Source of the DNA: a virus
IMG/VR virus record: IMGVR_UViG_3300035181_002344
Strand: one strand, 5' to 3'
DNA length: 64,000 nucleotides
A program made the position numbers and the translations under genes. This document shows, one piece after another, positions 1 to 64,000 of this stretch. Under the pieces are notes generated by a model, which saw only the letters and a list, made by a program, of their open reading frames with translations, ran no database searches and had not been told where the DNA came from. Position 1 is the first letter of the stretch. The number at the start of each line of letters is the position of its first letter.

Positions 1-171
1 GAAACCTACAGCTTCAAGACCACGGCGGATAGGAGAAATTATATCTGCGGGGATTTTTACCCACAAATTCAACCATCCACTATTCTTATTATATGAACGT
101 ACTAGGACAGGAATTTGATACTCCTTCTTTCCTATAAGCATAGGAATCGGAGAATATTCAATTGTAGTCAT
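1..171 (-). CDS. hypothetical protein (partial, runs off the window start)
   Basis: GGAGG RBS then ATG at 171; open frame MTTIEYSPIPMLIGKKEY... to position 1 (translated by hand). Confidence 0.6.
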   Translation of the reverse strand, partial: MTTIEYSPIPMLIGKKEYQIPVLVRSYNKNSGWLNLWVKIPADIISPIRRGLEAVGF

Positions 172-197
172 AGCTGACCTCCTTTTTTGTTTGTTAT

Positions 198-524
198 TCA
201 TTGATTGATTTTACGACCGGCGGCTTGTTCTCTTTCTAATGTTCTTATCTGCTTAAAAACACTAATTGCACCGCTAGCAAACTGTGGAACTAACGATCCA
301 ATGGCTTTTACTCTTTCTGGGTACGTCTTAAAGAAAGTGTTGAATTCCTGGGCAGTTAATTCATAAGAAATACTAGCCTTAGCATCCTTCAAATCAATGA
401 TGTCGGCATAATCCTGCTCTGTAGTAGGTTCTGCGACTTCACCGGGATACTTGGTCTTATTAGTTGTTTTGTTATCGCTCTTATTAGTGAAAGAGCCTAC
501 GTTGAAACCTATTGTGAACTTCAT
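198..524 (-). CDS. hypothetical protein
   Basis: ORF track; AGGAGG RBS upstream. Confidence 0.75.
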   Translation of the reverse strand: MKFTIGFNVGSFTNKSDNKTTNKTKYPGEVAEPTTEQDYADIIDLKDAKASISYELTAQEFNTFFKTYPERVKAIGSLVPQFASGAISVFKQIRTLEREQAAGRKINQ

Positions 525-548
525 TTGTTACCTCCTTTTGTTTTGTTG

Positions 549-686
549 TTAGTTATTGTTATTTAGGCTTCGTTTATATGCGAAAAACGCGGGAATTGCA
601 TAAAATACTAAGATTCCAAGCATTGGATTACTATACATTACATAAACCAATGCGGATAAAACTGTTGTTATTATTAAATATTTCAT
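549..686 (-). CDS. small hydrophobic membrane protein (45 aa, not in ORF track)
   Basis: GGAGG RBS; MKYLIITTVLSALVYVMYSNPMLGILVFYAIPAFFAYKRSLNNNN*. Confidence 0.55.
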   Translation of the reverse strand: MKYLIITTVLSALVYVMYSNPMLGILVFYAIPAFFAYKRSLNNNN

Positions 687-764
687 ATTTTACCTCCGTC
701 ATCAGCTTTTTTAAGGACTTTGAACCTTCATTGGTAGCTTTACGGAGGAGCATATCGCTCGCTC

Positions 765-953
765 CTATAGCTTCCCATATCTCTTAAACATACCGTTTAT
801 ATAGTTATGGTTAGCCCTATCTATATCATAGATACGAATCGCAGCCTTTTGCGGAGGCTGTTTGGTTTGAATATTTTCAAAAAGCTCGGGTTCTTTCTCC
901 CTCAATTCCTTTAATTTACGGTCAAATAGCTCTTGACGTTCTTGCTTTGTCAT
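765..953 (-). CDS. hypothetical protein
   Basis: ORF track; AAGGAG RBS. Confidence 0.7.
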   Translation of the reverse strand: MTKQERQELFDRKLKELREKEPELFENIQTKQPPQKAAIRIYDIDRANHNYINGMFKRYGKL

Positions 954-981
954 TGTGATATCTCCTTTGTTATTAGTGAAT

Positions 982-1006
982 AAAAAAGGCGACCGTTTAG
1001 GTCGCC
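982..1006 (-). terminator. intrinsic terminator
   Basis: GGCGACC/GGTCGCC hairpin followed by U6 on the minus strand. Confidence 0.7.
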
Positions 1007-1194
1007 TATTGCTTATCGAGAGAGAGAGTTTGCCCTTTTTCGGGCGGAAAACTTAATTCTGCTTGCACCGCAGGCTTTGACTTAGAGACAGTCCAGCCAC
1101 GCCCCTTTACATATCTCAGAGGATAATACCTCCCTGTTACGCTCCATAGCGTATCACGATATGATTTTGCGGCGCCAATACTCTTAAAATACAT
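1006..1194 (-). CDS. hypothetical protein
   Basis: ORF track 1006..1236; start moved to ATG 1194, which follows AAGGAG. Confidence 0.6.
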   Translation of the reverse strand: MYFKSIGAAKSYRDTLWSVTGRYYPLRYVKGRGWTVSKSKPAVQAELSFPPEKGQTLSLDKQ

Positions 1195-1292
1195 AAATCT
1201 CTCCTTATCTGCCTCATTTAAAAACAAAAAAGCCACTATATAGCGAGGGCACTCTATACAGTGGCCGGTAGAGAATAGAGCTATGAAGAGCC

Positions 1293-1679
1293 CTATTTAA
1301 TAGCATGAATCATATCCTTCAGATGCCATTGTAAATCGCGGGTAACATCATAAAACTGCTTATAACACTCGATTTTCATGGCTTTTAAGCTTTTTTCGGG
1401 AAAGTAAGCACCCCGGAGAGGCTTTTTAGCTGCTTCTTCTACAGACTTAATGTCCAATGTAGGCAACTTTACCTTCAGGGATTTAATTAATTCGGCGGCA
1501 AATTCATCTTTTACCTTCTCTAAAACCTTAAAACTATCCTCAAGACTACTTCTTAACTCTTCTAAGGACTTAGCTTTAGAGAGAGACTCAGCATAATGGC
1601 TCTTGATTTCATCGATTTTACGCTGCCATTTGTTTCTGCCGGTGAAACTGCTGATAATATCTTCTTTTAACGCTTTCAT
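1293..1679 (-). CDS. hypothetical helical/coiled-coil protein
   Basis: ORF track; AGGAG RBS. Confidence 0.7.
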   Translation of the reverse strand: MKALKEDIISSFTGRNKWQRKIDEIKSHYAESLSKAKSLEELRSSLEDSFKVLEKVKDEFAAELIKSLKVKLPTLDIKSVEEAAKKPLRGAYFPEKSLKAMKIECYKQFYDVTRDLQWHLKDMIHAIK

Positions 1680-1697
1680 AACTGTCTCCTTTTTTTA

Positions 1698-2060
1698 TTA
1701 GTTTACGCTGTTACTTAATATTTCGAAGAGATTCATATCGTATTTGTTGTTAAATTTGCCAAATACTTTAGTGTACAGATAGCAAGTTTTGCTAATAGCG
1801 AAAAAGCTTTCAGCTTTTTCTTCTTTGCATCTTGCCTGGAAAGCCTCAACTTTCTCCTTGATAAGGAATAATTCTAAGGCTAACCTGATATTCTCGCTGA
1901 TATTCTCAGCGGAGCCGATGATATCTAAAATGTCGGCGGGCAAATCTTCATTCCCTATCTGCATTGGAAGTAACACATACTCTACAGAATCAAATCCTTC
2001 TGTACGTGCTACAGCAACATCAGTGATATCCTCAGTAACGAGAAATAATCTCCTTGTCAT
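1698..2060 (-). CDS. hypothetical protein; N-terminus paralogous to 3156..3401
   Basis: LFLVTEDI...EGFDSVEYVLLP aligns by eye with LLVLTDVI...EGWDTVEYFQVP. Confidence 0.7.
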   Translation of the reverse strand: MTRRLFLVTEDITDVAVARTEGFDSVEYVLLPMQIGNEDLPADILDIIGSAENISENIRLALELFLIKEKVEAFQARCKEEKAESFFAISKTCYLYTKVFGKFNNKYDMNLFEILSNSVN

Positions 2061-2290
2061 GGCTTTTTAGCCTCCAATGGCTGATAAATAAGCCAATGAT
2101 AGATGATCATAATTCTTTTTTCGGGGCCAAACAACTCACAGATAGAGTCCCAATCCATCCCGGAGATCCTTACGATTCCCTCCTGCATGAATGCTCTCTC
2201 TTCCGGAGTTAAGGTGTCCCACCATTTCAGTGCTTCTCTCTGCATATTATACCAGAATTCGAAAGAAACATCTTCTTTAATATTTTCCAC
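2057..2290 (-). CDS. hypothetical protein; tandem paralogue of 2301..2504
   Basis: GTG start after GGAGG; EALxWxxxLxP...I(S/C)GxxW...LFxPExxIxxIY shared with the neighbour. Confidence 0.7.
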   Translation of the reverse strand: MENIKEDVSFEFWYNMQREALKWWDTLTPEERAFMQEGIVRISGMDWDSICELFGPEKRIMIIYHWLIYQPLEAKKP

Positions 2291-2300
2291 GGCTTCCTCC

Positions 2301-2504
2301 TTATATTACGGAGTTACTAATATAGTTATCTAATTTGATCTTATTATAGATAAGATCGATAGCTTCTTCTGGAGTGAATAATAACAAGAAATCTTCCCAG
2401 CTAATACCGCAAATTTCCTTAGAATTCTCTTTAATATACGTTTGTACTGCTGGAGCTAAGTTATTAAACCACGACAAAGCTTCACTTCTTTTTGCATTTT
2501 CCAT
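2301..2504 (-). CDS. hypothetical protein; tandem paralogue of 2057..2290
   Basis: start moved to ATG 2504 (MENAKRSEAL) after AAGGAG; paralogy with the neighbour. Confidence 0.7.
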   Translation of the reverse strand: MENAKRSEALSWFNNLAPAVQTYIKENSKEICGISWEDFLLLFTPEEAIDLIYNKIKLDNYISNSVI

Positions 2505-2515
2505 GTTTTTTCTCC

Positions 2516-2674
2516 TTATTTTAGATCTTGAATGAATAACATATAATAAGTGATTCCCACCAAGAACAGCGTCAAGAATATCAATAACGTTGCTAATAAG
2601 CGTTCCTTGACAATAAACGCTCCAGCGGTGGATAACACTATTGCTACTAATAAAACCCATATAACTGCTGCCAT
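2516..2674 (-). CDS. small two-TM membrane protein (52 aa, not in ORF track)
   Basis: AGGAGG RBS; MAAVIWVLLVAIVLSTAGAFIVKERLLATLLIFLTLFLVGITYYMLFIQDLK*. Confidence 0.65.
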   Translation of the reverse strand: MAAVIWVLLVAIVLSTAGAFIVKERLLATLLIFLTLFLVGITYYMLFIQDLK

Positions 2675-2744
2675 TTGTACCTCCTTATGTTAATGTTTTT
2701 AAGATTTTTCGACATGACAATCGTCTCATGTCGAAGTTTATTGA

Positions 2745-3146
2745 TTAATTCGAAGACATTTCTGTCTCCTGAGTGTAAATTGTTATCTCATTTTTACTTT
2801 TTGTGCTTAATGTAGAATGCGAATGGCGGTTAACAACCACCAAGAAATCCTTGTCAGTTACACCATATCTGCTAATAAACCTATTTAACGCATTTACTAA
2901 AGGCTCACCGGAGATCTGATGCCATACATCTTCTCCTACAGTCCATGAGCCAGTGGTTATCTCTCCGCTGTATAATACATTATCGCGGAGGAAATAAACA
3001 GTATATTCTTCCATATAGCCCGATTTATCGTAGAAATTAACAAATGAACGCTCCATAAGAGCTTCATTTAATTCCTCGACAGCAATATCGGCCTCTGTAT
3101 AGCCTGGAATGCTGACCAAAAACGGAAAACGCTCCAAATAATCCAT
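2745..3146 (-). CDS. hypothetical protein
   Basis: ORF track; AGGAGG RBS. Confidence 0.75.
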   Translation of the reverse strand: MDYLERFPFLVSIPGYTEADIAVEELNEALMERSFVNFYDKSGYMEEYTVYFLRDNVLYSGEITTGSWTVGEDVWHQISGEPLVNALNRFISRYGVTDKDFLVVVNRHSHSTLSTKSKNEITIYTQETEMSSN

Positions 3147-3155
3147 ATCTGCCTC

Positions 3156-3401
3156 CTAAAATGGGCCAACGGAAGCGAAATATGTGCGGACAGTGACATA
3201 TCCTTCAGCATCTTCAAGATCGCAGCGTTCATAAAACTCTCCTATCTTCTCTGTAAGCGGAGCGATTAACCTTTCAATCGCCTCTTCAGTGGGATAGCAA
3301 GAGGTATCGGGGACTTGAAAATATTCGACAGTATCCCAACCTTCATACTGCTTATCTGGTGTCTGAGGAATGACATCCGTTAAAACTAGCAACTTTTTCA
3401 T
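3156..3401 (-). CDS. hypothetical protein
   Basis: start moved to ATG 3401 (MKKLLV) after AAGGAG; the upstream extension overlaps a structured RNA. Confidence 0.7.
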   Translation of the reverse strand: MKKLLVLTDVIPQTPDKQYEGWDTVEYFQVPDTSCYPTEEAIERLIAPLTEKIGEFYERCDLEDAEGYVTVRTYFASVGPF

Positions 3402-3423
3402 TTTGATCTCCTTGTTTTTTATT

Positions 3424-3596
3424 AAAAAAAGCCAACTTACCCTCATGTCTTTATTCATGGGTCACTATACCGCTAAATTGCGAATATAGCAAGGAAGGAA
3501 ACCCTCCCAGAATAAACTCCCATGTCTCTATTCATGAGACGCCATACCCTTTCTGAGGAATATAACGCGGAGAATCAACACTCCCCGGCAAGTTGG
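3424..3596 (-). ncRNA. putative structured ncRNA with an internally duplicated three-hairpin unit
   Basis: 10-bp closing stem CCAACUUGCC/GGUAAGUUGG plus U7; two units, each ending in a CAUG-AAUARAGA-CAUG hairpin. Confidence 0.55.
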
Positions 3597-3605
3597 AAGT
3601 TATCT

Positions 3606-3662
3606 TGGTGATTCAGGTGGGAATCGAACCCACTCTTTCAGGCTACCATTAACCACAGAACC
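3606..3662 (-). ncRNA. anticodon-less tRNA-like RNA ending in ACCA (57 nt)
   Basis: GGUUCUG-U-GGUU AAUGGU AGCC-UGAAAGA-GUGGG UUCGAUU CCCAC-CUGAAUC-A-CCA. Confidence 0.7.
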
Positions 3663-3809
3663 GCCACACAAGTTATCTTAGGCAACTCGATAACCTGTAG
3701 TCTCGCTAATCACCCTTCTCTTAAAATGGCGAGGTTGCTCTGGCCATTTAAGATTCCTTGGTTTACTTAGCTATCCATAAAAAAACCGCCAAAATCTCTC
3801 TCTACCCGC

Positions 3810-4103
3810 TTATCTTACTACATCTCCTACTTTATAATTAGTATCATGAGATATAGCGACAACATAACCATTCAATTTTGGATCAAATATAGCAACAGCG
3901 CCTACCGTATGAGCATATTTATGGATAATTACGGCGGCTACGGGCAAACTTGCTGGCCCGTTGATCTTCAAAAGCGGCACACCAATAATATGCGGAGCGT
4001 TTGCGGCGACATATTTAACGATCTCATCGTTACTTGCGGGGTCGCCGAACCCGATTGTAAGAATGTTAGTGTCTTTGTCGAAGTTAAGATTATAAACTGC
4101 CAT
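3810..4103 (-). CDS. csx3: Csx3/Crn3-like cyclic oligoadenylate ring nuclease (candidate anti-CRISPR)
   Basis: 97 aa; LKINGPASLPVAAVIIHKYAH...VAIFDPKL..YVVAISH matches the recalled Csx3 pattern (G-P, H, FDPxL, VVxxSH). Confidence 0.75.
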   Translation of the reverse strand: MAVYNLNFDKDTNILTIGFGDPASNDEIVKYVAANAPHIIGVPLLKINGPASLPVAAVIIHKYAHTVGAVAIFDPKLNGYVVAISHDTNYKVGDVVR

Positions 4104-4377
4104 TTTGTACCTCCTTTTTAATTGTTATTATTGAATTCCACAATTGGTTCTATGCATTAAAGCCGCCCTTTTTGGGGCGGCATCTATTGGTTTACAGACA
4201 AAAAAGCCGCGGGAATATCTCTATCCTTCCCTATCTGCTTAAATAAAAAAGCCATAACTACATAACAATCCCTGTACAATCACAAAAAAACAGAGATCTG
4301 TAGCTATGGCTATAGGGCAAGGAGATGCCATTTTCAATCACATAGCTTTCTCAGGGATAATGCGACGTCAACGATGA

Positions 4378-4471
4378 CCAACTCCGCGAGGCGGAGCCGA
4401 GCGGCAACGATCTTACGCCGGCAACGTGCGACGCGGAGCCGCGGAGGGACGACGCGGCGGAGCGGAGCTGG
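4378..4471. other. GC-rich structured element with four GCGGAGC motifs
   Basis: GCGGAGC at 4391, 4433, 4457 and 4462; CGGCAACG twice; closing inverted repeat 4378-4387/4462-4471. Confidence 0.55.
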
Positions 4472-4547
4472 CTAATATTAGTGCATGCGTATACGATATT
4501 AACGATGTTTCTAGCGATTAAAGCTTTCATTTCAACCTCCATAGATT

Positions 4548-4572
4548 AAAAAAAAGCCCTCGTAAGAGGGCT
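4548..4572 (-). terminator. intrinsic terminator downstream of the RNA polymerase gene
   Basis: AGCCCTC/GAGGGCT hairpin plus a U tract on the minus strand. Confidence 0.75.
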
Positions 4573-4581
4573 AATAACCGA

Positions 4582-7206
4582 TTAAAATACAACCCAAATA
4601 GACTTTGTGCTGCTTATTTTGGTCGAAACTCTTCCCTCTTTCTCGTCTCTTTTGATAGAATAATATGGGAAGAATGTGCATTTTGCTGGAATTTTGCCAT
4701 CGAATCCGTCTTCTGCCTTCAATTCATACTTGCCAAAGAATAACTTACCATTCTTAACAACTAATTCATTAAGATTAGCGAAATCTATATTCTTTGGAAG
4801 ACCTTCACCGAAGAATCTAACAACTGTTGTCTTCTTCTTTGTCTCGGCAAGCTCCATAGCTGGATAATCTGTTCTGAAAGCTTCCCAGAATTTATCAATA
4901 TGAAGAACGAAGCTACCTGTTGGGCTTTGAGTTTTATTTAAATACTCTCTGATATATTGAATCTTAGCAGCGAGACAGATGCTCTTTGTTGCCTCTTCGA
5001 CAAATGAATAGAAAATCTTCATGATTTTCTCATCATGGAGTTCGCCATTAGGAGCTGTATGGCTATTCAAGATGCCGAGAGCTTTTAAGATTAGGAATTG
5101 TCTCTTGATTTCATTATTATCCATGCCAGAAATATCAGCGATACCCATATATGGAGGACGGCTGAATACTGGTAGGGGTTGTTTCATTTTATCAAGCTCG
5201 GCAATCTTCTTATTTGCTAACTGTATATTAGCATTCCAAACATGATCCATATGATGAAGTGGTTCGCTGATTGTATATTTCTTAGTAAATTCAGCAAAAT
5301 CATCAAATTCTTCATCTTTGATTTTCTTGAGTTTCCATTCTGTATTGACAAGCTCTCTAACCAATCTCTCTGTTTCATAATCACGATTGCGGATAGCCAT
5401 AATTCTATCCGTCATATCATGCTTTGCACTCTTGATTACGGCTTCGATCCCTTCATAATAAACTTTAAGCAATTCTAACGCATTTTCTTCATCAACTAAG
5501 CCATTATCAATAGCAACCTCCATCATATAATAATTATCGGTGAGCTGACCAATAAGCGAGGAATTTGCCATAATTTCGCTCATTATTATGGCAATGTTTT
5601 CAATAGTGATATCATAACGTTTGCGAGATCTGGAAACTACATTGATATCACGCAACGGTTTAACCAAATTATTATCAATGGCGAATTTAACAGCATCGCC
5701 AACAACACCGAAAACACCATCGCCATCACCATCTACATTTATACTATCGGCAAGGGACTTAGACAAGATCCAATATTTAGAACGACGATTAACATCGTTC
5801 ATCTTAACGATACCTAAGCCAGCAGTTATCGGATACTTGCCAATTATTGTATCACCTTTCTTGTTATATTTTAAGCCGGCGGCAATCCAATCTTCAACAA
5901 CTACAGCAATTCTCATTGTTGCATTTGGATTTGGACGTTTAACCAAATATCTAGCTATTTGGCGTTTGATATATTCATTAACAGCTGGATAGCTAGGTCC
6001 TAAAGTTAACAATCCAGCAATCATTTTATAGCTTATCTGCAATGGTTCATACGGTTCATTATTCATATGAGCAGCAATGCGGCGTTTAGCCTCCATACCG
6101 AGAACTATGTCTTTATAATCAAAGTCATAGCTCATTTCATCGGCAAATAGCTGACTTAGTTTATTGCTGAGTTTGAAGAATTGATAATATTCAAAGCCAG
6201 TAGATATACTTTGATTGTTAACTGTTCTGACATTATTATAAGTGATTCCTAATAAACCGGACATATAACCTGGCGCTGGTTTATTAATCTTAAAATCATC
6301 TACGCACATAACGATGTCAGCAGACATATCAACATGACTGAGCATTAGACCAATCTCCTTTGCAGAATCTAAGGAAATGATATTGCCTTTACCGATGCTG
6401 TTACCAGCCTTTAATCTAAATTGACCAGGCAATATTCTATTCTTTACATCGATAGCAGTACCATATCCAGGAACTAAGCCGATTTCTCTGAATTCCTCGG
6501 CACTCAAAACCTGGATCTTATTTAGTTTATAGAACATTGGACGGCCATTATAAATGCTGACTGGCGTCATCGGAAGCGAGAGATAACCAACAGCATCTGC
6601 AGCCTGAGCAAATGGGTGATTTGGCCATTTAACGCCATAAAATACACCCTTGTTTGTCGAGGTGCCACCATAGAGGTCGCAACCCTCCTGTTTAAAGAAT
6701 GCAAATAAGATTTCTGGCAATTCTGGAGATGCCAAAAATTCATTCTTTATCTTTTCTGTACGTGCAGATATCTCGTAACTTCTTGTTTCGAGAATTTCTG
6801 GCATATCACCATCCAAACAGTATCTCATTTCAATACCATCTGGAAATTGATACTTATCTTTGTGAACGCGTACCTTGGCGATCTTGAAACTACTGCCATC
6901 TCTGACAACATCCACGATGAATCTGTGGATTTTAGCTGGTTTGATGTCTGTTGCTACGCCATTGGGCGTGAATTCGTCGATGCTAAACAATGCATCGATA
7001 AAACGAGTGATTGAATCTGCTTTCATTGCTTTCTCCTTATTGTTATTGTGATTGAAAAGATTGCTGATTAAAAGATCGTCTGCTGTTTTAACTTGAGCGT
7101 TCATTGTTCTCTCTCCTTGATTTGTGATTGTGATTGTTTTAGTTGTGTTCATGTTGAGCATATTGATATTTATGCTCTTGTCAATTGTGTTGATATTTGT
7201 ATTCAT
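4582..7206 (-). CDS. YonO/RdRP-like single-polypeptide two-barrel RNA polymerase
   Basis: 874 aa; GQFRLKAGNSIGKG resembles the QxR..G.KG motif of cellular RdRP/YonO; SINVDGDGD carries a DxDGD catalytic loop; size comparable to SPbeta YonO. Confidence 0.7.
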   Translation of the reverse strand: MNTNINTIDKSININMLNMNTTKTITITNQGERTMNAQVKTADDLLISNLFNHNNNKEKAMKADSITRFIDALFSIDEFTPNGVATDIKPAKIHRFIVDVVRDGSSFKIAKVRVHKDKYQFPDGIEMRYCLDGDMPEILETRSYEISARTEKIKNEFLASPELPEILFAFFKQEGCDLYGGTSTNKGVFYGVKWPNHPFAQAADAVGYLSLPMTPVSIYNGRPMFYKLNKIQVLSAEEFREIGLVPGYGTAIDVKNRILPGQFRLKAGNSIGKGNIISLDSAKEIGLMLSHVDMSADIVMCVDDFKINKPAPGYMSGLLGITYNNVRTVNNQSISTGFEYYQFFKLSNKLSQLFADEMSYDFDYKDIVLGMEAKRRIAAHMNNEPYEPLQISYKMIAGLLTLGPSYPAVNEYIKRQIARYLVKRPNPNATMRIAVVVEDWIAAGLKYNKKGDTIIGKYPITAGLGIVKMNDVNRRSKYWILSKSLADSINVDGDGDGVFGVVGDAVKFAIDNNLVKPLRDINVVSRSRKRYDITIENIAIIMSEIMANSSLIGQLTDNYYMMEVAIDNGLVDEENALELLKVYYEGIEAVIKSAKHDMTDRIMAIRNRDYETERLVRELVNTEWKLKKIKDEEFDDFAEFTKKYTISEPLHHMDHVWNANIQLANKKIAELDKMKQPLPVFSRPPYMGIADISGMDNNEIKRQFLILKALGILNSHTAPNGELHDEKIMKIFYSFVEEATKSICLAAKIQYIREYLNKTQSPTGSFVLHIDKFWEAFRTDYPAMELAETKKKTTVVRFFGEGLPKNIDFANLNELVVKNGKLFFGKYELKAEDGFDGKIPAKCTFFPYYSIKRDEKEGRVSTKISSTKSIWVVF

Positions 7207-7263
7207 GACATCTCCTTTGTGATTTGTTGTGATTTATTTGTGTGTTTATCGATTTATGCGCCA

Positions 7264-7575
7264 CTAGAGAGGATGCTTATATTCTTCTAATGGCGTAACA
7301 GCGCACGCTGGGCCTTCGTGGTAAAATTCTACCACATACCACTTTCCGTCCAGGCCTTGCATGATTTCTGGGTCGGGCAATTCACCTTCGTGCATGCTCT
7401 GACCCGTGAATTTCCAGGGACGTTTTTCGAAAATGATCTCCTCCCTGATTATCTTGTCCCCGTACTCATCTCCATTCAAATACGCTTCGTCTTCACGAAG
7501 GTATGAAGGGATATAAGTAACCCATCCTACTGCATCGGACTTCGGGCCGCAGTAGAATGAAATCGCCTTTTTCAT
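7264..7575 (-). CDS. hypothetical protein
   Basis: start moved to ATG 7575 after AAGGAG. Confidence 0.7.
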   Translation of the reverse strand: MKKAISFYCGPKSDAVGWVTYIPSYLREDEAYLNGDEYGDKIIREEIIFEKRPWKFTGQSMHEGELPDPEIMQGLDGKWYVVEFYHEGPACAVTPLEEYKHPL

Positions 7576-7652
7576 GGCTACTCCTTTTTTTATGTGGTAA
7601 ATTAATTTGATAAGCAAAGTACCGGCGGGAAGAAATGACTGCCATTCGGCAA

Positions 7653-8429
7653 TCATTCAACCCAATCTATCGTGAAATTTGGAAGCGTTTTTGCAGCTTC
7701 TTTTATCACCTCATGCATCTCTGGTGACATTGCTCTGTCATACGAGAATAGACAGTCGTCTGATAAAAAGACAGTTAAATCGCCATCACCTTTAATGAAG
7801 AAATCGGTCAATTCTGTCTTAACCGTCAGATAATATTTCTTTCTGAGGTCGATATTATCAGAAGTCCATACAATTTCGTGTATGGTCTCTTCGGAATTTT
7901 CAATTACATCGATAGAGATGATGGTTCCGTTGATTCTACGCTTACTAACTACTACGCCAGTTGGCGTACAGCTTGTTACAATCATAGAAACAATGTCACC
8001 AGAATTAAGAAGCATAAATGGAATCAATCTGTCATTTTCATCAACGCCATAATCACAGTTCCAAATCTTCGTCGAAATGACTTCTGGCATCCGGATGATT
8101 TTTATGCCCAGTTCTTCGAGAAAATCATACTCCTTTCTTGGAGGAGCAATGATTAGTTCGAATTGACGAATATAACTGAGTATTTCTTCATATTGAGCAA
8201 CTTCTGTTATGCCAATTTCCGGATAGGCGTCTTTAAAATATACAAATTCGCCGTATCCAAAATCGTCGGCAATATATTCATTACCACAACCGTCATTGTT
8301 GTGGTAAGAGAAATCAAATACCTCACGACTATCTGTAAATCCGCACCCACAACTATAAGCACCACCATATTGGTGTGCTAATTCGCTATATTGACTAGCA
8401 GATAAACCGATGAATGATAAAGTTTTCAT
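7653..8429 (-). CDS. hypothetical protein with CxCG...GCGxEY motif
   Basis: start moved to ATG 8429 after the leader RBS; Cys motif shared with 9160..9471. Confidence 0.7.
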   Translation of the reverse strand: MKTLSFIGLSASQYSELAHQYGGAYSCGCGFTDSREVFDFSYHNNDGCGNEYIADDFGYGEFVYFKDAYPEIGITEVAQYEEILSYIRQFELIIAPPRKEYDFLEELGIKIIRMPEVISTKIWNCDYGVDENDRLIPFMLLNSGDIVSMIVTSCTPTGVVVSKRRINGTIISIDVIENSEETIHEIVWTSDNIDLRKKYYLTVKTELTDFFIKGDGDLTVFLSDDCLFSYDRAMSPEMHEVIKEAAKTLPNFTIDWVE

Positions 8430-8435
8430 AATATT

Positions 8436-8545
8436 CTCCTTGCCCATTTTGGGCGATTTTTACCCTACAAAAGCCATATCACTCGATATGTTAAACTCGG
8501 GTTAATTGTTTCGTCAGCTATTTTTATAGTGGGCCTACTTCCACT
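8436..8545 (-). promoter_or_regulatory. conserved structured 5' leader, copy A
   Basis: hairpin/pseudoknot, A-tract, UAGCUGACGAAAC, GAGUUUAA stem-loop, GCCC/GGGC hairpin, AAGGAG. Confidence 0.75.
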
Positions 8546-8550
8546 TATTA

Positions 8551-8598
8551 GCTCCCGCGCCCGACTTGAACGGGCAACCAGCCTTACTGGGGCGGGAA
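8551..8598 (-). ncRNA. anticodon-less tRNA mimic, copy 1
   Basis: UUCCCGC-C-CCAG UAAGG CUGG-UU-GCCCG UUCAAGU CGGGC-GCGGGAG-C. Confidence 0.8.
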
Positions 8599-8603
8599 AG
8601 AGA

Positions 8604-8975
8604 TTATGACCGATGAACAATATAAAGGTCGGGGATAACATATTCTTCGCCCCTAACCTTTATCATTTTATATCGTTCATCAATCTCATCTACCTGCATA
8701 CTTGAATTCTCTCCCATTATCTCAATACTGCCATTATCTCTTATTATGACAGCAGAGATCACGGGGTTTAATAATCTGACAATTCCCCTAAACATCGGTT
8801 GACCTTTACGATCAACCTTATTCAAAGGAATTTCTTCGATTATGTCAGCCTCCCAAATCTCATCTTCTCTAACGAGTTTGAGATTTTCGAAGGCCGGAAA
8901 GACAACTCTTCCATTTCGGAAGATCGGGTCGCTCGTGAGCCTCCCGAACTTGTCTCTCTTTATTTTAAATATCAT
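8604..8975 (-). CDS. hypothetical protein (beta-rich, possibly OB-like)
   Basis: ORF track; preceded by leader copy B with RBS; fold is a guess. Confidence 0.7.
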   Translation of the reverse strand: MIFKIKRDKFGRLTSDPIFRNGRVVFPAFENLKLVREDEIWEADIIEEIPLNKVDRKGQPMFRGIVRLLNPVISAVIIRDNGSIEIMGENSSMQVDEIDERYKMIKVRGEEYVIPDLYIVHRS

Positions 8976-8981
8976 AATGAA

Positions 8982-9091
8982 CTCCTTGCCCTTCTGGGCG
9001 ATTTATGTCCTACGAAAGCCACGTCATCTAACGTGTTAAACTCGGACTTATGGTTTCATCAGCTATGGTTTATAGTGGAGCCTATTCCACT
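8982..9091 (-). promoter_or_regulatory. conserved structured 5' leader, copy B
   Basis: same architecture as copy A, with compensatory stem changes. Confidence 0.75.
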
Positions 9092-9096
9092 TTCTA

Positions 9097-9144
9097 GTTC
9101 CCACGCCCGACTCGAACGGGCAGCTGGCCTTTCCAGGGCGGGAA
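9097..9144 (-). ncRNA. anticodon-less tRNA mimic, copy 2
   Basis: UUCCCGC-C-CUGG AAAGG CCAG-CU-GCCCG UUCGAGU CGGGC-GUGGGAA-C. Confidence 0.8.
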
Positions 9145-9159
9145 AGAGATAAGCAGAGA

Positions 9160-9471
9160 TCAATCCCAGATCAATACTGGGATTGCCAATTGCTTTTCTA
9201 TTATCTCACCAGCGATGTCGCCTCTTTTAACAACGACGACATTATATTCGCCTCTTATTGAGGCGTTAACGATATTATCTATTATATCGTCGTCGTTTAT
9301 AATGACCACATCATATTCACATCTGCGGCCAATATATTCGTAACCGCATCCGTGTGGTGTTTGTTCCTCGTGTGCTGCGCCACAATCGCAGACCCAGCGG
9401 TTTGCAAAGTGGTTATCGAGGAAATTAATTAATTTAATAGATGGTTCGAAGTTGATAACTAATGATTTCAT
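9160..9471 (-). CDS. hypothetical protein with CxCG...GCGxEY motif
   Basis: ORF track; leader copy C with RBS upstream. Confidence 0.7.
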   Translation of the reverse strand: MKSLVINFEPSIKLINFLDNHFANRWVCDCGAAHEEQTPHGCGYEYIGRRCEYDVVIINDDDIIDNIVNASIRGEYNVVVVKRGDIAGEIIEKQLAIPVLIWD

Positions 9472-9476
9472 AACAT

Positions 9477-9585
9477 CTCCTTGCCCTTTCGGGCTATTTT
9501 TGTCCTACTAAAGCCACGCCACTCGGCATGTTAAACTCGGACCTAGAGTTTCGTCGGCTATTTTTAACGCGGGCCTACTTCCGCG
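9477..9585 (-). promoter_or_regulatory. conserved structured 5' leader, copy C
   Basis: CGCGG AAGUAGGC CCGCG-UUAAAAA-UAGCCGACGAAAC...GUCC GAGUUUAA...GGAC...GCCC GAAA GGGC AAGGAG. Confidence 0.75.
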
Positions 9586-9607
9586 ATCAATTCTATAATT
9601 GGTTCGA

Positions 9608-10795
9608 TTATGTCAACTTATGGAAGGCCTCTACAAGACCTTCCGCAATACTATCGATAAGGCCAACGTTAACTCTATAAACGTACATAACCCTACCGTT
9701 ATTTACTGGCATCCATTCAGCTTTTGGACTACCAGAATTATGAGCATAAGTATCCATATAAATCCATGTGGATTTTGGTGATATCTTATGCTGCATTAGA
9801 TGGCCTATGCCATCGCCGTCACCAATATAGAGAACATAGTCGAATTTATCGTATATTCTCTGCTGATCAATTGACTGATCTTTGTTTTCATCTATTATTT
9901 CGCCATTTCCATTTGACGCATAATAGATGTCGACATTGATATCTTTGGCGAATTTTGCTAATGCTTGGGCGATCTTTTTCGTAGCACCCGAGAATGCGGC
10001 ACATGAACCGCTCTCATCATTTGTGATGAGAATCTTTGGTCCCGTACTCATCCGCCAAGGATCATATACTGCAGGTAGCGGATTTCTATTTGTTGCCCGC
10101 AGTATTTCGTATTTCAAAGGATTCATTTTCTCTTCTTCAATTGTGGGTAATCCTTTCAAACCCCACAATTTAGCCAACGTTTCAACACAAATCATTACTT
10201 CGCGATCATCTACTTCGACATCGCCACCACTACCAACAGATGTGGCCGATGACTTGTGTTGTTTGTTGACCAATTGAAGTTTTGCATCGGGATGTTCGTC
10301 AAGATATCTCTTGTAGCTATCCCGATAATACTTCTTTTCGCGTCTTTCCTTTTTCTTCTTATTGAAAGAGTAAGACGCAACCTCTTTCATCATGGCCTTT
10401 TGAACCTTTTGATAATTCTGGGCATCTTTACGTCCAGATTTATCTTTCGGTTCTGAAGATTTACCTTCTTCCTTGCCGTTACGTTTTTCTTGATGAGCAA
10501 CGCTATCTCCTCCGTGAGAGTCGTCGCTCATCTTATCAACAGCGTCTCTTACTTCTGCTTCTATTTCATGGAGACGCTTTTTGTTAATCTTGAATAATTG
10601 GCCATTTCCCAATTTAAGCGCCTCATCCATTGTGATGCGCTTTGGTGGCCAATTGTTTGTATCCCAAGGACTGTATTTATTGGCACCATTGATTTCGCTC
10701 AAGATGCCATCCTTTTTATCCGGCATATACTTATACAAGTATGGTTTGCCAGACTTATCCCTTAGGATAAACAGAATTTCAAAATTCGTTTTCAT
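9608..10795 (-). CDS. vWA (MIDAS) domain protein, partner of the MoxR AAA+
   Basis: ILITNDESGSC (DxSxS) and YIGDGD; adjacent to the AAA+ gene. Confidence 0.7.
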   Translation of the reverse strand: MKTNFEILFILRDKSGKPYLYKYMPDKKDGILSEINGANKYSPWDTNNWPPKRITMDEALKLGNGQLFKINKKRLHEIEAEVRDAVDKMSDDSHGGDSVAHQEKRNGKEEGKSSEPKDKSGRKDAQNYQKVQKAMMKEVASYSFNKKKKERREKKYYRDSYKRYLDEHPDAKLQLVNKQHKSSATSVGSGGDVEVDDREVMICVETLAKLWGLKGLPTIEEEKMNPLKYEILRATNRNPLPAVYDPWRMSTGPKILITNDESGSCAAFSGATKKIAQALAKFAKDINVDIYYASNGNGEIIDENKDQSIDQQRIYDKFDYVLYIGDGDGIGHLMQHKISPKSTWIYMDTYAHNSGSPKAEWMPVNNGRVMYVYRVNVGLIDSIAEGLVEAFHKLT

Positions 10796-10818
10796 TTCTT
10801 TCCTTCCTTTTTTTTCTA

Positions 10819-10865
10819 GTTCCCGCGCCCGACTCGAACGGGCCGATGGCCTACCATGGTGGGAA
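10819..10865 (-). ncRNA. anticodon-less tRNA mimic, copy 3
   Basis: UUCCCAC-C-AUGG UAGG CCAU-CG-GCCCG UUCGAGU CGGGC-GCGGGAA-C. Confidence 0.8.
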
Positions 10866-10871
10866 AAGGCG

Positions 10872-11597
10872 TTAGCAATATTCTGCTTTCAACGCCTTAT
10901 AGACGTTGAATCTGCAGATCATCTGCATTTTTGCCTTTAATGTAGAAGGATTGCTGGTATCCTTCCACAGACTGGTCCAGAAAGCAGACTCTGGAAGCCC
11001 ACTCTGGATCAGTTTTATCAACGTTGCCATCTCTATCGCAGATGGCGCCCTAAAAGCGTCATCAGCGCGAAGCGATGACAAGATATTCTTTACTACATTC
11101 TTGTATTCTAGCCCAGCATGCTGAAATACAAGTCGATCAGTCTCTACGCTGTAGTCGACGTAGAGTCTGATTGTAAACCTTCTAAGGGTTTCCTCCCGCA
11201 ACGTTCTACGGTTATTAGAGGTTGCGAGGAAGATTATATTTTCTGGGTGGTACTCGATTGTCCTACCCATGATTTCGATTTGGTTATCCTCGAGTAGAGG
11301 TAACAATAAATCCTCCACTCTGGAACGGCTTTTGTCGATCTCGTCCAAGAGGATGATTACTTTCTCTTGGCGAGATTTCTCCAATCCCTTTGTTAGGGGA
11401 GTTGGGAAAACTTGCAAATTACTTTCCATTACGGTCCACCCAAAGAATAATTCTTCGGGGGTAAGACTGTCCGTAATGGACATTTTAAATATCTGGCAAT
11501 TGAACTTATCTGCCAGTCTCTTAGCAGTATAAGTCTTGCCAGATCCGGGAGGACCCCATAAAAGGGCTTTCATCCCGAAATTGATTATATTGATCAT
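10872..11597 (-). CDS. MoxR-like AAA+ ATPase
   Basis: Walker A GPPGSGKT, Walker B ILLDEIDK, sensor ATSN, arginine finger LRRF. Confidence 0.9.
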   Translation of the reverse strand: MINIINFGMKALLWGPPGSGKTYTAKRLADKFNCQIFKMSITDSLTPEELFFGWTVMESNLQVFPTPLTKGLEKSRQEKVIILLDEIDKSRSRVEDLLLPLLEDNQIEIMGRTIEYHPENIIFLATSNNRRTLREETLRRFTIRLYVDYSVETDRLVFQHAGLEYKNVVKNILSSLRADDAFRAPSAIEMATLIKLIQSGLPESAFWTSLWKDTSNPSTLKAKMQMICRFNVYKALKAEYC

Positions 11598-11649
11598 TTT
11601 TTATTCCTTATCTTTTATCCGCCGCCGATTCTCCCGCTTGGCGCGGTTT

Positions 11650-12075
11650 ACTGCATCAATAAGCACCTAAATCTTATTGATGCCCTATAGCTTTAGAGCG
11701 GTTATCTACACGACTTGATGCCCGCTCTTGGGAGCACCTTTATGGCCATCATATTCGTCAAAACCCTATATCAGCAGCCCAAGAACCTACAAAATACTAC
11801 CGATATCTGGTACATGCCAGACGAATACTCATCTTCGCTCAGCTATGAAATCGCGAAGATGACGACCAGTCATAGTCACCATAGAGATATCCTTCAATAA
11901 TATCCATAATAAAGCCATAGCTCTTCTTATGGCATTCAGAAATGGGATATCCCCGTTGTTCACCTGCCCAGCGTAGAGGAGTTAAGTCGTGTTACCTTCC
12001 TCTATCAACTGCTATGTCAGCAAACAATACATAGTTCCGTTGTTTAAAGTGGTAAACGGCACCACTGGGTGGTTT
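11650..12075 (-). ncRNA. putative multi-hairpin non-coding RNA region
   Basis: no convincing ORF; inverted repeats GCATCAATAAG/CTTATTGATGC, TCATCTTCGC/GCGAAGATGA, TAGAGGA/TCCTCTA, CTATGT/ACATAG, AGTGGT/ACCACT. Confidence 0.45.
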
Positions 12076-12142
12076 TAAGGACTCATGATTCTTCTCCTTA
12101 CTTTTTGTTGTCAATCGAACACGTACAATTACGCATTCTTGA

Positions 12143-12189
12143 GTTCCCATGCCCGACTCGAACGGGCTGCCATCCTGATGGGATGGGAA
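12143..12189 (-). ncRNA. anticodon-less tRNA mimic, copy 4
   Basis: UUCCCAU-C-CCAU CAGG AUGG-CA-GCCCG UUCGAGU CGGGC-AUGGGAA-C. Confidence 0.8.
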
Positions 12190-12221
12190 TCGGCATTTTT
12201 TATTCTCTTGCCAGGAGATCG

Positions 12222-12318
12222 ACCCCTACTAAGGACACATCGTACGATGTACGACCTGTTGAACTCGAGGTTCAATTGGTTACCATGGTTTATTTTTAAC
12301 GTGAGCCTTATACACACG
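12222..12318 (-). promoter_or_regulatory. divergent copy D of the structured leader motif
   Basis: CGUG...AAGGCU CACG-UUAAAAAUA...ACCUC GAGUUCAA...UUAGUA GGGGU; no RBS/ORF attached. Confidence 0.5.
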
Positions 12319-12721
12319 GGCTTGCAGATGAATAGAAATAAATGATACAATTATAAGCCAATAATTGTATCTGAACTTTCCCGCACATACACAACATCAT
12401 GCTGATAATATGCGGGAAGAAAAAAATGGGGAAAACAGTCCAAACCAGCTCTCTTTTATTCGGCTGAGAGCCCCACCTATCTGTATGCTGATCTAAGAGA
12501 AATATCTCTTAGTTTTATTGGCTTAAATCCATTCGTAAATAGATATAAGCGCATACACAAATTCTGAGGAATCGTCGATGAAACAGCGGCCAACTTCTTA
12601 GTCAGATGTTGGCAAATATCGAGAGTAAATTGATCCCTCATTCACTGAAGTTATCTCGTTGATTAAAAAGGAGGGTGGCTCGAAACAAATTCTTTCAAAC
12701 CACCTAACCTTATATATCACC

Positions 12722-12997
12722 CAGTATCTCGCTCTCTGTGCTAAGGTTTTATTTTCAGTCAGTCGCTCTCTATTCTAAGGTCACGCTTCAGTCAGTCGCT
12801 CTCTATTCTAGAGCTGTATCTTAGCCTGTTGCTCTCACTTCTTCAGTCCGTCGATCTCTATTCTAAGGTCTCGCCTTAGTCTATAGATCTCTGCTCATCA
12901 GTCAGTCGATCTCTGTTCTAAGGTTTTATTTTTTAGTATCTCGCTCTCTATGCTAGAGTTGTATTTTGGTCTGTCAGTATCTCGCTCTCTATGCTAA
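12722..12997 (+). repeat. array of nine imperfect direct repeats, consensus YAGTmwsTCGmTCTCTrTkCTArG
   Basis: units start at about 12722, 12756, 12789, 12822, 12844, 12877, 12899, 12934 and 12975. Confidence 0.85.
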
Positions 12998-13139
12998 TAG
13001 CACCCCCAGGGGGCTCGAGAGAAATTAAAAGGATTTGTTAAAAATTGATGAGGGCAGAAATTATAAAATAAAAAAAACCGCCGAATATATATCTTTTATC
13101 CGCTAAATCCCTAAATATAAGTAATAAATAACCTTGATA

Positions 13140-13191
13140 AATCGATTTTTATCACTTCCAGCTTGATTTACTCAATCCACACTAAGATGTT
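13140..13191 (+). promoter_or_regulatory. candidate phage promoter (AATCGATTTT-N13-TTGATT; downstream box degenerate)
   Basis: same spacing as the copies at 22701, 56761 and 62566; precedes the first plus-strand gene. Confidence 0.5.
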
Positions 13192-13217
13192 ACGGCAGTA
13201 AATAATTTGGCATTAGT

Positions 13218-13475
13218 ATGTCATACGCTACATTTAAAAAATATCTTAAAAACGAAGAATTTGATAAGGCTTTTATCGACTTAGCTAAAATGGTTGATAA
13301 AAGGAGTAAGAATGTTTTATTAGCAGATAGAGAATTCCATGATGCTGTGATAAAAAAAGATATGAAAACATATCGTATGATAATGGCGCAGGTTGAAAAA
13401 AGAATTTATGAAGTTTATGGAGACAAAATAAATGACCTCTTTGAAAAATACAATGCTATCTGGAAAAAAGGCTGA
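13218..13475 (+). CDS. hypothetical protein
   Basis: ORF track; first gene of the plus-strand operon. Confidence 0.65.
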   Translation: MSYATFKKYLKNEEFDKAFIDLAKMVDKRSKNVLLADREFHDAVIKKDMKTYRMIMAQVEKRIYEVYGDKINDLFEKYNAIWKKG

Positions 13476-13707
13476 TTTTTTTGATCAGATCAGAGAGATT
13501 TATGAATTTATGAAATCTGGTTATATCCAGGCTTATTGCGAATTATATAGACAAAGAGAAAAAGAGAATAAAGATCCATTAGATTGTGTATATGTAAAGA
13601 CAGCTATGAGAAAGATTTTACAGAATGGAGAACCTGAAAAAATTTTGCCCGCTTTGAAAAATTTAGTAGCAATAATAGAGAATAAACAATGGAACCAGGC
13701 TTTATAG
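13432..13707 (+). CDS. hypothetical protein
   Basis: ORF track; overlaps both neighbours (start uncertain). Confidence 0.6.
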   Translation: MTSLKNTMLSGKKADFFDQIREIYEFMKSGYIQAYCELYRQREKENKDPLDCVYVKTAMRKILQNGEPEKILPALKNLVAIIENKQWNQAL

Positions 13708-14573
13708 ATTTTGAAAAAGAAATTCAAAAAGCGATTATTAATAAACAAAAGAAAGAAGAAATGGATATAGCTATAAATAAGGCTATAGAAGAACAAGGTG
13801 TTTCAGATCCTAAGGATCTAGAATTACCAAAGCAAGATTCTAAAAAAACCGGGTTAGTAAAATCTGTAAGACTTGATGGTATTGCTCTTACTACAGATAA
13901 TAAGCTTACAAGAACAGAATATTTTCAACAAATGAATCCCCGCAATTTAATTTATGGGGATATGACTTTTACAAAAGAACAAGCACAATATTTGAATGCT
14001 AATTATAAAAGGCTAGCTATTGGTGTTAACTCTGTTGTAGCTATGCGTTGTACAGGAAGTGAATGTGGTTTTGCTAGTAGTTGTCCTTATGTGCAAATAG
14101 ATAATGCACCTATTGGAAAGCCATGTTTGTTAGAATATGATTTGCTGAATTATCACACTCAAAGGTTTATGGAAGAGTTTCAAGTGGATCCTGCTCAGCA
14201 TAGTGAGGTGATGTTAATTCAGGAATTAGCCGAATTGATTATTTATGAAATGAGATTATCTCGTGTACTTAGTGAACCTGGTGATGCATTATTGTTTTCC
14301 GAGGAAATTTCTTTTGATAAAACTGGAAATGAAATTAAGAATGAGAAGACACATTGGGCATGGGAATTAAAGGAAAGAATTAAAACCCGCCGCCTTAAAA
14401 TTATGGAATCTTTAAATGCAACAAGAAAACAAAAAGCCGACTACAACAAACCAGTCGAAGGAGATTCGACATACGTCGCTTTTGTTACAAACCTCAGGAA
14501 AAAAATCGACGCTATCTCCACTACAGAAGAAGCTGATTTTACGGAGGATGAAGAAAAGAATGAGAACAAATGA
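13689..14573 (+). CDS. Cys-cluster protein, possible terminase small subunit
   Basis: C-x4-C-x5-C...C cluster followed by a helical region ending LNATRKQK; lies next to the repeat array and upstream of TerL; function is inference. Confidence 0.35.
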   Translation: MEPGFIDFEKEIQKAIINKQKKEEMDIAINKAIEEQGVSDPKDLELPKQDSKKTGLVKSVRLDGIALTTDNKLTRTEYFQQMNPRNLIYGDMTFTKEQAQYLNANYKRLAIGVNSVVAMRCTGSECGFASSCPYVQIDNAPIGKPCLLEYDLLNYHTQRFMEEFQVDPAQHSEVMLIQELAELIIYEMRLSRVLSEPGDALLFSEEISFDKTGNEIKNEKTHWAWELKERIKTRRLKIMESLNATRKQKADYNKPVEGDSTYVAFVTNLRKKIDAISTTEEADFTEDEEKNENK

Positions 14574-15147
14574 AAGTGGTATTCGTTTAATAAAAGCCTT
14601 TGAAGGGCTTAGACTTAAAGCATATAAATGTCCTGCTGGGATTTGGACAATTGGATATGGTCATACATTAAATGTGTTCCCTGGGCAAGTTATCACTGAA
14701 CAGGAAGCTGACACTTTATTAAAAATGGATATACAATTATATGAGAAAATAATCACTCCATTTATTAAAGTGCAGGTTAATGATAACCAATTTAGCGCTC
14801 TTGTTTCTTTTGCTTATAATGTAGGACCGGGTAATCCAAAAGCTATATTTAAGAAAGGTGGGTTATATTGGTCAGATATTTTAAAGGAATTAAATGCAGG
14901 AAATTATGAAGCCGCCGCTGATGCTTTTTTATTATATAATAAAGCAAGAGATCCAAAAACTAAAAACATTATTGAATTAGCTGGTCTTACGAAACGTAGA
15001 AAAGCAGAACGAGAATTGTTTTTAACAAAAGATGCAACTCCTCAATATTACGAAATACCTGAAATGCCAGTGGCAGATTTAGAAATGATTCCATTTTCTG
15101 AACATAAATTAACTATAGATACATTAAAATATCATAATTTAGCATGA
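14560..15147 (+). CDS. GH24 phage lysozyme (endolysin)
   Basis: FEGLRLKAYKCPAGIWTIGYGHT, NQFSALVSFAYNVG, GLTKRRKAERELF; start at ATG 14560. Confidence 0.92.
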   Translation: MRTNESGIRLIKAFEGLRLKAYKCPAGIWTIGYGHTLNVFPGQVITEQEADTLLKMDIQLYEKIITPFIKVQVNDNQFSALVSFAYNVGPGNPKAIFKKGGLYWSDILKELNAGNYEAAADAFLLYNKARDPKTKNIIELAGLTKRRKAERELFLTKDATPQYYEIPEMPVADLEMIPFSEHKLTIDTLKYHNLA

Positions 15148-17825
15148 GCATCTCCGATATCTTAAAAGATTATAATAAATATGTATATGATATCGAAACC
15201 GTAAAGGTTGGTGATGCTGAACGTCCTTTTGCGGCCGCATTATATAAAATTGGAGATACAGATGCTTCTGAAGTGTTTTTATCTGTTCCTGAATTAATAA
15301 AGAAGCGGCTTAATTATCGTTCTCAGAGATATATTGCTAAATCACAATTAGATATACAAAAAACCATCTCTCCCCTCACTGATCCGATAGGCAGAGATAA
15401 AGCCCTCATGGAGATCCTCTCCCCTGCTCTATCGGATTCTAAAGGTGTTCTTGTAGGACATAATATTAGATTCGATTTAAAGAACACACTTAATACGATT
15501 AGACCAGAGTCTAAAACTCTGTTAATGAATCGTATTGGTATCAAAGAGCAATCTCATGCTCGTAATATTATTCCATCAAGGGTTGGAGCTTTAATACAAG
15601 CTGGAGAAGGTAAGAGAGCTTATGAAACTTATAAGAGTTATTTAAAGATAAGCCAATCAAAAGGCATAGCTCCGATTCTTGATACTCATATTCTAACCCA
15701 AGCCTTGCTTGCTGGTAGTGCTGGTGCTGGTGGTCCTGAATTTAATGATTATTTCTCTGGTCTAAAATTAGGATTTATTAGCGAATACGAACCATTCCAA
15801 CAATGGAAAAAAGGTTTAGGGCATACTGCTAAAGCCGATGTTCAGTTTACTGGAAAATATGCTGAATGGCTTACAGAAAAAGCTCTTCCACAAATGGAAG
15901 CTGGAAAGTTTGATAGTGAAGTTGGCGGCTTTTTAAATTATATCAAAAGCATCCAAGATAGCGGCTGGCAAATAAATCAGGCTAAAAAAGAAATTGCAGA
16001 ACATGCCCTTCAATCTGTTATTAATCAAGGTGATATTAGAACAGAGATTAAAGGTAGAAAGAGAATTTTTAAAGGTGTCACGTCCGGTGAAAAACTATAT
16101 AATGCGATCGGTAAGAGATCGACTTTTAATAAATTGGGCCGCGATGAATTTGTTGACACCTTTAATTTATTTTATAATTCTTTCTCTCCAATATCTTCTG
16201 AGACAGATAAAGCAGTTAGAGCTACAAAGATTCAAGAAGCAGAAGCTCATATTTGGAAGCAATTTTATGGAGATGAAGCAGAATATCTAAATAAATTGCG
16301 CGCCGAGGGTAAAATATTCAGGCCAACAATCTCATCTGTATCTGCCACTGTTGAAGAAGGAAAGAAATTTAAATTACCATCATGGGGTAAATATGCTGTA
16401 GGTGCAGTTAGTTTATGGGCATTATGGAATATATTAAGCAATCCATCTGGTAAAGATGATAAATATAACACCATCCAAGGGCTTCACCATGGTGGTCAAA
16501 ACCAACAATTAAGACGAGAAAACACTGATTTTGGTTCTGGTTGGCAAGGAATATTTGAGAATTTTACCAAAGAATTAAAAACATATCAGCATATTGCTAT
16601 TCTTGGTGCTATACCCGGATTCTTCAAAGGATATAACGAAGGAAGAGATACTGGTAAGATTAATGTTGCAGGAATGGCACGTAATATTGCTCTTGATATG
16701 GCCGACGATTTATTAATGTTGGCTGCGCCAACAATAGCTAAAGCTGTTCCACAATTTGAATCTGTACATCAATATCTAGAACATCCAATTGCAAAGCAAG
16801 CTAGTATAGGACTTTTTGGCTATACCATGGGTAAGGTTGCTGGAGAGATTTTTGCAAAAATATTTGGTAAAGATGATGCTTATAATACAATCGAAGGATT
16901 AAGACATGGTGGTATAGCTGAAAAATTACGCAAAAGAAATACAGATTTTGGTTCTGGATATCGTGGAATGCATCATACTGAATTTGATGAAAGTTATAAT
17001 ACCGCCGAAGATGTTTATGCTTATGAACAAATGCGTGCTTCTGCATTAGGTCTTTCATCTAAGGAAATGTATGAAAAATTAACCCAGCCAGATAAACAAA
17101 TGTCTCCTTATGTATCTGCTAGTGCAACAGCAGGTACAATTCTTCACCGCATTAAACAAGCAGAAGGCTTAATGTCAGGTGAGTATGTAGATGTTGAACG
17201 CTTTACATCAGATCCAATAAATAGAATTGCTGGTCACATAGATATTTTAGACAGATATGGTAGAATCGGTGATATTAAAACTGTATCTAGCGGAATTTAT
17301 GATACTATAGTAAAAGGTGGTGCACCAAAACCGATGCACGTATCTCAGGTTAATTTTTATCTTGGGTCTGAAGGATTAGATCAGGGATTTATTAAATACA
17401 TCAATCGTGAACGTCCATCGTCATCAAAGACTTATGCCATTGAATTCAATCCAGCTTTATATGAAAAGGATATGCGTAAGCTTGAGCGTGTACGCAGACG
17501 TATTGAAGCAGAAATTGAATCTGGTAAATTGCTAAAGAAAAATCTTCCAATGACAGCTTCATTAGAGACTTTGGAAAAATATAATGAAGATAAAGAATCT
17601 CCGGAAGAATTAATCCAGCAATTGCCCGTTTTGAAAAAGGCATTTCGTGAAGAAATGGCTTATCTAAGGACAACGAAACGTGGAATGCCTTCTGGTGGCG
17701 AAGGTCTAGCTCGTATTCAAGCTGCCAACGAAAGACGTAAACAAAGAATTGAAAATGCCATGGTATCAACCCAAGGCATTATGTTACAAGCTTATAACAA
17801 TAGGAACAACCATCATGTCATGTGA
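15144..17825 (+). CDS. multidomain protein: DEDDh 3'-5' exonuclease, hydrophobic segment, two 34-aa repeats, PD-(D/E)XK nuclease
   Basis: YDIET / GHNIRFD / HTAKADV; GTILH...GHID...DIKT...QVNFY; repeats GKDDxYNTIxGLxHGG...TDFGSG. Confidence 0.75.
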   Translation: MSISDILKDYNKYVYDIETVKVGDAERPFAAALYKIGDTDASEVFLSVPELIKKRLNYRSQRYIAKSQLDIQKTISPLTDPIGRDKALMEILSPALSDSKGVLVGHNIRFDLKNTLNTIRPESKTLLMNRIGIKEQSHARNIIPSRVGALIQAGEGKRAYETYKSYLKISQSKGIAPILDTHILTQALLAGSAGAGGPEFNDYFSGLKLGFISEYEPFQQWKKGLGHTAKADVQFTGKYAEWLTEKALPQMEAGKFDSEVGGFLNYIKSIQDSGWQINQAKKEIAEHALQSVINQGDIRTEIKGRKRIFKGVTSGEKLYNAIGKRSTFNKLGRDEFVDTFNLFYNSFSPISSETDKAVRATKIQEAEAHIWKQFYGDEAEYLNKLRAEGKIFRPTISSVSATVEEGKKFKLPSWGKYAVGAVSLWALWNILSNPSGKDDKYNTIQGLHHGGQNQQLRRENTDFGSGWQGIFENFTKELKTYQHIAILGAIPGFFKGYNEGRDTGKINVAGMARNIALDMADDLLMLAAPTIAKAVPQFESVHQYLEHPIAKQASIGLFGYTMGKVAGEIFAKIFGKDDAYNTIEGLRHGGIAEKLRKRNTDFGSGYRGMHHTEFDESYNTAEDVYAYEQMRASALGLSSKEMYEKLTQPDKQMSPYVSASATAGTILHRIKQAEGLMSGEYVDVERFTSDPINRIAGHIDILDRYGRIGDIKTVSSGIYDTIVKGGAPKPMHVSQVNFYLGSEGLDQGFIKYINRERPSSSKTYAIEFNPALYEKDMRKLERVRRRIEAEIESGKLLKKNLPMTASLETLEKYNEDKESPEELIQQLPVLKKAFREEMAYLRTTKRGMPSGGEGLARIQAANERRKQRIENAMVSTQGIMLQAYNNRNNHHVM

Positions 17826-18072
17826 TCTTAATGATGCATCTCAAATATTATTGATTGCCAATGAATTTTTTCCCATTGAGCCATCAAAACTTTTTTCTCA
17901 TAACTTAACTTTAGATGAATCTAACAAACTAATATTAAATATATGGGTTGATGGTTCTGGATGGATGACAATCGATACAGCAGAGATTAATGGATCTATT
18001 AGAGAATATTTTGAAAATACCAAACAAGAATTATCAACCAAGTTAAAGGAGGTATCCGATGGGCTTAGGTAG
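17815..18072 (+). CDS. hypothetical protein
   Basis: ORF track 17749..18072; likely start at 17815. Confidence 0.55.
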   Translation: MSCDLNDASQILLIANEFFPIEPSKLFSHNLTLDESNKLILNIWVDGSGWMTIDTAEINGSIREYFENTKQELSTKLKEVSDGLR

Positions 18073-18970
18073 TATATTAGCCGAAGCCGGAACAAAGGCA
18101 GGTGGACAACTAGCACAGCATAGTGATCTTTTATATTCTGCTGGTAGAATGATCGGTTCTGGATTAATTGGTGGAACAGCAATGGCTGCTGGTGCTGGTT
18201 TAATAAATGCTGCTGGCGGAGATGTAAATGCTGGTAGTGCTTTTAAATTAGGATTTGCCGCATTTGCTGGTATGAAAGGTTTAAAATTATATAGCAGTGG
18301 AAATCTTGGTAGTTTTGCAGGACTTGGAAGCAGAGCTTTTTCGGGATTGGCTGGCCTTGAGAAAAAGGCTGGACTTGCTTTTGCAGGTAGATATATGAAT
18401 GAAAATTGGATGAAACAACTTGCAAAGGTTGGTCGAAGTTCAAAAGAAGGTATGGCTATGCTTGGAAGAGCTGCTTTATATACACGTTTAGCAAGTGGTG
18501 CTGTTAGTGGAGCTGCCCTAGGAGCTGCTGTTGGAGCTGGCTATGGGCTTTTTTCTGATAAGCAGACAATGTTTGGTGGGGCTTTTAAAGGAGCCATTTT
18601 AGGTGCTGCCGCTGGAGCTGCATTTCGTCAATTTGGTGGTGGTTTTAGTAAATTAAATAGAAAATATGCAATGCGTGCTATTAGTGCTAACAAACCTATT
18701 GGTGGAGCTATTAGCCATCCAGCAGCTGCAGCTGTCAAAGCTGCTACTGTAGCCGCTGCTGCTAAACCTATAAAAACATTTGTTGATGACAGTTTTGTCC
18801 AAGCATCAAAAGCTGAAGCTGTTAAGAATCGTATTCGCAATATTTTTAACACTAGACCAGCAAGAAATGTAAAAACAAATGCATCAATAGCAAATGGAAG
18901 AATGTCATTGCAAGATAGTGCTGACTTAAAAGCACACTTAATAGCTAAATATGGAAATGCATTCTCTTAA
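18059..18970 (+). CDS. Gly/Ala-rich glycine-zipper membrane protein (possible ejection protein)
   Basis: repeated GxxxG hydrophobic helices, e.g. GAVSGAALGAAVGAGYG. Confidence 0.55.
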   Translation: MGLGSILAEAGTKAGGQLAQHSDLLYSAGRMIGSGLIGGTAMAAGAGLINAAGGDVNAGSAFKLGFAAFAGMKGLKLYSSGNLGSFAGLGSRAFSGLAGLEKKAGLAFAGRYMNENWMKQLAKVGRSSKEGMAMLGRAALYTRLASGAVSGAALGAAVGAGYGLFSDKQTMFGGAFKGAILGAAAGAAFRQFGGGFSKLNRKYAMRAISANKPIGGAISHPAAAAVKAATVAAAAKPIKTFVDDSFVQASKAEAVKNRIRNIFNTRPARNVKTNASIANGRMSLQDSADLKAHLIAKYGNAFS

Positions 18971-18987
18971 TAAAAAAAGGATTATAA

Positions 18988-19845
18988 ATGTACTCTCCAT
19001 ATACATATCCCGGTGAAGAATTAACCAGAAGTTGGAGCGGTGATAATTATGTAATGCCTGGAAGGATTACTGCCGGCGCATTAGCAGGTGTTGGTATGCT
19101 GGGTCTTGGTGTGGTCGGTGGTATTTCGACTAGAGCTATTCATAATCGTTTAATGAATAAGCAGGGACGATACTATGATCTAAATCTAAAGCTTAGCAAT
19201 CCAAAAGAATATGAAAGATTATGGCGATTAAAAAATCCAGGCAAAGAATTTAGTAAAAATTATGCGCATGATTTTTATAAAATGGCCACAAATCCATTGT
19301 ATTCTTTTGGTAAACAGATGAAACTCTGGGAAACAAGAGAAGCATTTTCTTTAGAGCAAAAGATATACAATAAAATTGGAATTCAAGCTGGTAGATTTAA
19401 TGGCAAATTTGTTTCAATGCCGATTTTAACCACTGGCATTTTTGCCATGATGAACATCAACGAACAATTTGAAAAAGTTGGTGATAGCAGAGCTATTGGT
19501 CGTGGCGTTATGCAAACTGGCGCTGAATTAGCTGGCGGATTTATTGGACAAGGTGTTGGTGCATTAATAGGTTTGGCTGTTGGAGGTCCACTTGGCGCAA
19601 TGGCTTTTGGACTTGCTGGTAGTGCTGTCGGTGCACTTGCTGGAAGTCAAAGCATGAATGTTTATGATGCTTTAAAGATTGCGGGTAGAAAATGGACAAA
19701 TCCAGAACTTGGCGGAGGAATTATAGATAATGCCGCAACACAAACAATGAGAGCCAGATCCTTAAATGCTATCCGCACATCACAATTTAATATTCGTTCT
19801 GCAATAGGTAACGAAGCATTTTATATGAATACTGGATTAATGTAA
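18988..19845 (+). CDS. glycine-zipper membrane protein (possible ejection protein)
   Basis: GGFIGQGVGALIGLAVGGPLGAMAFGLAGSAVGALAG. Confidence 0.55.
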   Translation: MYSPYTYPGEELTRSWSGDNYVMPGRITAGALAGVGMLGLGVVGGISTRAIHNRLMNKQGRYYDLNLKLSNPKEYERLWRLKNPGKEFSKNYAHDFYKMATNPLYSFGKQMKLWETREAFSLEQKIYNKIGIQAGRFNGKFVSMPILTTGIFAMMNINEQFEKVGDSRAIGRGVMQTGAELAGGFIGQGVGALIGLAVGGPLGAMAFGLAGSAVGALAGSQSMNVYDALKIAGRKWTNPELGGGIIDNAATQTMRARSLNAIRTSQFNIRSAIGNEAFYMNTGLM

Positions 19846-20321
19846 TGGGTTTTAAATACAATGATAAAAGATATCAGATATGGCGTAATAAAGTTTTTAG
19901 AAGAGACAATTTCCAATGTCAATTATGTGGAACTAAAGGTGGGGCATTAAATGCTCATCATATTAAAAAGAAATCAGAGTATCCGCATCTTGCATATATA
20001 ACTACAAATGGAATAACTTTATGTACCAAATGCCATGCTGTCGTCACAAAGAATGAACAGATTTTTGAAAGATTTTTTGAGGCCATAATCAAAAAAATAC
20101 TTAGTTACGATTTGGTCTATCAATTTTTTTTCTGGCTAACAACAGTTAGACCTGATATAGTTAATGCTTTTAAGCAATATAATAAATGGGAAAAAATTCC
20201 CGCACATTTGGTAACGGAGATTACTAAGAATGCCAGAATCTCAAAATATAATAAAAGACGTATCGGATCCGCTCCTCGAACTGGAACAATACGAAAGCGA
20301 CCAAAAAAAAGAGACGCTTAA
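19845..20321 (+). CDS. HNH endonuclease (terminase-adjacent)
   Basis: RDNFQCQLCG...LNAHHI...NGITLCTKCH. Confidence 0.9.
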   Translation: MGFKYNDKRYQIWRNKVFRRDNFQCQLCGTKGGALNAHHIKKKSEYPHLAYITTNGITLCTKCHAVVTKNEQIFERFFEAIIKKILSYDLVYQFFFWLTTVRPDIVNAFKQYNKWEKIPAHLVTEITKNARISKYNKRRIGSAPRTGTIRKRPKKRDA

Positions 20322-22329
20322 TAATAAGCTAAAATATGTTCCTAATATTTTAGACGATCCATACGACTATTTCTATCAGGACGAAGAAGAGCCAGAAATC
20401 GATCCTTCCTCTGATATTGTATTAAATAAAGAAAACTTTAGCAAGTTTTTACAAACTCAGTTTAAAGAGATAGACGAGACTAAAAAGCCTTATATAGCTA
20501 AAGCTGCTAGATTTGATCCTGCTTTTATGGTAGATCCAGTTAATGAATATTATATTAATCGTCTGCCAAAGAAATTAATTAAAAGCTTATCAGAAGATGA
20601 GCTAGCCGAAGTTTTGAGCCTAGAAGATCCAATCACCTGGGCTGAACGTTATTTATTACAAAAGCATGGCGGATGGAAACCTCGTCATTCTAAAGACGGG
20701 ATTCCTTATCAATCACAGATAGTTAGGTGCAGAAGTAAACGTCTTGTTGTACGTGCAGGACGAAGAGTTGGTAAAAGTGCTGGCATTATTGTACGAATCT
20801 TGCATAGAGCTTTCACTTGGAAAAGCGATGGTATAAAACCAAATTATAATATTGTAATTTTTACACCAAACCAGTCTCAAATCAAGTTGCTATTTAAGAT
20901 GATGGAATTGTTTGTTGATAGCCATCCGATGTTAATATCTATGGTTAAAAATGGTAAATTTCCATCTATACAACAGCCAAACTATATAACTGAGTTATCT
21001 AATGGCGTTACAATACAAGGCTTTGTTTCTGGATCGTCCGCCATTCGTGGTCAAGCTGCAGATATGTTGATATTAGATGAAGCTTCATATTTAACAGCAG
21101 ACGATACAGATAGCGTTGTTTCTCTTATCAACGAACATCCGAATGTTGAATTGTTGATTACATCAACTCCACAAGGATTAAAAGATTGGTTTTTTGATCG
21201 CGTTCACGATCCTGATTATATAAGCTTATATTTTCCTTCAGATCGTTTTCATCCATTTTGGTCTAAAAAAATGGAAGATGAGTTTCGTAGCACTCTTACA
21301 AGCGCAGGCTACATGCACGAAGTTCTTGCGGAATTTTCTCCTTCTGGTACTGGTGTTTTTCAGTATCCATTTGTCGAAGCTGCAAAAATTGATTCTTATG
21401 CTTATGCCGACTGCAAATATGATGCATCATGTATATATGGAGTTGGCGTAGATTGGAATGATCCTGATAATGGTACTCAAATACGTGTTGTTGAATTTAA
21501 TCCAGCAATATCTAAATATCGTTGTGTTGCAAGCATTGGCGTTCATATAAAAGGATGGACACAAACCCAAGCAATGGATTATATTAAAAAAATAAATAGA
21601 GAATGGCGGCCTGCTTTTATATATGTAGACCAAGGACATGGTGGAACGCAAATTGAGATGCTGCATCAACATGGAATGAAAGCTCCAGTAGGGTCAATAG
21701 ATAGGCGACTTATAAAAGTAAAAGGTATCAATTTCAAAAGTGCTATCGAAGTTTATGATCCTTGGCAGAAGAAAAAAGTTCGCAAAGATACAAAATCATT
21801 TATGGTTAATAATGCCGTTAGATTATTTGAGAATGGATTAATTGAATTCCCTGAAGAAGATGAAGTTCTTGAAAAACAACTACTTGGATATAAAATAGAT
21901 CATTTCACTCCAAGTGGTTCTCCTGTTTATAAGGCAGATTCCAAATATGGAGATCATACACTTGATGCATTTATGATATGTATGCTTGGATTTACCTTAG
22001 AAACAACAACTCTCGGCAAACCATTGGTAGCAACAAATGTTGTTCCAGCTAATATTAGTTATCCAAATCCTAAGCAAATAGAAGCACAGAGTAAAGAACA
22101 GTTTTTAAATAATTTAGATCCCTATCGTAATTATAGGGATGCTGCTTTAGCAAGAGATAAGGCCAAAGAAAAAGAAGAATATTTGGCGGCAAATAAACCT
22201 TCCAAACTCATGGGTTTTGGCTTATTAAATATGAATAAAGTTGAACGAAGACAAACATCTAACTATGGCAACAAGAATCATCCGTTTGCCAAACCAAACG
22301 ATGGTCGAACATCAAGAGTAAAGTTCTAA
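20230..22329 (+). CDS. terL: terminase large subunit
   Basis: RAGRRVGKS (Walker A), LILDEA (Walker B), STP coupling motif, GVDWN and DHTLDA nuclease motifs. Confidence 0.93.
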   Translation: MPESQNIIKDVSDPLLELEQYESDQKKETLNNKLKYVPNILDDPYDYFYQDEEEPEIDPSSDIVLNKENFSKFLQTQFKEIDETKKPYIAKAARFDPAFMVDPVNEYYINRLPKKLIKSLSEDELAEVLSLEDPITWAERYLLQKHGGWKPRHSKDGIPYQSQIVRCRSKRLVVRAGRRVGKSAGIIVRILHRAFTWKSDGIKPNYNIVIFTPNQSQIKLLFKMMELFVDSHPMLISMVKNGKFPSIQQPNYITELSNGVTIQGFVSGSSAIRGQAADMLILDEASYLTADDTDSVVSLINEHPNVELLITSTPQGLKDWFFDRVHDPDYISLYFPSDRFHPFWSKKMEDEFRSTLTSAGYMHEVLAEFSPSGTGVFQYPFVEAAKIDSYAYADCKYDASCIYGVGVDWNDPDNGTQIRVVEFNPAISKYRCVASIGVHIKGWTQTQAMDYIKKINREWRPAFIYVDQGHGGTQIEMLHQHGMKAPVGSIDRRLIKVKGINFKSAIEVYDPWQKKKVRKDTKSFMVNNAVRLFENGLIEFPEEDEVLEKQLLGYKIDHFTPSGSPVYKADSKYGDHTLDAFMICMLGFTLETTTLGKPLVATNVVPANISYPNPKQIEAQSKEQFLNNLDPYRNYRDAALARDKAKEKEEYLAANKPSKLMGFGLLNMNKVERRQTSNYGNKNHPFAKPNDGRTSRVKF

Positions 22330-22338
22330 GGAGTTATA

Positions 22339-23610
22339 ATGGATAATCCTACTTATGCTAATTTGCTTGATATATATTACTATGATAAAAAGTTTGACAA
22401 ATATGTTATACTTGGCAAGGATAGACCTCTCCCTTTATCCGCAATCTTAAATAGCGGTAATGGACATTTTCTTATTAAAAACAATACTAAATTTTACATT
22501 ACAAATATTGAAATAAAATATGAAGAACCGTCTAATTATAATATAGCGATGAATATAGCATCGCAAGGGCAAATACCAAATACTAATACGCGTGTTATAA
22601 ATCGCTCTATATCTAAAGCAGACTTTCCTGAGCTACATCTACTTCCGCCTAGCGGAGTTATAAAAATATTTTTGGAAGTTTATCCAAAGCCAGGATATAA
22701 AATCGATTTTTACAATTTGCCACTTGATATCTCTTTCCGCCGTTCGGTTATTAGCACTGAAAATATGTTAATACATTTTGAATTTTCAGAAGACGGACAT
22801 GATGCTAGAATTTATGATAGCTTTAATGATATTGTAGGTATTGTGCATGATGCCGATCCTTCTACAAACAAAATAATTAATAATTTTGGTCTTGCTGCCT
22901 TTAGAAATAAGGGAGATAAGATAGATTTTTCACTTAGTTCTTTTGACATTGTTGTTAGTCCAATTTCCAAAGAGGTAACTGGAAAGATAAATGCTGGATG
23001 CAGCATTAGCACTTTTGTTGTTGTCGATATGCGTGCATTGTTACCATCTCCTCTTCGCATTGGACCGAAAATTGCTAATACATTTAATAGTGCTGTGGTT
23101 CTTAAAGCTAAAGTTACTACCGGGGTTAACATTAATCCTAATTTTTATATTCTTGGACAAAATGTTTCAAATATAAAAACCCACGTAGACTTTATGCGAA
23201 ATTTACAATATACTGGAACAACAAAAACATCAGTATATGTTACTAATACGCACGATATGCTGATGAATATTGCTAAAGTAAAAACCAGTCTTTTTGTAGC
23301 TGCTGTTGGACAAACAGATACTAGTACAATTACAGTAAAAACAGCGGTAAAAGTTGGGTCAATAGAGCCGAATGTATTAAGTTTACGTAATAATGTTATC
23401 TATGCAGTTCATGTTGCATATATTCCAATATATACTGTTCTTGCTGCAGCCGCTATTAGAACTGGAGTATCATTAAATTCTATTATATCATATAGCCTTA
23501 TAGGAAAGGCCGTCAAAGTTGGTGTGGCAACGGCACCTATTATATCATATAATGCTACAAACAGCAATCTTAGTACAATAAGAGCCGGTGTTAATATCCA
23601 AACAATTTAA
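22339..23610 (+). CDS. virion-associated beta-rich protein containing an N-terminal part of a LamG-like fold
   Basis: MLIHFEFSEDG...IYDS...AAFRNKGDKIDF resembles the start of a LamG/concanavalin domain. Confidence 0.45.
   Translation: MDNPTYANLLDIYYYDKKFDKYVILGKDRPLPLSAILNSGNGHFLIKNNTKFYITNIEIKYEEPSNYNIAMNIASQGQIPNTNTRVINRSISKADFPELHLLPPSGVIKIFLEVYPKPGYKIDFYNLPLDISFRRSVISTENMLIHFEFSEDGHDARIYDSFNDIVGIVHDADPSTNKIINNFGLAAFRNKGDKIDFSLSSFDIVVSPISKEVTGKINAGCSISTFVVVDMRALLPSPLRIGPKIANTFNSAVVLKAKVTTGVNINPNFYILGQNVSNIKTHVDFMRNLQYTGTTKTSVYVTNTHDMLMNIAKVKTSLFVAAVGQTDTSTITVKTAVKVGSIEPNVLSLRNNVIYAVHVAYIPIYTVLAAAAIRTGVSLNSIISYSLIGKAVKVGVATAPIISYNATNSNLSTIRAGVNIQTI
22701..22752 (+). promoter_or_regulatory. 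candidate intragenic phage promoter
   Basis: AATCGATTTT-N13-TTGATA-N18-TTATT; in-frame ATG at 22765. Confidence 0.4.
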
Positions 23611-23631
23611 AACAAATTAGGAGCTTAAAAA

Positions 23632-24822
23632 ATGCAATCTCACAAACCCGAATTACATTTAGAATATTCGCTTTATGATGCTTTCGGAAACAAGCTTTTT
23701 ACAAAACAGCATAATCATAAAGAAATTGCGCCCGCCGAAATATCTATTGTCGTAAAAGACAATAAAGGTCGCATAGTAAAAGAACATAAACAACCAATGC
23801 GAAGTTTGCTTGGGAATTATATAAAATCTTTGTTTATAGAAACTTTTTATTTAACTCAAACTCCAGCATTGCAAATGGAAAACATTGCCGATATATTTTG
23901 TGGAAGAAGTTCTTCTGGCAACTGTTTGATTTCAAATGGTGGCGCTGGAAATAATTATGGTATTGTTATTGGAGCAGATCCAACTGCAGTTACTGCGACT
24001 CAAAATAAATTATTTGGCGTTATTAGTCATGGTTCTGGAACTGGTCAGTTAAATTATTCTGCGATGACCTTCTATACATCTACAGCGATAACTGGTGGTT
24101 ATCAATTTGAAATTAAACGTCAATTCACAAATTCAACTACTAATACAATTTACGTTAAAGAAGTAGGCCTTTATGGATCTTGGGATACTACAAATAGAAT
24201 TTGTTATGCACGTGATGTTTTAGATAGTAGTGGTGCTGCAATCAATATTGGTGTCACAGCTGGTCAAACCATTGAAGTTCGTTATACATTTCAAATAGAT
24301 CAGGCTGGTTTATTTAATAAAGTATTTTTTGATATGCTTTATGGTAAAATGTCCGGAACATCTGTTACTATGAAATCTACAGATGGTATGGATAGGACTA
24401 TGGCTCATACTACATATTATCCATTAGCTGCTTCTGCTAATGATAGCACATATGGATTAACATTAGGAACATTTTCTTCACCACAATCAGTTGATAGCTA
24501 TCAGCTTGGAAATAGAATTATACAAGGAACGAGTTCTGGACAATTAGAGTATCTTATTACAGAAGTGGTCCCTTATTCTGAAGATCCAACTTTTGCTGAA
24601 TTTGGTGTAAAAAGAAAATTTACAAATCGTTCTGGAGCTCCTATTGTGGTTAATGAAGTAGGTTTAAGTGCCAAGGGTTCTGTAGGTTCATATGAATTTT
24701 TATTTTCAAGAGCAGCTGTATCGCCAATTACTATTGGAGATCAACAAACAATAGAAGTGAAATTTGTTGTACGTGCCACTACTATGGATATCGTAAGCGT
24801 TCCTGTAAATGCCGCTCAATAA
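23632..24822 (+). CDS. virion structural protein with an internal tandem domain duplication
   Basis: YGxxxG...GQLxY...RxFTN...VxEVGL...QTIEV occurs twice. Confidence 0.6.
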   Translation: MQSHKPELHLEYSLYDAFGNKLFTKQHNHKEIAPAEISIVVKDNKGRIVKEHKQPMRSLLGNYIKSLFIETFYLTQTPALQMENIADIFCGRSSSGNCLISNGGAGNNYGIVIGADPTAVTATQNKLFGVISHGSGTGQLNYSAMTFYTSTAITGGYQFEIKRQFTNSTTNTIYVKEVGLYGSWDTTNRICYARDVLDSSGAAINIGVTAGQTIEVRYTFQIDQAGLFNKVFFDMLYGKMSGTSVTMKSTDGMDRTMAHTTYYPLAASANDSTYGLTLGTFSSPQSVDSYQLGNRIIQGTSSGQLEYLITEVVPYSEDPTFAEFGVKRKFTNRSGAPIVVNEVGLSAKGSVGSYEFLFSRAAVSPITIGDQQTIEVKFVVRATTMDIVSVPVNAAQ

Positions 24823-25306
24823 TCAAGGAGGATTAATGCTTTACCCTGGTTTATCATTATTTGCTAAACTAAAAATAAAATTACCAAATTATAAACTTGT
24901 TTTACTTTATGGCTTTGATGACGAAGGACGTGAATTGTCGATGGGTATTACAGAGCAAAGCAAACTTTTTATTCATATAGATACAGGATATAATTTCGGC
25001 GATGTTATTAGTGAAGATGTCATTGGTGATATTGGCGAAGAAATAATTGTTGGTTTTTCTGTAGATAAAATGGGCAATGCAATATTTTCTGTAGATGGCA
25101 AAGTCATGTTTGGAGATAATAATACAGATCATTATCCCGAGGGATATAATTATTTCGATGATTCAGAACAGATCATTCATGGTCTTGATTCATTTACAAT
25201 TGGCTACGATGGTATTCAGTCTATCATTGCAGATGTTTATGATTTTGTCTTATATAGTAGAAGTAAACCGGTTCAATTTCATAAAGAGGTTGGTTATTTG
25301 TTATGA
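24809..25306 (+). CDS. LamG/concanavalin-like protein (C-terminal part)
   Basis: SLFAKLKI...FSVDGK...FTIG...VYDFVLYSR resembles the LamG core and end. Confidence 0.45.
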   Translation: MPLNNQGGLMLYPGLSLFAKLKIKLPNYKLVLLYGFDDEGRELSMGITEQSKLFIHIDTGYNFGDVISEDVIGDIGEEIIVGFSVDKMGNAIFSVDGKVMFGDNNTDHYPEGYNYFDDSEQIIHGLDSFTIGYDGIQSIIADVYDFVLYSRSKPVQFHKEVGYLL

Positions 25307-25872
25307 CACCAAATCCTGACTCGAGTATACCAGGTGGATGGAACGGTAATATTTCCATTAACCCAAGAAAAAACGAATCTTTTCACAGATCGTCTATGGA
25401 TGTAACCGAAGATCAAATGAAAGAAGTTTATCGTTTATTGTATCCTTTTATTGCTTCAGAGTTTGTTCATAGATCTGATTTAGCCGCATATACTATGCAA
25501 ATAAAGAAAGAGTTTGATTTAGAATTAAAGCGTGTTAATGCGATTATAGATCAATTATTACAAATAATTCAAAATCATACACATATTAGTGCACCTCCTG
25601 GCTCTCCTACATCGCCTATATTTGTACTTTTACCATCATTAGAAATTTCTTCATGGTCCTCATTATCTGAGGACCCTGAGTTTAAACATGGAGAAAATCA
25701 TATTTTACCAAAAGATAAATATTTACCCGCTTTAAGACGTAGAGATGATAAAACTCCTGATAATGTTACAAATGCTGATCCAGCAAATAATATTATTTCT
25801 CAATTATCTGGAACAATATTGACTCCATTTGATGCTGGAAAAGATGTTGAGAGGTTTGTTGATGGCAAATAA
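25303..25872 (+). CDS. hypothetical structural protein with spike-like HxH motif
   Basis: coiled coil followed by NHTHISAPPGSPTSP. Confidence 0.4.
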   Translation: MTPNPDSSIPGGWNGNISINPRKNESFHRSSMDVTEDQMKEVYRLLYPFIASEFVHRSDLAAYTMQIKKEFDLELKRVNAIIDQLLQIIQNHTHISAPPGSPTSPIFVLLPSLEISSWSSLSEDPEFKHGENHILPKDKYLPALRRRDDKTPDNVTNADPANNIISQLSGTILTPFDAGKDVERFVDGK

Positions 25873-27712
25873 AATTGATAAATTATTTTATAAGCCAGAG
25901 CCAATAAGGGACGAGCCTAAAGTTGAGGTTGCATATCCTGATGTGGCTTCACAAATTTCCTCGCTTGACATAGAAGATAAAGCCAAATTTGTCAATGAAT
26001 TAAAATTATTGGCTTCTGGTTGGGATTTAGTTGCCTACGAATATGGAATGTTCGTTGATGTAATTAAAAAACGAGCAAAAGCTATTGATTATTTATATAC
26101 ACCCGAACCTACAATAGAATTAGCTAACGCTATTAAAACTCTCTACAATAAAGATATTAAAGAGTTTACTTACGATGATTATATTGATTTAGTAACATAC
26201 GAGCATGAAATCTATTCTGTTTTTGGACAAAAAGCATATAATGGCGAACAGGTTACAGCACCTACCAAAGAGATTGGAGCTATTAGTGTACTAAAAACAG
26301 GATTTCATAATGATTTTAATAATAAAGAACTTGAATGGTTAAGTCTTCCAGATACATATATAGATAACCAATACACTGCGGGATCAGGTAAGGCGGCTAT
26401 CCATGAATTATTAACATCTCAAGATGGACAAAAATTCGAAGAGGGATTTCAAGATTCTAAGCTTTATCAAAAGCTAAAGCCTTTTTTAGATGAATGTATT
26501 CCATGTGCGGAAAGAACATTATATTCTCTTGAAGATTTTAAGCGTAATATGAGTCTTAATCGATTCTTGACATTTATGTATCAATCGATGTTAGCAAATC
26601 TTCAACAATTAGCAAAGCAAAAACTGTTTTTATATGATAATATACTTGGCTCTTATATGTGCCAAATTATTAATGTATTTAAGAATAGAGTTTGTCTTCC
26701 CGACTTGGGTGCTTTAACTGCTGTTATTACATATATGATAATGCAAATAAAAAACGCAATATCTAAACTTGGTTTAACTACTGGTGGTTTATTGGTAGGT
26801 ATCGCTACAGCAATAGTGCATCCAATAATAGATGCTATTGAGACAGTTTTATTAAAGATTTTATCTGCTGCATTTTCCCCAGTAGATTGTATTCTTACAT
26901 CATTAAATGTCGAACTACAAAAGATATATCCAGCTATTGATTTTGCGGCTGGTAAAAAAGAATATTGGAGATTAAATACTGAAGGTGCCAGTGCTATTTT
27001 TAGTGATTTATTTACTAAAATACGTCAAGCCCGTGCAGCATTAGAGAATGAAATTTATTCATATATTGATGAATTAGAGCAATCTTGGGAGAAAAAACTT
27101 TCATCAGAAAATGAGACTTTAGATTTATATTCAGAGCTGGATAGATATAGAGTAATTCTTAGCATCATAAAAAATATAATTGATATAGCTAAAATGAAAG
27201 CTTTGAAGAATCGTTTTGATTCTAATGCTTTTTACAAAGAAATATGCTCTAATGCCGTTCAGAAAGTTAAGCCATGGATTCAATCGACTCCAATAGTTAA
27301 TGGTCTTCCGAATGTTTATGTGCGTAATCAAAATCCAGGCGACACTATTGGCGATATTACTGACGGACTTATTTTTACCGATCCAACTCTTCCAACGAAT
27401 TTTTTTGATGGTCCTGACATTATAGATTATTTAGACAATCCATTAGTACAGGATGCTATAGATAAAAATCCTTACGATGACGATATTGAAGAAGGTCCAC
27501 ATCCATTTGCTCTGGATCCCACTTTTTTAGACGCATATAAAAATAAACGTGATTCCGCTAAGATACAAATGGAAAAAGCTATACAATCTCAAAAGTTTTC
27601 TAAAACACAATTTGCTTCTTACCCTGTAGGATCCATTGATTTTTCTGCATGTTTATCTGAAGATATTTCGGACGAAAAATTACACGAATGGATCAATAAA
27701 ATTAAAGGTTAA
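25829..27712 (+). CDS. hypothetical protein upstream of the portal
   Basis: ORF track; likely start at MANKID; helical, several Cys. Confidence 0.6.
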   Translation: MMLEKMLRGLLMANKIDKLFYKPEPIRDEPKVEVAYPDVASQISSLDIEDKAKFVNELKLLASGWDLVAYEYGMFVDVIKKRAKAIDYLYTPEPTIELANAIKTLYNKDIKEFTYDDYIDLVTYEHEIYSVFGQKAYNGEQVTAPTKEIGAISVLKTGFHNDFNNKELEWLSLPDTYIDNQYTAGSGKAAIHELLTSQDGQKFEEGFQDSKLYQKLKPFLDECIPCAERTLYSLEDFKRNMSLNRFLTFMYQSMLANLQQLAKQKLFLYDNILGSYMCQIINVFKNRVCLPDLGALTAVITYMIMQIKNAISKLGLTTGGLLVGIATAIVHPIIDAIETVLLKILSAAFSPVDCILTSLNVELQKIYPAIDFAAGKKEYWRLNTEGASAIFSDLFTKIRQARAALENEIYSYIDELEQSWEKKLSSENETLDLYSELDRYRVILSIIKNIIDIAKMKALKNRFDSNAFYKEICSNAVQKVKPWIQSTPIVNGLPNVYVRNQNPGDTIGDITDGLIFTDPTLPTNFFDGPDIIDYLDNPLVQDAIDKNPYDDDIEEGPHPFALDPTFLDAYKNKRDSAKIQMEKAIQSQKFSKTQFASYPVGSIDFSACLSEDISDEKLHEWINKIKG

Positions 27713-27714
27713 GT

Positions 27715-29421
27715 ATGAATACAGAAATCACAGTAGAAACTCTAGCTATTAAAGACGCATATGTATATAAAGGCAAAAAAAGTGCTAAGGGGATCAATCT
27801 TCCCCAAGTTCTTACATATATGCGTACAGAAAAGCAAAGTTTTCGCATAAACTTTTATACATGGAATGGCTATCAGCTTCCTGAGTATAATTTATATGAA
27901 ATCAGTGCCGCTGAAGATGGCGATGGTATTATCAAGCAGGCAATTAAGAAAAAATCTGCGCTAATGTTTAAAGAAGGCTGGGATTTGTCTGGAAAAAATC
28001 CACGTACTGTTGATTATTTACAAAAACGATTTCGTATGATAGAAGTTGTTCAGCGTAAAACGATGGATCAATTCTTTGGAGAAATTGGTGATGATCTAGT
28101 TAGATTTAATAATGCTTTTATTTTAAAAGTGCGTGGTTCTTTTGATAGACAAAAAGGCGTTCGTCCAATAATTGGTTATATACGCTTAGCTCCAGAAACT
28201 ATCCGAATAAAAACCGACCAATATGGTAATGTTTCTGATTATTTACAAGAAATGCCCGACGGTCGTATACAAGAATTCCAAGCCAAGGATGTTATTCACT
28301 TCTATCATCATAGAAGAGCTGGTTTTAATTTTGCCAGTCCGACACTTCTACCTGCAATAGACGATGTTAGATCATTGCGTCAATTAGAAGAATATGTAGA
28401 GCTTTTAACCGAGCAATATCTATTCCCTATTTTTACTCTTTCCATTGGTACTGATACATGGCCTGCCGATGTATACGAAGATGGTACAACAGAAGTTGAT
28501 GTATGGGCAAATAAAATTAATCAAATGCAGATTAATAGTGGTCTTGTATTAAGCCATAGACATAAATTGGAAATACATGGATTTGAGAAAATCCTGCCCA
28601 TAGAAGAATATCTTAACTATTTTAAAAATAGAGTATATGTCTCGGCTGGTGTCTCTTCTGTAGATTTAGGAGAAACGGGTACAGCTAATCGTTCAACAGC
28701 AGATTCCGTTACAAAACAGCTGATTGATGATGTCAAGGATTATCAGAGAAGTCTTAAGAATCAAATTGAGATTGAGATCATCAATGAACTTCTATTAGAA
28801 GAATTTGATTTGCGTGTTCTAGAACCTGATAATATGGTTTATTTTGAATTTGATGAAATAGATTCTGATGCGATGATTAAAAAAGAGAACCACAATGCGC
28901 TTATGTATTCTATGTATGCTATTACAGAAGACGAAATGCGTAAACGTAATCGTATGAGTGCTATATTAGATAGCGATCGTAGTAAAATGTATAATGAACG
29001 AGTTTTATATCCGCGACTTGAAAAAGAAGCTGAAATTGCTTCGACAAAAGCTTCTTCAAAACAAAACAATACATCCCAAAATATAGCAAAATCAAAACAG
29101 CAACCCAGCAATCAGCATGGGCAAGCACTCGGTCCTACAAAGCGCAAATCCTCATTAAAAGATGCAGAATTAAAGCGTTTAGAAGTTATTTTAAGCGATT
29201 TTAACTTCTATGATCCTGATTTTGAGAAGTCAAGACTAACTTTATGGCTTTTTAATCTTGATTTCTTCACTACACAGCACGTAATTAACACCGCAAAATT
29301 AAATGACTTAGAAGAATTTGTAGTATCTGCGTGCGACACGGTTAGTAAAGCTCCAGAAGCTGCTGACCAAATGAAAAAAGCCTTGATGGAAAATATATTA
29401 AAAATGTTCGAGGAGAATTAA
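27715..29421 (+). CDS. portal protein
   Basis: DLVRFNNAF, RLAPETIRI, DVIHF, GVSSVDLG...NRSTA, ITEDEMR; lies before the protease and MCP. Confidence 0.85.
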   Translation: MNTEITVETLAIKDAYVYKGKKSAKGINLPQVLTYMRTEKQSFRINFYTWNGYQLPEYNLYEISAAEDGDGIIKQAIKKKSALMFKEGWDLSGKNPRTVDYLQKRFRMIEVVQRKTMDQFFGEIGDDLVRFNNAFILKVRGSFDRQKGVRPIIGYIRLAPETIRIKTDQYGNVSDYLQEMPDGRIQEFQAKDVIHFYHHRRAGFNFASPTLLPAIDDVRSLRQLEEYVELLTEQYLFPIFTLSIGTDTWPADVYEDGTTEVDVWANKINQMQINSGLVLSHRHKLEIHGFEKILPIEEYLNYFKNRVYVSAGVSSVDLGETGTANRSTADSVTKQLIDDVKDYQRSLKNQIEIEIINELLLEEFDLRVLEPDNMVYFEFDEIDSDAMIKKENHNALMYSMYAITEDEMRKRNRMSAILDSDRSKMYNERVLYPRLEKEAEIASTKASSKQNNTSQNIAKSKQQPSNQHGQALGPTKRKSSLKDAELKRLEVILSDFNFYDPDFEKSRLTLWLFNLDFFTTQHVINTAKLNDLEEFVVSACDTVSKAPEAADQMKKALMENILKMFEEN

Positions 29422-29422
29422 C

Positions 29423-31360
29423 GTGTCTGATTTAATTAAATTCAAAGACCATGTCTCAATACGTCCCCTATATGCTCCGGCCGATAAAAAAACTCAATAT
29501 ATTGATTCGGTCTTAAAAAGTATTGATGAACAAAAGGCAAATAATGTTGCGCCAGAAGATATTAATGGTCTTCAAGTGAGAATAACAGCATCGCACGCTG
29601 GAAGACTAACTGGACATTATCATCTTTATCTTCCTGGAAAAGTTAAAGCTGGTACAGATACATTTGTTAAGCCTTATAAAAAACCAATTTTAACCCATCA
29701 CGACACAATGGCAGATCCAATTGGTCGTGTACAATCAAGCGTATATCAATCAACACCCAATCCATTCATTCCTGCTTCAGTTGCGAATGAGCTAGAAAAT
29801 CCTAACGCCGTTTTAAATAAAGCCTATTTTAAAAATATCGATAAAATTAAGTCGTTTTTATATGACAAGCTTTTTCCTGGTCTAGGATATATTTCTTTAG
29901 TTGGCAATGTGACTGATGAAAATGCTATTCCAAAAGTATTAGATGGCAGATATAATACTGTATCTGTTGGCTACAGTACTGACCAGTTATTTTGTTCGAT
30001 ATGTCACCAAGATTGGCTTGCTGATGGTCCATGTGACCACACCCCAGGTAAGGTCTATAAAAAGGATCGGATGTTCTGGATTTTTGGTAATATGAACTAC
30101 GATGAAGTTTCATATGTCAATGAACCAGCCGATGAATTAGCCGCAAATCAAGAAATAAGACGAATTGTAATTCCCGTCCAAAAAGATTTCATGAGATCAA
30201 AAGGAGAGGATCGCAAAAATAAACTTGCCAATTTTATTGCTCATTCAAATCAATTAATTGACGACGTCCTTTTAGTACCCAATACCAATTCAGACTTCTA
30301 TTATTTTGATTCAAAATCTCATGATTTAATAAAAATATCTGAAACTAATGAAGGTGATACAATGACAATCAAAGACTTAAGAGATTTGTCACCAGTGGAT
30401 CTTCATGCTAAGCTTAAAGAGTTAATTGACGAAAAAGATAGAATATCAGACGAAGATTACGAAAAACTTAGCGATGAAGCATTTGTAGGCGATAGATTTC
30501 TGCCAGCCCATAATAAGGCTTATATTGATGCTTCTAAAAAGCTTTTAGAAGGCGTCGAAGATAGCGAAGACAAGACAGAATTAATTACATATCTTGATAC
30601 TCGCCTTGAAATTTTTAAAGATAAACCATCTGACGATACCAATCAGCAATCTACGGATGGCGATAATTCAAAAACATCAGTTGTTTTTGAATACAAAGAT
30701 AATAAAGTTATTGGTCCAGTAGCTGATGCTATTGACGAAACAACCAAAAATGCTTTTATTGATTATCTTGGTATTTCAATTCCAACGCTTGAGAAAATGA
30801 TTGATGAAATAATTGAAAAAAATGATACAGCTCAAGCTGATGCTATTTTTGAAAAACTTAAAGCCAAATTTACTTTTGATGACGTTGCTAAAAAAGAGCT
30901 GGACCAAATACAGCTTCGTTTTGACACATTAAGCAAAGAATATAAATTGGCTGTTGACACATTAAAAAATCAAGAAAATATCATTGAATCATTAAATAAT
31001 GAATTAAAAGATAATTATATTGATATGATTTTGGCTCTTAAAAAACGTCAAAATCCAGAAACAACACTAGATCAAGAACGTGATTTTTTAAAAAACAAAT
31101 CAGTTAAAGAACTTAAAGCTTCTTTAGAAATTTTACATACATTTTTCACCACAGATACAAATTCTGACGTGCCTGAAATAGAAGATCCTTCCTATAAGCA
31201 CGATGCGGCAAGCCCAGATATTGATATTAAAAAATTGGAACGTGAAATCCAATCTACATATCAAGCTTTGCGTTCGTCTCATGGTGATGCTATTGCACAA
31301 AACTACCTCGATGCGCAAACTAAAAAACTCAAGAAGTTAAAAAAAACAACTAAACAATAA
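29423..31360 (+). CDS. prohead protease with C-terminal scaffold
   Basis: PILTHHD...PIGRV, VSVG, CSIC..CDH zinc motif, EVSYVNEPAD; acidic coiled-coil C-terminus. Confidence 0.8.
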   Translation: MSDLIKFKDHVSIRPLYAPADKKTQYIDSVLKSIDEQKANNVAPEDINGLQVRITASHAGRLTGHYHLYLPGKVKAGTDTFVKPYKKPILTHHDTMADPIGRVQSSVYQSTPNPFIPASVANELENPNAVLNKAYFKNIDKIKSFLYDKLFPGLGYISLVGNVTDENAIPKVLDGRYNTVSVGYSTDQLFCSICHQDWLADGPCDHTPGKVYKKDRMFWIFGNMNYDEVSYVNEPADELAANQEIRRIVIPVQKDFMRSKGEDRKNKLANFIAHSNQLIDDVLLVPNTNSDFYYFDSKSHDLIKISETNEGDTMTIKDLRDLSPVDLHAKLKELIDEKDRISDEDYEKLSDEAFVGDRFLPAHNKAYIDASKKLLEGVEDSEDKTELITYLDTRLEIFKDKPSDDTNQQSTDGDNSKTSVVFEYKDNKVIGPVADAIDETTKNAFIDYLGISIPTLEKMIDEIIEKNDTAQADAIFEKLKAKFTFDDVAKKELDQIQLRFDTLSKEYKLAVDTLKNQENIIESLNNELKDNYIDMILALKKRQNPETTLDQERDFLKNKSVKELKASLEILHTFFTTDTNSDVPEIEDPSYKHDAASPDIDIKKLEREIQSTYQALRSSHGDAIAQNYLDAQTKKLKKLKKTTKQ

Positions 31361-31384
31361 TAAAAAACGTAAGGAGTCCGAACA

Positions 31385-32362
31385 ATGAACAACTTTCTCG
31401 GATTTGATAGAGACTTTACTCCATCTACCCCGAATTTTGAAGTTTCGGAAGGTGTACGTCCTGCGCAACATTATGCTGTTGCAGACTACTTACCTTTAAA
31501 AAGATTTGACAAAAGAAATCTTGAATATAAGGTAATTAGTAAAGGAAAAGTACTTTCCGTTGATAGTAATAACTTCATCGTTCCGGCAGGATTGGCAATT
31601 GATATCGAAACAGCTATTGGCCTTGGCAATGATGCTTGGAAAGCAGCTAATTTAGCAGCTTACAAAAATGTTTATTCAAGCGTTGATGTAGCTGAAGGTG
31701 TCAAAAATTTTGCCGGTCAGCCAGTTACTGCTGGTGAACCAGTAATTAAATCATTTTTCTCAGGTGCCACTGATTCAGCATTAGGTACACAAATCAATTT
31801 TGTATTATCTCCTGTTGGCTTAGCTCAATATGATGCATTTCGTCAAAATGGAGCTGGTTATGGCCCAGGTTATAGTGCAGGCAGTTTATCTGATACTCGT
31901 TATCAGAACTTTTCTCTTCAACAAGGTATCGCTATTCTTACTCGTTATTTCATTGAATTACCAGTTGTAAACGATTCTTCTTCTGTATTATTCCCAGGAT
32001 TAGCAGTTTATGTTGGTACACCAAAAGTTGGTAATTTGGTAACTTTTGATGCCGATTCTAACTTTATAACTGTTCCAACTTTGTCTCCTGTTAATACTGC
32101 TACTGCTGAAGATATTAACAATGTTATTAATTATTTCAGCAAATTACATGGTCGTGTTCTTGGCAAAATTCTTTTTGTTGACGATAAATGGCCAAAAGAT
32201 TATTTGGAATATGTTAAGACATGGAATCCAAAGACAACTACTAGTTCAGGCATCAATGTACCTCCTGGAAATGCCACTCAAGGGCTACCAGATATGTTAA
32301 CATTTGCCGGTGTAACTAACCCTGCTAATGCAAAATTAGTAAGAATCAACGTAATCATCTAA
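31385..32362 (+). CDS. head structural/decoration protein
   Basis: between the protease and MCP; strong RBS. Confidence 0.55.
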   Translation: MNNFLGFDRDFTPSTPNFEVSEGVRPAQHYAVADYLPLKRFDKRNLEYKVISKGKVLSVDSNNFIVPAGLAIDIETAIGLGNDAWKAANLAAYKNVYSSVDVAEGVKNFAGQPVTAGEPVIKSFFSGATDSALGTQINFVLSPVGLAQYDAFRQNGAGYGPGYSAGSLSDTRYQNFSLQQGIAILTRYFIELPVVNDSSSVLFPGLAVYVGTPKVGNLVTFDADSNFITVPTLSPVNTATAEDINNVINYFSKLHGRVLGKILFVDDKWPKDYLEYVKTWNPKTTTSSGINVPPGNATQGLPDMLTFAGVTNPANAKLVRINVII

Positions 32363-32399
32363 TTCACATGAAAATGAATATTTCAAGGAGTAAATAATA

Positions 32400-33674
32400 A
32401 TGCCTCAAGTTAAATTCAACGATGCGAGCGAATTCGAGTTTCTATTTAGAAACAACGGACTCTTAGCAGTTGCTGGCGAGGACGGTGCTGATGACAAACA
32501 TTCTGTTGAGCATGTACCGATGTATGATGCGTTAGCTTATCCTGATGCGCCATATTTTATGCAAATAACTATAGAGAATATCGTTCGCGAAGCTGTCGAA
32601 CCAATCCTTGTTGGATCGAAGCTCTTAACAACTATTAATTATAAAAACGGTCAAATAATTAGTCTTCCATCTATGGGAGCTATGTATGCCGCAGACATCG
32701 ATGAAGGTTCAGAATATCCAGAAAAAGGGCTCAATTTTGGAGCTGGTGCTAGAATCGCTACAATTGGTAAAAGCGGTCTCGCATTCAAATTCACAGAAGA
32801 AATGAAAAGATATAGCCAATATGATGTTGTTGCTATGTACCTTCGTGAAGCTGGTCGTGCTTTAGCTCGTCACAAAGAGCAAAAAATCTTCTCAATGATG
32901 TCAAGAGTCGGCGTTACAACACATGACAACGTAAACCCATCTAATTCTATTTTCGGTGTAACAACCGGTCGTAACATGAGTGGTGCCCCAAATGGTGGTA
33001 TCGTTGCTGAAAACATTTTTGAAGCTTACGGTCAAGTATTAATGAATGGTTTCACTCCAGATTTAGTTGTTTGCCACCCATTATCATTCGTATTATTCGC
33101 TATGGATCCTGTTATGAGAGCTATGGCTTTACATACAGGTCAGGTAAATAATTGGCTTGCTGGTAGTCAACCAGGTTTATTAAATAAAGATCCATTTGCA
33201 AAAGGCGCATTAGGCGGACTTGGACCAAATGGTATCCCTGCTGGTACACATCCACTTTCTATATTAAATAACCCAACTCCTGTTAATCAATATGCTAATT
33301 TAACGGGCGGTTTACAATTGCCAAGTTATTTAGGATTGCCATTAACAGTGTTGGTTAGCCCATTTGTTCCTTTTGATCCCGTCACAAAACTCACAGATAT
33401 TTTTGTTGTTGATAGCAAAAATATTGGTGCTATTATTGTTGACGAACTTCCAACTTGGGAATCTGTTCCAGATAAACTTCGTGATATTGAAAAAATCAAA
33501 ATTCGCGAACGTTATTCAATTGCCCCAATGAACGAAGGTCGTGCTGTTGGCGTGATTAAAAATGTTAAAGTTGCTCCAAATGAATTGGTTACTCCTGCTA
33601 TGGCATTCTCACCTACTGTAAATGCTATTAGTAGAGGATCACAGTTGTTAAATTCTAATGGAACATTGCACTAA
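32400..33674 (+). CDS. major capsid protein (HK97 fold)
   Basis: AADIDEGSEYPE, KSGLAFKFTEEM, LARHKEQKI, PDLVVCHP, KIRERY; followed by a terminator. Confidence 0.88.
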   Translation: MPQVKFNDASEFEFLFRNNGLLAVAGEDGADDKHSVEHVPMYDALAYPDAPYFMQITIENIVREAVEPILVGSKLLTTINYKNGQIISLPSMGAMYAADIDEGSEYPEKGLNFGAGARIATIGKSGLAFKFTEEMKRYSQYDVVAMYLREAGRALARHKEQKIFSMMSRVGVTTHDNVNPSNSIFGVTTGRNMSGAPNGGIVAENIFEAYGQVLMNGFTPDLVVCHPLSFVLFAMDPVMRAMALHTGQVNNWLAGSQPGLLNKDPFAKGALGGLGPNGIPAGTHPLSILNNPTPVNQYANLTGGLQLPSYLGLPLTVLVSPFVPFDPVTKLTDIFVVDSKNIGAIIVDELPTWESVPDKLRDIEKIKIRERYSIAPMNEGRAVGVIKNVKVAPNELVTPAMAFSPTVNAISRGSQLLNSNGTLH

Positions 33675-33683
33675 TTAATATGT

Positions 33684-33712
33684 GCCCCGTTTGAAATATA
33701 ACGGGGCCTTTT
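33684..33712 (+). terminator. intrinsic terminator after the MCP gene
   Basis: GCCCCGTT/AACGGGGC hairpin plus T tract. Confidence 0.7.
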
Positions 33713-33731
33713 ATAACGATGGAGAAATTAA

Positions 33732-34385
33732 ATGGCAGAAATTACAATAAGTTTAGCTAGTATTAAATATCCAGGAATAGATGAACCTATAATGAACCCC
33801 TTCTGGTTTTCATCGGAGGACAATATACATCTATCCAGAGATACAAAACAATCGTTGGTTGTTGACACAGATAAATTAAAAGATCGAACTCTTTTTGAGA
33901 TTAGAAACGCAATGCGTTTAAGCTTGATTGATGTTGATAAAGCTGAAGAATTTGAAAAGCTTTTCATAACAGATACTGTTGACCAACAAGCTACACAAGA
34001 AAAACAAGAAACCCCACCATCTAATAATGTAGAAGTTAAAAAACCTAAATCTGCAATTTTAACTGATTCAGAAAAAGCAAAGAAATTGCTTTCTTTATCT
34101 GTTGCAAAAATAATTGAAAATATAGGTTCAGCAGAAATTATAGATGGTCATTTGCAATCTGGAATATCAGATTTCCAATATCTTAAAACACTCTTAACTG
34201 CAGAAACAAATGGCAAGAACCGCAAAAACATTGTCAATACTATTAAAGCACGTATGGATAGTGTAGCTCAAGTTAATGTTTTACAGAATAGTAATTCTCT
34301 CGAAGATTTTGAAGATGTTGATGAAGAAAAATTTGAAATTACAGAAGATGGTAAAATAAACCATTTGGCAGAGGAAAATAAATAA
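33732..34385 (+). CDS. hypothetical head-associated protein
   Basis: ORF track; ETNGKNRKNIV motif; position after the MCP. Confidence 0.6.
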   Translation: MAEITISLASIKYPGIDEPIMNPFWFSSEDNIHLSRDTKQSLVVDTDKLKDRTLFEIRNAMRLSLIDVDKAEEFEKLFITDTVDQQATQEKQETPPSNNVEVKKPKSAILTDSEKAKKLLSLSVAKIIENIGSAEIIDGHLQSGISDFQYLKTLLTAETNGKNRKNIVNTIKARMDSVAQVNVLQNSNSLEDFEDVDEEKFEITEDGKINHLAEENK

Positions 34386-35764
34386 TGCGCATAGTATCAA
34401 CAGATCCCGCTCAAAATGCAACAAATGTTAGTCAGTTAACATCGATAACTGTTGTATTTGATCTCGATATCAAACCGGACTCAGTTGATAAATCAAGCTT
34501 AGTTGTTTCTTTCGCTGATACAAAAATTCTTGTACCAAATCAAATTCAACCAAGTTCAGATACATATAAAACTGACGCTATATTTAAACAATCCGGAATG
34601 AACTCTTTTGTTGACGGAGATGTTTATATAGACAATGCTGATCATAAAAAATTAATATTTAAGCCAAAATTTAAACTTGACCCGAATACTAATTATACAG
34701 TCTACATTTCTCAAGGTATTGCTGGAACAGACTCCTCTATTCTCGGCGGAATTAAAAAATTTACCTTCAAAACTACAGAAGAAGATATAGCTGAGCCAAT
34801 TCCAGATGTTCCGCAATCAAATATAATCATTGGCAATAATGTTATAATCAATTCAAATCAAATTTCTACAATGCGTATTGCCAATACATTACCAAGAGAA
34901 AATTCAGTGATGGTTGGTAATCAAACGCTGATATTTACTTTTACAGAAAATATTAATGCCAGCAAATTTGATAAAAATAATAATATTTCTATTTATGTAG
35001 AAGAGATTCTAAGCGATTATCCTGCTTATAAAGCAGATGTCGCAATATACACTGCGACTGTATCGGACAAAACTTTAACAATTACATTTAATTCTTCGTT
35101 GGCAGAAGAATGTCAATATACTGTGGTTTTAGCAGATATTGAAAGTGAGAGTGGTGCAAAATTAGACTCTTATGAGTTTAATTTCTTAACACAAATGATC
35201 CCATATTATACTTCGATAGCCTCTATCCGCTTATTAGCAGGTTCGATTTTAGGTAAGATTTCTGATTTTGAAATAGCAAAGTTAATTTATTGGATAAGTC
35301 AAGAAGCCGATATTAAATTAAAAAAGCTAAAAATTATACCAGAGCCCGATTTTTCTCATATCCGTGCTAAATGGGTAATGTATTCTGTGCTTGAAAGAAT
35401 TTTATCACGCGATTTTGATGATCCTGCATTTGCAAATATTAAAAAACAACTCGGTGATTTTGTAATTCAAGTTGATTCATCGAATACAGTAAAATTGTTC
35501 AACAATTTAATGCAAGAAGTTAGAGACTTCAAACGTGCATTTGCTGATATGCTTAATTTCAGACTATCTACTGGAATAGCTGAATTAAGAGGTGCTAATC
35601 CATCTGACGAATCTATTCGTTTGTGGAAACGCGGAATACAACCCGGTCTAAATACTGTCGATACTAGAGCCCGTAAATTGATATGGGACGAAATTGCCAC
35701 TCCTCTAGCCTTTATTACTAGAAGCAGATATGAACTAATGGAATATGAAATAAATCAAAGTTAA
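34385..35764 (+). CDS. Ig-like (Big_5-type) domain virion protein, possible head-tail adaptor
   Basis: IVSTDPAQNATNV...ITVVF...LIFKP..KL.PNTNYTV...FTFKT, duplicated. Confidence 0.65.
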   Translation: MRIVSTDPAQNATNVSQLTSITVVFDLDIKPDSVDKSSLVVSFADTKILVPNQIQPSSDTYKTDAIFKQSGMNSFVDGDVYIDNADHKKLIFKPKFKLDPNTNYTVYISQGIAGTDSSILGGIKKFTFKTTEEDIAEPIPDVPQSNIIIGNNVIINSNQISTMRIANTLPRENSVMVGNQTLIFTFTENINASKFDKNNNISIYVEEILSDYPAYKADVAIYTATVSDKTLTITFNSSLAEECQYTVVLADIESESGAKLDSYEFNFLTQMIPYYTSIASIRLLAGSILGKISDFEIAKLIYWISQEADIKLKKLKIIPEPDFSHIRAKWVMYSVLERILSRDFDDPAFANIKKQLGDFVIQVDSSNTVKLFNNLMQEVRDFKRAFADMLNFRLSTGIAELRGANPSDESIRLWKRGIQPGLNTVDTRARKLIWDEIATPLAFITRSRYELMEYEINQS

Positions 35765-35769
35765 CATAA

Positions 35770-36309
35770 ATGAATTATGGTTTTGAAGATATTGTAGATG
35801 GCATGCCTTTGGCTGCTGATATAAGTATTAGAGACCTTGTCCACAATACTTTATATGGTACAGAAAAAGAAATGCCCCGTGGAAGATGGCTTGTTTGGCA
35901 AAAACTTAAAAGAGACTCAGAAGGACAAGCAATTAAAAGCCCATTTGTTTATAAAATAACCGAAGAAGGCAAATATAGAGACCGCGGATATGCTACAACA
36001 AGAACTGGTTATTTATGTGATGAATATTTAATCCGTGGATTTATAACTCCTCCCTCAACACGTTTAGCATTAGATGAAACACAGGCTCCAGTGGGCGTTA
36101 TGCCAAACAACAGAGTAATAATATGGACGTCTTATAAAGATGCTATTCATGCAAATGATATCATTATACTTCCTAAAATTGATACCGATGGAAATTTAAT
36201 TAATCCAGTAGCCATAGATATGGAATATATGATAACCATGGTTTATAATAAAACATTAGATAATGGTCGTCTTGAGTTTTTTCAAGCCGTCGGAGAAATA
36301 CAAAAATAA
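35770..36309 (+). CDS. putative head closure/neck protein
   Basis: position; C-terminal DNGRLEFF. Confidence 0.5.
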   Translation: MNYGFEDIVDGMPLAADISIRDLVHNTLYGTEKEMPRGRWLVWQKLKRDSEGQAIKSPFVYKITEEGKYRDRGYATTRTGYLCDEYLIRGFITPPSTRLALDETQAPVGVMPNNRVIIWTSYKDAIHANDIIILPKIDTDGNLINPVAIDMEYMITMVYNKTLDNGRLEFFQAVGEIQK

Positions 36310-37001
36310 TGGCACGTTTTATTCCATACAACCCAGATCAACGTATTGGCGAAATAATAGTTCGCATTTTAGATAATATCGGTGGTATCGAAACTACCAA
36401 AGAGGAATATCAGGGTGTTGTTGGCTACGACCTTGATACATTGCTAGATGATGTAAAAGACTTATTAACCAACTATAAAAAAGTAAAACCAGATGATTTA
36501 AAGGACTTTTCTTTTATGCCAAATTATGCATATGGTATAGTGCCTGAAGACGAAGGTAATTCGATTCGATATTCAGTCGTCAGACGTACAAATGGCGTTA
36601 TTTCAAGAACTAGCGAACCACATGAAGGTGTGCAAGTTCAAAAATATATGCTTAGAGATATAATGGCAGATAAAGAAAATCCAGGATATAAAGTTCTTAT
36701 CTATGAAAAACCGATGGATAATACCATTGACTTCGTAAGCTGGTCAAAAAACTACCGAGATGCGCATCGAGGTGCTGAGCTTTTCGAAGAATTAATGGAA
36801 ACCTATGCTTCGGTTCTAAAAGGTAAGGGATTGATACAAATGCGTTATTTAGGACGAATGAATGATTTATACAGAGAGTATGCAAACTATTCATTATATG
36901 GTGCACCTCTTCGTTTCTTTTTTCGTACAAATAAGCTAAAGATCGTTTATGAAAAAGTATTAGAAACGTTAATTATCGAAACAATAATCAATAAAACATA
37001 A
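36309..37001 (+). CDS. putative tail completion/terminator protein
   Basis: immediately before the sheath gene. Confidence 0.45.
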   Translation: MARFIPYNPDQRIGEIIVRILDNIGGIETTKEEYQGVVGYDLDTLLDDVKDLLTNYKKVKPDDLKDFSFMPNYAYGIVPEDEGNSIRYSVVRRTNGVISRTSEPHEGVQVQKYMLRDIMADKENPGYKVLIYEKPMDNTIDFVSWSKNYRDAHRGAELFEELMETYASVLKGKGLIQMRYLGRMNDLYREYANYSLYGAPLRFFFRTNKLKIVYEKVLETLIIETIINKT

Positions 37002-37017
37002 TTGGAGGATTCAGCTA

Positions 37018-39099
37018 ATGCCTGTATATCGTAATTTACCTGGTATCAGAGTATTTAAAGAAGACCAAAATCTTTTGGTTGCCGAAATGATACCTGGCGA
37101 GCTAACAGTCGTAATTGGCACTTCCCCAGCAGGACCGCGAGAACAGCTATATCTTGTTAGAGATCCACAAACAGCGATGTTTACTTTTGATCCAGAGGGA
37201 TCTCAAGAAGGAACTTTAATTCAGGGAATGCTTGAAGCTGGCGAATCCGGTTCGAGATATCTTGCCTTATTTAGAATCGGTTCTACCCCTGCAATCTTAG
37301 ATTTTGTAAATGGATATAAAATACAAGTCGAAGATGGAAGCTCAGTCAAAATATTTTACGATTTTTCTTCTGGTGCGCATGATCTTAAATTAACACATGC
37401 AGTAACTGGAGAAGTCGTATATGATAATATCAACGGTATTGATACCGGATTTGCTATTGTAGATTTTAATAAAGAAATAACAAACTCTGCCGTCTCCATC
37501 GGCACAGAGAGTAGCCCCGTTGTCTTAAGTTCTGTCAACACTGCAATTGGTGCCGCAAACAGCATCACATATGCAGCAGGTGCAAAAACAATCAGCTATC
37601 CATCTGCTGTTTTACCATTAGCTGCTGGTATGATAATAACAATTACCGGCGGAGATACTGCAGATGATGGAGATTATGAAGTCCTATATGTTAAAGACGA
37701 AAAAGCTACATTGGTTAGTAAAAAAGTTGGTGACAAATGGGTTCCATTTGATGGATTTACTGCCAAAAATGCTGACGATACAAAAGGACAGATTAAAACT
37801 CGTTATTTTGCTCAAAATGATGGTACAAAATTAACTCAAATGGAAATGTTTGAAGCTCTTGCTAAGGCATATTTTGAGTTAGAAAATATCCAATGTGATA
37901 TGGTAATACCAGCTAGTGTTTATGTAGACGCGCCTAATTTAGTAAATAATATTGGACAAATAGCCGTACCTGCTGAAGAAGATTTTTTAGGCATGGTTTA
38001 TCAATTTGAACATGAAGGTGAGTTATTCCACATATGGAAGACCGGGGCTAATGTCTCTGATAGAATTGTACCAAAACCATATGCTTTAGGTATAGATGGA
38101 GTTCATGCAGAAAAGTTAGTAGATGGTAACTATCCTTATGAAGTTATCATGAATGATACTCCGCTTTCAGGTTTAACCGAAAGCGATAAAATAGTTAAGT
38201 TTAATGAAGCAAATTTTGCTCATCAATTAGGCGAATATCTTTATGGTTTGTCGCTTAATCAAACTGAAGCTCTTGGTTCAATTGCTATGAGACCACCAAC
38301 ATCATTGGTTAAAAGAGAAGTTGTTAAATGGGTTGGAAAAGCTCCAATAACTGATGCTAATGGAAACATAACGGTCTCTGGAACTGGATTACTTGGTTAT
38401 AAATATATGGCTGGTTCTACTGGTGTTAAAGCTGGTTTTTACCATACAGCTACTGGATTTGTTGATGGTGATGCAGTTTTGGATCATACTGGCAAACCTG
38501 TAGATTTAGGTAAATATTTAGTGATTACTGCTCTTCCATTGATTCATACTGGAGCTGCAGCTAATACTGCTGCTGGATATTTAGGTGGAGCTGCTGCTGA
38601 TTACGCTGGATTTATCATGAGTCTTGATGAAAAAGATGCCCCAACAAATAAAAAAATGAAATCTACTCTATCCTTGCCAATTGCATTGCAATTAAAGAAT
38701 AGCTTGATTGATCAACTTGTTGGAACTCGCTACACAGTATTCGCATCATCTTTTGATAATTCTGTAAAAGTTGTAGATGCACCTACAGCTGCTAGACCAA
38801 ATAGTGATTATACTAGAGTACTTACCGTTAGAATAGTTGCACTTGCTATTGATATGGCAAGAAAGATTGCCGAACCTTTTATCGGCGGCTTAAATAATGG
38901 TGAGATTCGTAACGCTCTTGAAGAACAAGAAAATTCGATGCTTCATAATTTGAAACAATTTGGGTATTTGAATGCTGGTTTAGCTCAAGTGCGTGCTACA
39001 CGTGATCAAGAAATCAAAGGTGAAGGTATAATGAGATTAATCTTAAATGTACCTGGTGAATTGAGACAATTATATATTTATGTAAATTTAACTAAATAA
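37018..39099 (+). CDS. contractile tail sheath protein
   Basis: N-terminal LPGI..VIGTS..GP; C-terminal APTNK...TVRIV...FIG...VPGELRQLYIYV. Confidence 0.88.
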   Translation: MPVYRNLPGIRVFKEDQNLLVAEMIPGELTVVIGTSPAGPREQLYLVRDPQTAMFTFDPEGSQEGTLIQGMLEAGESGSRYLALFRIGSTPAILDFVNGYKIQVEDGSSVKIFYDFSSGAHDLKLTHAVTGEVVYDNINGIDTGFAIVDFNKEITNSAVSIGTESSPVVLSSVNTAIGAANSITYAAGAKTISYPSAVLPLAAGMIITITGGDTADDGDYEVLYVKDEKATLVSKKVGDKWVPFDGFTAKNADDTKGQIKTRYFAQNDGTKLTQMEMFEALAKAYFELENIQCDMVIPASVYVDAPNLVNNIGQIAVPAEEDFLGMVYQFEHEGELFHIWKTGANVSDRIVPKPYALGIDGVHAEKLVDGNYPYEVIMNDTPLSGLTESDKIVKFNEANFAHQLGEYLYGLSLNQTEALGSIAMRPPTSLVKREVVKWVGKAPITDANGNITVSGTGLLGYKYMAGSTGVKAGFYHTATGFVDGDAVLDHTGKPVDLGKYLVITALPLIHTGAAANTAAGYLGGAAADYAGFIMSLDEKDAPTNKKMKSTLSLPIALQLKNSLIDQLVGTRYTVFASSFDNSVKVVDAPTAARPNSDYTRVLTVRIVALAIDMARKIAEPFIGGLNNGEIRNALEEQENSMLHNLKQFGYLNAGLAQVRATRDQEIKGEGIMRLILNVPGELRQLYIYVNLTK

Positions 39100-39110
39100 G
39101 GAGATTGTAA

Positions 39111-39719
39111 ATGGCAGATTTAAAAACATATAGTTCATTCTCTGGTGCAGATATTACTGCTGTTATGGCCGGAAAACTATTTGCTACTTTGCAAGCGATC
39201 TCCTATTCTGTTACACGCGAAAAAGGCCCAGTTTACACAATGGGCTCTCCTGATCCGCGTGCTTTTGCTCGTGGAAAAAGAGCTATCGCTGGTACACTAG
39301 TATTTGTGACTATAGATAAATCATCGTTAATTGGAGGATTCCTTGAAGCTGATATGCCAGCAGACAACAAAAAGTTCTATGGCAAAAAAGTAGATTCTCG
39401 CGCATCTTATACAAATGTCGACACACAATTTGATAACACTACTTCTTTTGAAACTATATCTGGTAGTGATATTGAAGCAAATGTTGGAGCTGCTGCCGAA
39501 TATATTGATATCTACTATGCTGATCAAATACTTCCTTTTAATGTAAATTTATCTGCTGTGAATGAAGCTGGAGAAATTGCAAAGAAATCTATCATCGGCG
39601 TTGAATTAATGAACGAAGGTGGTGGAGTAAGTGTTGATGATTTAGTACTTGAAGAACAATATACCTACATATGTCGCTATATTACTCCATGGATGAAGGT
39701 CACTAGATCTAAATCTTAA
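39111..39719 (+). CDS. tail tube protein
   Basis: after the sheath; SFSGADI...LQAISYS..REK.PVY..G...RGKRAIAGTLVF. Confidence 0.75.
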   Translation: MADLKTYSSFSGADITAVMAGKLFATLQAISYSVTREKGPVYTMGSPDPRAFARGKRAIAGTLVFVTIDKSSLIGGFLEADMPADNKKFYGKKVDSRASYTNVDTQFDNTTSFETISGSDIEANVGAAAEYIDIYYADQILPFNVNLSAVNEAGEIAKKSIIGVELMNEGGGVSVDDLVLEEQYTYICRYITPWMKVTRSKS

Positions 39720-39747
39720 TAATTCGAGTATTAAAATCGATTTTATG

Positions 39748-39786
39748 AGCCCCGCAGGTGTTTTAGAAGCTGGCGGGGCTTTTTTT
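39748..39786 (+). terminator. intrinsic terminator
   Basis: AGCCCCGC/GCGGGGCT plus T tract. Confidence 0.7.
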
Positions 39787-39788
39787 AT

Positions 39789-39817
39789 TTGATTTTTCTT
39801 TTGCACATCAAGTAATT
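39789..39817 (+). promoter_or_regulatory. candidate phage promoter
   Basis: TTGATT-N18-TAATT; AATCGATTTT at 39735 is separated from it by the terminator hairpin. Confidence 0.5.
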
Positions 39818-39845
39818 AGGTTATCATTTTTTAAGGAATTATATT

Positions 39846-40184
39846 ATGGTAGTAGCACGTATTGGTGAAACAATTTTTGCAGATATTCAAAACTTAGAAT
39901 TAGAGCATTCGCTCAAAGGCAAAAGATATTTTACTAAGTTTTTAAATAAACGCAACTTACGTGGTGGTACTTTATCTGTTAAACGTAATTTAGCTCCATC
40001 AAATGCCGACATTGGTCCTTGCGAATTAGATATTATTGATGAAAAAGAATTTGAAATTAGAAGCTTTGTTGACATTAAATTTTTTGATATTGAAAAAGAA
40101 AAACAAGGCATACTGCTTGAGGTTCCACATACTGCATTGAGAACCGATACGGAATACCTATTTGCTGGAAAAGAAATTATATAA
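39846..40184 (+). CDS. hypothetical protein
   Basis: ORF track; AAGGA RBS. Confidence 0.6.
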   Translation: MVVARIGETIFADIQNLELEHSLKGKRYFTKFLNKRNLRGGTLSVKRNLAPSNADIGPCELDIIDEKEFEIRSFVDIKFFDIEKEKQGILLEVPHTALRTDTEYLFAGKEII

Positions 40185-40200
40185 TTTTAATGGGAGATAA

Positions 40201-40977
40201 ATGTACGCAGATGAACCTATAGAAAAAGGAATTATTAAAACTACATACTCTGGTGCGGATATTATTGTCTATGCTGTTGTATCTCCAAATGAGCTTTTAA
40301 AAGCTATTTCTCAATGGAATAACTTTCATGAAGAAATAGACCCGCAACTTGATGTTTTACGAACACCAGGAGATGAAGAAACAGCCGCAAAAGCCAAAGA
40401 AATTGAGAACAGTCTTATCAAAAAAGATATTGAGATGAAAAATGAGATTGGCAAACATTATAAACGTCTTGCCGAACTACAAACATGTTCTTATTCAATA
40501 TACAGAGGTAAAGAGCAGGTAAAGGCTTTAGGTCAATCTCAGCCAAGAGGTTATACCAGAGGCTATGTTACAATAGCTGGAACAATGATATTTACTGTAT
40601 TCGATAGAGCTGTATTGGCAGAGCTAATAAAAATGGATTATAATGAATCTGATTATCGAGAGATAAGAATAGATCAACTACCTCCATTAGATATTTTTAT
40701 TATCTTTACCAATGAATTTGGTCAGACTTCAAAACTTGCTTTATTTGGTGTTGAATTTATGAATGAGGGGCAAGTTATGTCTGTCTCAGATTTAATCACT
40801 GAAAACTCTGTTAACTATGTTGCTAGACATTTTCAGCGGATGGAGAATATTAGTTCTATATATCCAGATTACAAAGATATCGCTTTTATCAATAGCTTCA
40901 ATTTTAGACAGTTACCTGTCGATGCATATAACCAGGCATATAACGAAATTAAATCACTAAAGAAGTATTTCCTATGA
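40201..40977 (+). CDS. tail tube-like paralogue
   Basis: YSGADI...LQTCSYS..R.K..V...G...RG...IAGTMIF; DQLPPLDI. Confidence 0.7.
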   Translation: MYADEPIEKGIIKTTYSGADIIVYAVVSPNELLKAISQWNNFHEEIDPQLDVLRTPGDEETAAKAKEIENSLIKKDIEMKNEIGKHYKRLAELQTCSYSIYRGKEQVKALGQSQPRGYTRGYVTIAGTMIFTVFDRAVLAELIKMDYNESDYREIRIDQLPPLDIFIIFTNEFGQTSKLALFGVEFMNEGQVMSVSDLITENSVNYVARHFQRMENISSIYPDYKDIAFINSFNFRQLPVDAYNQAYNEIKSLKKYFL

Positions 40978-41756
40978 GCACACTATATAATTTAGACGGA
41001 AAACCCAAGCCAACAAATAATCTAATGGGCAATTCTATTGTTTATGAAACTCAAGATGTTGTCGCTACTCAACCGAAACCAGAGACACAGGTTGACAAAG
41101 GTAACCAGTTTCAAACTATATATTTTACTGGTGCACAAACACGTATACAAATTGGCGAATACTATCTTGACGATATTGCCGAAGTTGAAGGTTTATATCA
41201 ATATGGTCGCACGCCAATTTATTCATATGCTTCAAAGCATTTTAATACTGCTGCACAAGGAAGAGTTTTTGTTACTGGAAGTTTAATTATAAATTTTAGG
41301 TTTGATGGCTATTTATATGCATTTATTAAAGCTGCATCATCCGATGGCAAAAATGGACGTAAAGTTATAGACGACTTATTAAAATCAGCCGCTCCACCCT
41401 CTCAAGTTATAAAGCAAATAGAAAGAAGAGAGGGTAATTCAAAAGATTATATCAATGCTACAGTTAATAAATACACCTCAATTCAAGAAGGAATTAACGA
41501 TAATGATATCAAAGCTTTTCAAGAAACTTATTGGAACTCAGAAAAGCCACAAAATTTTCTTAGTGCTGATGCTCGTCCAGAATTTAGAGTACCATTTGAT
41601 ATCATTGTAAAAGATTTTAGAGTTGGATATGATAATGAGAATTATCAAGAAAGAACAATTAAAAATTGCTTTTTAACTTCCAATGGATCAGTACGTAGAG
41701 TAGATGATTCTCCAGTTGTCGAAGTATATCAATTTATAGCGCAATCAATTATTTAA
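40974..41756 (+). CDS. divergent tail tube-like paralogue
   Basis: YFTGAQ...PIYSY...GRVFVTGSLIINF...PFDI...EVYQFIA. Confidence 0.6.
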   Translation: MSTLYNLDGKPKPTNNLMGNSIVYETQDVVATQPKPETQVDKGNQFQTIYFTGAQTRIQIGEYYLDDIAEVEGLYQYGRTPIYSYASKHFNTAAQGRVFVTGSLIINFRFDGYLYAFIKAASSDGKNGRKVIDDLLKSAAPPSQVIKQIERREGNSKDYINATVNKYTSIQEGINDNDIKAFQETYWNSEKPQNFLSADARPEFRVPFDIIVKDFRVGYDNENYQERTIKNCFLTSNGSVRRVDDSPVVEVYQFIAQSII

Positions 41757-41779
41757 TAACAAAATAGGCAATAACATCA

Positions 41780-42280
41780 ATGGAAAAAAAAGAAACGACA
41801 TTTGCTGATGAAATGCTCAACTTAGAAAATAAACTTAATGCTAAAGAAGAAGCTTTAGAACAAGTTGAAGCAGAAGCAAAGGAAGAGTCCAAAAAGGCTG
41901 AGAAATCAGAAAGCGAATATTTATTAGAACTGATTTCTAAAGAAGGCGGACCAACAATGGATCAGATAGAGCAGTGGAAAGAAAAATTCCGTGACAAAGT
42001 CTATGCAGTTTATTTTGATAAAAAAGACTTTTATATTTTCCGCTATCTTACAAGAGTTGAATGGAAAGAAATTTCAGCACAAATTAGCCAAATGAAAACT
42101 CCGAATGAAACTATTATTGATGAGCTTATTGTGCAAAAAGCTCTCTTATATCCCACTTATGATACAGAATTACGCGCTTTAGCTGGCGCTGGTACATTTG
42201 AAACATTATCTAAACAAATACGCTATGCCAGCAATTTTGTTCCAGATGAACTTGCTCTTAGAATGATTGTAAAGATATAA
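41780..42280 (+). CDS. putative tail assembly chaperone
   Basis: YIFRYLTRVEWKE...LLYP; lies between the tubes and the tape-measure-like gene. Confidence 0.6.
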   Translation: MEKKETTFADEMLNLENKLNAKEEALEQVEAEAKEESKKAEKSESEYLLELISKEGGPTMDQIEQWKEKFRDKVYAVYFDKKDFYIFRYLTRVEWKEISAQISQMKTPNETIIDELIVQKALLYPTYDTELRALAGAGTFETLSKQIRYASNFVPDELALRMIVKI

Positions 42281-42281
42281 T

Positions 42282-42854
42282 ATGAATGTTTTCGAGGCAA
42301 AAAGACGCTTCGGTACAATTTATATGATTGAGTTTGATGATGAGGCACGTGTTGTTTTTAGGCCGCTCTTGCATAAGGAATACAAATCTTATAGAGCGGT
42401 CCTAACCGCCATGCCGAACTATGAAGATTCAGCAATGGAGGATATATTTCTTAAATGCCTCATAGATATGACATATCCATATACTTTAGATGACGAAGAT
42501 AATCCTGTTGTTGATTTTGAATTATTGCCAGCTGGCGTAACTGATACCGTTGCTCGTTTTATATTTAATGTATCTGGTGCTGATTCACAAGATAAGTTTT
42601 TTAACGATCTTGCTGAAAGCAGAGTCTTTGCAAATTATGATCTTGAATATCGAGTATTTTCTATTATAGCCAATGCATTACGAGTTGATATTAGCAGTTT
42701 TGATGATTTAACATGGGAAGAAATACTTCGTCGTATTGCCCAAGCAGAATTAATATTATCGGGCAATATTCCTAAAATACCATTTTTACCTGCCGAACCA
42801 GAAGTAAAGAAATTAGATTTCGACGCAGATAACAAGGAAGAAGCTAAAAATTGA
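42282..42854 (+). CDS. putative tail assembly chaperone (paralogue)
   Basis: VVFRPLLHKEYK resembles the upstream gene. Confidence 0.55.
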   Translation: MNVFEAKRRFGTIYMIEFDDEARVVFRPLLHKEYKSYRAVLTAMPNYEDSAMEDIFLKCLIDMTYPYTLDDEDNPVVDFELLPAGVTDTVARFIFNVSGADSQDKFFNDLAESRVFANYDLEYRVFSIIANALRVDISSFDDLTWEEILRRIAQAELILSGNIPKIPFLPAEPEVKKLDFDADNKEEAKN

Positions 42855-45800
42855 GTCTTAGAGAAGACATAGAAAAACAAGAACATCAGAATTTTTCCAA
42901 AAGCCTTTCTGATTTAATGCTTACTGGTGCCGTTAATTTAGGTGCTTGGTATGCTTTTAATAAATATGCTGGTAGGGTTGAGGTTCCGAATGTTACTACT
43001 GGTAGTTTAAGGTTTATTGGGCTTCAATCTATAGGAGGACGTCCATGGTTTGAGGCCATGGGAAAAACAGCTGATAGCACTGCTAATTTACATGAAATTA
43101 TATTAAATGCTATTAAAGCTACAGAGGAAATGTTAAAAGTTCCTCGGGCTTTTTCTGCATATAATATAATGTCTGAGGGATATCTAAGAAATAACTTAGC
43201 AGAGTTAGAGCTTACGCAGCAAATGCTTCGCGGCCAAAGTCAATTCTTACGATCAATTTCTAATGGTAAGATTGACTATCGCATGCTTGAACAGGGGCTT
43301 AAGTGGAAAAATGGCAAGCTGTTTAATACTGCCGGCGAAGAGGTTCTGTCGAATGCCCGCCTTATGTTCAATTACTGGGGCATGACAGAAGATGCGTTGC
43401 GTGATAAAAAAATTGGTTACATATCAAGATATGCTCAAGCACTTTATCGTAATCGCGGATTAAAACCAGGCCCAACAGAACTTTTAGTTTATGGCGGACA
43501 GAAATGGTATCAGCCCTATATGCAAAAGGCAAATGCCATTGTCCGTGTTGGTGTTGAAAATTATCTTAAATTATTAGATGATCCATTTGAAGTTCTGCTA
43601 CGCCCGATAGAAAATGTCTTTGGTACAAGTAGTGCTATTCCAAAGTTTTTACGTAAAGGCTCCGAGTTTTATAATCGTATTGGTTTACGCAATATGTTTG
43701 GAGCTGGAGGCTGGCGTGTATTAGCTGAAGCTGATTCAACTTCTGCTTTATTGCGTAGGCATTTATTTAGAAACATGCTGCCTTCGGCATTTTTGTTCTT
43801 GGGTGCTATTCCGCTGGCAGATGAAATCCTTCGCAATACACCAATAATTAAAGATACACGTCTTGGTGGTGGTATTGGTGGTTTCTTTGCTAGTTTATAT
43901 CAAGATGTACGTAAAACTTATGCGAATATAAGTGATGCTCTTGGGCTGACATCGTATGCCAAAAAACAAAAAGAACAAGCTCCTGGTTCTACATCTGCAT
44001 TAGGATTACTTGCCTTCCCTGCTTCTTTAAGTATTGCTGCAACATCCGCTGCTGGCATACAGAATTTGATAGAAAAAGTGCCAGTTGGTACTAGTGGTGT
44101 TGCCCCGAAATATTTCAAAAATATCATTTCATCAATAGAAGCCAGTGATAATCTATTAAGCAAGGCATCTAAGGCTCTTAAATTAAATCAAGCTAGCAGA
44201 ACTGGTGCATATGGAATAACAGCTTTTGCTGCTGGTGCGTTATTAACACTTCCATTTTGGCCTGGAGTTTTTGGAAGTGAAAAAAGCTCAGAAGAATTAG
44301 AGCAAATATATTCTGGCGAACAATTAGTTCCTATCCGCCGAGGAAGATTCTGGGAATTTGGCATCACCCCTTATGAAGGCGATGAGATAAAGCATTATGC
44401 TCCGCATTGGACTGTAAGACTAATTACCGATGCTGCACGAAAGACTAAATTTGGACGCTTTTATGGCGATCCAATTGGTCGTATGTTACATAGGATCGTT
44501 GACCCTTACTTCCTTGAAAGGGAAATGGATCAAGAGAGACCTTATGTAGTTTGGGGACCTTCAGAACAAGGACTTGGATTTTTAGAAAAAGTTTTACAAC
44601 CAGTAAAAGAGATATTTAAGCCAACAATCGTTGCCCATCCAGAGGCTTTGGGTCAAGAGCCTCCAGGTTTATTAAAACGTGTTGGTCCAGAAGTTCCAGA
44701 ATCTTTGCAGGGCACTATCTATGAAACTAATACTCGTAATTGGGTTTCTACTCCACAATTACCTGATAACCTAAATTTATATGCATCGTCTACAGCTAAA
44801 TCTTTTACAGATACTTTAGGATTAGTAGGCTTTGCTTATAGTTCATTAGCGAATAATGTTATTAATGCTGGACAAGGATTAGGTGCGGAAGCTGTTTATG
44901 AAAGCTCTGGACGAATGTTTTCGCGTCAGAAAGCTTTCTGGGACCAAGAATTAGGTGGTATGTTTGGACTTAATGAATTTTATCGTAGATTAAATCCAGA
45001 TAGAGAATATGGCCCGGAATATATCTCGTCAGCAATAAGAAATACGCAGCCTTCTTGGATGCCTGAAGAGTTTCAATATGGCGATCCCTATGCTATGCCT
45101 CTGGGCGAAATGCGTGTGCCCGGCAGAGGCTATGAAGCATTACATCCAGAATTAGAAGGGATACCATATGAAGAGTATCCTTTAGTTCATAGATTAAATA
45201 TTTTACAAGATGTAGCACGCTTATCTCCTGCTTATTATAAAACTCTTAGTCAAGTCAAAAAAATAGCCGAAGCTGGCGATTTATCTTCTGACGAAGAGCA
45301 GATGTATAGAAATATATTAGCACGAGACGAAGAATATCGTAATGACGAATTAAATAGATTTGATCAAGCCGATGACAGCTTTTTCGGGCGATACTGGTTA
45401 GGCTTAAAAAAAATAGGCCGTTCATTACCAACTGAGCATCTTTATCCAATATCTCCTGCCCATAAATTTATGGGGCCTGGCACACCAGAAATGGATTATA
45501 AATCCTATGTGCTATTAGATTCTCCTTTTAAAAGTTGGTCTTCGCCAATTAGTGATTATATAGTACCTACATTTAATAGATTAATGGACGATATCACACT
45601 CGGCAACTATACTCCGCCTCGTACTACCCAACGAAGAGACATAGAAACTTATTTTCAACAGTTACAATTTGGTAAAAACCAACTCTTAAAAGAAAAAGCA
45701 GATGCTTTATATAATCAAGGAGATATTGAAGGAGCTAATTTCCTCCGTAGTGGTATTCGCAAAAGTATTTATGATCTTTCTCCATACGATGATATCGAAG

Positions 45801-46417
45801 ATTATAGAAATGTTTTATTACCATCAACAATGAAATATATATCTCCTATGGTTGATATTACTGATCAAGGGAGACGATCAAATATATTGCGAATGGTCGA
45901 TCCGACATCTCGTAGGATACTAAAATCTCAATGGCAAGTAACAGATTTACAAAGAGCTGGCAAATTAGAAGAAGCAGATGCTATAATGGGAAGTTTAAAG
46001 CCAAATACTGATGTGAGTTCGGATATTGTATTAAATACATTTGATCTTCCAGATAGAGATTTTACGGGATATGCCCCTGGTGTTGATTTAAATGCATTCA
46101 AGGTAAAAGTTGCTAATTCGCTTGGCCATAATATTAGAGATTTTAATTTATGGAAAGAAGATGAACGTCAAGCTCGTATTTTGGACATGATTAATAATGG
46201 CAGCCTTGCTGGTAATGATAAATATGAATATAAACCTCATAATAGAGAATTAGCGAAGAATCAGCTGCAAGAATATTTTAGAAAAATTGGTGCCACAGAT
46301 ATGCAAATTACCGCTCTTCCAACCAAAGGATACTCTACTGTTGAATTTCATGGTCGCGAAAATAATAACGACCGTATAAAAGAAGCAATGAGACAAGAAG
46401 GAATGATAGTTTATTAA
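42851..46417 (+). CDS. large virion protein, tape-measure/ejection-like
   Basis: 1188 aa with hydrophobic helices; follows the chaperones. Confidence 0.5.
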   Translation: MSLREDIEKQEHQNFSKSLSDLMLTGAVNLGAWYAFNKYAGRVEVPNVTTGSLRFIGLQSIGGRPWFEAMGKTADSTANLHEIILNAIKATEEMLKVPRAFSAYNIMSEGYLRNNLAELELTQQMLRGQSQFLRSISNGKIDYRMLEQGLKWKNGKLFNTAGEEVLSNARLMFNYWGMTEDALRDKKIGYISRYAQALYRNRGLKPGPTELLVYGGQKWYQPYMQKANAIVRVGVENYLKLLDDPFEVLLRPIENVFGTSSAIPKFLRKGSEFYNRIGLRNMFGAGGWRVLAEADSTSALLRRHLFRNMLPSAFLFLGAIPLADEILRNTPIIKDTRLGGGIGGFFASLYQDVRKTYANISDALGLTSYAKKQKEQAPGSTSALGLLAFPASLSIAATSAAGIQNLIEKVPVGTSGVAPKYFKNIISSIEASDNLLSKASKALKLNQASRTGAYGITAFAAGALLTLPFWPGVFGSEKSSEELEQIYSGEQLVPIRRGRFWEFGITPYEGDEIKHYAPHWTVRLITDAARKTKFGRFYGDPIGRMLHRIVDPYFLEREMDQERPYVVWGPSEQGLGFLEKVLQPVKEIFKPTIVAHPEALGQEPPGLLKRVGPEVPESLQGTIYETNTRNWVSTPQLPDNLNLYASSTAKSFTDTLGLVGFAYSSLANNVINAGQGLGAEAVYESSGRMFSRQKAFWDQELGGMFGLNEFYRRLNPDREYGPEYISSAIRNTQPSWMPEEFQYGDPYAMPLGEMRVPGRGYEALHPELEGIPYEEYPLVHRLNILQDVARLSPAYYKTLSQVKKIAEAGDLSSDEEQMYRNILARDEEYRNDELNRFDQADDSFFGRYWLGLKKIGRSLPTEHLYPISPAHKFMGPGTPEMDYKSYVLLDSPFKSWSSPISDYIVPTFNRLMDDITLGNYTPPRTTQRRDIETYFQQLQFGKNQLLKEKADALYNQGDIEGANFLRSGIRKSIYDLSPYDDIEDYRNVLLPSTMKYISPMVDITDQGRRSNILRMVDPTSRRILKSQWQVTDLQRAGKLEEADAIMGSLKPNTDVSSDIVLNTFDLPDRDFTGYAPGVDLNAFKVKVANSLGHNIRDFNLWKEDERQARILDMINNGSLAGNDKYEYKPHNRELAKNQLQEYFRKIGATDMQITALPTKGYSTVEFHGRENNNDRIKEAMRQEGMIVY

Positions 46418-46429
46418 AATGGGTAAACA

Positions 46430-49400
46430 ATGAGTGATAAACAACCTGGCGTTTTAGAATCATTAGGCATGGTTTCTGGCCTTGCTGCTGCTGGCTATTT
46501 GGTAAAAGAAATGGCTGGTGCTCGGACAAATATAAAAGAAGGCACAGAATTATTTAAGCAAGCAAGAGAGACATCAAAAATTAAAGCCGCTCAAAAAATA
46601 GCCCAAAAGAATATGACTAAATCCATACTTCCATGGTCTGAATTGGGTTTGGACAAATTGCCTAATATGCTTAAAGGAGCGCCAGTTGCAACAACCGTTT
46701 CTAATGCAAAAGATGTAGGAAGAGAGCTTGCCCGTGTTTTTGGTAATGGCGGACTATCTGAACATATGCAATTTTTAAATGAGCTTATAGAAATATCTAA
46801 AACTTTAACATCTCATAATCGCCAGCATACATTTAAGGTGTTGCAGCATATTGGAAATAATGCTTCTGTTCAGCTTATAATGAACCATGCTGGAGGCGAT
46901 CTAAGTATTAATTTTGGCATGATATCTAAGGGCGGCCGTTATGCGAGAACAAATTATGGATTAACATATGGGGTTGCTCCCAAATTTCTTGATCCAATGA
47001 CATACCAAAAATTAATGGCTAATCAAATTAAAACAGCCGACGAATTATATTCTGGTATTCTTGATATTAATACATTTATAGCCCGAGGTGTTCACGAAGA
47101 ATTAAAACAAAATGGCGTAGGCAATAGTTTACGGCGTGCTGTGGATATGGCAGCTTTAGCAGAACAAAACGTTGTTACAGTAAGAGTGCCAAATGTCTCT
47201 AACCCAGCTTTTCAAAGGGAAGCCGCCAGAGTTATTCCTTATCAGCCTACCGAAGAGGGATTAAAATTACTCACTCCCGCACTTGATTATACAACAGTTC
47301 AGCAAATGTGGCAAAATATTGAAAACTTAGAAGGTATTGATTTAGGCAAATTATTATTTGCTCGTTCAGAAAACGAAAAAGCATTTGGTGTATTTAATGA
47401 TCCGCATTCTTCATTTATCCATTCTATGAGCAATACTTCTTTAGAATCAAATAAAGCCATGCGTCAAGCTATTGGTAAAGAAACAATGATAGGTGGTGAT
47501 TTAGCAGCGGCTGGCAGATATGGTCAATTGGAAATAGCCGGTGGAATGGGTAATATAGCATCAATTCTTACATACACAGATACTGGTGATTATTGGAGAA
47601 GCTTAGGAATGGATGAGACATTAATTGATCAGGTTCTAGAATCAGGCTTTGGTTTAGAAAAAGGCGTTGGATTTGGATTAAAAGGCCGTGAAGGTGCTAT
47701 CATTACTGAAGGATTGGCCAAAAGCGATATGATAGATATCGTAACCCATAATGTTGATTTAACTGAAGCTCTTGATAGAGATCGAGTTGCTAAGTTTGTT
47801 GAAGATATCACTGCTCAATATATTGATAAAATCGCCATACAAAATACTGACAATCAAAATGTTATTGAATATACAAAGTCATTAATGTCTAAAAAACATT
47901 CTACGGTTATTAATGCAAATAAAGTTGCCAGACAACAAAAGAAATATAGTGCTATCAAAGATGTATTAACTGATACAGAAGTTAATCAACTCGCAGAGTT
48001 ATTTGGTGTTAAAGGCGATAGACGCTCTGTTCTATCTGCTATGAAATTTAAAAATATCCGTAGAGCCCTTAATACTTGGAAGAGAACAAAAGACGTCGAG
48101 AGTATCAATAAATTTAATTCCATTGCGAGCAATATATTTTCTAAAATTACCAAATTTGATACTGGTCATAAAACAATAATTAGCTCTGTTTTAGGCTCTA
48201 TTGGTGGTTTACATCGCAAGGGCGTTCTTACAAATACAGAAACTGGTTCTATTCGTTTTGGCGAATATGGCCAAGAAACAATTAGTGACATTATTTCTGG
48301 TGGTGATGTTCCTGGATTTAGAATTGTTGGTAGAGCAAAAAATAAGCTTGGCGATTATTTTAAAACATGGTTTGCTAAAAAACAAACTGCGGCACAAATT
48401 ATTTCTAATAGCGATGCTGAAAGGTTAATGAGAAATACATTTGGACTGCAAAGATTTATTCAAACTTCTAGTAATCCAGCTAGAGCTGCAAGATTGGTTA
48501 GTGAAAGATTGAAACGCGGACATTTTAGTAAACTTCAGAAAATAGTTGATTCATTTGGCGACGAATATAATTCTTTAAATTTAGATACCAGCAAAATGAT
48601 TTTTGCATCAGAAGGATATCGCTCTAATTCTCTTGGTGTTGTATCCTCTGTTTTAGAAGAAACTCTTATTAAAGATTTCGGTCAATCTCCAGAAGAATTA
48701 GCTAAATTGTCTCCCACTGAAATACTTGATTTTGCTAAGCAGCTCTATGAAAAAAATCGCGGCAATGCAAAATATGATGTAATGCTTGGCTCTATTATAG
48801 ACGAAAACAATCCTGTATATATGCCGGGTATAGGACATAACCCATATAGCATTGGAGAAGCTGGTTCTTTAGCTGGTCTAAAAATGAACAAAAATGTGAA
48901 CTTTTCACCAGAAATGGCCGAAAAATATGCTCAGCTAGGTATGCCTTCAATTTCTGATGCCATTATTAAGAATATTAATATGGAGGAATATCAACAAATA
49001 TATGATGCTTATGCGCCATTATCTAATCCTAGCTTAATTAAAGATGCCTTAGTTATCAATCAGGATGATATTTTAGCAGATAGAGAGCTATTTAATGTAA
49101 TGTTTAATAGTGACGATCCGAGAAAAGTGAGAAATGCTTTTGTTCAAGCAGCAAAGCAATTAGGTATAAAAGCCGCAGATAACGTTTCTGATAAAACAAG
49201 ATTGCTGATTAAGCTTAGCAATGATGCTACAATACCTATCTTAGATTTTACATCTAATTCATATGTTGGTATTGTTAATCCAATTTCTGGAGAGGAAACT
49301 GGGACTCAGTTGATCAGAAAACAATTATCTACATTAACAAAAAGGGTTATTACAGCTAACCCTGGAGATGAATTCAATGCTGCTTATGATGAATTGGTTA

Positions 49401-51124
49401 CCGGCGTAGGAAAGATATTATTCGATAAAAACATATTTACTAAGCAACCAATGAAGGGTGCCATATTAGAAGCTCGTCCTGGTCTTATTTTTAATACATC
49501 ATCCTTAGAAGCAATAGAAACCAATGCTAAACGCATGAATAAAATGGGTGCATTAGCAAATGTTATGAATAAATATGGTATTACCGCGACAGAACAAGGC
49601 ATAGATTTCGAAGCCTTTAGAGGTCGCTCTCTTGGAATTATGTCAGATGCCGATTTTTTTGATTTTATTGGTGGATCTGATTTTTATCAAAATAAGTTAC
49701 GTGCAGCTGGCTTGAATCCCAAAACCTCTGGGAATAAATTAAAAAGCTTTCAAAGAAGCCTTCTTTCTGAGCTGCATAATGCAAATAAGCAATATGCTTT
49801 TGGGGGACGCCATCCAGTTGGATATGGAGCTTGGCAAATTATAGCTGGCGAATCATTACTTAGGGATGTTTATACAGATGTCTATGGGCTTGGTTTAAAG
49901 GAAGCTGAGAATTTATCACAAAATATTATTCGTAAGGGTGGTCTTTATTTATCAGAATATTTGGAAACCTTATTAACAGCCGACTATGATCGAGATCAAA
50001 TTGTAATGGCTTTGGCTAATCAGCAGATGGGTAAGGAGATAGAATCTGCCCTAACAAATGAAGAATTTATTAAAAATGTTAGTGGCAAAGGTATTAAGGT
50101 TAAAAAAGCAAGCCATGGATCTATTGCTGAATTAATGGAAAAGCTAAGTCCATCTGAAGTCGCTAGAGCACACATTGATACATTAAATGAATCTATTGCA
50201 TTCTCTGCTGGCGTTGGTCCAATATCAAATAAATTGCGCAACCTAAGGCGATCTTATGGAGACGATATAGACAGAAAAATATCATATATGATTGATGTAT
50301 TACGTGAAAGCTCTATTGGTTCTAAGGGTTTCGTTGGTAAATCTGTAGAAAATTTAGAAACATTTAAATCAATATTCGATAGAGGCATGGACGTAGACAC
50401 GAGAGCGTCAACGTTAAAAAGTATTGTTTTGCATGGAGATGAAACTAACAATGCATTATATAACATTTTCAAAGATGTGAATGATGATTTCTATAAAGAT
50501 ATTATTAAGAATTATGATGAATTTATGGGTTCTCCAGAGGGTAAAATTGCCTCGCTTCAAAATACTATCCGCTATACAGACAAGTTTACTGATAAAGAGC
50601 TTAAATATTGGACAGAATTTGCTCAAAGTATGAGCGTTAAAAGAAATATTGATGCAGAAATTGGTTCGCTTGTTGATGTTGCTAATCAATCTGCGTCTAA
50701 ACTTAGCAAAGCAAGAAATATAGCCGCAGAGGTTGGTGAAACTGGATTTACCAAGGCTATTAAATCAAAGCCATTTTTGTTGCTTGCAGGAGGAGCTATC
50801 ACTTTAGCAATGTTAAAACCTGCGGATAATTCAATTAAACATCAAGATATACGCTCTGAATCTAAAATAAAAAAAGCACCAACTGCTGCCGAACCAATTG
50901 ATCCTCAAACTGGTATGGTCTATAAGCCTCAGCCACAAGCATATAATTTTCAAGTGAGAGGCAAAACTCCTCGTAATACAAGTATAGAGCAAATACGTAA
51001 CGATATTAATGGTTTTGGTATTCCTTTTGGTGGCACAGTGGTTAATAGAAGTCCTGGCGCTGACGCCTCTTATGTGCGTCAATTGCAAGAAACAAACGAT
51101 TCTTTAATGTGGAATAATGTATAA
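46430..51124 (+). CDS. large virion protein, candidate virion-packaged two-barrel RNA polymerase
   Basis: 1564 aa; GGRHPV (49808), then GGLYLSEYLETLLTADYDRDQIVM (DxDxD at 49982), resembling beta' RQP...NADFDGDQM. Confidence 0.55.
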   Translation: MSDKQPGVLESLGMVSGLAAAGYLVKEMAGARTNIKEGTELFKQARETSKIKAAQKIAQKNMTKSILPWSELGLDKLPNMLKGAPVATTVSNAKDVGRELARVFGNGGLSEHMQFLNELIEISKTLTSHNRQHTFKVLQHIGNNASVQLIMNHAGGDLSINFGMISKGGRYARTNYGLTYGVAPKFLDPMTYQKLMANQIKTADELYSGILDINTFIARGVHEELKQNGVGNSLRRAVDMAALAEQNVVTVRVPNVSNPAFQREAARVIPYQPTEEGLKLLTPALDYTTVQQMWQNIENLEGIDLGKLLFARSENEKAFGVFNDPHSSFIHSMSNTSLESNKAMRQAIGKETMIGGDLAAAGRYGQLEIAGGMGNIASILTYTDTGDYWRSLGMDETLIDQVLESGFGLEKGVGFGLKGREGAIITEGLAKSDMIDIVTHNVDLTEALDRDRVAKFVEDITAQYIDKIAIQNTDNQNVIEYTKSLMSKKHSTVINANKVARQQKKYSAIKDVLTDTEVNQLAELFGVKGDRRSVLSAMKFKNIRRALNTWKRTKDVESINKFNSIASNIFSKITKFDTGHKTIISSVLGSIGGLHRKGVLTNTETGSIRFGEYGQETISDIISGGDVPGFRIVGRAKNKLGDYFKTWFAKKQTAAQIISNSDAERLMRNTFGLQRFIQTSSNPARAARLVSERLKRGHFSKLQKIVDSFGDEYNSLNLDTSKMIFASEGYRSNSLGVVSSVLEETLIKDFGQSPEELAKLSPTEILDFAKQLYEKNRGNAKYDVMLGSIIDENNPVYMPGIGHNPYSIGEAGSLAGLKMNKNVNFSPEMAEKYAQLGMPSISDAIIKNINMEEYQQIYDAYAPLSNPSLIKDALVINQDDILADRELFNVMFNSDDPRKVRNAFVQAAKQLGIKAADNVSDKTRLLIKLSNDATIPILDFTSNSYVGIVNPISGEETGTQLIRKQLSTLTKRVITANPGDEFNAAYDELVTGVGKILFDKNIFTKQPMKGAILEARPGLIFNTSSLEAIETNAKRMNKMGALANVMNKYGITATEQGIDFEAFRGRSLGIMSDADFFDFIGGSDFYQNKLRAAGLNPKTSGNKLKSFQRSLLSELHNANKQYAFGGRHPVGYGAWQIIAGESLLRDVYTDVYGLGLKEAENLSQNIIRKGGLYLSEYLETLLTADYDRDQIVMALANQQMGKEIESALTNEEFIKNVSGKGIKVKKASHGSIAELMEKLSPSEVARAHIDTLNESIAFSAGVGPISNKLRNLRRSYGDDIDRKISYMIDVLRESSIGSKGFVGKSVENLETFKSIFDRGMDVDTRASTLKSIVLHGDETNNALYNIFKDVNDDFYKDIIKNYDEFMGSPEGKIASLQNTIRYTDKFTDKELKYWTEFAQSMSVKRNIDAEIGSLVDVANQSASKLSKARNIAAEVGETGFTKAIKSKPFLLLAGGAITLAMLKPADNSIKHQDIRSESKIKKAPTAAEPIDPQTGMVYKPQPQAYNFQVRGKTPRNTSIEQIRNDINGFGIPFGGTVVNRSPGADASYVRQLQETNDSLMWNNV

Positions 51125-51133
51125 AGGTATAAA

Positions 51134-54100
51134 ATGGCAGATAATCAAGAACATATCTATAAAACATTAGAACAACAGGAAAAAGATTATTTTAACGAAA
51201 TCCACGCATATCTCTTTGGGATTAATCGTTCTGTTGATTTAAATAAATGGCCTAATTTTCTAAATACAGAAAGCTATATATATAAATATCGTGATTATAA
51301 TCAGCGTCTAATGCAAAAAATTAAAGATCAGCCTGGCGAGTTTATGATTAATGATATTTATCTTACAATTCCACCAGAAGCTATTAGTGTCGAGATTAGA
51401 AATAATACCATTGATATACCAATTTTACGTACATCGTCAAGCGTTAAATTAAATACAGGACATGGTGCTATTCAAGTTAGTATTTCTGCTGTTTTTACAG
51501 ATAATGAATTGCTTGGGGTTACGCTAGAAGAAGAATTAAAATATAAGCTTGTTCCACTTCTTACGCAAATGAATGTGATACCATTCGTGCATGTGAGAAA
51601 TAAATTTCTCAGAGAAAAAATCATTACCAATTATGCATCTATAATTAATAATGGTACTAAAGAAGTTATCAAAGAAGATAATACTTCTGGAGAAATATTA
51701 TTAACTTATGTCAGTCATTCAATAGCCACAGATCCAGAATTGCCACGTACTATAAGAGTGGAATTTAGCTTTCTTGTATTTAATTATCGTCCTTATATAT
51801 TGGATGTTGCTTATCCATATTATTATCAATTCACCGACAAAAAATCACTTGATACATTATATAGATTAAATGATAAACTATTAACTTTAGCAACTGTAAA
51901 AACTCCAGATTTATCTCTCCCCTTTTATGAATTTTATGCTCGAGAGTTTAAAAAACTTCAAGAAAATGGCGTGCTATTTTATGAGCATGATGAATTTTTA
52001 ACTACTAAAGCCGAATTGGGCGGCTATGATGATGATATAATGCAGATAGGTTTTTATCAGTATATCGAAGTTCCAAACCATTTATTAGACCCATCAATGC
52101 TCGATAAAGTTAAATCAATGGAAAAAAGCACTACATATGCTACTGTAGAAGATGAATATGGAGCGTTTATATCACGAGCTGGATTAAAACCATGGCAACG
52201 AGTTATGGCTGCCGATTCTGAGATTACTAGCCATTTTAAGGCTGCACATAATCGTACTTCTCCGCATAAAGGTGTTGATTTAAAACCGAAAGGTTCCACT
52301 TCTTCTACACCAAAGATATTGGCTGCTCATGGTGGAAAAGTTACAATGGGCTATCAACCACCAATTAATGACAAAAATGGGCCGCAACATGGTGGTGGTC
52401 ACTATATTTTTATTACAGATTCTGGGGCGGGTATCACAACTAAGTATCTGCATTTATCTCAGCAATTAGTGAAAAATGGTGATATTGTTAAGCCAGGACA
52501 AGTTATTGGTATAATGGGAAATTCTGGTTCTAATCCTGCACGCGGTACAATGGGAGCACATCTTGATTTTAGAATTATTGTTCCTGAAGGCGTTGCTAAG
52601 AACTTTGGGGATTATATTAAAAGCGGTAACGATTATTATGTAAATCCAGAAACATTTGATATTGAAAGGTATATTAATAATCATGATAATAAAGCGACGC
52701 CAGTTAATATTCCTAATAGACAAGAACTTAAAGACGTCGCTAATCAAAAGAAAGTTAATATTATTAAAGATCCTAATAAAGTATTATCGAACAAAGTAGC
52801 GCCACAAAGCAAAACAGAACTAAAGGCATATGAACAAGCAATTCTTGATTATATAAATACTCTGATTAAAAAAAATATCCATATCGAATATGTGCCAAGA
52901 GTTGGAGTCGATAATATTTCATATATACGTATACCAAGAATGGTCAGTATTAGACGCACCACGGGATTCACATTAACAGATATACAATATCTTGGCTATC
53001 ATCAACCAGCTATCGTTCCAATTGCAGGACATCGTCTTGCTACCCATCAATATATGGGCGGGCGTGTAAAACGTATGGCTTTAACGTTTATTGTTAGCGA
53101 AAATTATGGAGATTTTGAGTTACAAAAGCTACTTTCTGTTATTAATATATCAAATTATAATGCTATTCGCTTTAAGGAAATTGCTGCTTATGATGGGATT
53201 GAAATAAATCAGCCATTTATTAATACGATTTGTGGTGGTAAAAATTTTGTCATCGACAATATTAATATCACAACACATCCCGACATACCAGAAGGATCTA
53301 TTGTCACTATATCATTAACGGATTTTACTGGTGCTAAAGAAGTTGCACAGCGTGTGTTCGATATGGAACAATTGGCTCCGAACATGGATGTTACCGATTA
53401 TTATAAAACGCTTGCCAAAGAAATATTTTCTAAGGTTAAGCCAACCATAGAAGTGAATCCTAAAAAAGCAAAAAGTGAGTTTGTTGAAGGAGTGCTAGCT
53501 GGAATTGTGTATTCGCAAACAAATGATGTAGGTGCGATATCAAATTTATCTAAGCCATATAATAATTTCGAAAGTATTTATCTAGTTCCACAGAATCTAC
53601 AGCAATTTAACGATAATCCACAGCTAAAACAGCAAATTACAGAGCTGTTCGAGACCATTAATGAAGATTTGTCTAAATCGTGGCTTCAAAAGGTATTTAA
53701 TCTTTTTGCAAATAATGATGCAGAAAATCGTAATCCATTATCTGATGATTATGAAATATTTGAATATTTGACTATTGGTAAAAGTGTTAAAAATGCCGCT
53801 GATAGAACTTTAATCAAAAGCTTATTTTTTCCTAATAATAAAACTGGCGACAATAGTTTAACAAATAGTATAAACAAATGGCTCGACAAGCATTCTCATT
53901 ATGCATCTAATTCTAAAGATAGAAAACGCCAAAATTACTTTCCGAAAACAGCCGAAAAATATTCAGATGATGTTAAAAATTATTCTGCAAAAATATTATG
54001 GCCAGCATATATAGATTTTAATCTTCCGCCGACAATTAATCCAGATTATTATTTTTATCAGCCAACTAAGAATGCTCTTATTGACCCTAAAGAAAAGCGT

Positions 54101-56755
54101 ATTACAGAAAATGCTTTAGCCGCAACGATGAAAAAACATGATGCTTATATTAATTATTTTCGATCGCCATCTGAAAATGAAGCTATCCCTGTTGTTAAAG
54201 ATATGGAAACTTTATTATCAACGACAGATGATATATCTTTGGCCATTAATAAAAAGTCTCCTGTTACTTTTCAAGATATAGGCCTATCTGGTATGGGCTT
54301 ACAAGCTAGTAACTTACATTCTAGTAAGATCATTCTTGATTACAATGTCAATGAAACAGATAAAGACAACCCAATTAAACTTGAAGTTAATGTTAGCGAA
54401 CGCAACGAAGATAAAAGAGACCCTGATTATGAAAGGGTTGGAGAATTATATTTCTTCGATCATATAGAGTATACCAAGCATTTTTTATTCGATATAGATA
54501 ATACAGTTATTTCCGAAACGTCAGATTTTATATATGCTTTCCCCGTCTATAAAATATATTTTATTGAGGAGGACGATCAGGAATTTATGTATCCTTTTAG
54601 AATGCAAGATTTTAATGACCTTTTTGGTATAAATGCAGTACAAGAAATAAGATATGCTGAGATTAAAGATCAGCCAGCAGATTTACTTACTGTACGTTTC
54701 GTAGATATGACTGGTAAATTTACCTCTATTCGCTATAAACACTATGGGCATATAGAGGGTTCTAAGAAAAGCAGTACCATTGATTTTAATGTAGAAAATA
54801 ATATCAAAGGTCTCGTACTTAAAGAAGGAACTCGTGTGCAGTTTAGAGTTGGATATTCTAATAATATTAATAAATTGCCAATTCGTTTTAATGGATATAT
54901 AGTTTCTATTGGTGGCGAAGAAAATGAATTTGAAATGATGTGCCAGTCCTATGGTGCAGAATTAGTTCATGCTATTAAAGCTCCAAGCGAAGTAACACAA
55001 ATAGCTACATTTAATGCGGATACACATGATATTCTGCAATGGTGTATATCTCAGCCTGAGGTTAAGCATTTTGGTAGATGGAAAATGAATAATACGAGTA
55101 ATTTGACATTTTCGGATTCCACAAAAGGTACCAATTGGTTTAGATATAAAAGAATGGATCCAATGGGTCATGAATCAACATCATGGACATGGACAAAAGA
55201 TGAAGGAGAATTAAATTTTCTCTGTCCAGTCGAGAGTGATTTGCAAGGATTTAAAAACCTGCTTATTAATTTAAAGGCTGGCGGCCCACTTGCTGTATGG
55301 AAGGCTGTTTTTACATCTGTAAGTATGATTCCTGGAGCTGGTTCCTTGGCGAAAAAGTTTCTTGATTTCATAGGCGTTGGATACAGCTTTGGAAGTTTAA
55401 CAGATCTCTTATGGAGTAGATATTGGATAAAAAATACAACCGTATGGCAAATAGTTGATGAATTAACTTATCGTTATCCTGAATATATAGCCAAAGTTTT
55501 TCCTTATGATGACCGTGTAACATTATATTATGGCCCACGCCATGGTCTTTATTTTGCTACTCAATGGAATATTGGACAACTTGAAGATATTCAAGAAGCA
55601 AAGAATAAGCTAAATCAACTGCAAAATGATATCGACTGGAATAAAAAACAACTTGAGTCATACAAAGATACAGATATACAAAAAGCTTATACGTATGAAA
55701 ATTGGCTGGAAAAAGAATATCAGACAACTTACAAAACAAATGCCGTTATAGATGATTTAAGAAATAAGCTTAAAAAACCCACAACACACTATCATTTATT
55801 TGATTCTAATTCTAATTTGATTAGTAACCAAATAAAAGCAGATATTAAAGATGTATATACTGAAATTATGCTTGGTTATGGCACTGCAGATAATGATAAT
55901 GCTAAAAAAATGGCCAATGGCGAGATAGTAGAACCCTCCACAATAAATATGAGATTAAATAGCTATCTGCAACTAGAAGATATTAAAACAAAATATGTAC
56001 AATTTCCGAATGCTTCAAATATAGAAAATGCTTATATATATGGAACTAAAGTTCTTTTTCAGGAAGCCGAGAAACTCTATAAGGGTACAATTTCTGTTCT
56101 TGGCAATCCAGATGTTACTACTTTTGATAATGCATATGTAATTGATGATGCAACACAAACATATGGTCCTATTCGCGTAAGATCTCATGTCCTAAGCATT
56201 GCACCTGGTGAGGGTATGATATCAACCATTGAACCGGATATGCGTGTAAATTATAATCAGCTTAGTTTAATGTCAGTTCAAGATTATTCAGATTATGTTT
56301 GTAGCGCTAAAAGTGGCTTGCAAAGAATGAAATCTGGAGATTTTAATTGGATGAACTTGGGAATGGACGAATATGATCATGTAGCTATGAATGACTTTTT
56401 AAATGGCCGAACGTTACTTCCATCAGTTGGAGCTATTACTACAGGGATTGGTGCTGCCGTAGCTCTTGCAACTGGGGCGATTAGTGCAACCACTGGTTTT
56501 GTTGTACTTCCTGCTTTCTATTTGTTACTCGCCCAGATTTCTTATAAAGCTGTTTTAGCCGATAGCCACAGAGACCCGATTTATGTATCTCCATTAGTTC
56601 GCAGGGGAGCGCCATATTTATATGGACTTTCTACTTATAAAGTTGGCGGTTATGTGCAATGGACAAAAGATACGTGGGCTCAGGATATGAAGGATATTGG
56701 TGCGGCTGTCGAAATTCTAAGGGATTCAATTAGTACATTATTTGGCGAAAATTAA
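51134..56755 (+). CDS. baseplate hub-like virion protein with M23 peptidase domain
   Basis: HKGVD, GGHYIFI, YLHL, IGIMGNSG, HLDF (M23); GTRVQFRVGY...FNGYI hub-like region. Confidence 0.75.
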   Translation: MADNQEHIYKTLEQQEKDYFNEIHAYLFGINRSVDLNKWPNFLNTESYIYKYRDYNQRLMQKIKDQPGEFMINDIYLTIPPEAISVEIRNNTIDIPILRTSSSVKLNTGHGAIQVSISAVFTDNELLGVTLEEELKYKLVPLLTQMNVIPFVHVRNKFLREKIITNYASIINNGTKEVIKEDNTSGEILLTYVSHSIATDPELPRTIRVEFSFLVFNYRPYILDVAYPYYYQFTDKKSLDTLYRLNDKLLTLATVKTPDLSLPFYEFYAREFKKLQENGVLFYEHDEFLTTKAELGGYDDDIMQIGFYQYIEVPNHLLDPSMLDKVKSMEKSTTYATVEDEYGAFISRAGLKPWQRVMAADSEITSHFKAAHNRTSPHKGVDLKPKGSTSSTPKILAAHGGKVTMGYQPPINDKNGPQHGGGHYIFITDSGAGITTKYLHLSQQLVKNGDIVKPGQVIGIMGNSGSNPARGTMGAHLDFRIIVPEGVAKNFGDYIKSGNDYYVNPETFDIERYINNHDNKATPVNIPNRQELKDVANQKKVNIIKDPNKVLSNKVAPQSKTELKAYEQAILDYINTLIKKNIHIEYVPRVGVDNISYIRIPRMVSIRRTTGFTLTDIQYLGYHQPAIVPIAGHRLATHQYMGGRVKRMALTFIVSENYGDFELQKLLSVINISNYNAIRFKEIAAYDGIEINQPFINTICGGKNFVIDNINITTHPDIPEGSIVTISLTDFTGAKEVAQRVFDMEQLAPNMDVTDYYKTLAKEIFSKVKPTIEVNPKKAKSEFVEGVLAGIVYSQTNDVGAISNLSKPYNNFESIYLVPQNLQQFNDNPQLKQQITELFETINEDLSKSWLQKVFNLFANNDAENRNPLSDDYEIFEYLTIGKSVKNAADRTLIKSLFFPNNKTGDNSLTNSINKWLDKHSHYASNSKDRKRQNYFPKTAEKYSDDVKNYSAKILWPAYIDFNLPPTINPDYYFYQPTKNALIDPKEKRITENALAATMKKHDAYINYFRSPSENEAIPVVKDMETLLSTTDDISLAINKKSPVTFQDIGLSGMGLQASNLHSSKIILDYNVNETDKDNPIKLEVNVSERNEDKRDPDYERVGELYFFDHIEYTKHFLFDIDNTVISETSDFIYAFPVYKIYFIEEDDQEFMYPFRMQDFNDLFGINAVQEIRYAEIKDQPADLLTVRFVDMTGKFTSIRYKHYGHIEGSKKSSTIDFNVENNIKGLVLKEGTRVQFRVGYSNNINKLPIRFNGYIVSIGGEENEFEMMCQSYGAELVHAIKAPSEVTQIATFNADTHDILQWCISQPEVKHFGRWKMNNTSNLTFSDSTKGTNWFRYKRMDPMGHESTSWTWTKDEGELNFLCPVESDLQGFKNLLINLKAGGPLAVWKAVFTSVSMIPGAGSLAKKFLDFIGVGYSFGSLTDLLWSRYWIKNTTVWQIVDELTYRYPEYIAKVFPYDDRVTLYYGPRHGLYFATQWNIGQLEDIQEAKNKLNQLQNDIDWNKKQLESYKDTDIQKAYTYENWLEKEYQTTYKTNAVIDDLRNKLKKPTTHYHLFDSNSNLISNQIKADIKDVYTEIMLGYGTADNDNAKKMANGEIVEPSTINMRLNSYLQLEDIKTKYVQFPNASNIENAYIYGTKVLFQEAEKLYKGTISVLGNPDVTTFDNAYVIDDATQTYGPIRVRSHVLSIAPGEGMISTIEPDMRVNYNQLSLMSVQDYSDYVCSAKSGLQRMKSGDFNWMNLGMDEYDHVAMNDFLNGRTLLPSVGAITTGIGAAVALATGAISATTGFVVLPAFYLLLAQISYKAVLADSHRDPIYVSPLVRRGAPYLYGLSTYKVGGYVQWTKDTWAQDMKDIGAAVEILRDSISTLFGEN

Positions 56756-56760
56756 TATCT

Positions 56761-56812
56761 AATCGATTTTATTAATTATGACCTTGATTTGCAAAACATG
56801 TTTCTTTTAATT
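56761..56812 (+). promoter_or_regulatory. candidate phage promoter
   Basis: AATCGATTTT-N13-TTGATT-N18-TAATT, intergenic. Confidence 0.6.
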
Positions 56813-56835
56813 GATATGAGAAAAATTGGATAATT

Positions 56836-57054
56836 ATGATCAAAGAAAAAGGTATATGGATTCCTGTGGCAATAGAAGCCGAAAGAATGGCTGCCGATGG
56901 CATACCAAAAATTGACCAAATATTTAAGGTTTCATATTCTGTTAATCCATTACAAGACCCTGTTGCAGTTCCTGTCGATACTGCGATTGGAGGAAAAAAG
57001 GTATTTAAAGCCGAAAAACGTCATGGAATTCGTAATTTTATGAGCGCTGTATGA
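56836..57054 (+). CDS. hypothetical protein
   Basis: ORF track; downstream of the promoter motif. Confidence 0.55.
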   Translation: MIKEKGIWIPVAIEAERMAADGIPKIDQIFKVSYSVNPLQDPVAVPVDTAIGGKKVFKAEKRHGIRNFMSAV

Positions 57055-57554
57055 AGAAAAGTTTGCCATTAGAAAATAAAGAAATCTATATACGCATTAC
57101 AGATGTAAAGGTCGATGGCACAGATGGACGTGTTTATGTAAAAGGAAAATTACCAAATGACGCTTATTATGGAGGCGTCTTTGATAATATTGAGGATAAG
57201 AAACAAAATACAATTCCACCGCAAAAACTAGCATATAAAGTTATTAAATATTCTGCTGAGTCAGAAGCTGGTGTGCAAGTAAAATTTAACGAAGTTATTA
57301 TGATGGGAGGGCCAGAATATGCTTTTGTCACTAATAAAAACTTTGGAAATTTTGTTGTTGGTCCTGTAACATTTTCTGCGCTTCCAAATAAAATAAGAAT
57401 CGGCGGAATATTTACTCTTAATCCTCTTTTAATGTCTATGGTGCCTTCTACCATTGTAACACCAATGCCAACATTACTTCTAGATATACCAGGTGTTGGT
57501 TATCTAAAAGGGCTTAAAAACATACTTACAGATTTAAGTGGAGCTTTAATATAA
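57051..57554 (+). CDS. hypothetical baseplate-region protein
   Basis: ORF track; translationally coupled to its neighbours. Confidence 0.55.
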   Translation: MKKSLPLENKEIYIRITDVKVDGTDGRVYVKGKLPNDAYYGGVFDNIEDKKQNTIPPQKLAYKVIKYSAESEAGVQVKFNEVIMMGGPEYAFVTNKNFGNFVVGPVTFSALPNKIRIGGIFTLNPLLMSMVPSTIVTPMPTLLLDIPGVGYLKGLKNILTDLSGALI

Positions 57555-58030
57555 TGCGTAAACAAATTGATCTCGCAGAATCATATGAAGGAGATTTAAT
57601 TATAGAAGCTGGCGATTTAAAAGATACTTCTGCTGATCCAGCAAGAACATATTATCAGATAATTCGCACGCTACTTATGAGTCTCCCTGGAGAAAATAAG
57701 ATATATCCAAGCCTTGGTATTGATTTAAGCCCATATGTTGGTTCTGCAAATAATCGACATGTTGGAATGGATATAGCAAAGGTTATAAAAGATAAAATAT
57801 CAGAAGTAACAAATTTATTTTCTGGCGAAATAGATATTACCCCTTATCCAATAGGAATAAATTCAATAGCTTTTCGTATTCGCTTACTTACTGTTGATTC
57901 CAACGAAAAAGGTATTACTGTTGTTTATGACAGCAAAGATAATTTAGTTAATTCATTATATTGGGCAAGCAGGGACGTTAAACCAACGACTATTATAACA
58001 ACTGCCTCCCCAGTTACAATAGGAGCTTAA
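57554..58030 (+). CDS. baseplate wedge gp25-like protein
   Basis: GDLII..GDL...QII...L.S.PGE...YPSLG. Confidence 0.7.
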   Translation: MRKQIDLAESYEGDLIIEAGDLKDTSADPARTYYQIIRTLLMSLPGENKIYPSLGIDLSPYVGSANNRHVGMDIAKVIKDKISEVTNLFSGEIDITPYPIGINSIAFRIRLLTVDSNEKGITVVYDSKDNLVNSLYWASRDVKPTTIITTASPVTIGA

Positions 58031-58031
58031 A

Positions 58032-59246
58032 ATGGCATTTTTTTCTAAAGATCCAAATACAATATTGCAGCAGTCTCTCGATTTTATGCGCGCAAATACT
58101 GCTCTTACATCAGTTGGCCCTGGTTCTAAATATCGTGCTTTATTAGAGATTATGAAGCAAGAGCTTGGTGAAGCTTATAGTACATTCGATATCAATCAGG
58201 CAATTGGATTTATTTATGGAGCTTCCGATAAATATCTTGATTATATTGGTGATATGTTTGGTATGCAAAGGTTTTCGGCTACAAGAGTTGAAATATCTGC
58301 TGCTTCTAAAATAATCAAATTTTATGTTCCGAGCGGTTATACATTTGGTGGAATAAATTCCGGAAATGATATCACCATACCCGCTGGAACCACAATATAT
58401 GGCTATAAAAATGATACGACAATTGAATATTATGTATCTGAAGATACAGTTCTACCAAAAGATAAAAATGAAATATACGTTGCTGCTAAAAGTGCTGGTA
58501 GTGGTGCTTCTTTTAATATTCCTTCTGGGATATTAATATATCATAAATTCACCGATTATACAGAAACAGCAAAAGGGTTGCTTCTTGTTACAAACATATC
58601 ATCAATAGAAAGCGGTCTCGATGCTGAATCTGATGATAATTTTAGATATAGAATTATTAATCATTATTTATCATCTCAAAATGCAAATGAAGTTGCCTTA
58701 CGTATGGCGGCTTTAGAAGTTCCTGGCGTTGCTGATGTTCGTTATTTTAATAATAGCCAAGGCTTGGGTACCGCAACTATCGTTATTAAATCAATAGTTT
58801 TACCAATGCCTAGTGATTTGCCAGATAAAGTATTAGCTAATGTCGAAAAAAAAGCATCTGCAGGTATAAAGGTAATAATTGAAAAACCTGTGGAAATATA
58901 TTTTTCCTTTGATATTAAAATTACATATACACGACCACTTTCTATTGACGAAAGAGTTTCTTTACAATCTGGATTAAATGCTTATATTGGAGATTATATT
59001 AACAATTTAGACGTTGGTGAATCTTTTAGCATTAATACATTGGCAAACGATATTATTTCATATTCTCCGTTAATAAAAACAATTGGTTCACCGGGAAGAT
59101 TTTTTGATCGCATTTATTTATACAAAGAATTACTACCGGATAAACCAAAAATAAAACGCGATATTACAAATGGATATGTAACTGGGTTAAATGAAAAGCC
59201 TGTTTTAGCAAATGTCGGCGATATAATAGCCGTTAATTATTTATAA
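58032..59246 (+). CDS. baseplate J-like protein
   Basis: YLDYIG, ITIPAGT, GLDAESDDNFRYRI, ALEVPGVADV. Confidence 0.88.
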   Translation: MAFFSKDPNTILQQSLDFMRANTALTSVGPGSKYRALLEIMKQELGEAYSTFDINQAIGFIYGASDKYLDYIGDMFGMQRFSATRVEISAASKIIKFYVPSGYTFGGINSGNDITIPAGTTIYGYKNDTTIEYYVSEDTVLPKDKNEIYVAAKSAGSGASFNIPSGILIYHKFTDYTETAKGLLLVTNISSIESGLDAESDDNFRYRIINHYLSSQNANEVALRMAALEVPGVADVRYFNNSQGLGTATIVIKSIVLPMPSDLPDKVLANVEKKASAGIKVIIEKPVEIYFSFDIKITYTRPLSIDERVSLQSGLNAYIGDYINNLDVGESFSINTLANDIISYSPLIKTIGSPGRFFDRIYLYKELLPDKPKIKRDITNGYVTGLNEKPVLANVGDIIAVNYL

Positions 59247-59257
59247 GGATTACAATT

Positions 59258-61711
59258 ATGCCTATTGGACATGCTCCATATGGAACTTTCCCGCTTGGTG
59301 GTGCCGTTCCTGTTGAAACAAGGAATCTTATTTTAATAAATCCAGCCGCTCAATATTTACATTATTATACACCATTAACACAAAAAGCGGCAAATTATCT
59401 CCCCCAATATCAATACGGACGTCAATACAAATATTCTGTATATCAGCAGATCTTAAATGCGATTATGATACATTTTGACCAATTAAGATTAGCTCTTAAT
59501 CGTCAAGAATATAATAGATTTCCACAGACATTTTTACGCGATACCATCGATGTAATATATACTCAACCAAAATTAGCTGAATCCACTTTTGTTACTGGTT
59601 TAAAAAATGATAACTGGAGTGTATTAAAAAAAATCGATTTAGACAATCCAGAACAGTGGTGGTATGAAGATGTGCCAACAGAATTATTAGAATATGAACG
59701 TAAATTTGATTCCGTTGCTTTATTAAATAATGTTCCTTTATCTACAGAGATATTAATTAATCAGCGATTAATTAATCCAAGTGGCTTATATATTATATTA
59801 AGATCTGAGAATGGCAATTTTATTAATAATATCAAAGGCGAAGATATATTAGGAACCGATATCATTATTTATGGCGAAGATGAGTATGGCATAAATCGCA
59901 ATGAAAAATTTACCTTTTACTATCCATCTTATCAGCGTAGTAAAACAAATTGGAAGAAAATATTTAGAGTTGAATGCAGCTATTTTGATTCGTCGAATGC
60001 TTTTAGTTTATTTATTGGCAATTATATTCCGTCAGATTATACAATAAGAGAAGACTTTTTATATACACTACATACACCAGATAGAGAGATTAAGAGTGTT
60101 TTTTGGGATATCAGTGAAGACAGAAAAAAGCTTCAGCTTAAAACTCTTGTTGCCGACAATATTTTAACCTATCATGCAGGAATCAAAGATTTTAATATAG
60201 TCAAGGAATTTGTCATTGTAGATATTGATGGTGCTCCAGTAGAAGATCTGCAGTCAATTTTGCCAAGCGATTTTGATGATAAATTATATGTTATCAATAA
60301 AGACAAAATATTTATTTTGTCTAAGCTCGATGAATATCCTAATGTTGTTGCTAAAGCAACTGAAATAAGAACGCCGGATCCAGCATTAAATTTAGATGTA
60401 CGTGTTGAAACTGGTTATGTTATTATTCGCGGAATAAAAAGCGTTGCGAATACTGGAAAAGATATTACTGGTGCTATTTTATATGTTGAAAATTCCCAAG
60501 GTCGATTTTATTATGATAATGGCTCATGGTCAACAAATAACCCTGGGTTTACAGACATACCTCTTGAACAAGAGATTTCATTTGGTAATGGCACTCCATT
60601 TGGCGAACACTTTTATATAGCGCTACTTACAAATACAAATGCTGGTATTGATACTGATACTTTTATTGTTGAAGGCCAAGTTAAAAAACCTTTATTCATT
60701 ACAAACACTTCGTCTTTTATTCCTGGCTCTCATATGATATATAAATATGATGACAGTTTTGCTTTTGCTAATGACGAAGGGCATGTTGATTTATCGTTTG
60801 TTTTTGATAGTTATATTGTGGATAGCAAACGCAATTTAATGATATTTAGAGAAAAATATTTTCATATACAATATATTAACACTGATGGAACTGTTGCTGC
60901 TTCTGGTGGAGAGCCAGTTCCGCAAAATGTTTTTAATGAGCTTGACCAATATGGTGCTTTGCTTGGATTAGAAAGACGTCCAGGTGAAAAAAGTTATCAA
61001 TTTCTCAAACGCATTAAAGATGTATTTTATTATCCGTCCTCTTCGACATACAAAGGGCTGGTATATTCTTTGTCAAGAGATTTGATATTACCTGTATCTG
61101 AAGTTATTGATTTAACTTTATCTGACGATATAATTATTAATATAAAATATCCATATATTACAGTTAAATCTGGAGCATTACAATCTCAGTTTAATTTATT
61201 TAATAATTCGGGAAATAATGGAACCATATCTGATGTTATTGAATGGTTAAATACAATAACTGGCGTACATGCAGAGTCGGTTAATGATACATATGTTAAT
61301 TCCCTACCTGCCAGAGCTCTAATTGAATCGACTAATTTTGAGAGAATTTATAATTATATAGCTGGACAATCGACATCCATTTCTCCCAATATTGGAGATG
61401 CTAAGATTGTTGAATCATCGATATCTATTGATGGTTTCGAGAAAGTACAATATGCTGATTTAGCATCATTAAAAACTCCTGCGTATAGTTTTATACCACC
61501 AAATAATATTTTATTAAATAGACCATTAATTAATGATGGTATTCATTTTGACATTATCAAAAATAAGTTTTCTTTATATGCTTCTCCGGTAATAATATAT
61601 ATGCCGCATAATCTTGATAATGATTTTATTGACAATAATAAATTATCGGCATTAGCTAAAGATTTACTTACAGAAACTGAAAATATTTATCCTTATAGAT
61701 GGAGATATTGA
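59258..61711 (+). CDS. baseplate/tail structural protein
   Basis: LDQYGALLGLERRPGE...FLKRI wedge-like motif. Confidence 0.6.
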   Translation: MPIGHAPYGTFPLGGAVPVETRNLILINPAAQYLHYYTPLTQKAANYLPQYQYGRQYKYSVYQQILNAIMIHFDQLRLALNRQEYNRFPQTFLRDTIDVIYTQPKLAESTFVTGLKNDNWSVLKKIDLDNPEQWWYEDVPTELLEYERKFDSVALLNNVPLSTEILINQRLINPSGLYIILRSENGNFINNIKGEDILGTDIIIYGEDEYGINRNEKFTFYYPSYQRSKTNWKKIFRVECSYFDSSNAFSLFIGNYIPSDYTIREDFLYTLHTPDREIKSVFWDISEDRKKLQLKTLVADNILTYHAGIKDFNIVKEFVIVDIDGAPVEDLQSILPSDFDDKLYVINKDKIFILSKLDEYPNVVAKATEIRTPDPALNLDVRVETGYVIIRGIKSVANTGKDITGAILYVENSQGRFYYDNGSWSTNNPGFTDIPLEQEISFGNGTPFGEHFYIALLTNTNAGIDTDTFIVEGQVKKPLFITNTSSFIPGSHMIYKYDDSFAFANDEGHVDLSFVFDSYIVDSKRNLMIFREKYFHIQYINTDGTVAASGGEPVPQNVFNELDQYGALLGLERRPGEKSYQFLKRIKDVFYYPSSSTYKGLVYSLSRDLILPVSEVIDLTLSDDIIINIKYPYITVKSGALQSQFNLFNNSGNNGTISDVIEWLNTITGVHAESVNDTYVNSLPARALIESTNFERIYNYIAGQSTSISPNIGDAKIVESSISIDGFEKVQYADLASLKTPAYSFIPPNNILLNRPLINDGIHFDIIKNKFSLYASPVIIYMPHNLDNDFIDNNKLSALAKDLLTETENIYPYRWRY

Positions 61712-62565
61712 TGAATGCTTATCAAGATGAACGTTCTTCTGCATTAAATACAATACCTTTAAATGCTCATTTTACATTTGGGCAACAATATTTTATTGAG
61801 CCATCTGATTATAGCAAGGTAGTATTGCCATCTGTATATTCAGAAGAAGATACACCAACTATATTTATTAGAAATGGCATTGTTGATTATGAAGCCCTAA
61901 AAATTCATAAAACTGGCATTATTGTCAATAATGATACTTTCGTTCCATCAATTATAATGTCTGGTGGTAGATATATTGTTCAGGGCGATACTCATTTATT
62001 GTTGCCGGATGAAGGTATAAGCTTAATAGTATCTTCAGATTCTTTCGAACTGCCATATAAGCCATCATTCAAGATTAAACCAATATTAACAGCATATAAA
62101 AGGACCAATATAAATAAAATTGTTAAGCATTGGGATTATCGTCCGCAATCTGATTTGTCAGATCCGACAAAAAACGAATGGAAATTTAATATTTCAAATG
62201 GAATATATATCGTTAATATTTCTAATAACCCTGTTGATTTAGAAACATATTATTCTGTTTTGCCTACAAGAACAGCGACAATTAATAACATTTCATATAA
62301 AATGTATTTTCTGCCCAATTTTCCATGTATTGATATTAAATTAGATCAAAATTACGATGAAATAATCGATGAATTAAGGGGTATTATATATATTCCAGAA
62401 TCCCATAATACCAATGATTTGTTCATTGTTGGGCGTCCGACAGCTATGTTTGGCTATATTCCGTATTATGCTAAAGATCCTTATGTTACAATTCCATACA
62501 GAAATGATAAATATAGCGATAATTATTTTGTTGTTTTGACAGAAAACGCTAATAATCTTGATTAA
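61699..62565 (+). CDS. hypothetical structural protein
   Basis: ORF track; baseplate module. Confidence 0.55.
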   Translation: MEILMNAYQDERSSALNTIPLNAHFTFGQQYFIEPSDYSKVVLPSVYSEEDTPTIFIRNGIVDYEALKIHKTGIIVNNDTFVPSIIMSGGRYIVQGDTHLLLPDEGISLIVSSDSFELPYKPSFKIKPILTAYKRTNINKIVKHWDYRPQSDLSDPTKNEWKFNISNGIYIVNISNNPVDLETYYSVLPTRTATINNISYKMYFLPNFPCIDIKLDQNYDEIIDELRGIIYIPESHNTNDLFIVGRPTAMFGYIPYYAKDPYVTIPYRNDKYSDNYFVVLTENANNLD

Positions 62566-62617
62566 AATCGATTTTCATCTTTTTAGCATTGATTAAACAC
62601 ATCCATTATACGTAATT
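62566..62617 (+). promoter_or_regulatory. candidate phage promoter
   Basis: AATCGATTTT-N13-TTGATT-N18-TAATT, intergenic. Confidence 0.6.
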
Positions 62618-62623
62618 AACGAC

Positions 62624-63205
62624 ATGTATTCAGAGAATTTTATATCGACAACATTAAAAGAATTTGCAGATAATTCTAGCATTATTCGTGATGCTATACC
62701 TGCATCTTATGATCCGTTTTTGCAAACAGAAAAAATGCAAAAAGCTAAAACGCATTGCTCTAATGTTCTAAACATGTTATTTTCTTTGCCTTCTGGTGTT
62801 TTGCCAAAAAGTAAACCTAGAAATAATGTAGAGCTCATTTCTCAGTCCAATGTTAATATATTTGACAATATGCGTACAGCTGCAATAGCCTGTCGAAAAA
62901 AAGTGGAAGCCGAAGATGTTGTTCTCGGCATTGTCTTAAATGAAAAATTTATAGATTTGCGACAAAATGCAGGCGTGTTTCAGTCGTATATTGAATCTAG
63001 ACGCATAGCAAATCCAGAACAAGCGACATATGCGCCAATTTCTTATTGGCGTGGTACTCCTACCGCCTTGGGAACAACAATCGTAATCGAATTGCCAGAA
63101 CGTGTTTTAAGCATGTTAGAAAAAGTGGACATACAAAATATGATATCTAAATATGTTGCCGCTGGTATATATCCTGCACTAAGAATTTATAAAGAAAAAA
63201 ATTAG
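62624..63205 (+). CDS. hypothetical baseplate-associated protein
   Basis: ORF track; C-terminal IVIELP...KYVAAGIYP. Confidence 0.55.
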   Translation: MYSENFISTTLKEFADNSSIIRDAIPASYDPFLQTEKMQKAKTHCSNVLNMLFSLPSGVLPKSKPRNNVELISQSNVNIFDNMRTAAIACRKKVEAEDVVLGIVLNEKFIDLRQNAGVFQSYIESRRIANPEQATYAPISYWRGTPTALGTTIVIELPERVLSMLEKVDIQNMISKYVAAGIYPALRIYKEKN

Positions 63206-63212
63206 GTAATTA

Positions 63213-64000
63213 ATGGACCAATTAAAGAATTTTGTTAAAGTAGCTGTTTCTGGATTCTACGGTGCATCCGATACTATTATTGATCTTAAAACTGGCGAAG
63301 GTGCTAAACTTCCAGATCCAGCAAATGGCGGATACAATCTTGTATGGTATAATGCTTCTGACTTTGGAGATCCTTCAGATGATCCATTTGTAGAAGTTGT
63401 TCGCATTGTTAGTAAAACTAATGATCGAATTACAATTATTCGCAGTCAAGAAGGTACTACTGCAAGTCCTAAAAATAAAGTTGGCAAACAATTTAAGATG
63501 ATTCTTGCTGCTACCGTTAAAGTATTGCACGATATACAAAACGATACTAATGCTACACTTGCCGCAATGGAAGAAAATCTTAATAATACACTTTCTACAA
63601 TGGAGAAAAATATTAATGATCGCCTTGATAGTATGAATGGGAAAACATTAATATTATCTACTCCAACCGATAATACTTTCCAAGATGGATTATTACCATT
63701 TACCAGCAATACTAATATTACCGATGCCGTTGATGAAGTTAATGAAATTCTTTCGGAATTAGCTCCATCAAGACCAGATATTATCGGCGAATTAAATACT
63801 GGTAATCTTTCCTCTGTAGAAGGAAGATTATCTGGCAACCTTACCTCCGATTGGTATCAAAATAATAAAAATGCCGGAGACATCGTTCCATTAATAACCG
63901 GATTTCCATTTTTTATCTATGCAAGTCAACCTGATCGTGGTTTTGGCCCTGGTGATCAAGGCGTTGTCTCTGTTTTAATCAAGAATGGCAATAACGATTT
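63213..64000 (+). CDS. tail fibre/receptor-binding protein N-terminus (partial)
   Basis: hand translation MDQLKNFVK...VEVVRIVSKTNDRITIIRSQEGTTA; frame appears open to the window end. Confidence 0.6.
   Translation, partial: MDQLKNFVKVAVSGFYGASDTIIDLKTGEGAKLPDPANGGYNLVWYNASDFGDPSDDPFVEVVRIVSKTNDRITIIRSQEGTTASPKNKVGKQFKMILAATVKVLHDIQNDTNATLAAMEENLNNTLSTMEKNINDRLDSMNGKTLILSTPTDNTFQDGLLPFTSNTNITDAVDEVNEILSELAPSRPDIIGELNTGNLSSVEGRLSGNLTSDWYQNNKNAGDIVPLITGFPFFIYASQPDRGFGPGDQGVVSVLIKNGNND

Follow-up and report, generated by a model that had tools for sequence, protein, structure and literature searches.

The window analyzed here, a 64,000-nt stretch of viral DNA (IMG/VR record IMGVR_UViG_3300035181_002344), carries three consecutive ORFan genes, each of which follows a copy of the same repeated leader. 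Between 7.6 and 12.3 kb all genes lie on the minus strand, and the repeat is therefore read here in reverse complement to the coordinates in which an earlier, sequence-only reading had described it, i.e., on the sense strand of the flanking genes. A repeat search recovered three 99-nt copies with identities of 66 to 79%, which reach up to 119 nt (~115 nt for the leader in round figures) when extended to the start codons. A leader covariance model (R1) built from five copies matched all three, at 8427-8546, 8973-9092, and 9469-9586, together with a divergent fourth, bearing out the copies that had been proposed from the sequence.

7653..8429, minus strand: gene for a 258-aa ORFan protein behind leader A; no family found
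8427..8545, minus strand: leader copy A, from P1 to the ATG; repeat family D1; R1 139.8 bits, E 1e-26; before the 258-aa gene
8604..8975, minus strand: gene for a 123-aa ORFan protein behind leader B; no family found; missing from the sister phage L016
8973..9091, minus strand: leader copy B; repeat family; R1 127.5 bits, E 4e-24; before the 123-aa gene
9160..9471, minus strand: gene for a 103-aa ORFan protein behind leader C; no family found
9469..9586, minus strand: leader copy C; repeat family; R1 144 bits, E 1e-27; before the 103-aa gene
12214..12318, minus strand: divergent copy D; R1 24.7 bits, E 0.005 (match 12194-12319); its orthologue in L016 has E 5e-4

Every A-type copy finishes in AAGGAG-N6-7-ATG, and together with the open reading frames of 258, 123, and 103 aa this confirms the claim that one leader stands before each of three consecutive genes; in five of eight copies the translation start is directly fused to the leader at fixed spacing. 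The elements listed in the earlier reading (P1, A-tract, UAGCYGAYGAAAC, a domain of outer and inner stem, GCCC/GGGC, AAGGAG, and ATG) are all present in the sequence, and in copy A are arranged, from the start codon backwards, as follows.

8427..8441, minus strand: AAGGAG, spacer, and ATG of the 258-aa gene, from the sequence; the start is called identically in a Logan contig
8442..8454, minus strand: P4 clamp hairpin, GCCC/GGGC stem with a variable 4-5-nt loop, from folds and RNAalifold
8462..8502, minus strand: domain 2, with a 4-bp outer stem, an internal loop of 8 nt/9 nt, a 6-bp inner stem, and a 4-nt variable loop
8503..8527, minus strand: J1/2, an A-tract plus the conserved AUAGCYGAYGAAAC segment
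8528..8545, minus strand: P1 hairpin, a 5-bp stem and an 8-nt loop with an AGGC end, from folds

Copy D comprises no more than P1, the A-tract, and the internal-loop domain, with neither a Shine-Dalgarno sequence (SD) nor an ATG after it, and is followed by a tRNA-like element (tD, below). The proteins of this phage are mostly ORFans, and those encoded downstream of the leaders had no match in Pfam, PHROG, or Atlas. The 258-aa and 103-aa proteins share a weak common Cys motif (E 0.014).

Helices, covariation, and invariant junctions

RNAalifold applied to five copies returned four helices with 19 base pairs, namely the 5-bp hairpin P1, the 4-bp outer stem, the 6-bp inner stem, and the GCCC/GGGC hairpin P4, with double changes in 7 of the 19 pairs. 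In an alignment of eight copies, which was fitted to R1 and is hence biased toward the structure, 95% of cells were paired and both sides had changed in 10 of the 19 pairs; none of 500 shuffles was as good, slid partners were paired in 25 to 48% of cells, and the independent RNAalifold result concurs. By helix, double changes were found in three of five pairs of P1, two of four in the outer stem, and three of six in the inner stem, so that the covariation claimed for the inner stems stands. Several G.U pairs arise only when the gene-sense strand is folded. The covariation draws on five to eight related copies, as the leader is carried by two phage species only.

Conservation is concentrated outside the helices: internal-loop strands were invariant in 16 of 17 columns and J1/2 in 17 of 26 (five copies), compared to 13 of 30 stem columns in P1-P3, none of four in the apical loop, and two of five in the loop of P4, which also varies in length. 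Selection on the leader is the opposite of the pattern of a plain hairpin, with varying stems and fixed junctions, and a plain protective hairpin would not explain the ~40 invariant unpaired nucleotides. Partition-function folding of the leader plus coding sequence gave an SD openness that was inconsistent among copies, and when all columns were scanned against one another, neither another conserved long-range helix with compensatory change nor a conserved pairing over AAGGAG came up. J1/2 also bears a putative resemblance to the 3' handles of CRISPR repeats.

A scan of the whole window against Rfam 15 gave 0 matches at the gathering threshold, and at E<=10 returned chance-level miRNA, snoRNA, and sRNA matches, none of which fell on the sense strand of the leaders, so no known family claims the leader. 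With four covarying helices, sense-strand G.U pairs, invariant junctions, and a fixed site ahead of SD and ATG, the earlier view of an unrecognized cis-acting structured RNA is upheld. The leader motif is new and absent from RNA databases, to which it adds a testable family, though a structured phage mRNA leader combined with transcript punctuation is of a known kind.

Varying, covarying stems between invariant junctions are also the classic signature of an aptamer, and tandem copies placed in 5' UTRs would fit a ligand-sensing riboswitch, in which domains 1 and 2 form the aptamer, junction bases bind a small molecule, and translation downstream is tuned accordingly. We consider such a sensor improbable. 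Known riboswitch classes were tried and rejected, as no model matched even at E<=10; no expression platform is visible, P4 parts the conserved core from the SD, and AAGGAG lies outside any conserved pairing. Furthermore, the genes downstream are unrelated ORFans and copy D has no adjacent ORF.

The internal loop of domain 2 starts with C-GAG opposite GUA-G, and these letters match in all eight copies. Half of the bacterial loop E motif, as in the 5S rRNA of E. coli, is spelled alike. Bacterial loop E contains a sheared A.G, a reverse-Hoogsteen U.A, and a G.G pair beside a Watson-Crick pair. Compared by letters only, the leader and loop E of 5S rRNA share an order of helix, symmetric loop of 7 to 9 nt, helix, and hairpin, but the inner half of the leader's loop has another sequence. 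A near-invariant internal loop of this loop-E-like kind predicts an RNA-binding partner.

P4, in turn, resembles lambda boxB in its stem sequence, its purine-rich loop, and the A-rich spacer before it, and the leaders lie within an early operon, where processive antitermination of the nut/put type could operate, with GCCC-purine loop-GGGC in the part of boxB and the GCUUU-GUA strand in that of a boxA-like site through which RNA polymerase is modified. This appears very improbable: the loop of P4 varies in sequence and length (two of five positions invariant), a poor fit to a sequence-specific contact between peptide and boxB, the boxA consensus is unmatched, Rfam gave no match, and three sites in 1.2 kb are unlike the usage of nut or put sites. 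A lambdoid nut site, in which the boxA consensus precedes a boxB hairpin with a conserved GNRA-like pentaloop, was accordingly rejected as a candidate on the varying loop of the boxB-like stem and the absence of boxA, the latter judged by eye against the consensus; the T7 epsilon enhancer was likewise rejected by eye.

The covarying H-type pseudoknot that the sequence-only reading had placed between the loop of P1 and J1/2 fared less well. Its quoted letters are correct for this window, with a first pair of G-C in copies A and C and A-U in copy B, but position 3 is A.G in every copy, and the sister-phage copies disrupt the pairing, at pair 1 (G.A) in one and at pair 2 (C.A) in the other. What is left is a constant 3-bp GGC:GCY core with one compensatory and two disruptive changes, and the proposed pairing fills 76.7% of cells versus 74.6% in shuffles, 184 of 500 of which equal it, so that the covariation is not sustained. 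Alternatively, AGGC of the P1 loop could pair with the GCUU at the beginning of the 3' internal loop, a possibility shared by the five A-type copies; at that place copy D has UAAGG opposite CCUUA. This contact was no better than shuffles and scores the same as the proposed pseudoknot. The P1 loop may plausibly make a tertiary contact, with GCYG or GCUU as candidate partners.

tRNA-like elements and a promoter-like block upstream of the leaders

A second repeat family within the operon comprises four copies of a ~50-nt tRNA-like element, made of a 7-bp acceptor stem, a short D-like hairpin with AGG in its loop, and a canonical T arm. We call it tRNA-like because the 7-bp acceptor stem is stacked on a T stem of 5 bp whose 7-nt loop is of the UUCRA type. 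Across 11 copies from four phage lineages, 97% of cells in its 16 pairs were paired, with double changes in 7. The elements were not called by ARAGORN or the Rfam tRNA model, as they lack an anticodon arm.

8547..8605, minus strand: tA; repeat D3, model R2 75.3 bits, covariation; its end is 6 nt before P1 of leader A
9093..9151, minus strand: tB; repeat, R2, covariation; its end is 6 nt before P1 of leader B
10815..10872, minus strand: tE; repeat, R2, covariation; between the ATPase and 395-aa genes, with no leader after it
12139..12196, minus strand: tD; repeat, R2, covariation; directly 3' of leader copy D
9589..9616, minus strand: promoter-like block TTGACA, then ATCGAAC-N8-GAATT, from the sequence; a syntenic motif occurs in four lineages

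Both tA and tB start 5-6 nt past the stop codon of the upstream gene; for the L016 orthologue, the distance from its end to P1 is 4 nt. By their shape and position, the tRNA-like elements are putative cleavage sites for RNase P and RNase Z. Three tE-type elements have an SD directly after them and no leader, and hence a leader is not needed after every cut. A search with R2 of a 155-kb relative (an IMG/VR record) returned the two known copies only.

Leader C has no tRNA-like element upstream. In its place stands the promoter-like block, which overlaps the last part of the 395-aa gene; 1-3 nt separate it from leader C, with 2 nt to the first modelled base and 3 nt to the first paired base of P1. 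The motif ATCGAAC-N-GRRTT recurs after the 395-aa gene, at the syntenic position, in each of the four lineages, and the block probably represents a phage-specific promoter, to which it bears a resemblance. With a tRNA-like element before A and B and the promoter-like block before C, the leader begins at an expected new RNA 5' end in three of three cases.

Processing at gene borders by structures of this kind has precedents. In mitochondria, tRNA punctuation is the means by which tRNA-processing enzymes make mRNA ends at gene boundaries. Organelle t-elements are tRNA-shaped structures within long transcripts, likewise at gene boundaries (PMC1920247). The phage shares the tRNA shape at gene borders, with the leader beginning 4-6 nt after the element, but the organelle systems place no long conserved structured leader on the new 5' end, and cleavage in the phage is predicted from sequence. 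Hammerhead ribozymes are also known to flank single genes in prophages (Perreault et al. 2011, PMC3088659), where, as here, a processing element defines the 5' end of each gene; the cutter in our system would instead be a tRNA mimic or a promoter, and the leader fits no ribozyme model.

Such hammerhead-flanked phage operons nevertheless raise the possibility that the leader is itself a new self-cleaving ribozyme that cuts polycistronic RNA into single-gene messages, as would be compatible with invariant junctions between covarying stems and with a CUGAYGA...GAAAC-like string in J1/2. We compared two known ribozymes with the leader by eye and rejected both. For the hammerhead, the CUGAYGA- and GAAAC-like boxes overlap and lack a stem II between them, copies C and L016-C have a C in place of the essential U4, and Rfam returned no hammerhead. 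A pistol ribozyme has a P1 hairpin whose loop forms a pseudoknot of ~6 bp with an internal loop downstream, and an A-rich linker. The leader has such a hairpin and linker, but its A-type copies have no complement of at least 5 nt to the P1 loop downstream, and Rfam returned no pistol. Given also that a second cutter would be redundant where a tRNA-like element or a promoter already stands at the 5' edge, and that no family matches, a ribozyme seems a very unlikely explanation.

Distribution and turnover of the leader units

No relatives of the phage were found among GenBank phages by blastn or tblastn. In IMG/VR, pattern scans with two leader motifs returned chance or coding matches only, and a scan with one tRNA-like motif returned none; in GTDB genomes, 1 of 120 pattern matches passed the stem-pairing filter, which equals the chance expectation. 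The relatives L016/L023, L017, and L020 were reached only by a protein-guided search via the 395-aa protein, and among these the leader is limited to this phage and the metagenomic relative L016/L023 (74% protein identity), which carries two copies of A type, one of D type, and a partial one with domain 2 alone (13443-13494 in L016) that has no adjoining start codon. Near-identical contigs from three other samples had identical leaders and added no variation. As the leader is confined to two related uncultured phages, its generality is limited. L017 is a more distant lineage; there, a tRNA-like element precedes a pared-down form of the leader plan, with hairpin, A-tract, hairpin, and SD.

Between the two leader-bearing phages, L016 is without one entire unit of tRNA-like element, leader B, and 123-aa gene. 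Domain 2 of copy A, moreover, is identical in 39 of 41 positions to the copy in the C position of L016 and in only 30 of 41 to that in the A position, and the converse is also true. The swap of domain 2 and the missing unit indicate that leader copies recombine and that units are gained and lost.

Such turnover recalls the PeSL cassettes of T4-type phages, which are promoter-plus-terminator DNA modules in the early plastic region (PMC2839356). Both systems place repeated modules beside small ORFan genes and show cassette gain and loss and mosaicism between close relatives, but the leader is a transcribed, folded RNA coupled to tRNA mimics. The repeat could still be imagined as acting at the DNA level, as a promoter read by an RNA polymerase of the phage itself or as the boundary of a PeSL-like recombination cassette, since the gain and loss of cassettes and the mosaic leaders parallel PeSL-mediated shuffling. 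Compensatory changes in four helices and strand-specific G.U pairs, however, point to selection on a folded sense-strand RNA, promoter prediction placed no sigma-70-type promoter on the sense strand within the leaders, and recombination may be a by-product of the repeats and leaves the invariant junctions unexplained. We therefore hold a DNA-level role to be highly unlikely.

Proposed role of the leader

The leader most likely protects single-gene messages and sets their translation, as judged from its sequence, folds, and position. In the model that we propose, it forms a modular structured 5' UTR of early phage mRNAs, in which P1 caps a processed or nascent 5' end, a loop-E-like site receives a factor, and a clamp hairpin precedes the ribosome binding site; in this specific form, we think the model stands about an even chance of being right. 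The 5' ends of leaders A and B would be made by host tRNA-processing enzymes cutting the adjoining upstream tRNA-like element, and that of leader C by initiation at the phage promoter-like motif. Located at the extreme 5' end, P1 would block 5'-end-dependent decay, while the A-rich single strands and linkers may offer landing (standby) sites to ribosomes. The invariant internal loop of domain 2 would be the likely docking site of a protein or the ribosome and set translation or stability, and P4 would keep AAGGAG clear of upstream pairing. The outcome would be a standard, insulated expression cassette, ready to stand before any small gene. We infer each of these steps, from cleavage and protection to factor binding and the effect on translation. 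Of the functions suggested by the sequence-only reading, 5'-end protection and a translation leader thus gain from the abutting tRNA-like elements and the promoter-like motif, whereas the covarying pseudoknot does not carry over.

Parts of this arrangement have well-known counterparts. Stabilizer stem-loops of the ompA and ermC type, known from mRNAs of bacteria and phages, are hairpins a few nucleotides from the 5' end that guard against 5'-end-dependent RNases, and P1 shares their position, but these are simple hairpins, whereas the leader adds ~40 unpaired bases that do not vary and another conserved domain. In RiboJ, a synthetic insulator of ribozyme plus hairpin, a hairpin just before the SD standardizes translation, and P4 before the SD may act in a similar way. 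If the model holds, the phage would provide a natural counterpart of the ribozyme-plus-hairpin insulators of synthetic biology, with early genes assembled from standard parts, first a promoter or a tRNA-shaped cut site, next a leader that protects the message and sets its translation, and then any small gene. It would also offer a handle on the uniform expression of newly acquired ORFan phage genes, which are probably anti-defence genes.

Copy D and the partial copy of L016 lack a start codon, and domains 1 and 2 may consequently act without an attached ORF. One reading, which we rate as unlikely though somewhat less so than the other alternatives, is that these domains form a new RNA fold in their own right: a small ribozyme, a sensor of a ligand or protein, or a module like the tRNA elbow, with AGG of the P1 loop docked on a T-loop-like UU(C/U)AA of the internal loop. 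Along with the tRNA mimics, it would serve as a natural, portable insulator for genes newly acquired by phages; if true, the ORF-less copies would reflect a trans-acting or processing role. A related version, in which the module is released, e.g., with copy D freed by RNase P at tD, and binds a host or phage factor in trans as a small RNA, protein sponge, or tRNA-elbow mimic, strikes us as quite doubtful. In its favor, copy D in both phages and the partial copy retain domain 2 without SD or ATG, the P1 loop ends in AGG(C) as do the D-like loops of tRNA mimics, and the 5' internal loop, with UUCAA in copy D or UUUAA, looks T-loop-like by eye. The analogy to T-loop and D-loop is, however, one of resemblance by eye, five of the eight copies are fused to a translation start at fixed spacing, and no trans target or partner was identifiable. 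The two copies without a start codon and the tE-type mimics without a leader argue against a purely translational role. We retain the protective, translation-setting leader as our preferred reading.

Anticodon-less tRNA mimics and a candidate structured RNA

Four tRNA mimics that lack an anticodon lie on the minus strand of the window, with strong covariation:

8547-8605, minus, tRNA mimic tA
9093-9151, minus, tRNA mimic tB
10815-10872, minus, tRNA mimic tE
12139-12196, minus, tRNA mimic tD

Neither ARAGORN nor the Rfam tRNA model detects these four elements; the mimics are kept in four phage lineages, found in the early operon only, and a 155-kb relative carries only two copies. Between tD and the gene for a MoxR-type ATPase lies an ORF-poor stretch with counterparts in a sister metagenomic phage locus (L016) and in a more distant lineage (L017):

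11598-12105, minus, ORF-poor stretch of ~480 nt
L016:5330-5850, counterpart
L017:8670-9145, counterpart

It opens with an SD and a mini-ORF of three codons, holds no long ORF within ~480 nt, and is conserved end to end across the three lineages at 79% column identity, exceeding that of neighbouring proteins. RNAalifold, given only three sequences, predicted 129 pairs (35 with compensatory changes). The stretch, unmatched in Rfam, is a candidate large structured RNA.

Signals around the leaders

A conserved ATCGAAC-N5-12-GRRTT block, usually followed after 1-3 nt by a hairpin, recurs in the window, in L016 and in two distant lineages (L017 and L020):

9589-9608, minus, block in the window
L016:7854-7872 and 13054-13073, blocks
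L017:11280-11302, block
L020:3095-3113 and 9375-9393, blocks

Its spacing does not fit sigma-70, so a polymerase or sigma factor specific to the phage may use the block as its promoter. The position of leader C, a folded 5' UTR, is occupied in these two distant lineages by a different conserved 5' UTR of ~300 nt, with long invariant blocks in their alignment:

L017:11303-11667, alternative 5' UTR
L020:3114-3590, alternative 5' UTR

Terminator prediction also scored intrinsic-terminator-like sites on the opposite strand:

8440-8456, plus, terminator-like site
8986-9001, plus, terminator-like site
9074-9091, plus, terminator-like site

These scores come from antisense reading of the leader hairpins P4 (GCCC/GGGC, before the SD) and P1 (the first), each followed by a T-run; such predicted sites could stop antisense transcription entering the early operon.

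Genes and repeats of the early region

Close to their N termini, the proteins behind leaders A and C (258 aa, 7653-8429, minus; 103 aa, 9160-9471, minus) have the motif C-x-CG ... GCG-x-EYI in common, with a BLASTP E value of 0.014, and may be distant paralogues. Another gene of the window has a Pfam match:

3810-4103, minus, 97-aa gene with a Cas_csx3 domain

Upstream of it is an ORF-free gap of ~480 nt (4104-4581). Because Csx3, SAVED and radical-SAM genes lie close by in relatives, an anti-defence early region is suggested. A repeat cluster lies where the leftward early operon and the rightward genes diverge, in the intergenic region that separates them:

12720-12985, direct repeats of 33-51 nt, families D2 and D4

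These repeats look like iterons or operators.

Follow-up and report, generated by a model that had tools for sequence, protein, structure and literature searches.

P0001, a 1,564-residue protein encoded in the tail module of a large, uncultured phage with a contractile tail, is most likely a very diverged one-chain relative of cellular RNA polymerase (RNAP) and probably travels in the particle to initiate transcription, as in only a few unrelated phages known so far. The phage, represented by a window of 64,000 nucleotides from IMG/VR virus record IMGVR_UViG_3300035181_002344, is related to Acinetobacter phage ME3 and Bacillus phage 0305phi8-36. With moderate confidence, we read P0001 as a tail-lumen or ejection protein of the ME3/0305phi8-36 lineage in which residues ~600 to 1300 would form a diverged single-chain two-barrel RNAP. 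The features on which this reading draws are as follows.

4582..7206, − strand: P0002, 874 aa, probable nonvirion single-chain two-barrel RNAP of the leftward arm (motifs, ESM Atlas)
42851..46417, + strand: upstream conserved protein, 1,188 aa, three hydrophobic segments; orthologue of ME3_35 and of the virion protein 0305phi8-36 gp145 (tblastn, 7e-49 and 9e-13)
46430..51124, + strand: P0001, open reading frame of 1,564 aa in the tail module, candidate virion single-chain two-barrel RNAP
46448..46504, + strand: N-terminal segment of P0001, residues 7 to 25, hydrophobic and Gly/Ala-rich in the family consensus (G13 and G22 in 13 of 15 sequences)
48287..48382, + strand: candidate β-like active-site loop in a strand-rich stretch, from the alignment; D620, then K645 and K651 in KxWGxxK
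49442..50089, + strand: predicted β′-like double-psi β-barrel, residues 1005 to 1220
49808..49816, + strand: R1127-H-P1129, equivalent of Rpb1 R446/P448 (R in 14 and P in 15 of 15 sequences)
49982..49996, + strand: D1185-Y-D-R-D1189 (DYDRD), candidate Mg-binding triad (three Asp invariant, 15 of 15)
50747..51121, + strand: C-terminal domain, residues 1440 to 1564, the best-conserved part of the family (8 of the 14 invariant columns)
50771..50815, + strand: hydrophobic segment, residues 1448 to 1462, from the sequence (flanking K1445 and L1462 conserved; low-confidence model helix)
51134..56755, + strand: downstream protein, 1,873 aa, M23 peptidase (Pfam PF01551, 3.8e-14); orthologue of ME3_37 and 0305phi8-36 gp147 (tblastn, 7e-29 and 4e-10)

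Conservation was counted in an alignment of 15 sequences, comprising P0001 and 14 distant homologues, every one metagenomic and 17 to 32% identical to the query. Only 14 of the 1,564 columns are invariant, and four of these are P1129, D1185, D1187, and D1189; R1127, K645, and K651 are conserved in at least 90%. The first-pass annotation had singled out an RHP at 49808 and an Asp triad 58 codons later. Both were borne out: the R1127 codon begins at 49808 within GGRHP (49802 to 49816), the first triad Asp lies 58 codons past it, and the DxDxD is present in all 15 family members. A chance DxDxD is not rare at the length and Asp content of P0001 (0.29 expected), so the motif by itself is weak proof and its conservation carries the weight.

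The weaker β-like motif that had been noticed near 48345 is also present (KLGDYFKTWFAKK, beginning at ~48344, with KTWFAKK at 48362 to 48382), and its lysines, K645 and K651, are kept between predicted strands in 14 of the 14 family sequences covering the region. Going by pattern and position rather than by superposed structures, we assigned them to a β-type barrel, in which the basic pair is K979/K987 in Rpb2 and R738/K743 in QDE-1 (PMC2919709). The candidate for the fourth invariant Asp of that barrel (Rpb2 D837, QDE-1 D709; PMC2919709) is D620, 25 residues ahead of K645, in a column with eight Asp, four Asn, one Gly, and one Ser. Seven of the eight residues invariant across all two-barrel RNAPs (PMC2919709) are thus matched in the family, and the eighth, D620, is variable; that 6 of 14 members have Asn, Gly, or Ser there counts against a polymerase. 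The spacings D709/R738/K743 and R962/P964/D1007-1011 in QDE-1 resemble those of D620/K645/K651 and R1127/P1129/D1185-1189 in P0001 (PMC2919709).

The structure of P0001 was modelled over residues 401 to 1564. The modelled part is mixed α/β, not all-helical, and its double-psi barrel can be aligned with the catalytic one of β′; the best 50 Foldseek matches in the PDB are all β′ chains. Calculating from the end points of the aligned ranges, we place DYDRD within ~1 residue of β′ D460-D464, and the order of elements (RxP, strand, insertion, strand, short helix, DxDxD, and strand) is that of β′ and of gp96 and gp64 of Thermus phage P23-45. Residues 1005 to 1220 are predicted to form a β′-type barrel with the invariant DxDxD. 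Of the two barrels proposed in the first-pass annotation, this one was found in the model, whereas in the K645/K651 region pLDDT is <50 in both models and a second double-psi barrel fold was not demonstrated. A 37-residue helix (1243 to 1279) and a conserved LPExxIGxK (1291 to 1299) follow the β′-type barrel, and no fold match reaches either.

No sequence or profile link between P0001 and known RNAPs was obtained from Pfam, PHROGs, NCBIfam, the PDB, or hhalign. The first three returned nothing useful for P0001, PF05183 (the YonO/RdRP family) was not matched even at E values up to 10, and PDB sequences gave nothing with phmmer (P0001) or hmmsearch (family profile). With hhalign, the family aligned to P23-45 gp64 and to P0002 with probabilities of ≤0.2 and to residues 1 to 1200 of P23-45 gp96 with a probability of 0.1. 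In tblastn searches of 50,697 GenBank phages, neither P0001 nor its barrel region, P0016, or P0017 gave anything useful, and nor did a word-indexed protein search with P0001 or the family alignment as the query. IMG/VR loci searched with the single P0001 protein held no relative, and the ESM Atlas score of P0001 (0.80) was uninformative.

The tail-module synteny of the P0001 gene is kept in every relative examined. Both of its flanks are orthologous to the flanks of ME3_36 and 0305phi8-36 gp146, and it lies one gene away from tail-chaperone-like genes, as in 0305phi8-36, in which gp147 is the baseplate hub (PMC2147016). It had been described as sitting between a tape-measure-like gene and the hub; it does lie between the ~1188-aa gene and a peptidoglycan-hydrolase giant, but the tape-measure slot seems to be its own: comparison with 0305phi8-36 suggests that the position bearing this annotation belongs to P0001, not to the upstream gene. 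One homologue of the upstream protein has an intein inserted where a PGRGY site is conserved, and for this reason the upstream gene was considered as the supplier of the second barrel; a PDB profile search with its alignment gave no match.

The positional orthologues of P0001 are thus 0305phi8-36 gp146 (“hypothetical tape measure protein”) and ME3 gp36, neither of which has sequence similarity to it. Mass spectrometry identifies the former, of 2,537 aa, as a virion protein; unlike P0001, it is without RxP...DxDxD. ME3_36 has REP...DHDQD at a relative place matching that of the P0001 motifs. Searched against ME3_35 to ME3_37 and 0305phi8-36 gp145 to gp147, the family HMM gave no signal beyond a hint at the gp146 C terminus, a very weak match (4.4 bits; E value, 0.013 among 6 sequences). 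A BFVD model from phage ME3, A0A172Q021, matches the P0001 model (E value, 2.5e-6); from length alone, we infer that it is ME3_36, as the 802-aa second piece of a protein of ~1,603 aa. We found no literature describing gp146 or ME3 gp36 as a polymerase.

In the mechanism that we propose, the β′-like barrel (residues 1005 to 1220) would hold the Mg-binding triad D1185/D1187/D1189 and R1127-x-P1129, and the β-like loop ~540 residues upstream would contribute K645, K651, and usually D620. By way of its conserved termini, P0001 would be assembled into the tail at the position that carries the tape-measure annotation in its relatives. The N-terminal segment may contact the tail lumen or the membrane, and the C-terminal domain is possibly the hub- or tail-binding end; the segments at residues 7 to 25 and 1448 to 1462 both fall below the Kyte-Doolittle hydropathy threshold of 1.5. 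On sheath contraction, P0001 would be ejected and would transcribe the first-entering genes independently of the host polymerase. Its targets probably include the leftward operon with P0002, which could then take over.

Packaging of the motif-bearing form is extrapolated from synteny and from the mass spectrometry of gp146, because gp146, the only protein of this slot with virion proteomics, is without RxP...DxDxD. More tentatively, and with less than even confidence, the slot protein may be an injected two-barrel RNAP throughout the lineage, in the metagenomic family and ME3 alike; because 0305phi8-36 lacks the triad, catalysis would then have been gained or lost repeatedly.

An unlikely alternative is that P0001 is a tape measure or ejection protein whose double-psi β-barrel (DPBB) is a noncatalytic relic or a structural domain and makes no RNA. 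Such a protein would fit the “hypothetical tape measure” slot of 0305phi8-36, the lack of DxDxD in the orthologue gp146, the termini as the most conserved part of P0001, and a second barrel that is not demonstrated. Relic active sites decay, however, and RxP, DxDxD, and both lysines are among the few columns conserved at 17 to 32% identity. It is improbable, too, that P0001 works unpackaged inside the cell, as an active two-barrel polymerase whose gene simply belongs to the late operon (a late or replication-linked enzyme, for example), although the virion evidence comes only from its motif-less orthologue. The gene is fixed in very diverged phages between the tail chaperones and a virion protein on one side and the baseplate hub on the other, the conserved hydrophobic N- and C-terminal segments would be needless in a soluble enzyme, and in P0002 the early arm already encodes another polymerase candidate.

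We give little credence to a two-barrel enzyme of other chemistry, namely, an RNA-dependent RNA polymerase, a primase-like enzyme, or a PolD-like DNA polymerase. The superfamily takes in QDE-1-type RdRPs and archaeal PolD (PMC10770324, PMC2919709), and nothing here fixes the template and substrate of P0001, but the known phage virion members phi14:2 gp66 and P23-45 gp96 are described as DNA-dependent RNAPs (PMC10770324). Elements specific to PolD did not come to notice in P0001. A cell-wall-acting DPBB of the RlpA, expansin, or MltA-3D type that aids envelope crossing is very improbable, since the β′ matches are longer and of higher identity (138 to 146 aa at 13 to 18%, versus 89 to 108 aa at 6 to 12% for cell-wall-type DPBBs), RxP...DxDxD followed by a hydrophobic strand is a polymerase signature, and the adjoining gene encodes an M23 wall hydrolase.

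The closest parallel to the favored reading, an ejected polymerase of the tail, is gp96 of P23-45 (also of P74-26, G20c, and TSP4), a two-barrel RNAP of the virion that is fused with the tape measure of the tail and paired in a cascade with the nonvirion RNAP gp64, both being single-chain two-barrel polymerases (Chaban et al. 2024, PMC10770324). A two-polymerase cascade is therefore not new in kind. Like gp96, P0001 is a single-chain RxP...DxDxD protein whose gene belongs to the tail module and lies in or beside the tape-measure slot, with a hydrophobic segment and a metallopeptidase nearby, and it resembles other RNAPs by motifs alone, without sequence similarity; as with gp64 and gp96, a second single-chain polymerase candidate (P0002) lies in a divergent leftward early arm. 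Unlike the siphovirus P23-45, the P0001 phage has a contractile tail. The candidate core occupies residues ~600 to 1300 of 1,564 in P0001 but the first ~1,100 of 5,002 residues in gp96, and the M23 peptidase is encoded by the next gene, whereas gp96 has tape measure, membrane segments, and metallopeptidase on one chain. The loops also differ (DYDRD versus DFDGD), as does the spacing of the lysines, which are 6 apart in P0001. P0001 is a candidate polymerase that is probably packaged, whereas gp96 is a described virion RNAP.

Another large virion-delivered single-chain two-barrel RNAP is gp66 of phi14:2, a crAss-like phage (PDB 6VR4; PMC10770324). Like P0001, gp66 is unrecognised by sequence searches, and the PDB sequence searches gave no match between the two. 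The gp66 protein, ~2,180 aa long, belongs to a podovirus and presumably travels in the head alongside other cargo. YonO of SPbeta and QDE-1-type PF05183 proteins, including 0305phi8-36 gp99, share with P0001 the minimal single-chain two-barrel architecture proposed here; YonO-type enzymes are nonvirion, and their look-alike in the window is P0002, not P0001.

To our knowledge, and setting aside the multisubunit enzymes that PhiKZ- and AR9-type jumbo phages carry, experiments have shown virion-delivered two-barrel RNAPs in just two groups, the crAss-like phages and the P23-45-like Thermus phages. If our reading is true, P0001 represents a third, sequence-unrelated family of virion RNAPs, encoded by contractile-tailed phages in their tail operon, and host-independent early transcription is commoner than genome annotation suggests. 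Giants labelled “tape measure” or “hypothetical” that contain RxP...DxDxD and a pair of lysines could then be recognized as such enzymes, and the mechanical question of a polymerase of >150 kDa sitting in and passing the tail tube would be sharpened. Should the lineage-wide reading be true, delivery of polymerases through the tail lumen would be old and widespread and not peculiar to Thermus siphoviruses. The cultured phage ME3, in which gp36 has the same signature, would make the polymerase idea directly testable.

For the left arm, the first-pass annotation had proposed a YonO-like enzyme. P0002 had no match in Pfam, none to 0305phi8-36 gp99 by BLASTP, and no signal against all GenBank phages. 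P0002 has motifs for both barrels, LKAGNSIGKG (residues 265 to 274), GKYP (456 to 459), in which Lys replaces the invariant Arg, and DGDGD (492 to 496), and its ESM Atlas look-alikes are RdRP/PF05183-bearing (YonO-type) clusters (score, 0.93; TM, 0.41 to 0.52).

ORF 46430-51124 (+) encodes P0001, a 1564-aa protein that we are fairly confident carries a genuine polymerase-type active site. The first-pass annotation had proposed a probably packaged RNA polymerase hidden in the tail module; the strings it quoted are all found at their positions in this ORF and its observation is confirmed, while its polymerase interpretation is supported in part. A single DxDxD motif carries little weight alone, since 0.29 are expected by chance in a protein of the size and composition of P0001. 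An exhaustive HMMER search with P0001 residues 401-1564 yielded 15 cluster representatives, all from metagenome assemblies. Fourteen are distant relatives that share 17-32% identity with P0001, and the remaining one is a 104-aa fragment that repeats the C-terminus of P0001 exactly. The alignment of P0001 with the 14 relatives is shallow (15 sequences) and contains 14 invariant columns out of 1564, among them P1129, D1185, D1187, and D1189; R1127, K645, and K651 show conservation of 90% or more. We consider it rather probable that P0001 as a whole is a tail-borne protein, with a highly divergent single-chain two-barrel RNA polymerase as its core, that rides in the tail lumen, is ejected, and transcribes the first-entering genes. 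It would probably sit in the lumen with its conserved termini as an anchor, and ejection would lead to transcription of whichever genes reach the cell first. The analysis establishes the residue conservation, a barrel of beta' type in the predicted structure, and the orthologous synteny; the fold of a second barrel, enzyme activity, packaging, choice of template, and the polymerase cascade are inferences.

The window has a G+C content of ~35% and belongs to a large uncultured tailed phage. It contains a leftward gene block, a 2-kb divergent gap, and a long rightward block, with the following features:

198-11597, leftward: gene block
20230-22329, rightward: large terminase
27715-29421, rightward: portal
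32400-33674, rightward: major head protein
37018-39099, rightward: tail sheath (PHROG 16991, E 1e-63)
39111-39719, rightward: tube (a tube paralogue is also present)
rightward block: small chaperone-like genes
rightward block: three giants of 1188, 1564, and 1873 aa, P0001 being the middle one (46430-51124, +)
58032-59246, rightward: baseplate-J-like gene

Every relative with a readable contig has the constant order sheath, tube, small genes, a ~1170-1210-aa protein, the P0001 homologue, a 1770-1950-aa protein bearing an M23, lysozyme, or SLT domain, and baseplate. Sequence matches show the phage to be related to both Acinetobacter phage ME3 and Bacillus phage 0305phi8-36. Local tblastn gives hits in both phages for the terminase, portal, sheath, and tube, in ME3 for the head protein, and in 0305phi8-36 for the baseplate J protein. 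The 1188-aa gene matches ME3_35 (7e-49) and 0305phi8-36 gp145 (9e-13), and the 1873-aa gene matches ME3_37 (7e-29) and gp147 (4e-10), a gp27-type hub. P0001, alone of the three giants, has no detectable sequence match in ME3 or 0305phi8-36; because both flanking giants match, its positional orthologues are ME3_36 (1603 aa) and gp146 (2537 aa). The cultured relative makes the polymerase idea testable, and the finding is for that reason of real interest.

The foremost rival is that P0001 is a tape measure with a catalytically dead polymerase relic. The gp146 entry reads [quoted passage not shown] an assignment made mainly from correlation with tail length (Hardies et al., PMC2147016), and gp146 (L009:16623-24236) has no credible RxP...DxDxD. 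ME3_36 (L007:33172-37983) keeps REP at 1174 and DHDQD at 1217 in a context matching P0001. Proteins in this slot thus do not all have the signature, and these sequences suggest that the lineage has gained or lost the polymerase-like site. Alternatively, P0001 could be an enzyme left unpackaged. The case for P0001 as a virion polymerase has as its basis an alignment of little depth, a model of middling confidence, and packaging evidence that is indirect. The upstream giant (42851-46417) is orthologous to gp145, a virion protein. We found no paper on a polymerase in the slot of ME3- or 0305phi8-36-like phages, and the YonO-like gp99 is the only polymerase given for 0305phi8-36 by Iyer et al. (PMC7824862).

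An AlphaFold2 model of P0001 residues 401-1564, built from the 15-sequence alignment, has a middling mean pLDDT of 63.9; many blocks, the catalytic region among them, reach 78-88. It has a mixed alpha/beta fold rather than the all-helical, tape-measure-like structure that the first-pass annotation had named as counting against a polymerase. The 50 best Foldseek matches in the PDB, none below E 0.01, are without exception beta' chains of RNA polymerases, those of phage AR9 and plastids among them. A wall-acting DPBB is a weaker rival. Generic DPBB domains (p97-N, designed barrels, and expansins) score nearly equally, but with 83-108 residues and 6-12% identity. Among viral folds, a BFVD model of phage ME3 origin ranks second (E 2.5e-6); it covers the second piece, 802 aa, of a protein that, from length alone, we take to be ME3_36. 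By calculation from aligned-range ends, not from an alignment of individual residues, the DYDRD of P0001 is offset by about one residue at most from beta' D460-D464. P0001 shares with beta' and with the phage P23-45 proteins gp96 and gp64 the order RxP, strand, insertion, strand, short helix, DxDxD, strand.

The putative second barrel is, in these models, the weak point of the two-barrel reading. The stretch containing K645 and K651 is strand-rich and poorly predicted; it was predicted worse in a separate model of residues 561-1003, with which a fold search gave no match. The last rival is a two-barrel enzyme of different chemistry. Eight residues are invariant in every two-barrel polymerase: Rpb1 R446, P448, and D479/481/483 and Rpb2 D837, K979, and K987 in yeast, and R962, P964, D1007/1009/1011, D709, R738, and K743 in QDE-1 (Ruprich-Robert and Thuriaux, PMC2919709). 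The P0001 family retains 7 of the 8, spaced much as in QDE-1. For the eighth the candidate is D620, which precedes K645 by 25 residues, a position occupied by Asp (8/14), Asn (4/14), Gly (1/14), or Ser (1/14).

For P0001 as a virion polymerase, the closest known system is gp96 plus gp64 of P23-45. There gp96, a tape-measure-fused virion two-barrel RNA polymerase, transcribes pre-early genes that include a second, non-virion two-barrel RNA polymerase (PMC10770324); the kind of cascade proposed in the first-pass annotation, with two single-chain two-barrel polymerases, is thus already known. P23-45 encodes gp64 in its early arm, which runs leftward, and gp96 in its tail module, which runs rightward; this layout is mirrored by P0001 and the second polymerase candidate, P0002 (874 aa; 4582-7206, -), which might form such a cascade. 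P0001 would by analogy resemble gp96 in how it works on paper; membership in the gp96 family is not demonstrable, and the P0001 family has no profile similarity to gp96. Unlike in P23-45, the tail is contractile; unlike in gp96, the putative polymerase core is not N-terminal and the metallopeptidase sits in the gene after P0001.

P0002 has the following motifs:

residues 265-274: LKAGNSIGKG, with two lysines 7 apart (8 apart in the beta basic loop counterpart, K1065/K1073)
residues 456-459: GKYP, with Lys in place of the expected Arg
residues 492-496: DGDGD

At 5800-5841 (minus strand, residues 456-469), P0002 thus has Lys-Tyr-Pro versus the invariant Arg-x-Pro reported for two-barrel polymerases. 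It has no Pfam match, and BLASTP against 0305phi8-36 gp99 was empty. Its ESM Atlas neighbours, offered as a lead, are clusters named RNA-dependent RNA polymerase, some with PF05183 (score 0.93, TM 0.41-0.52).

Between leftward genes, a ~99-nt element occurs three times (8444-9582) and a GC-rich ~65-nt element four times (8545-12201). The C-terminal part of an 893-aa protein (15144-17825) has matches to PHROG 1706 ("CRISPR/Cas system associated," 8e-11) and to a RecE-like exonuclease family; the protein has no Pfam match. At 12722-12997 a 23-bp motif (consensus CAGTnnnTCGmTCTCTrTkCTAr; spacing, 33-55 bp) occurs seven times on the same strand; its copies are confined to the divergent gap between the two gene blocks, and none is expected by chance. 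They may be iterons of an origin or an array of promoters specific to the phage.

The 42851-46417 giant has three hydrophobic segments (residues 309-474) and no family or PDB sequence match; among three shared relatives its identity is 39-48%, versus ~17-30% for P0001. One homologue (L004:4801-9495) contains an intein of ~375 aa with a Cys start and a His-Asn end followed by Ser (Pfam Intein_splicing flagged weak, LAGLIDADG faint). It lies exactly at the invariant PGRGY / (E/S)ALHPELEG site, corresponding to ~45133/45134 in the window, and this placement hints that the site is functionally important.
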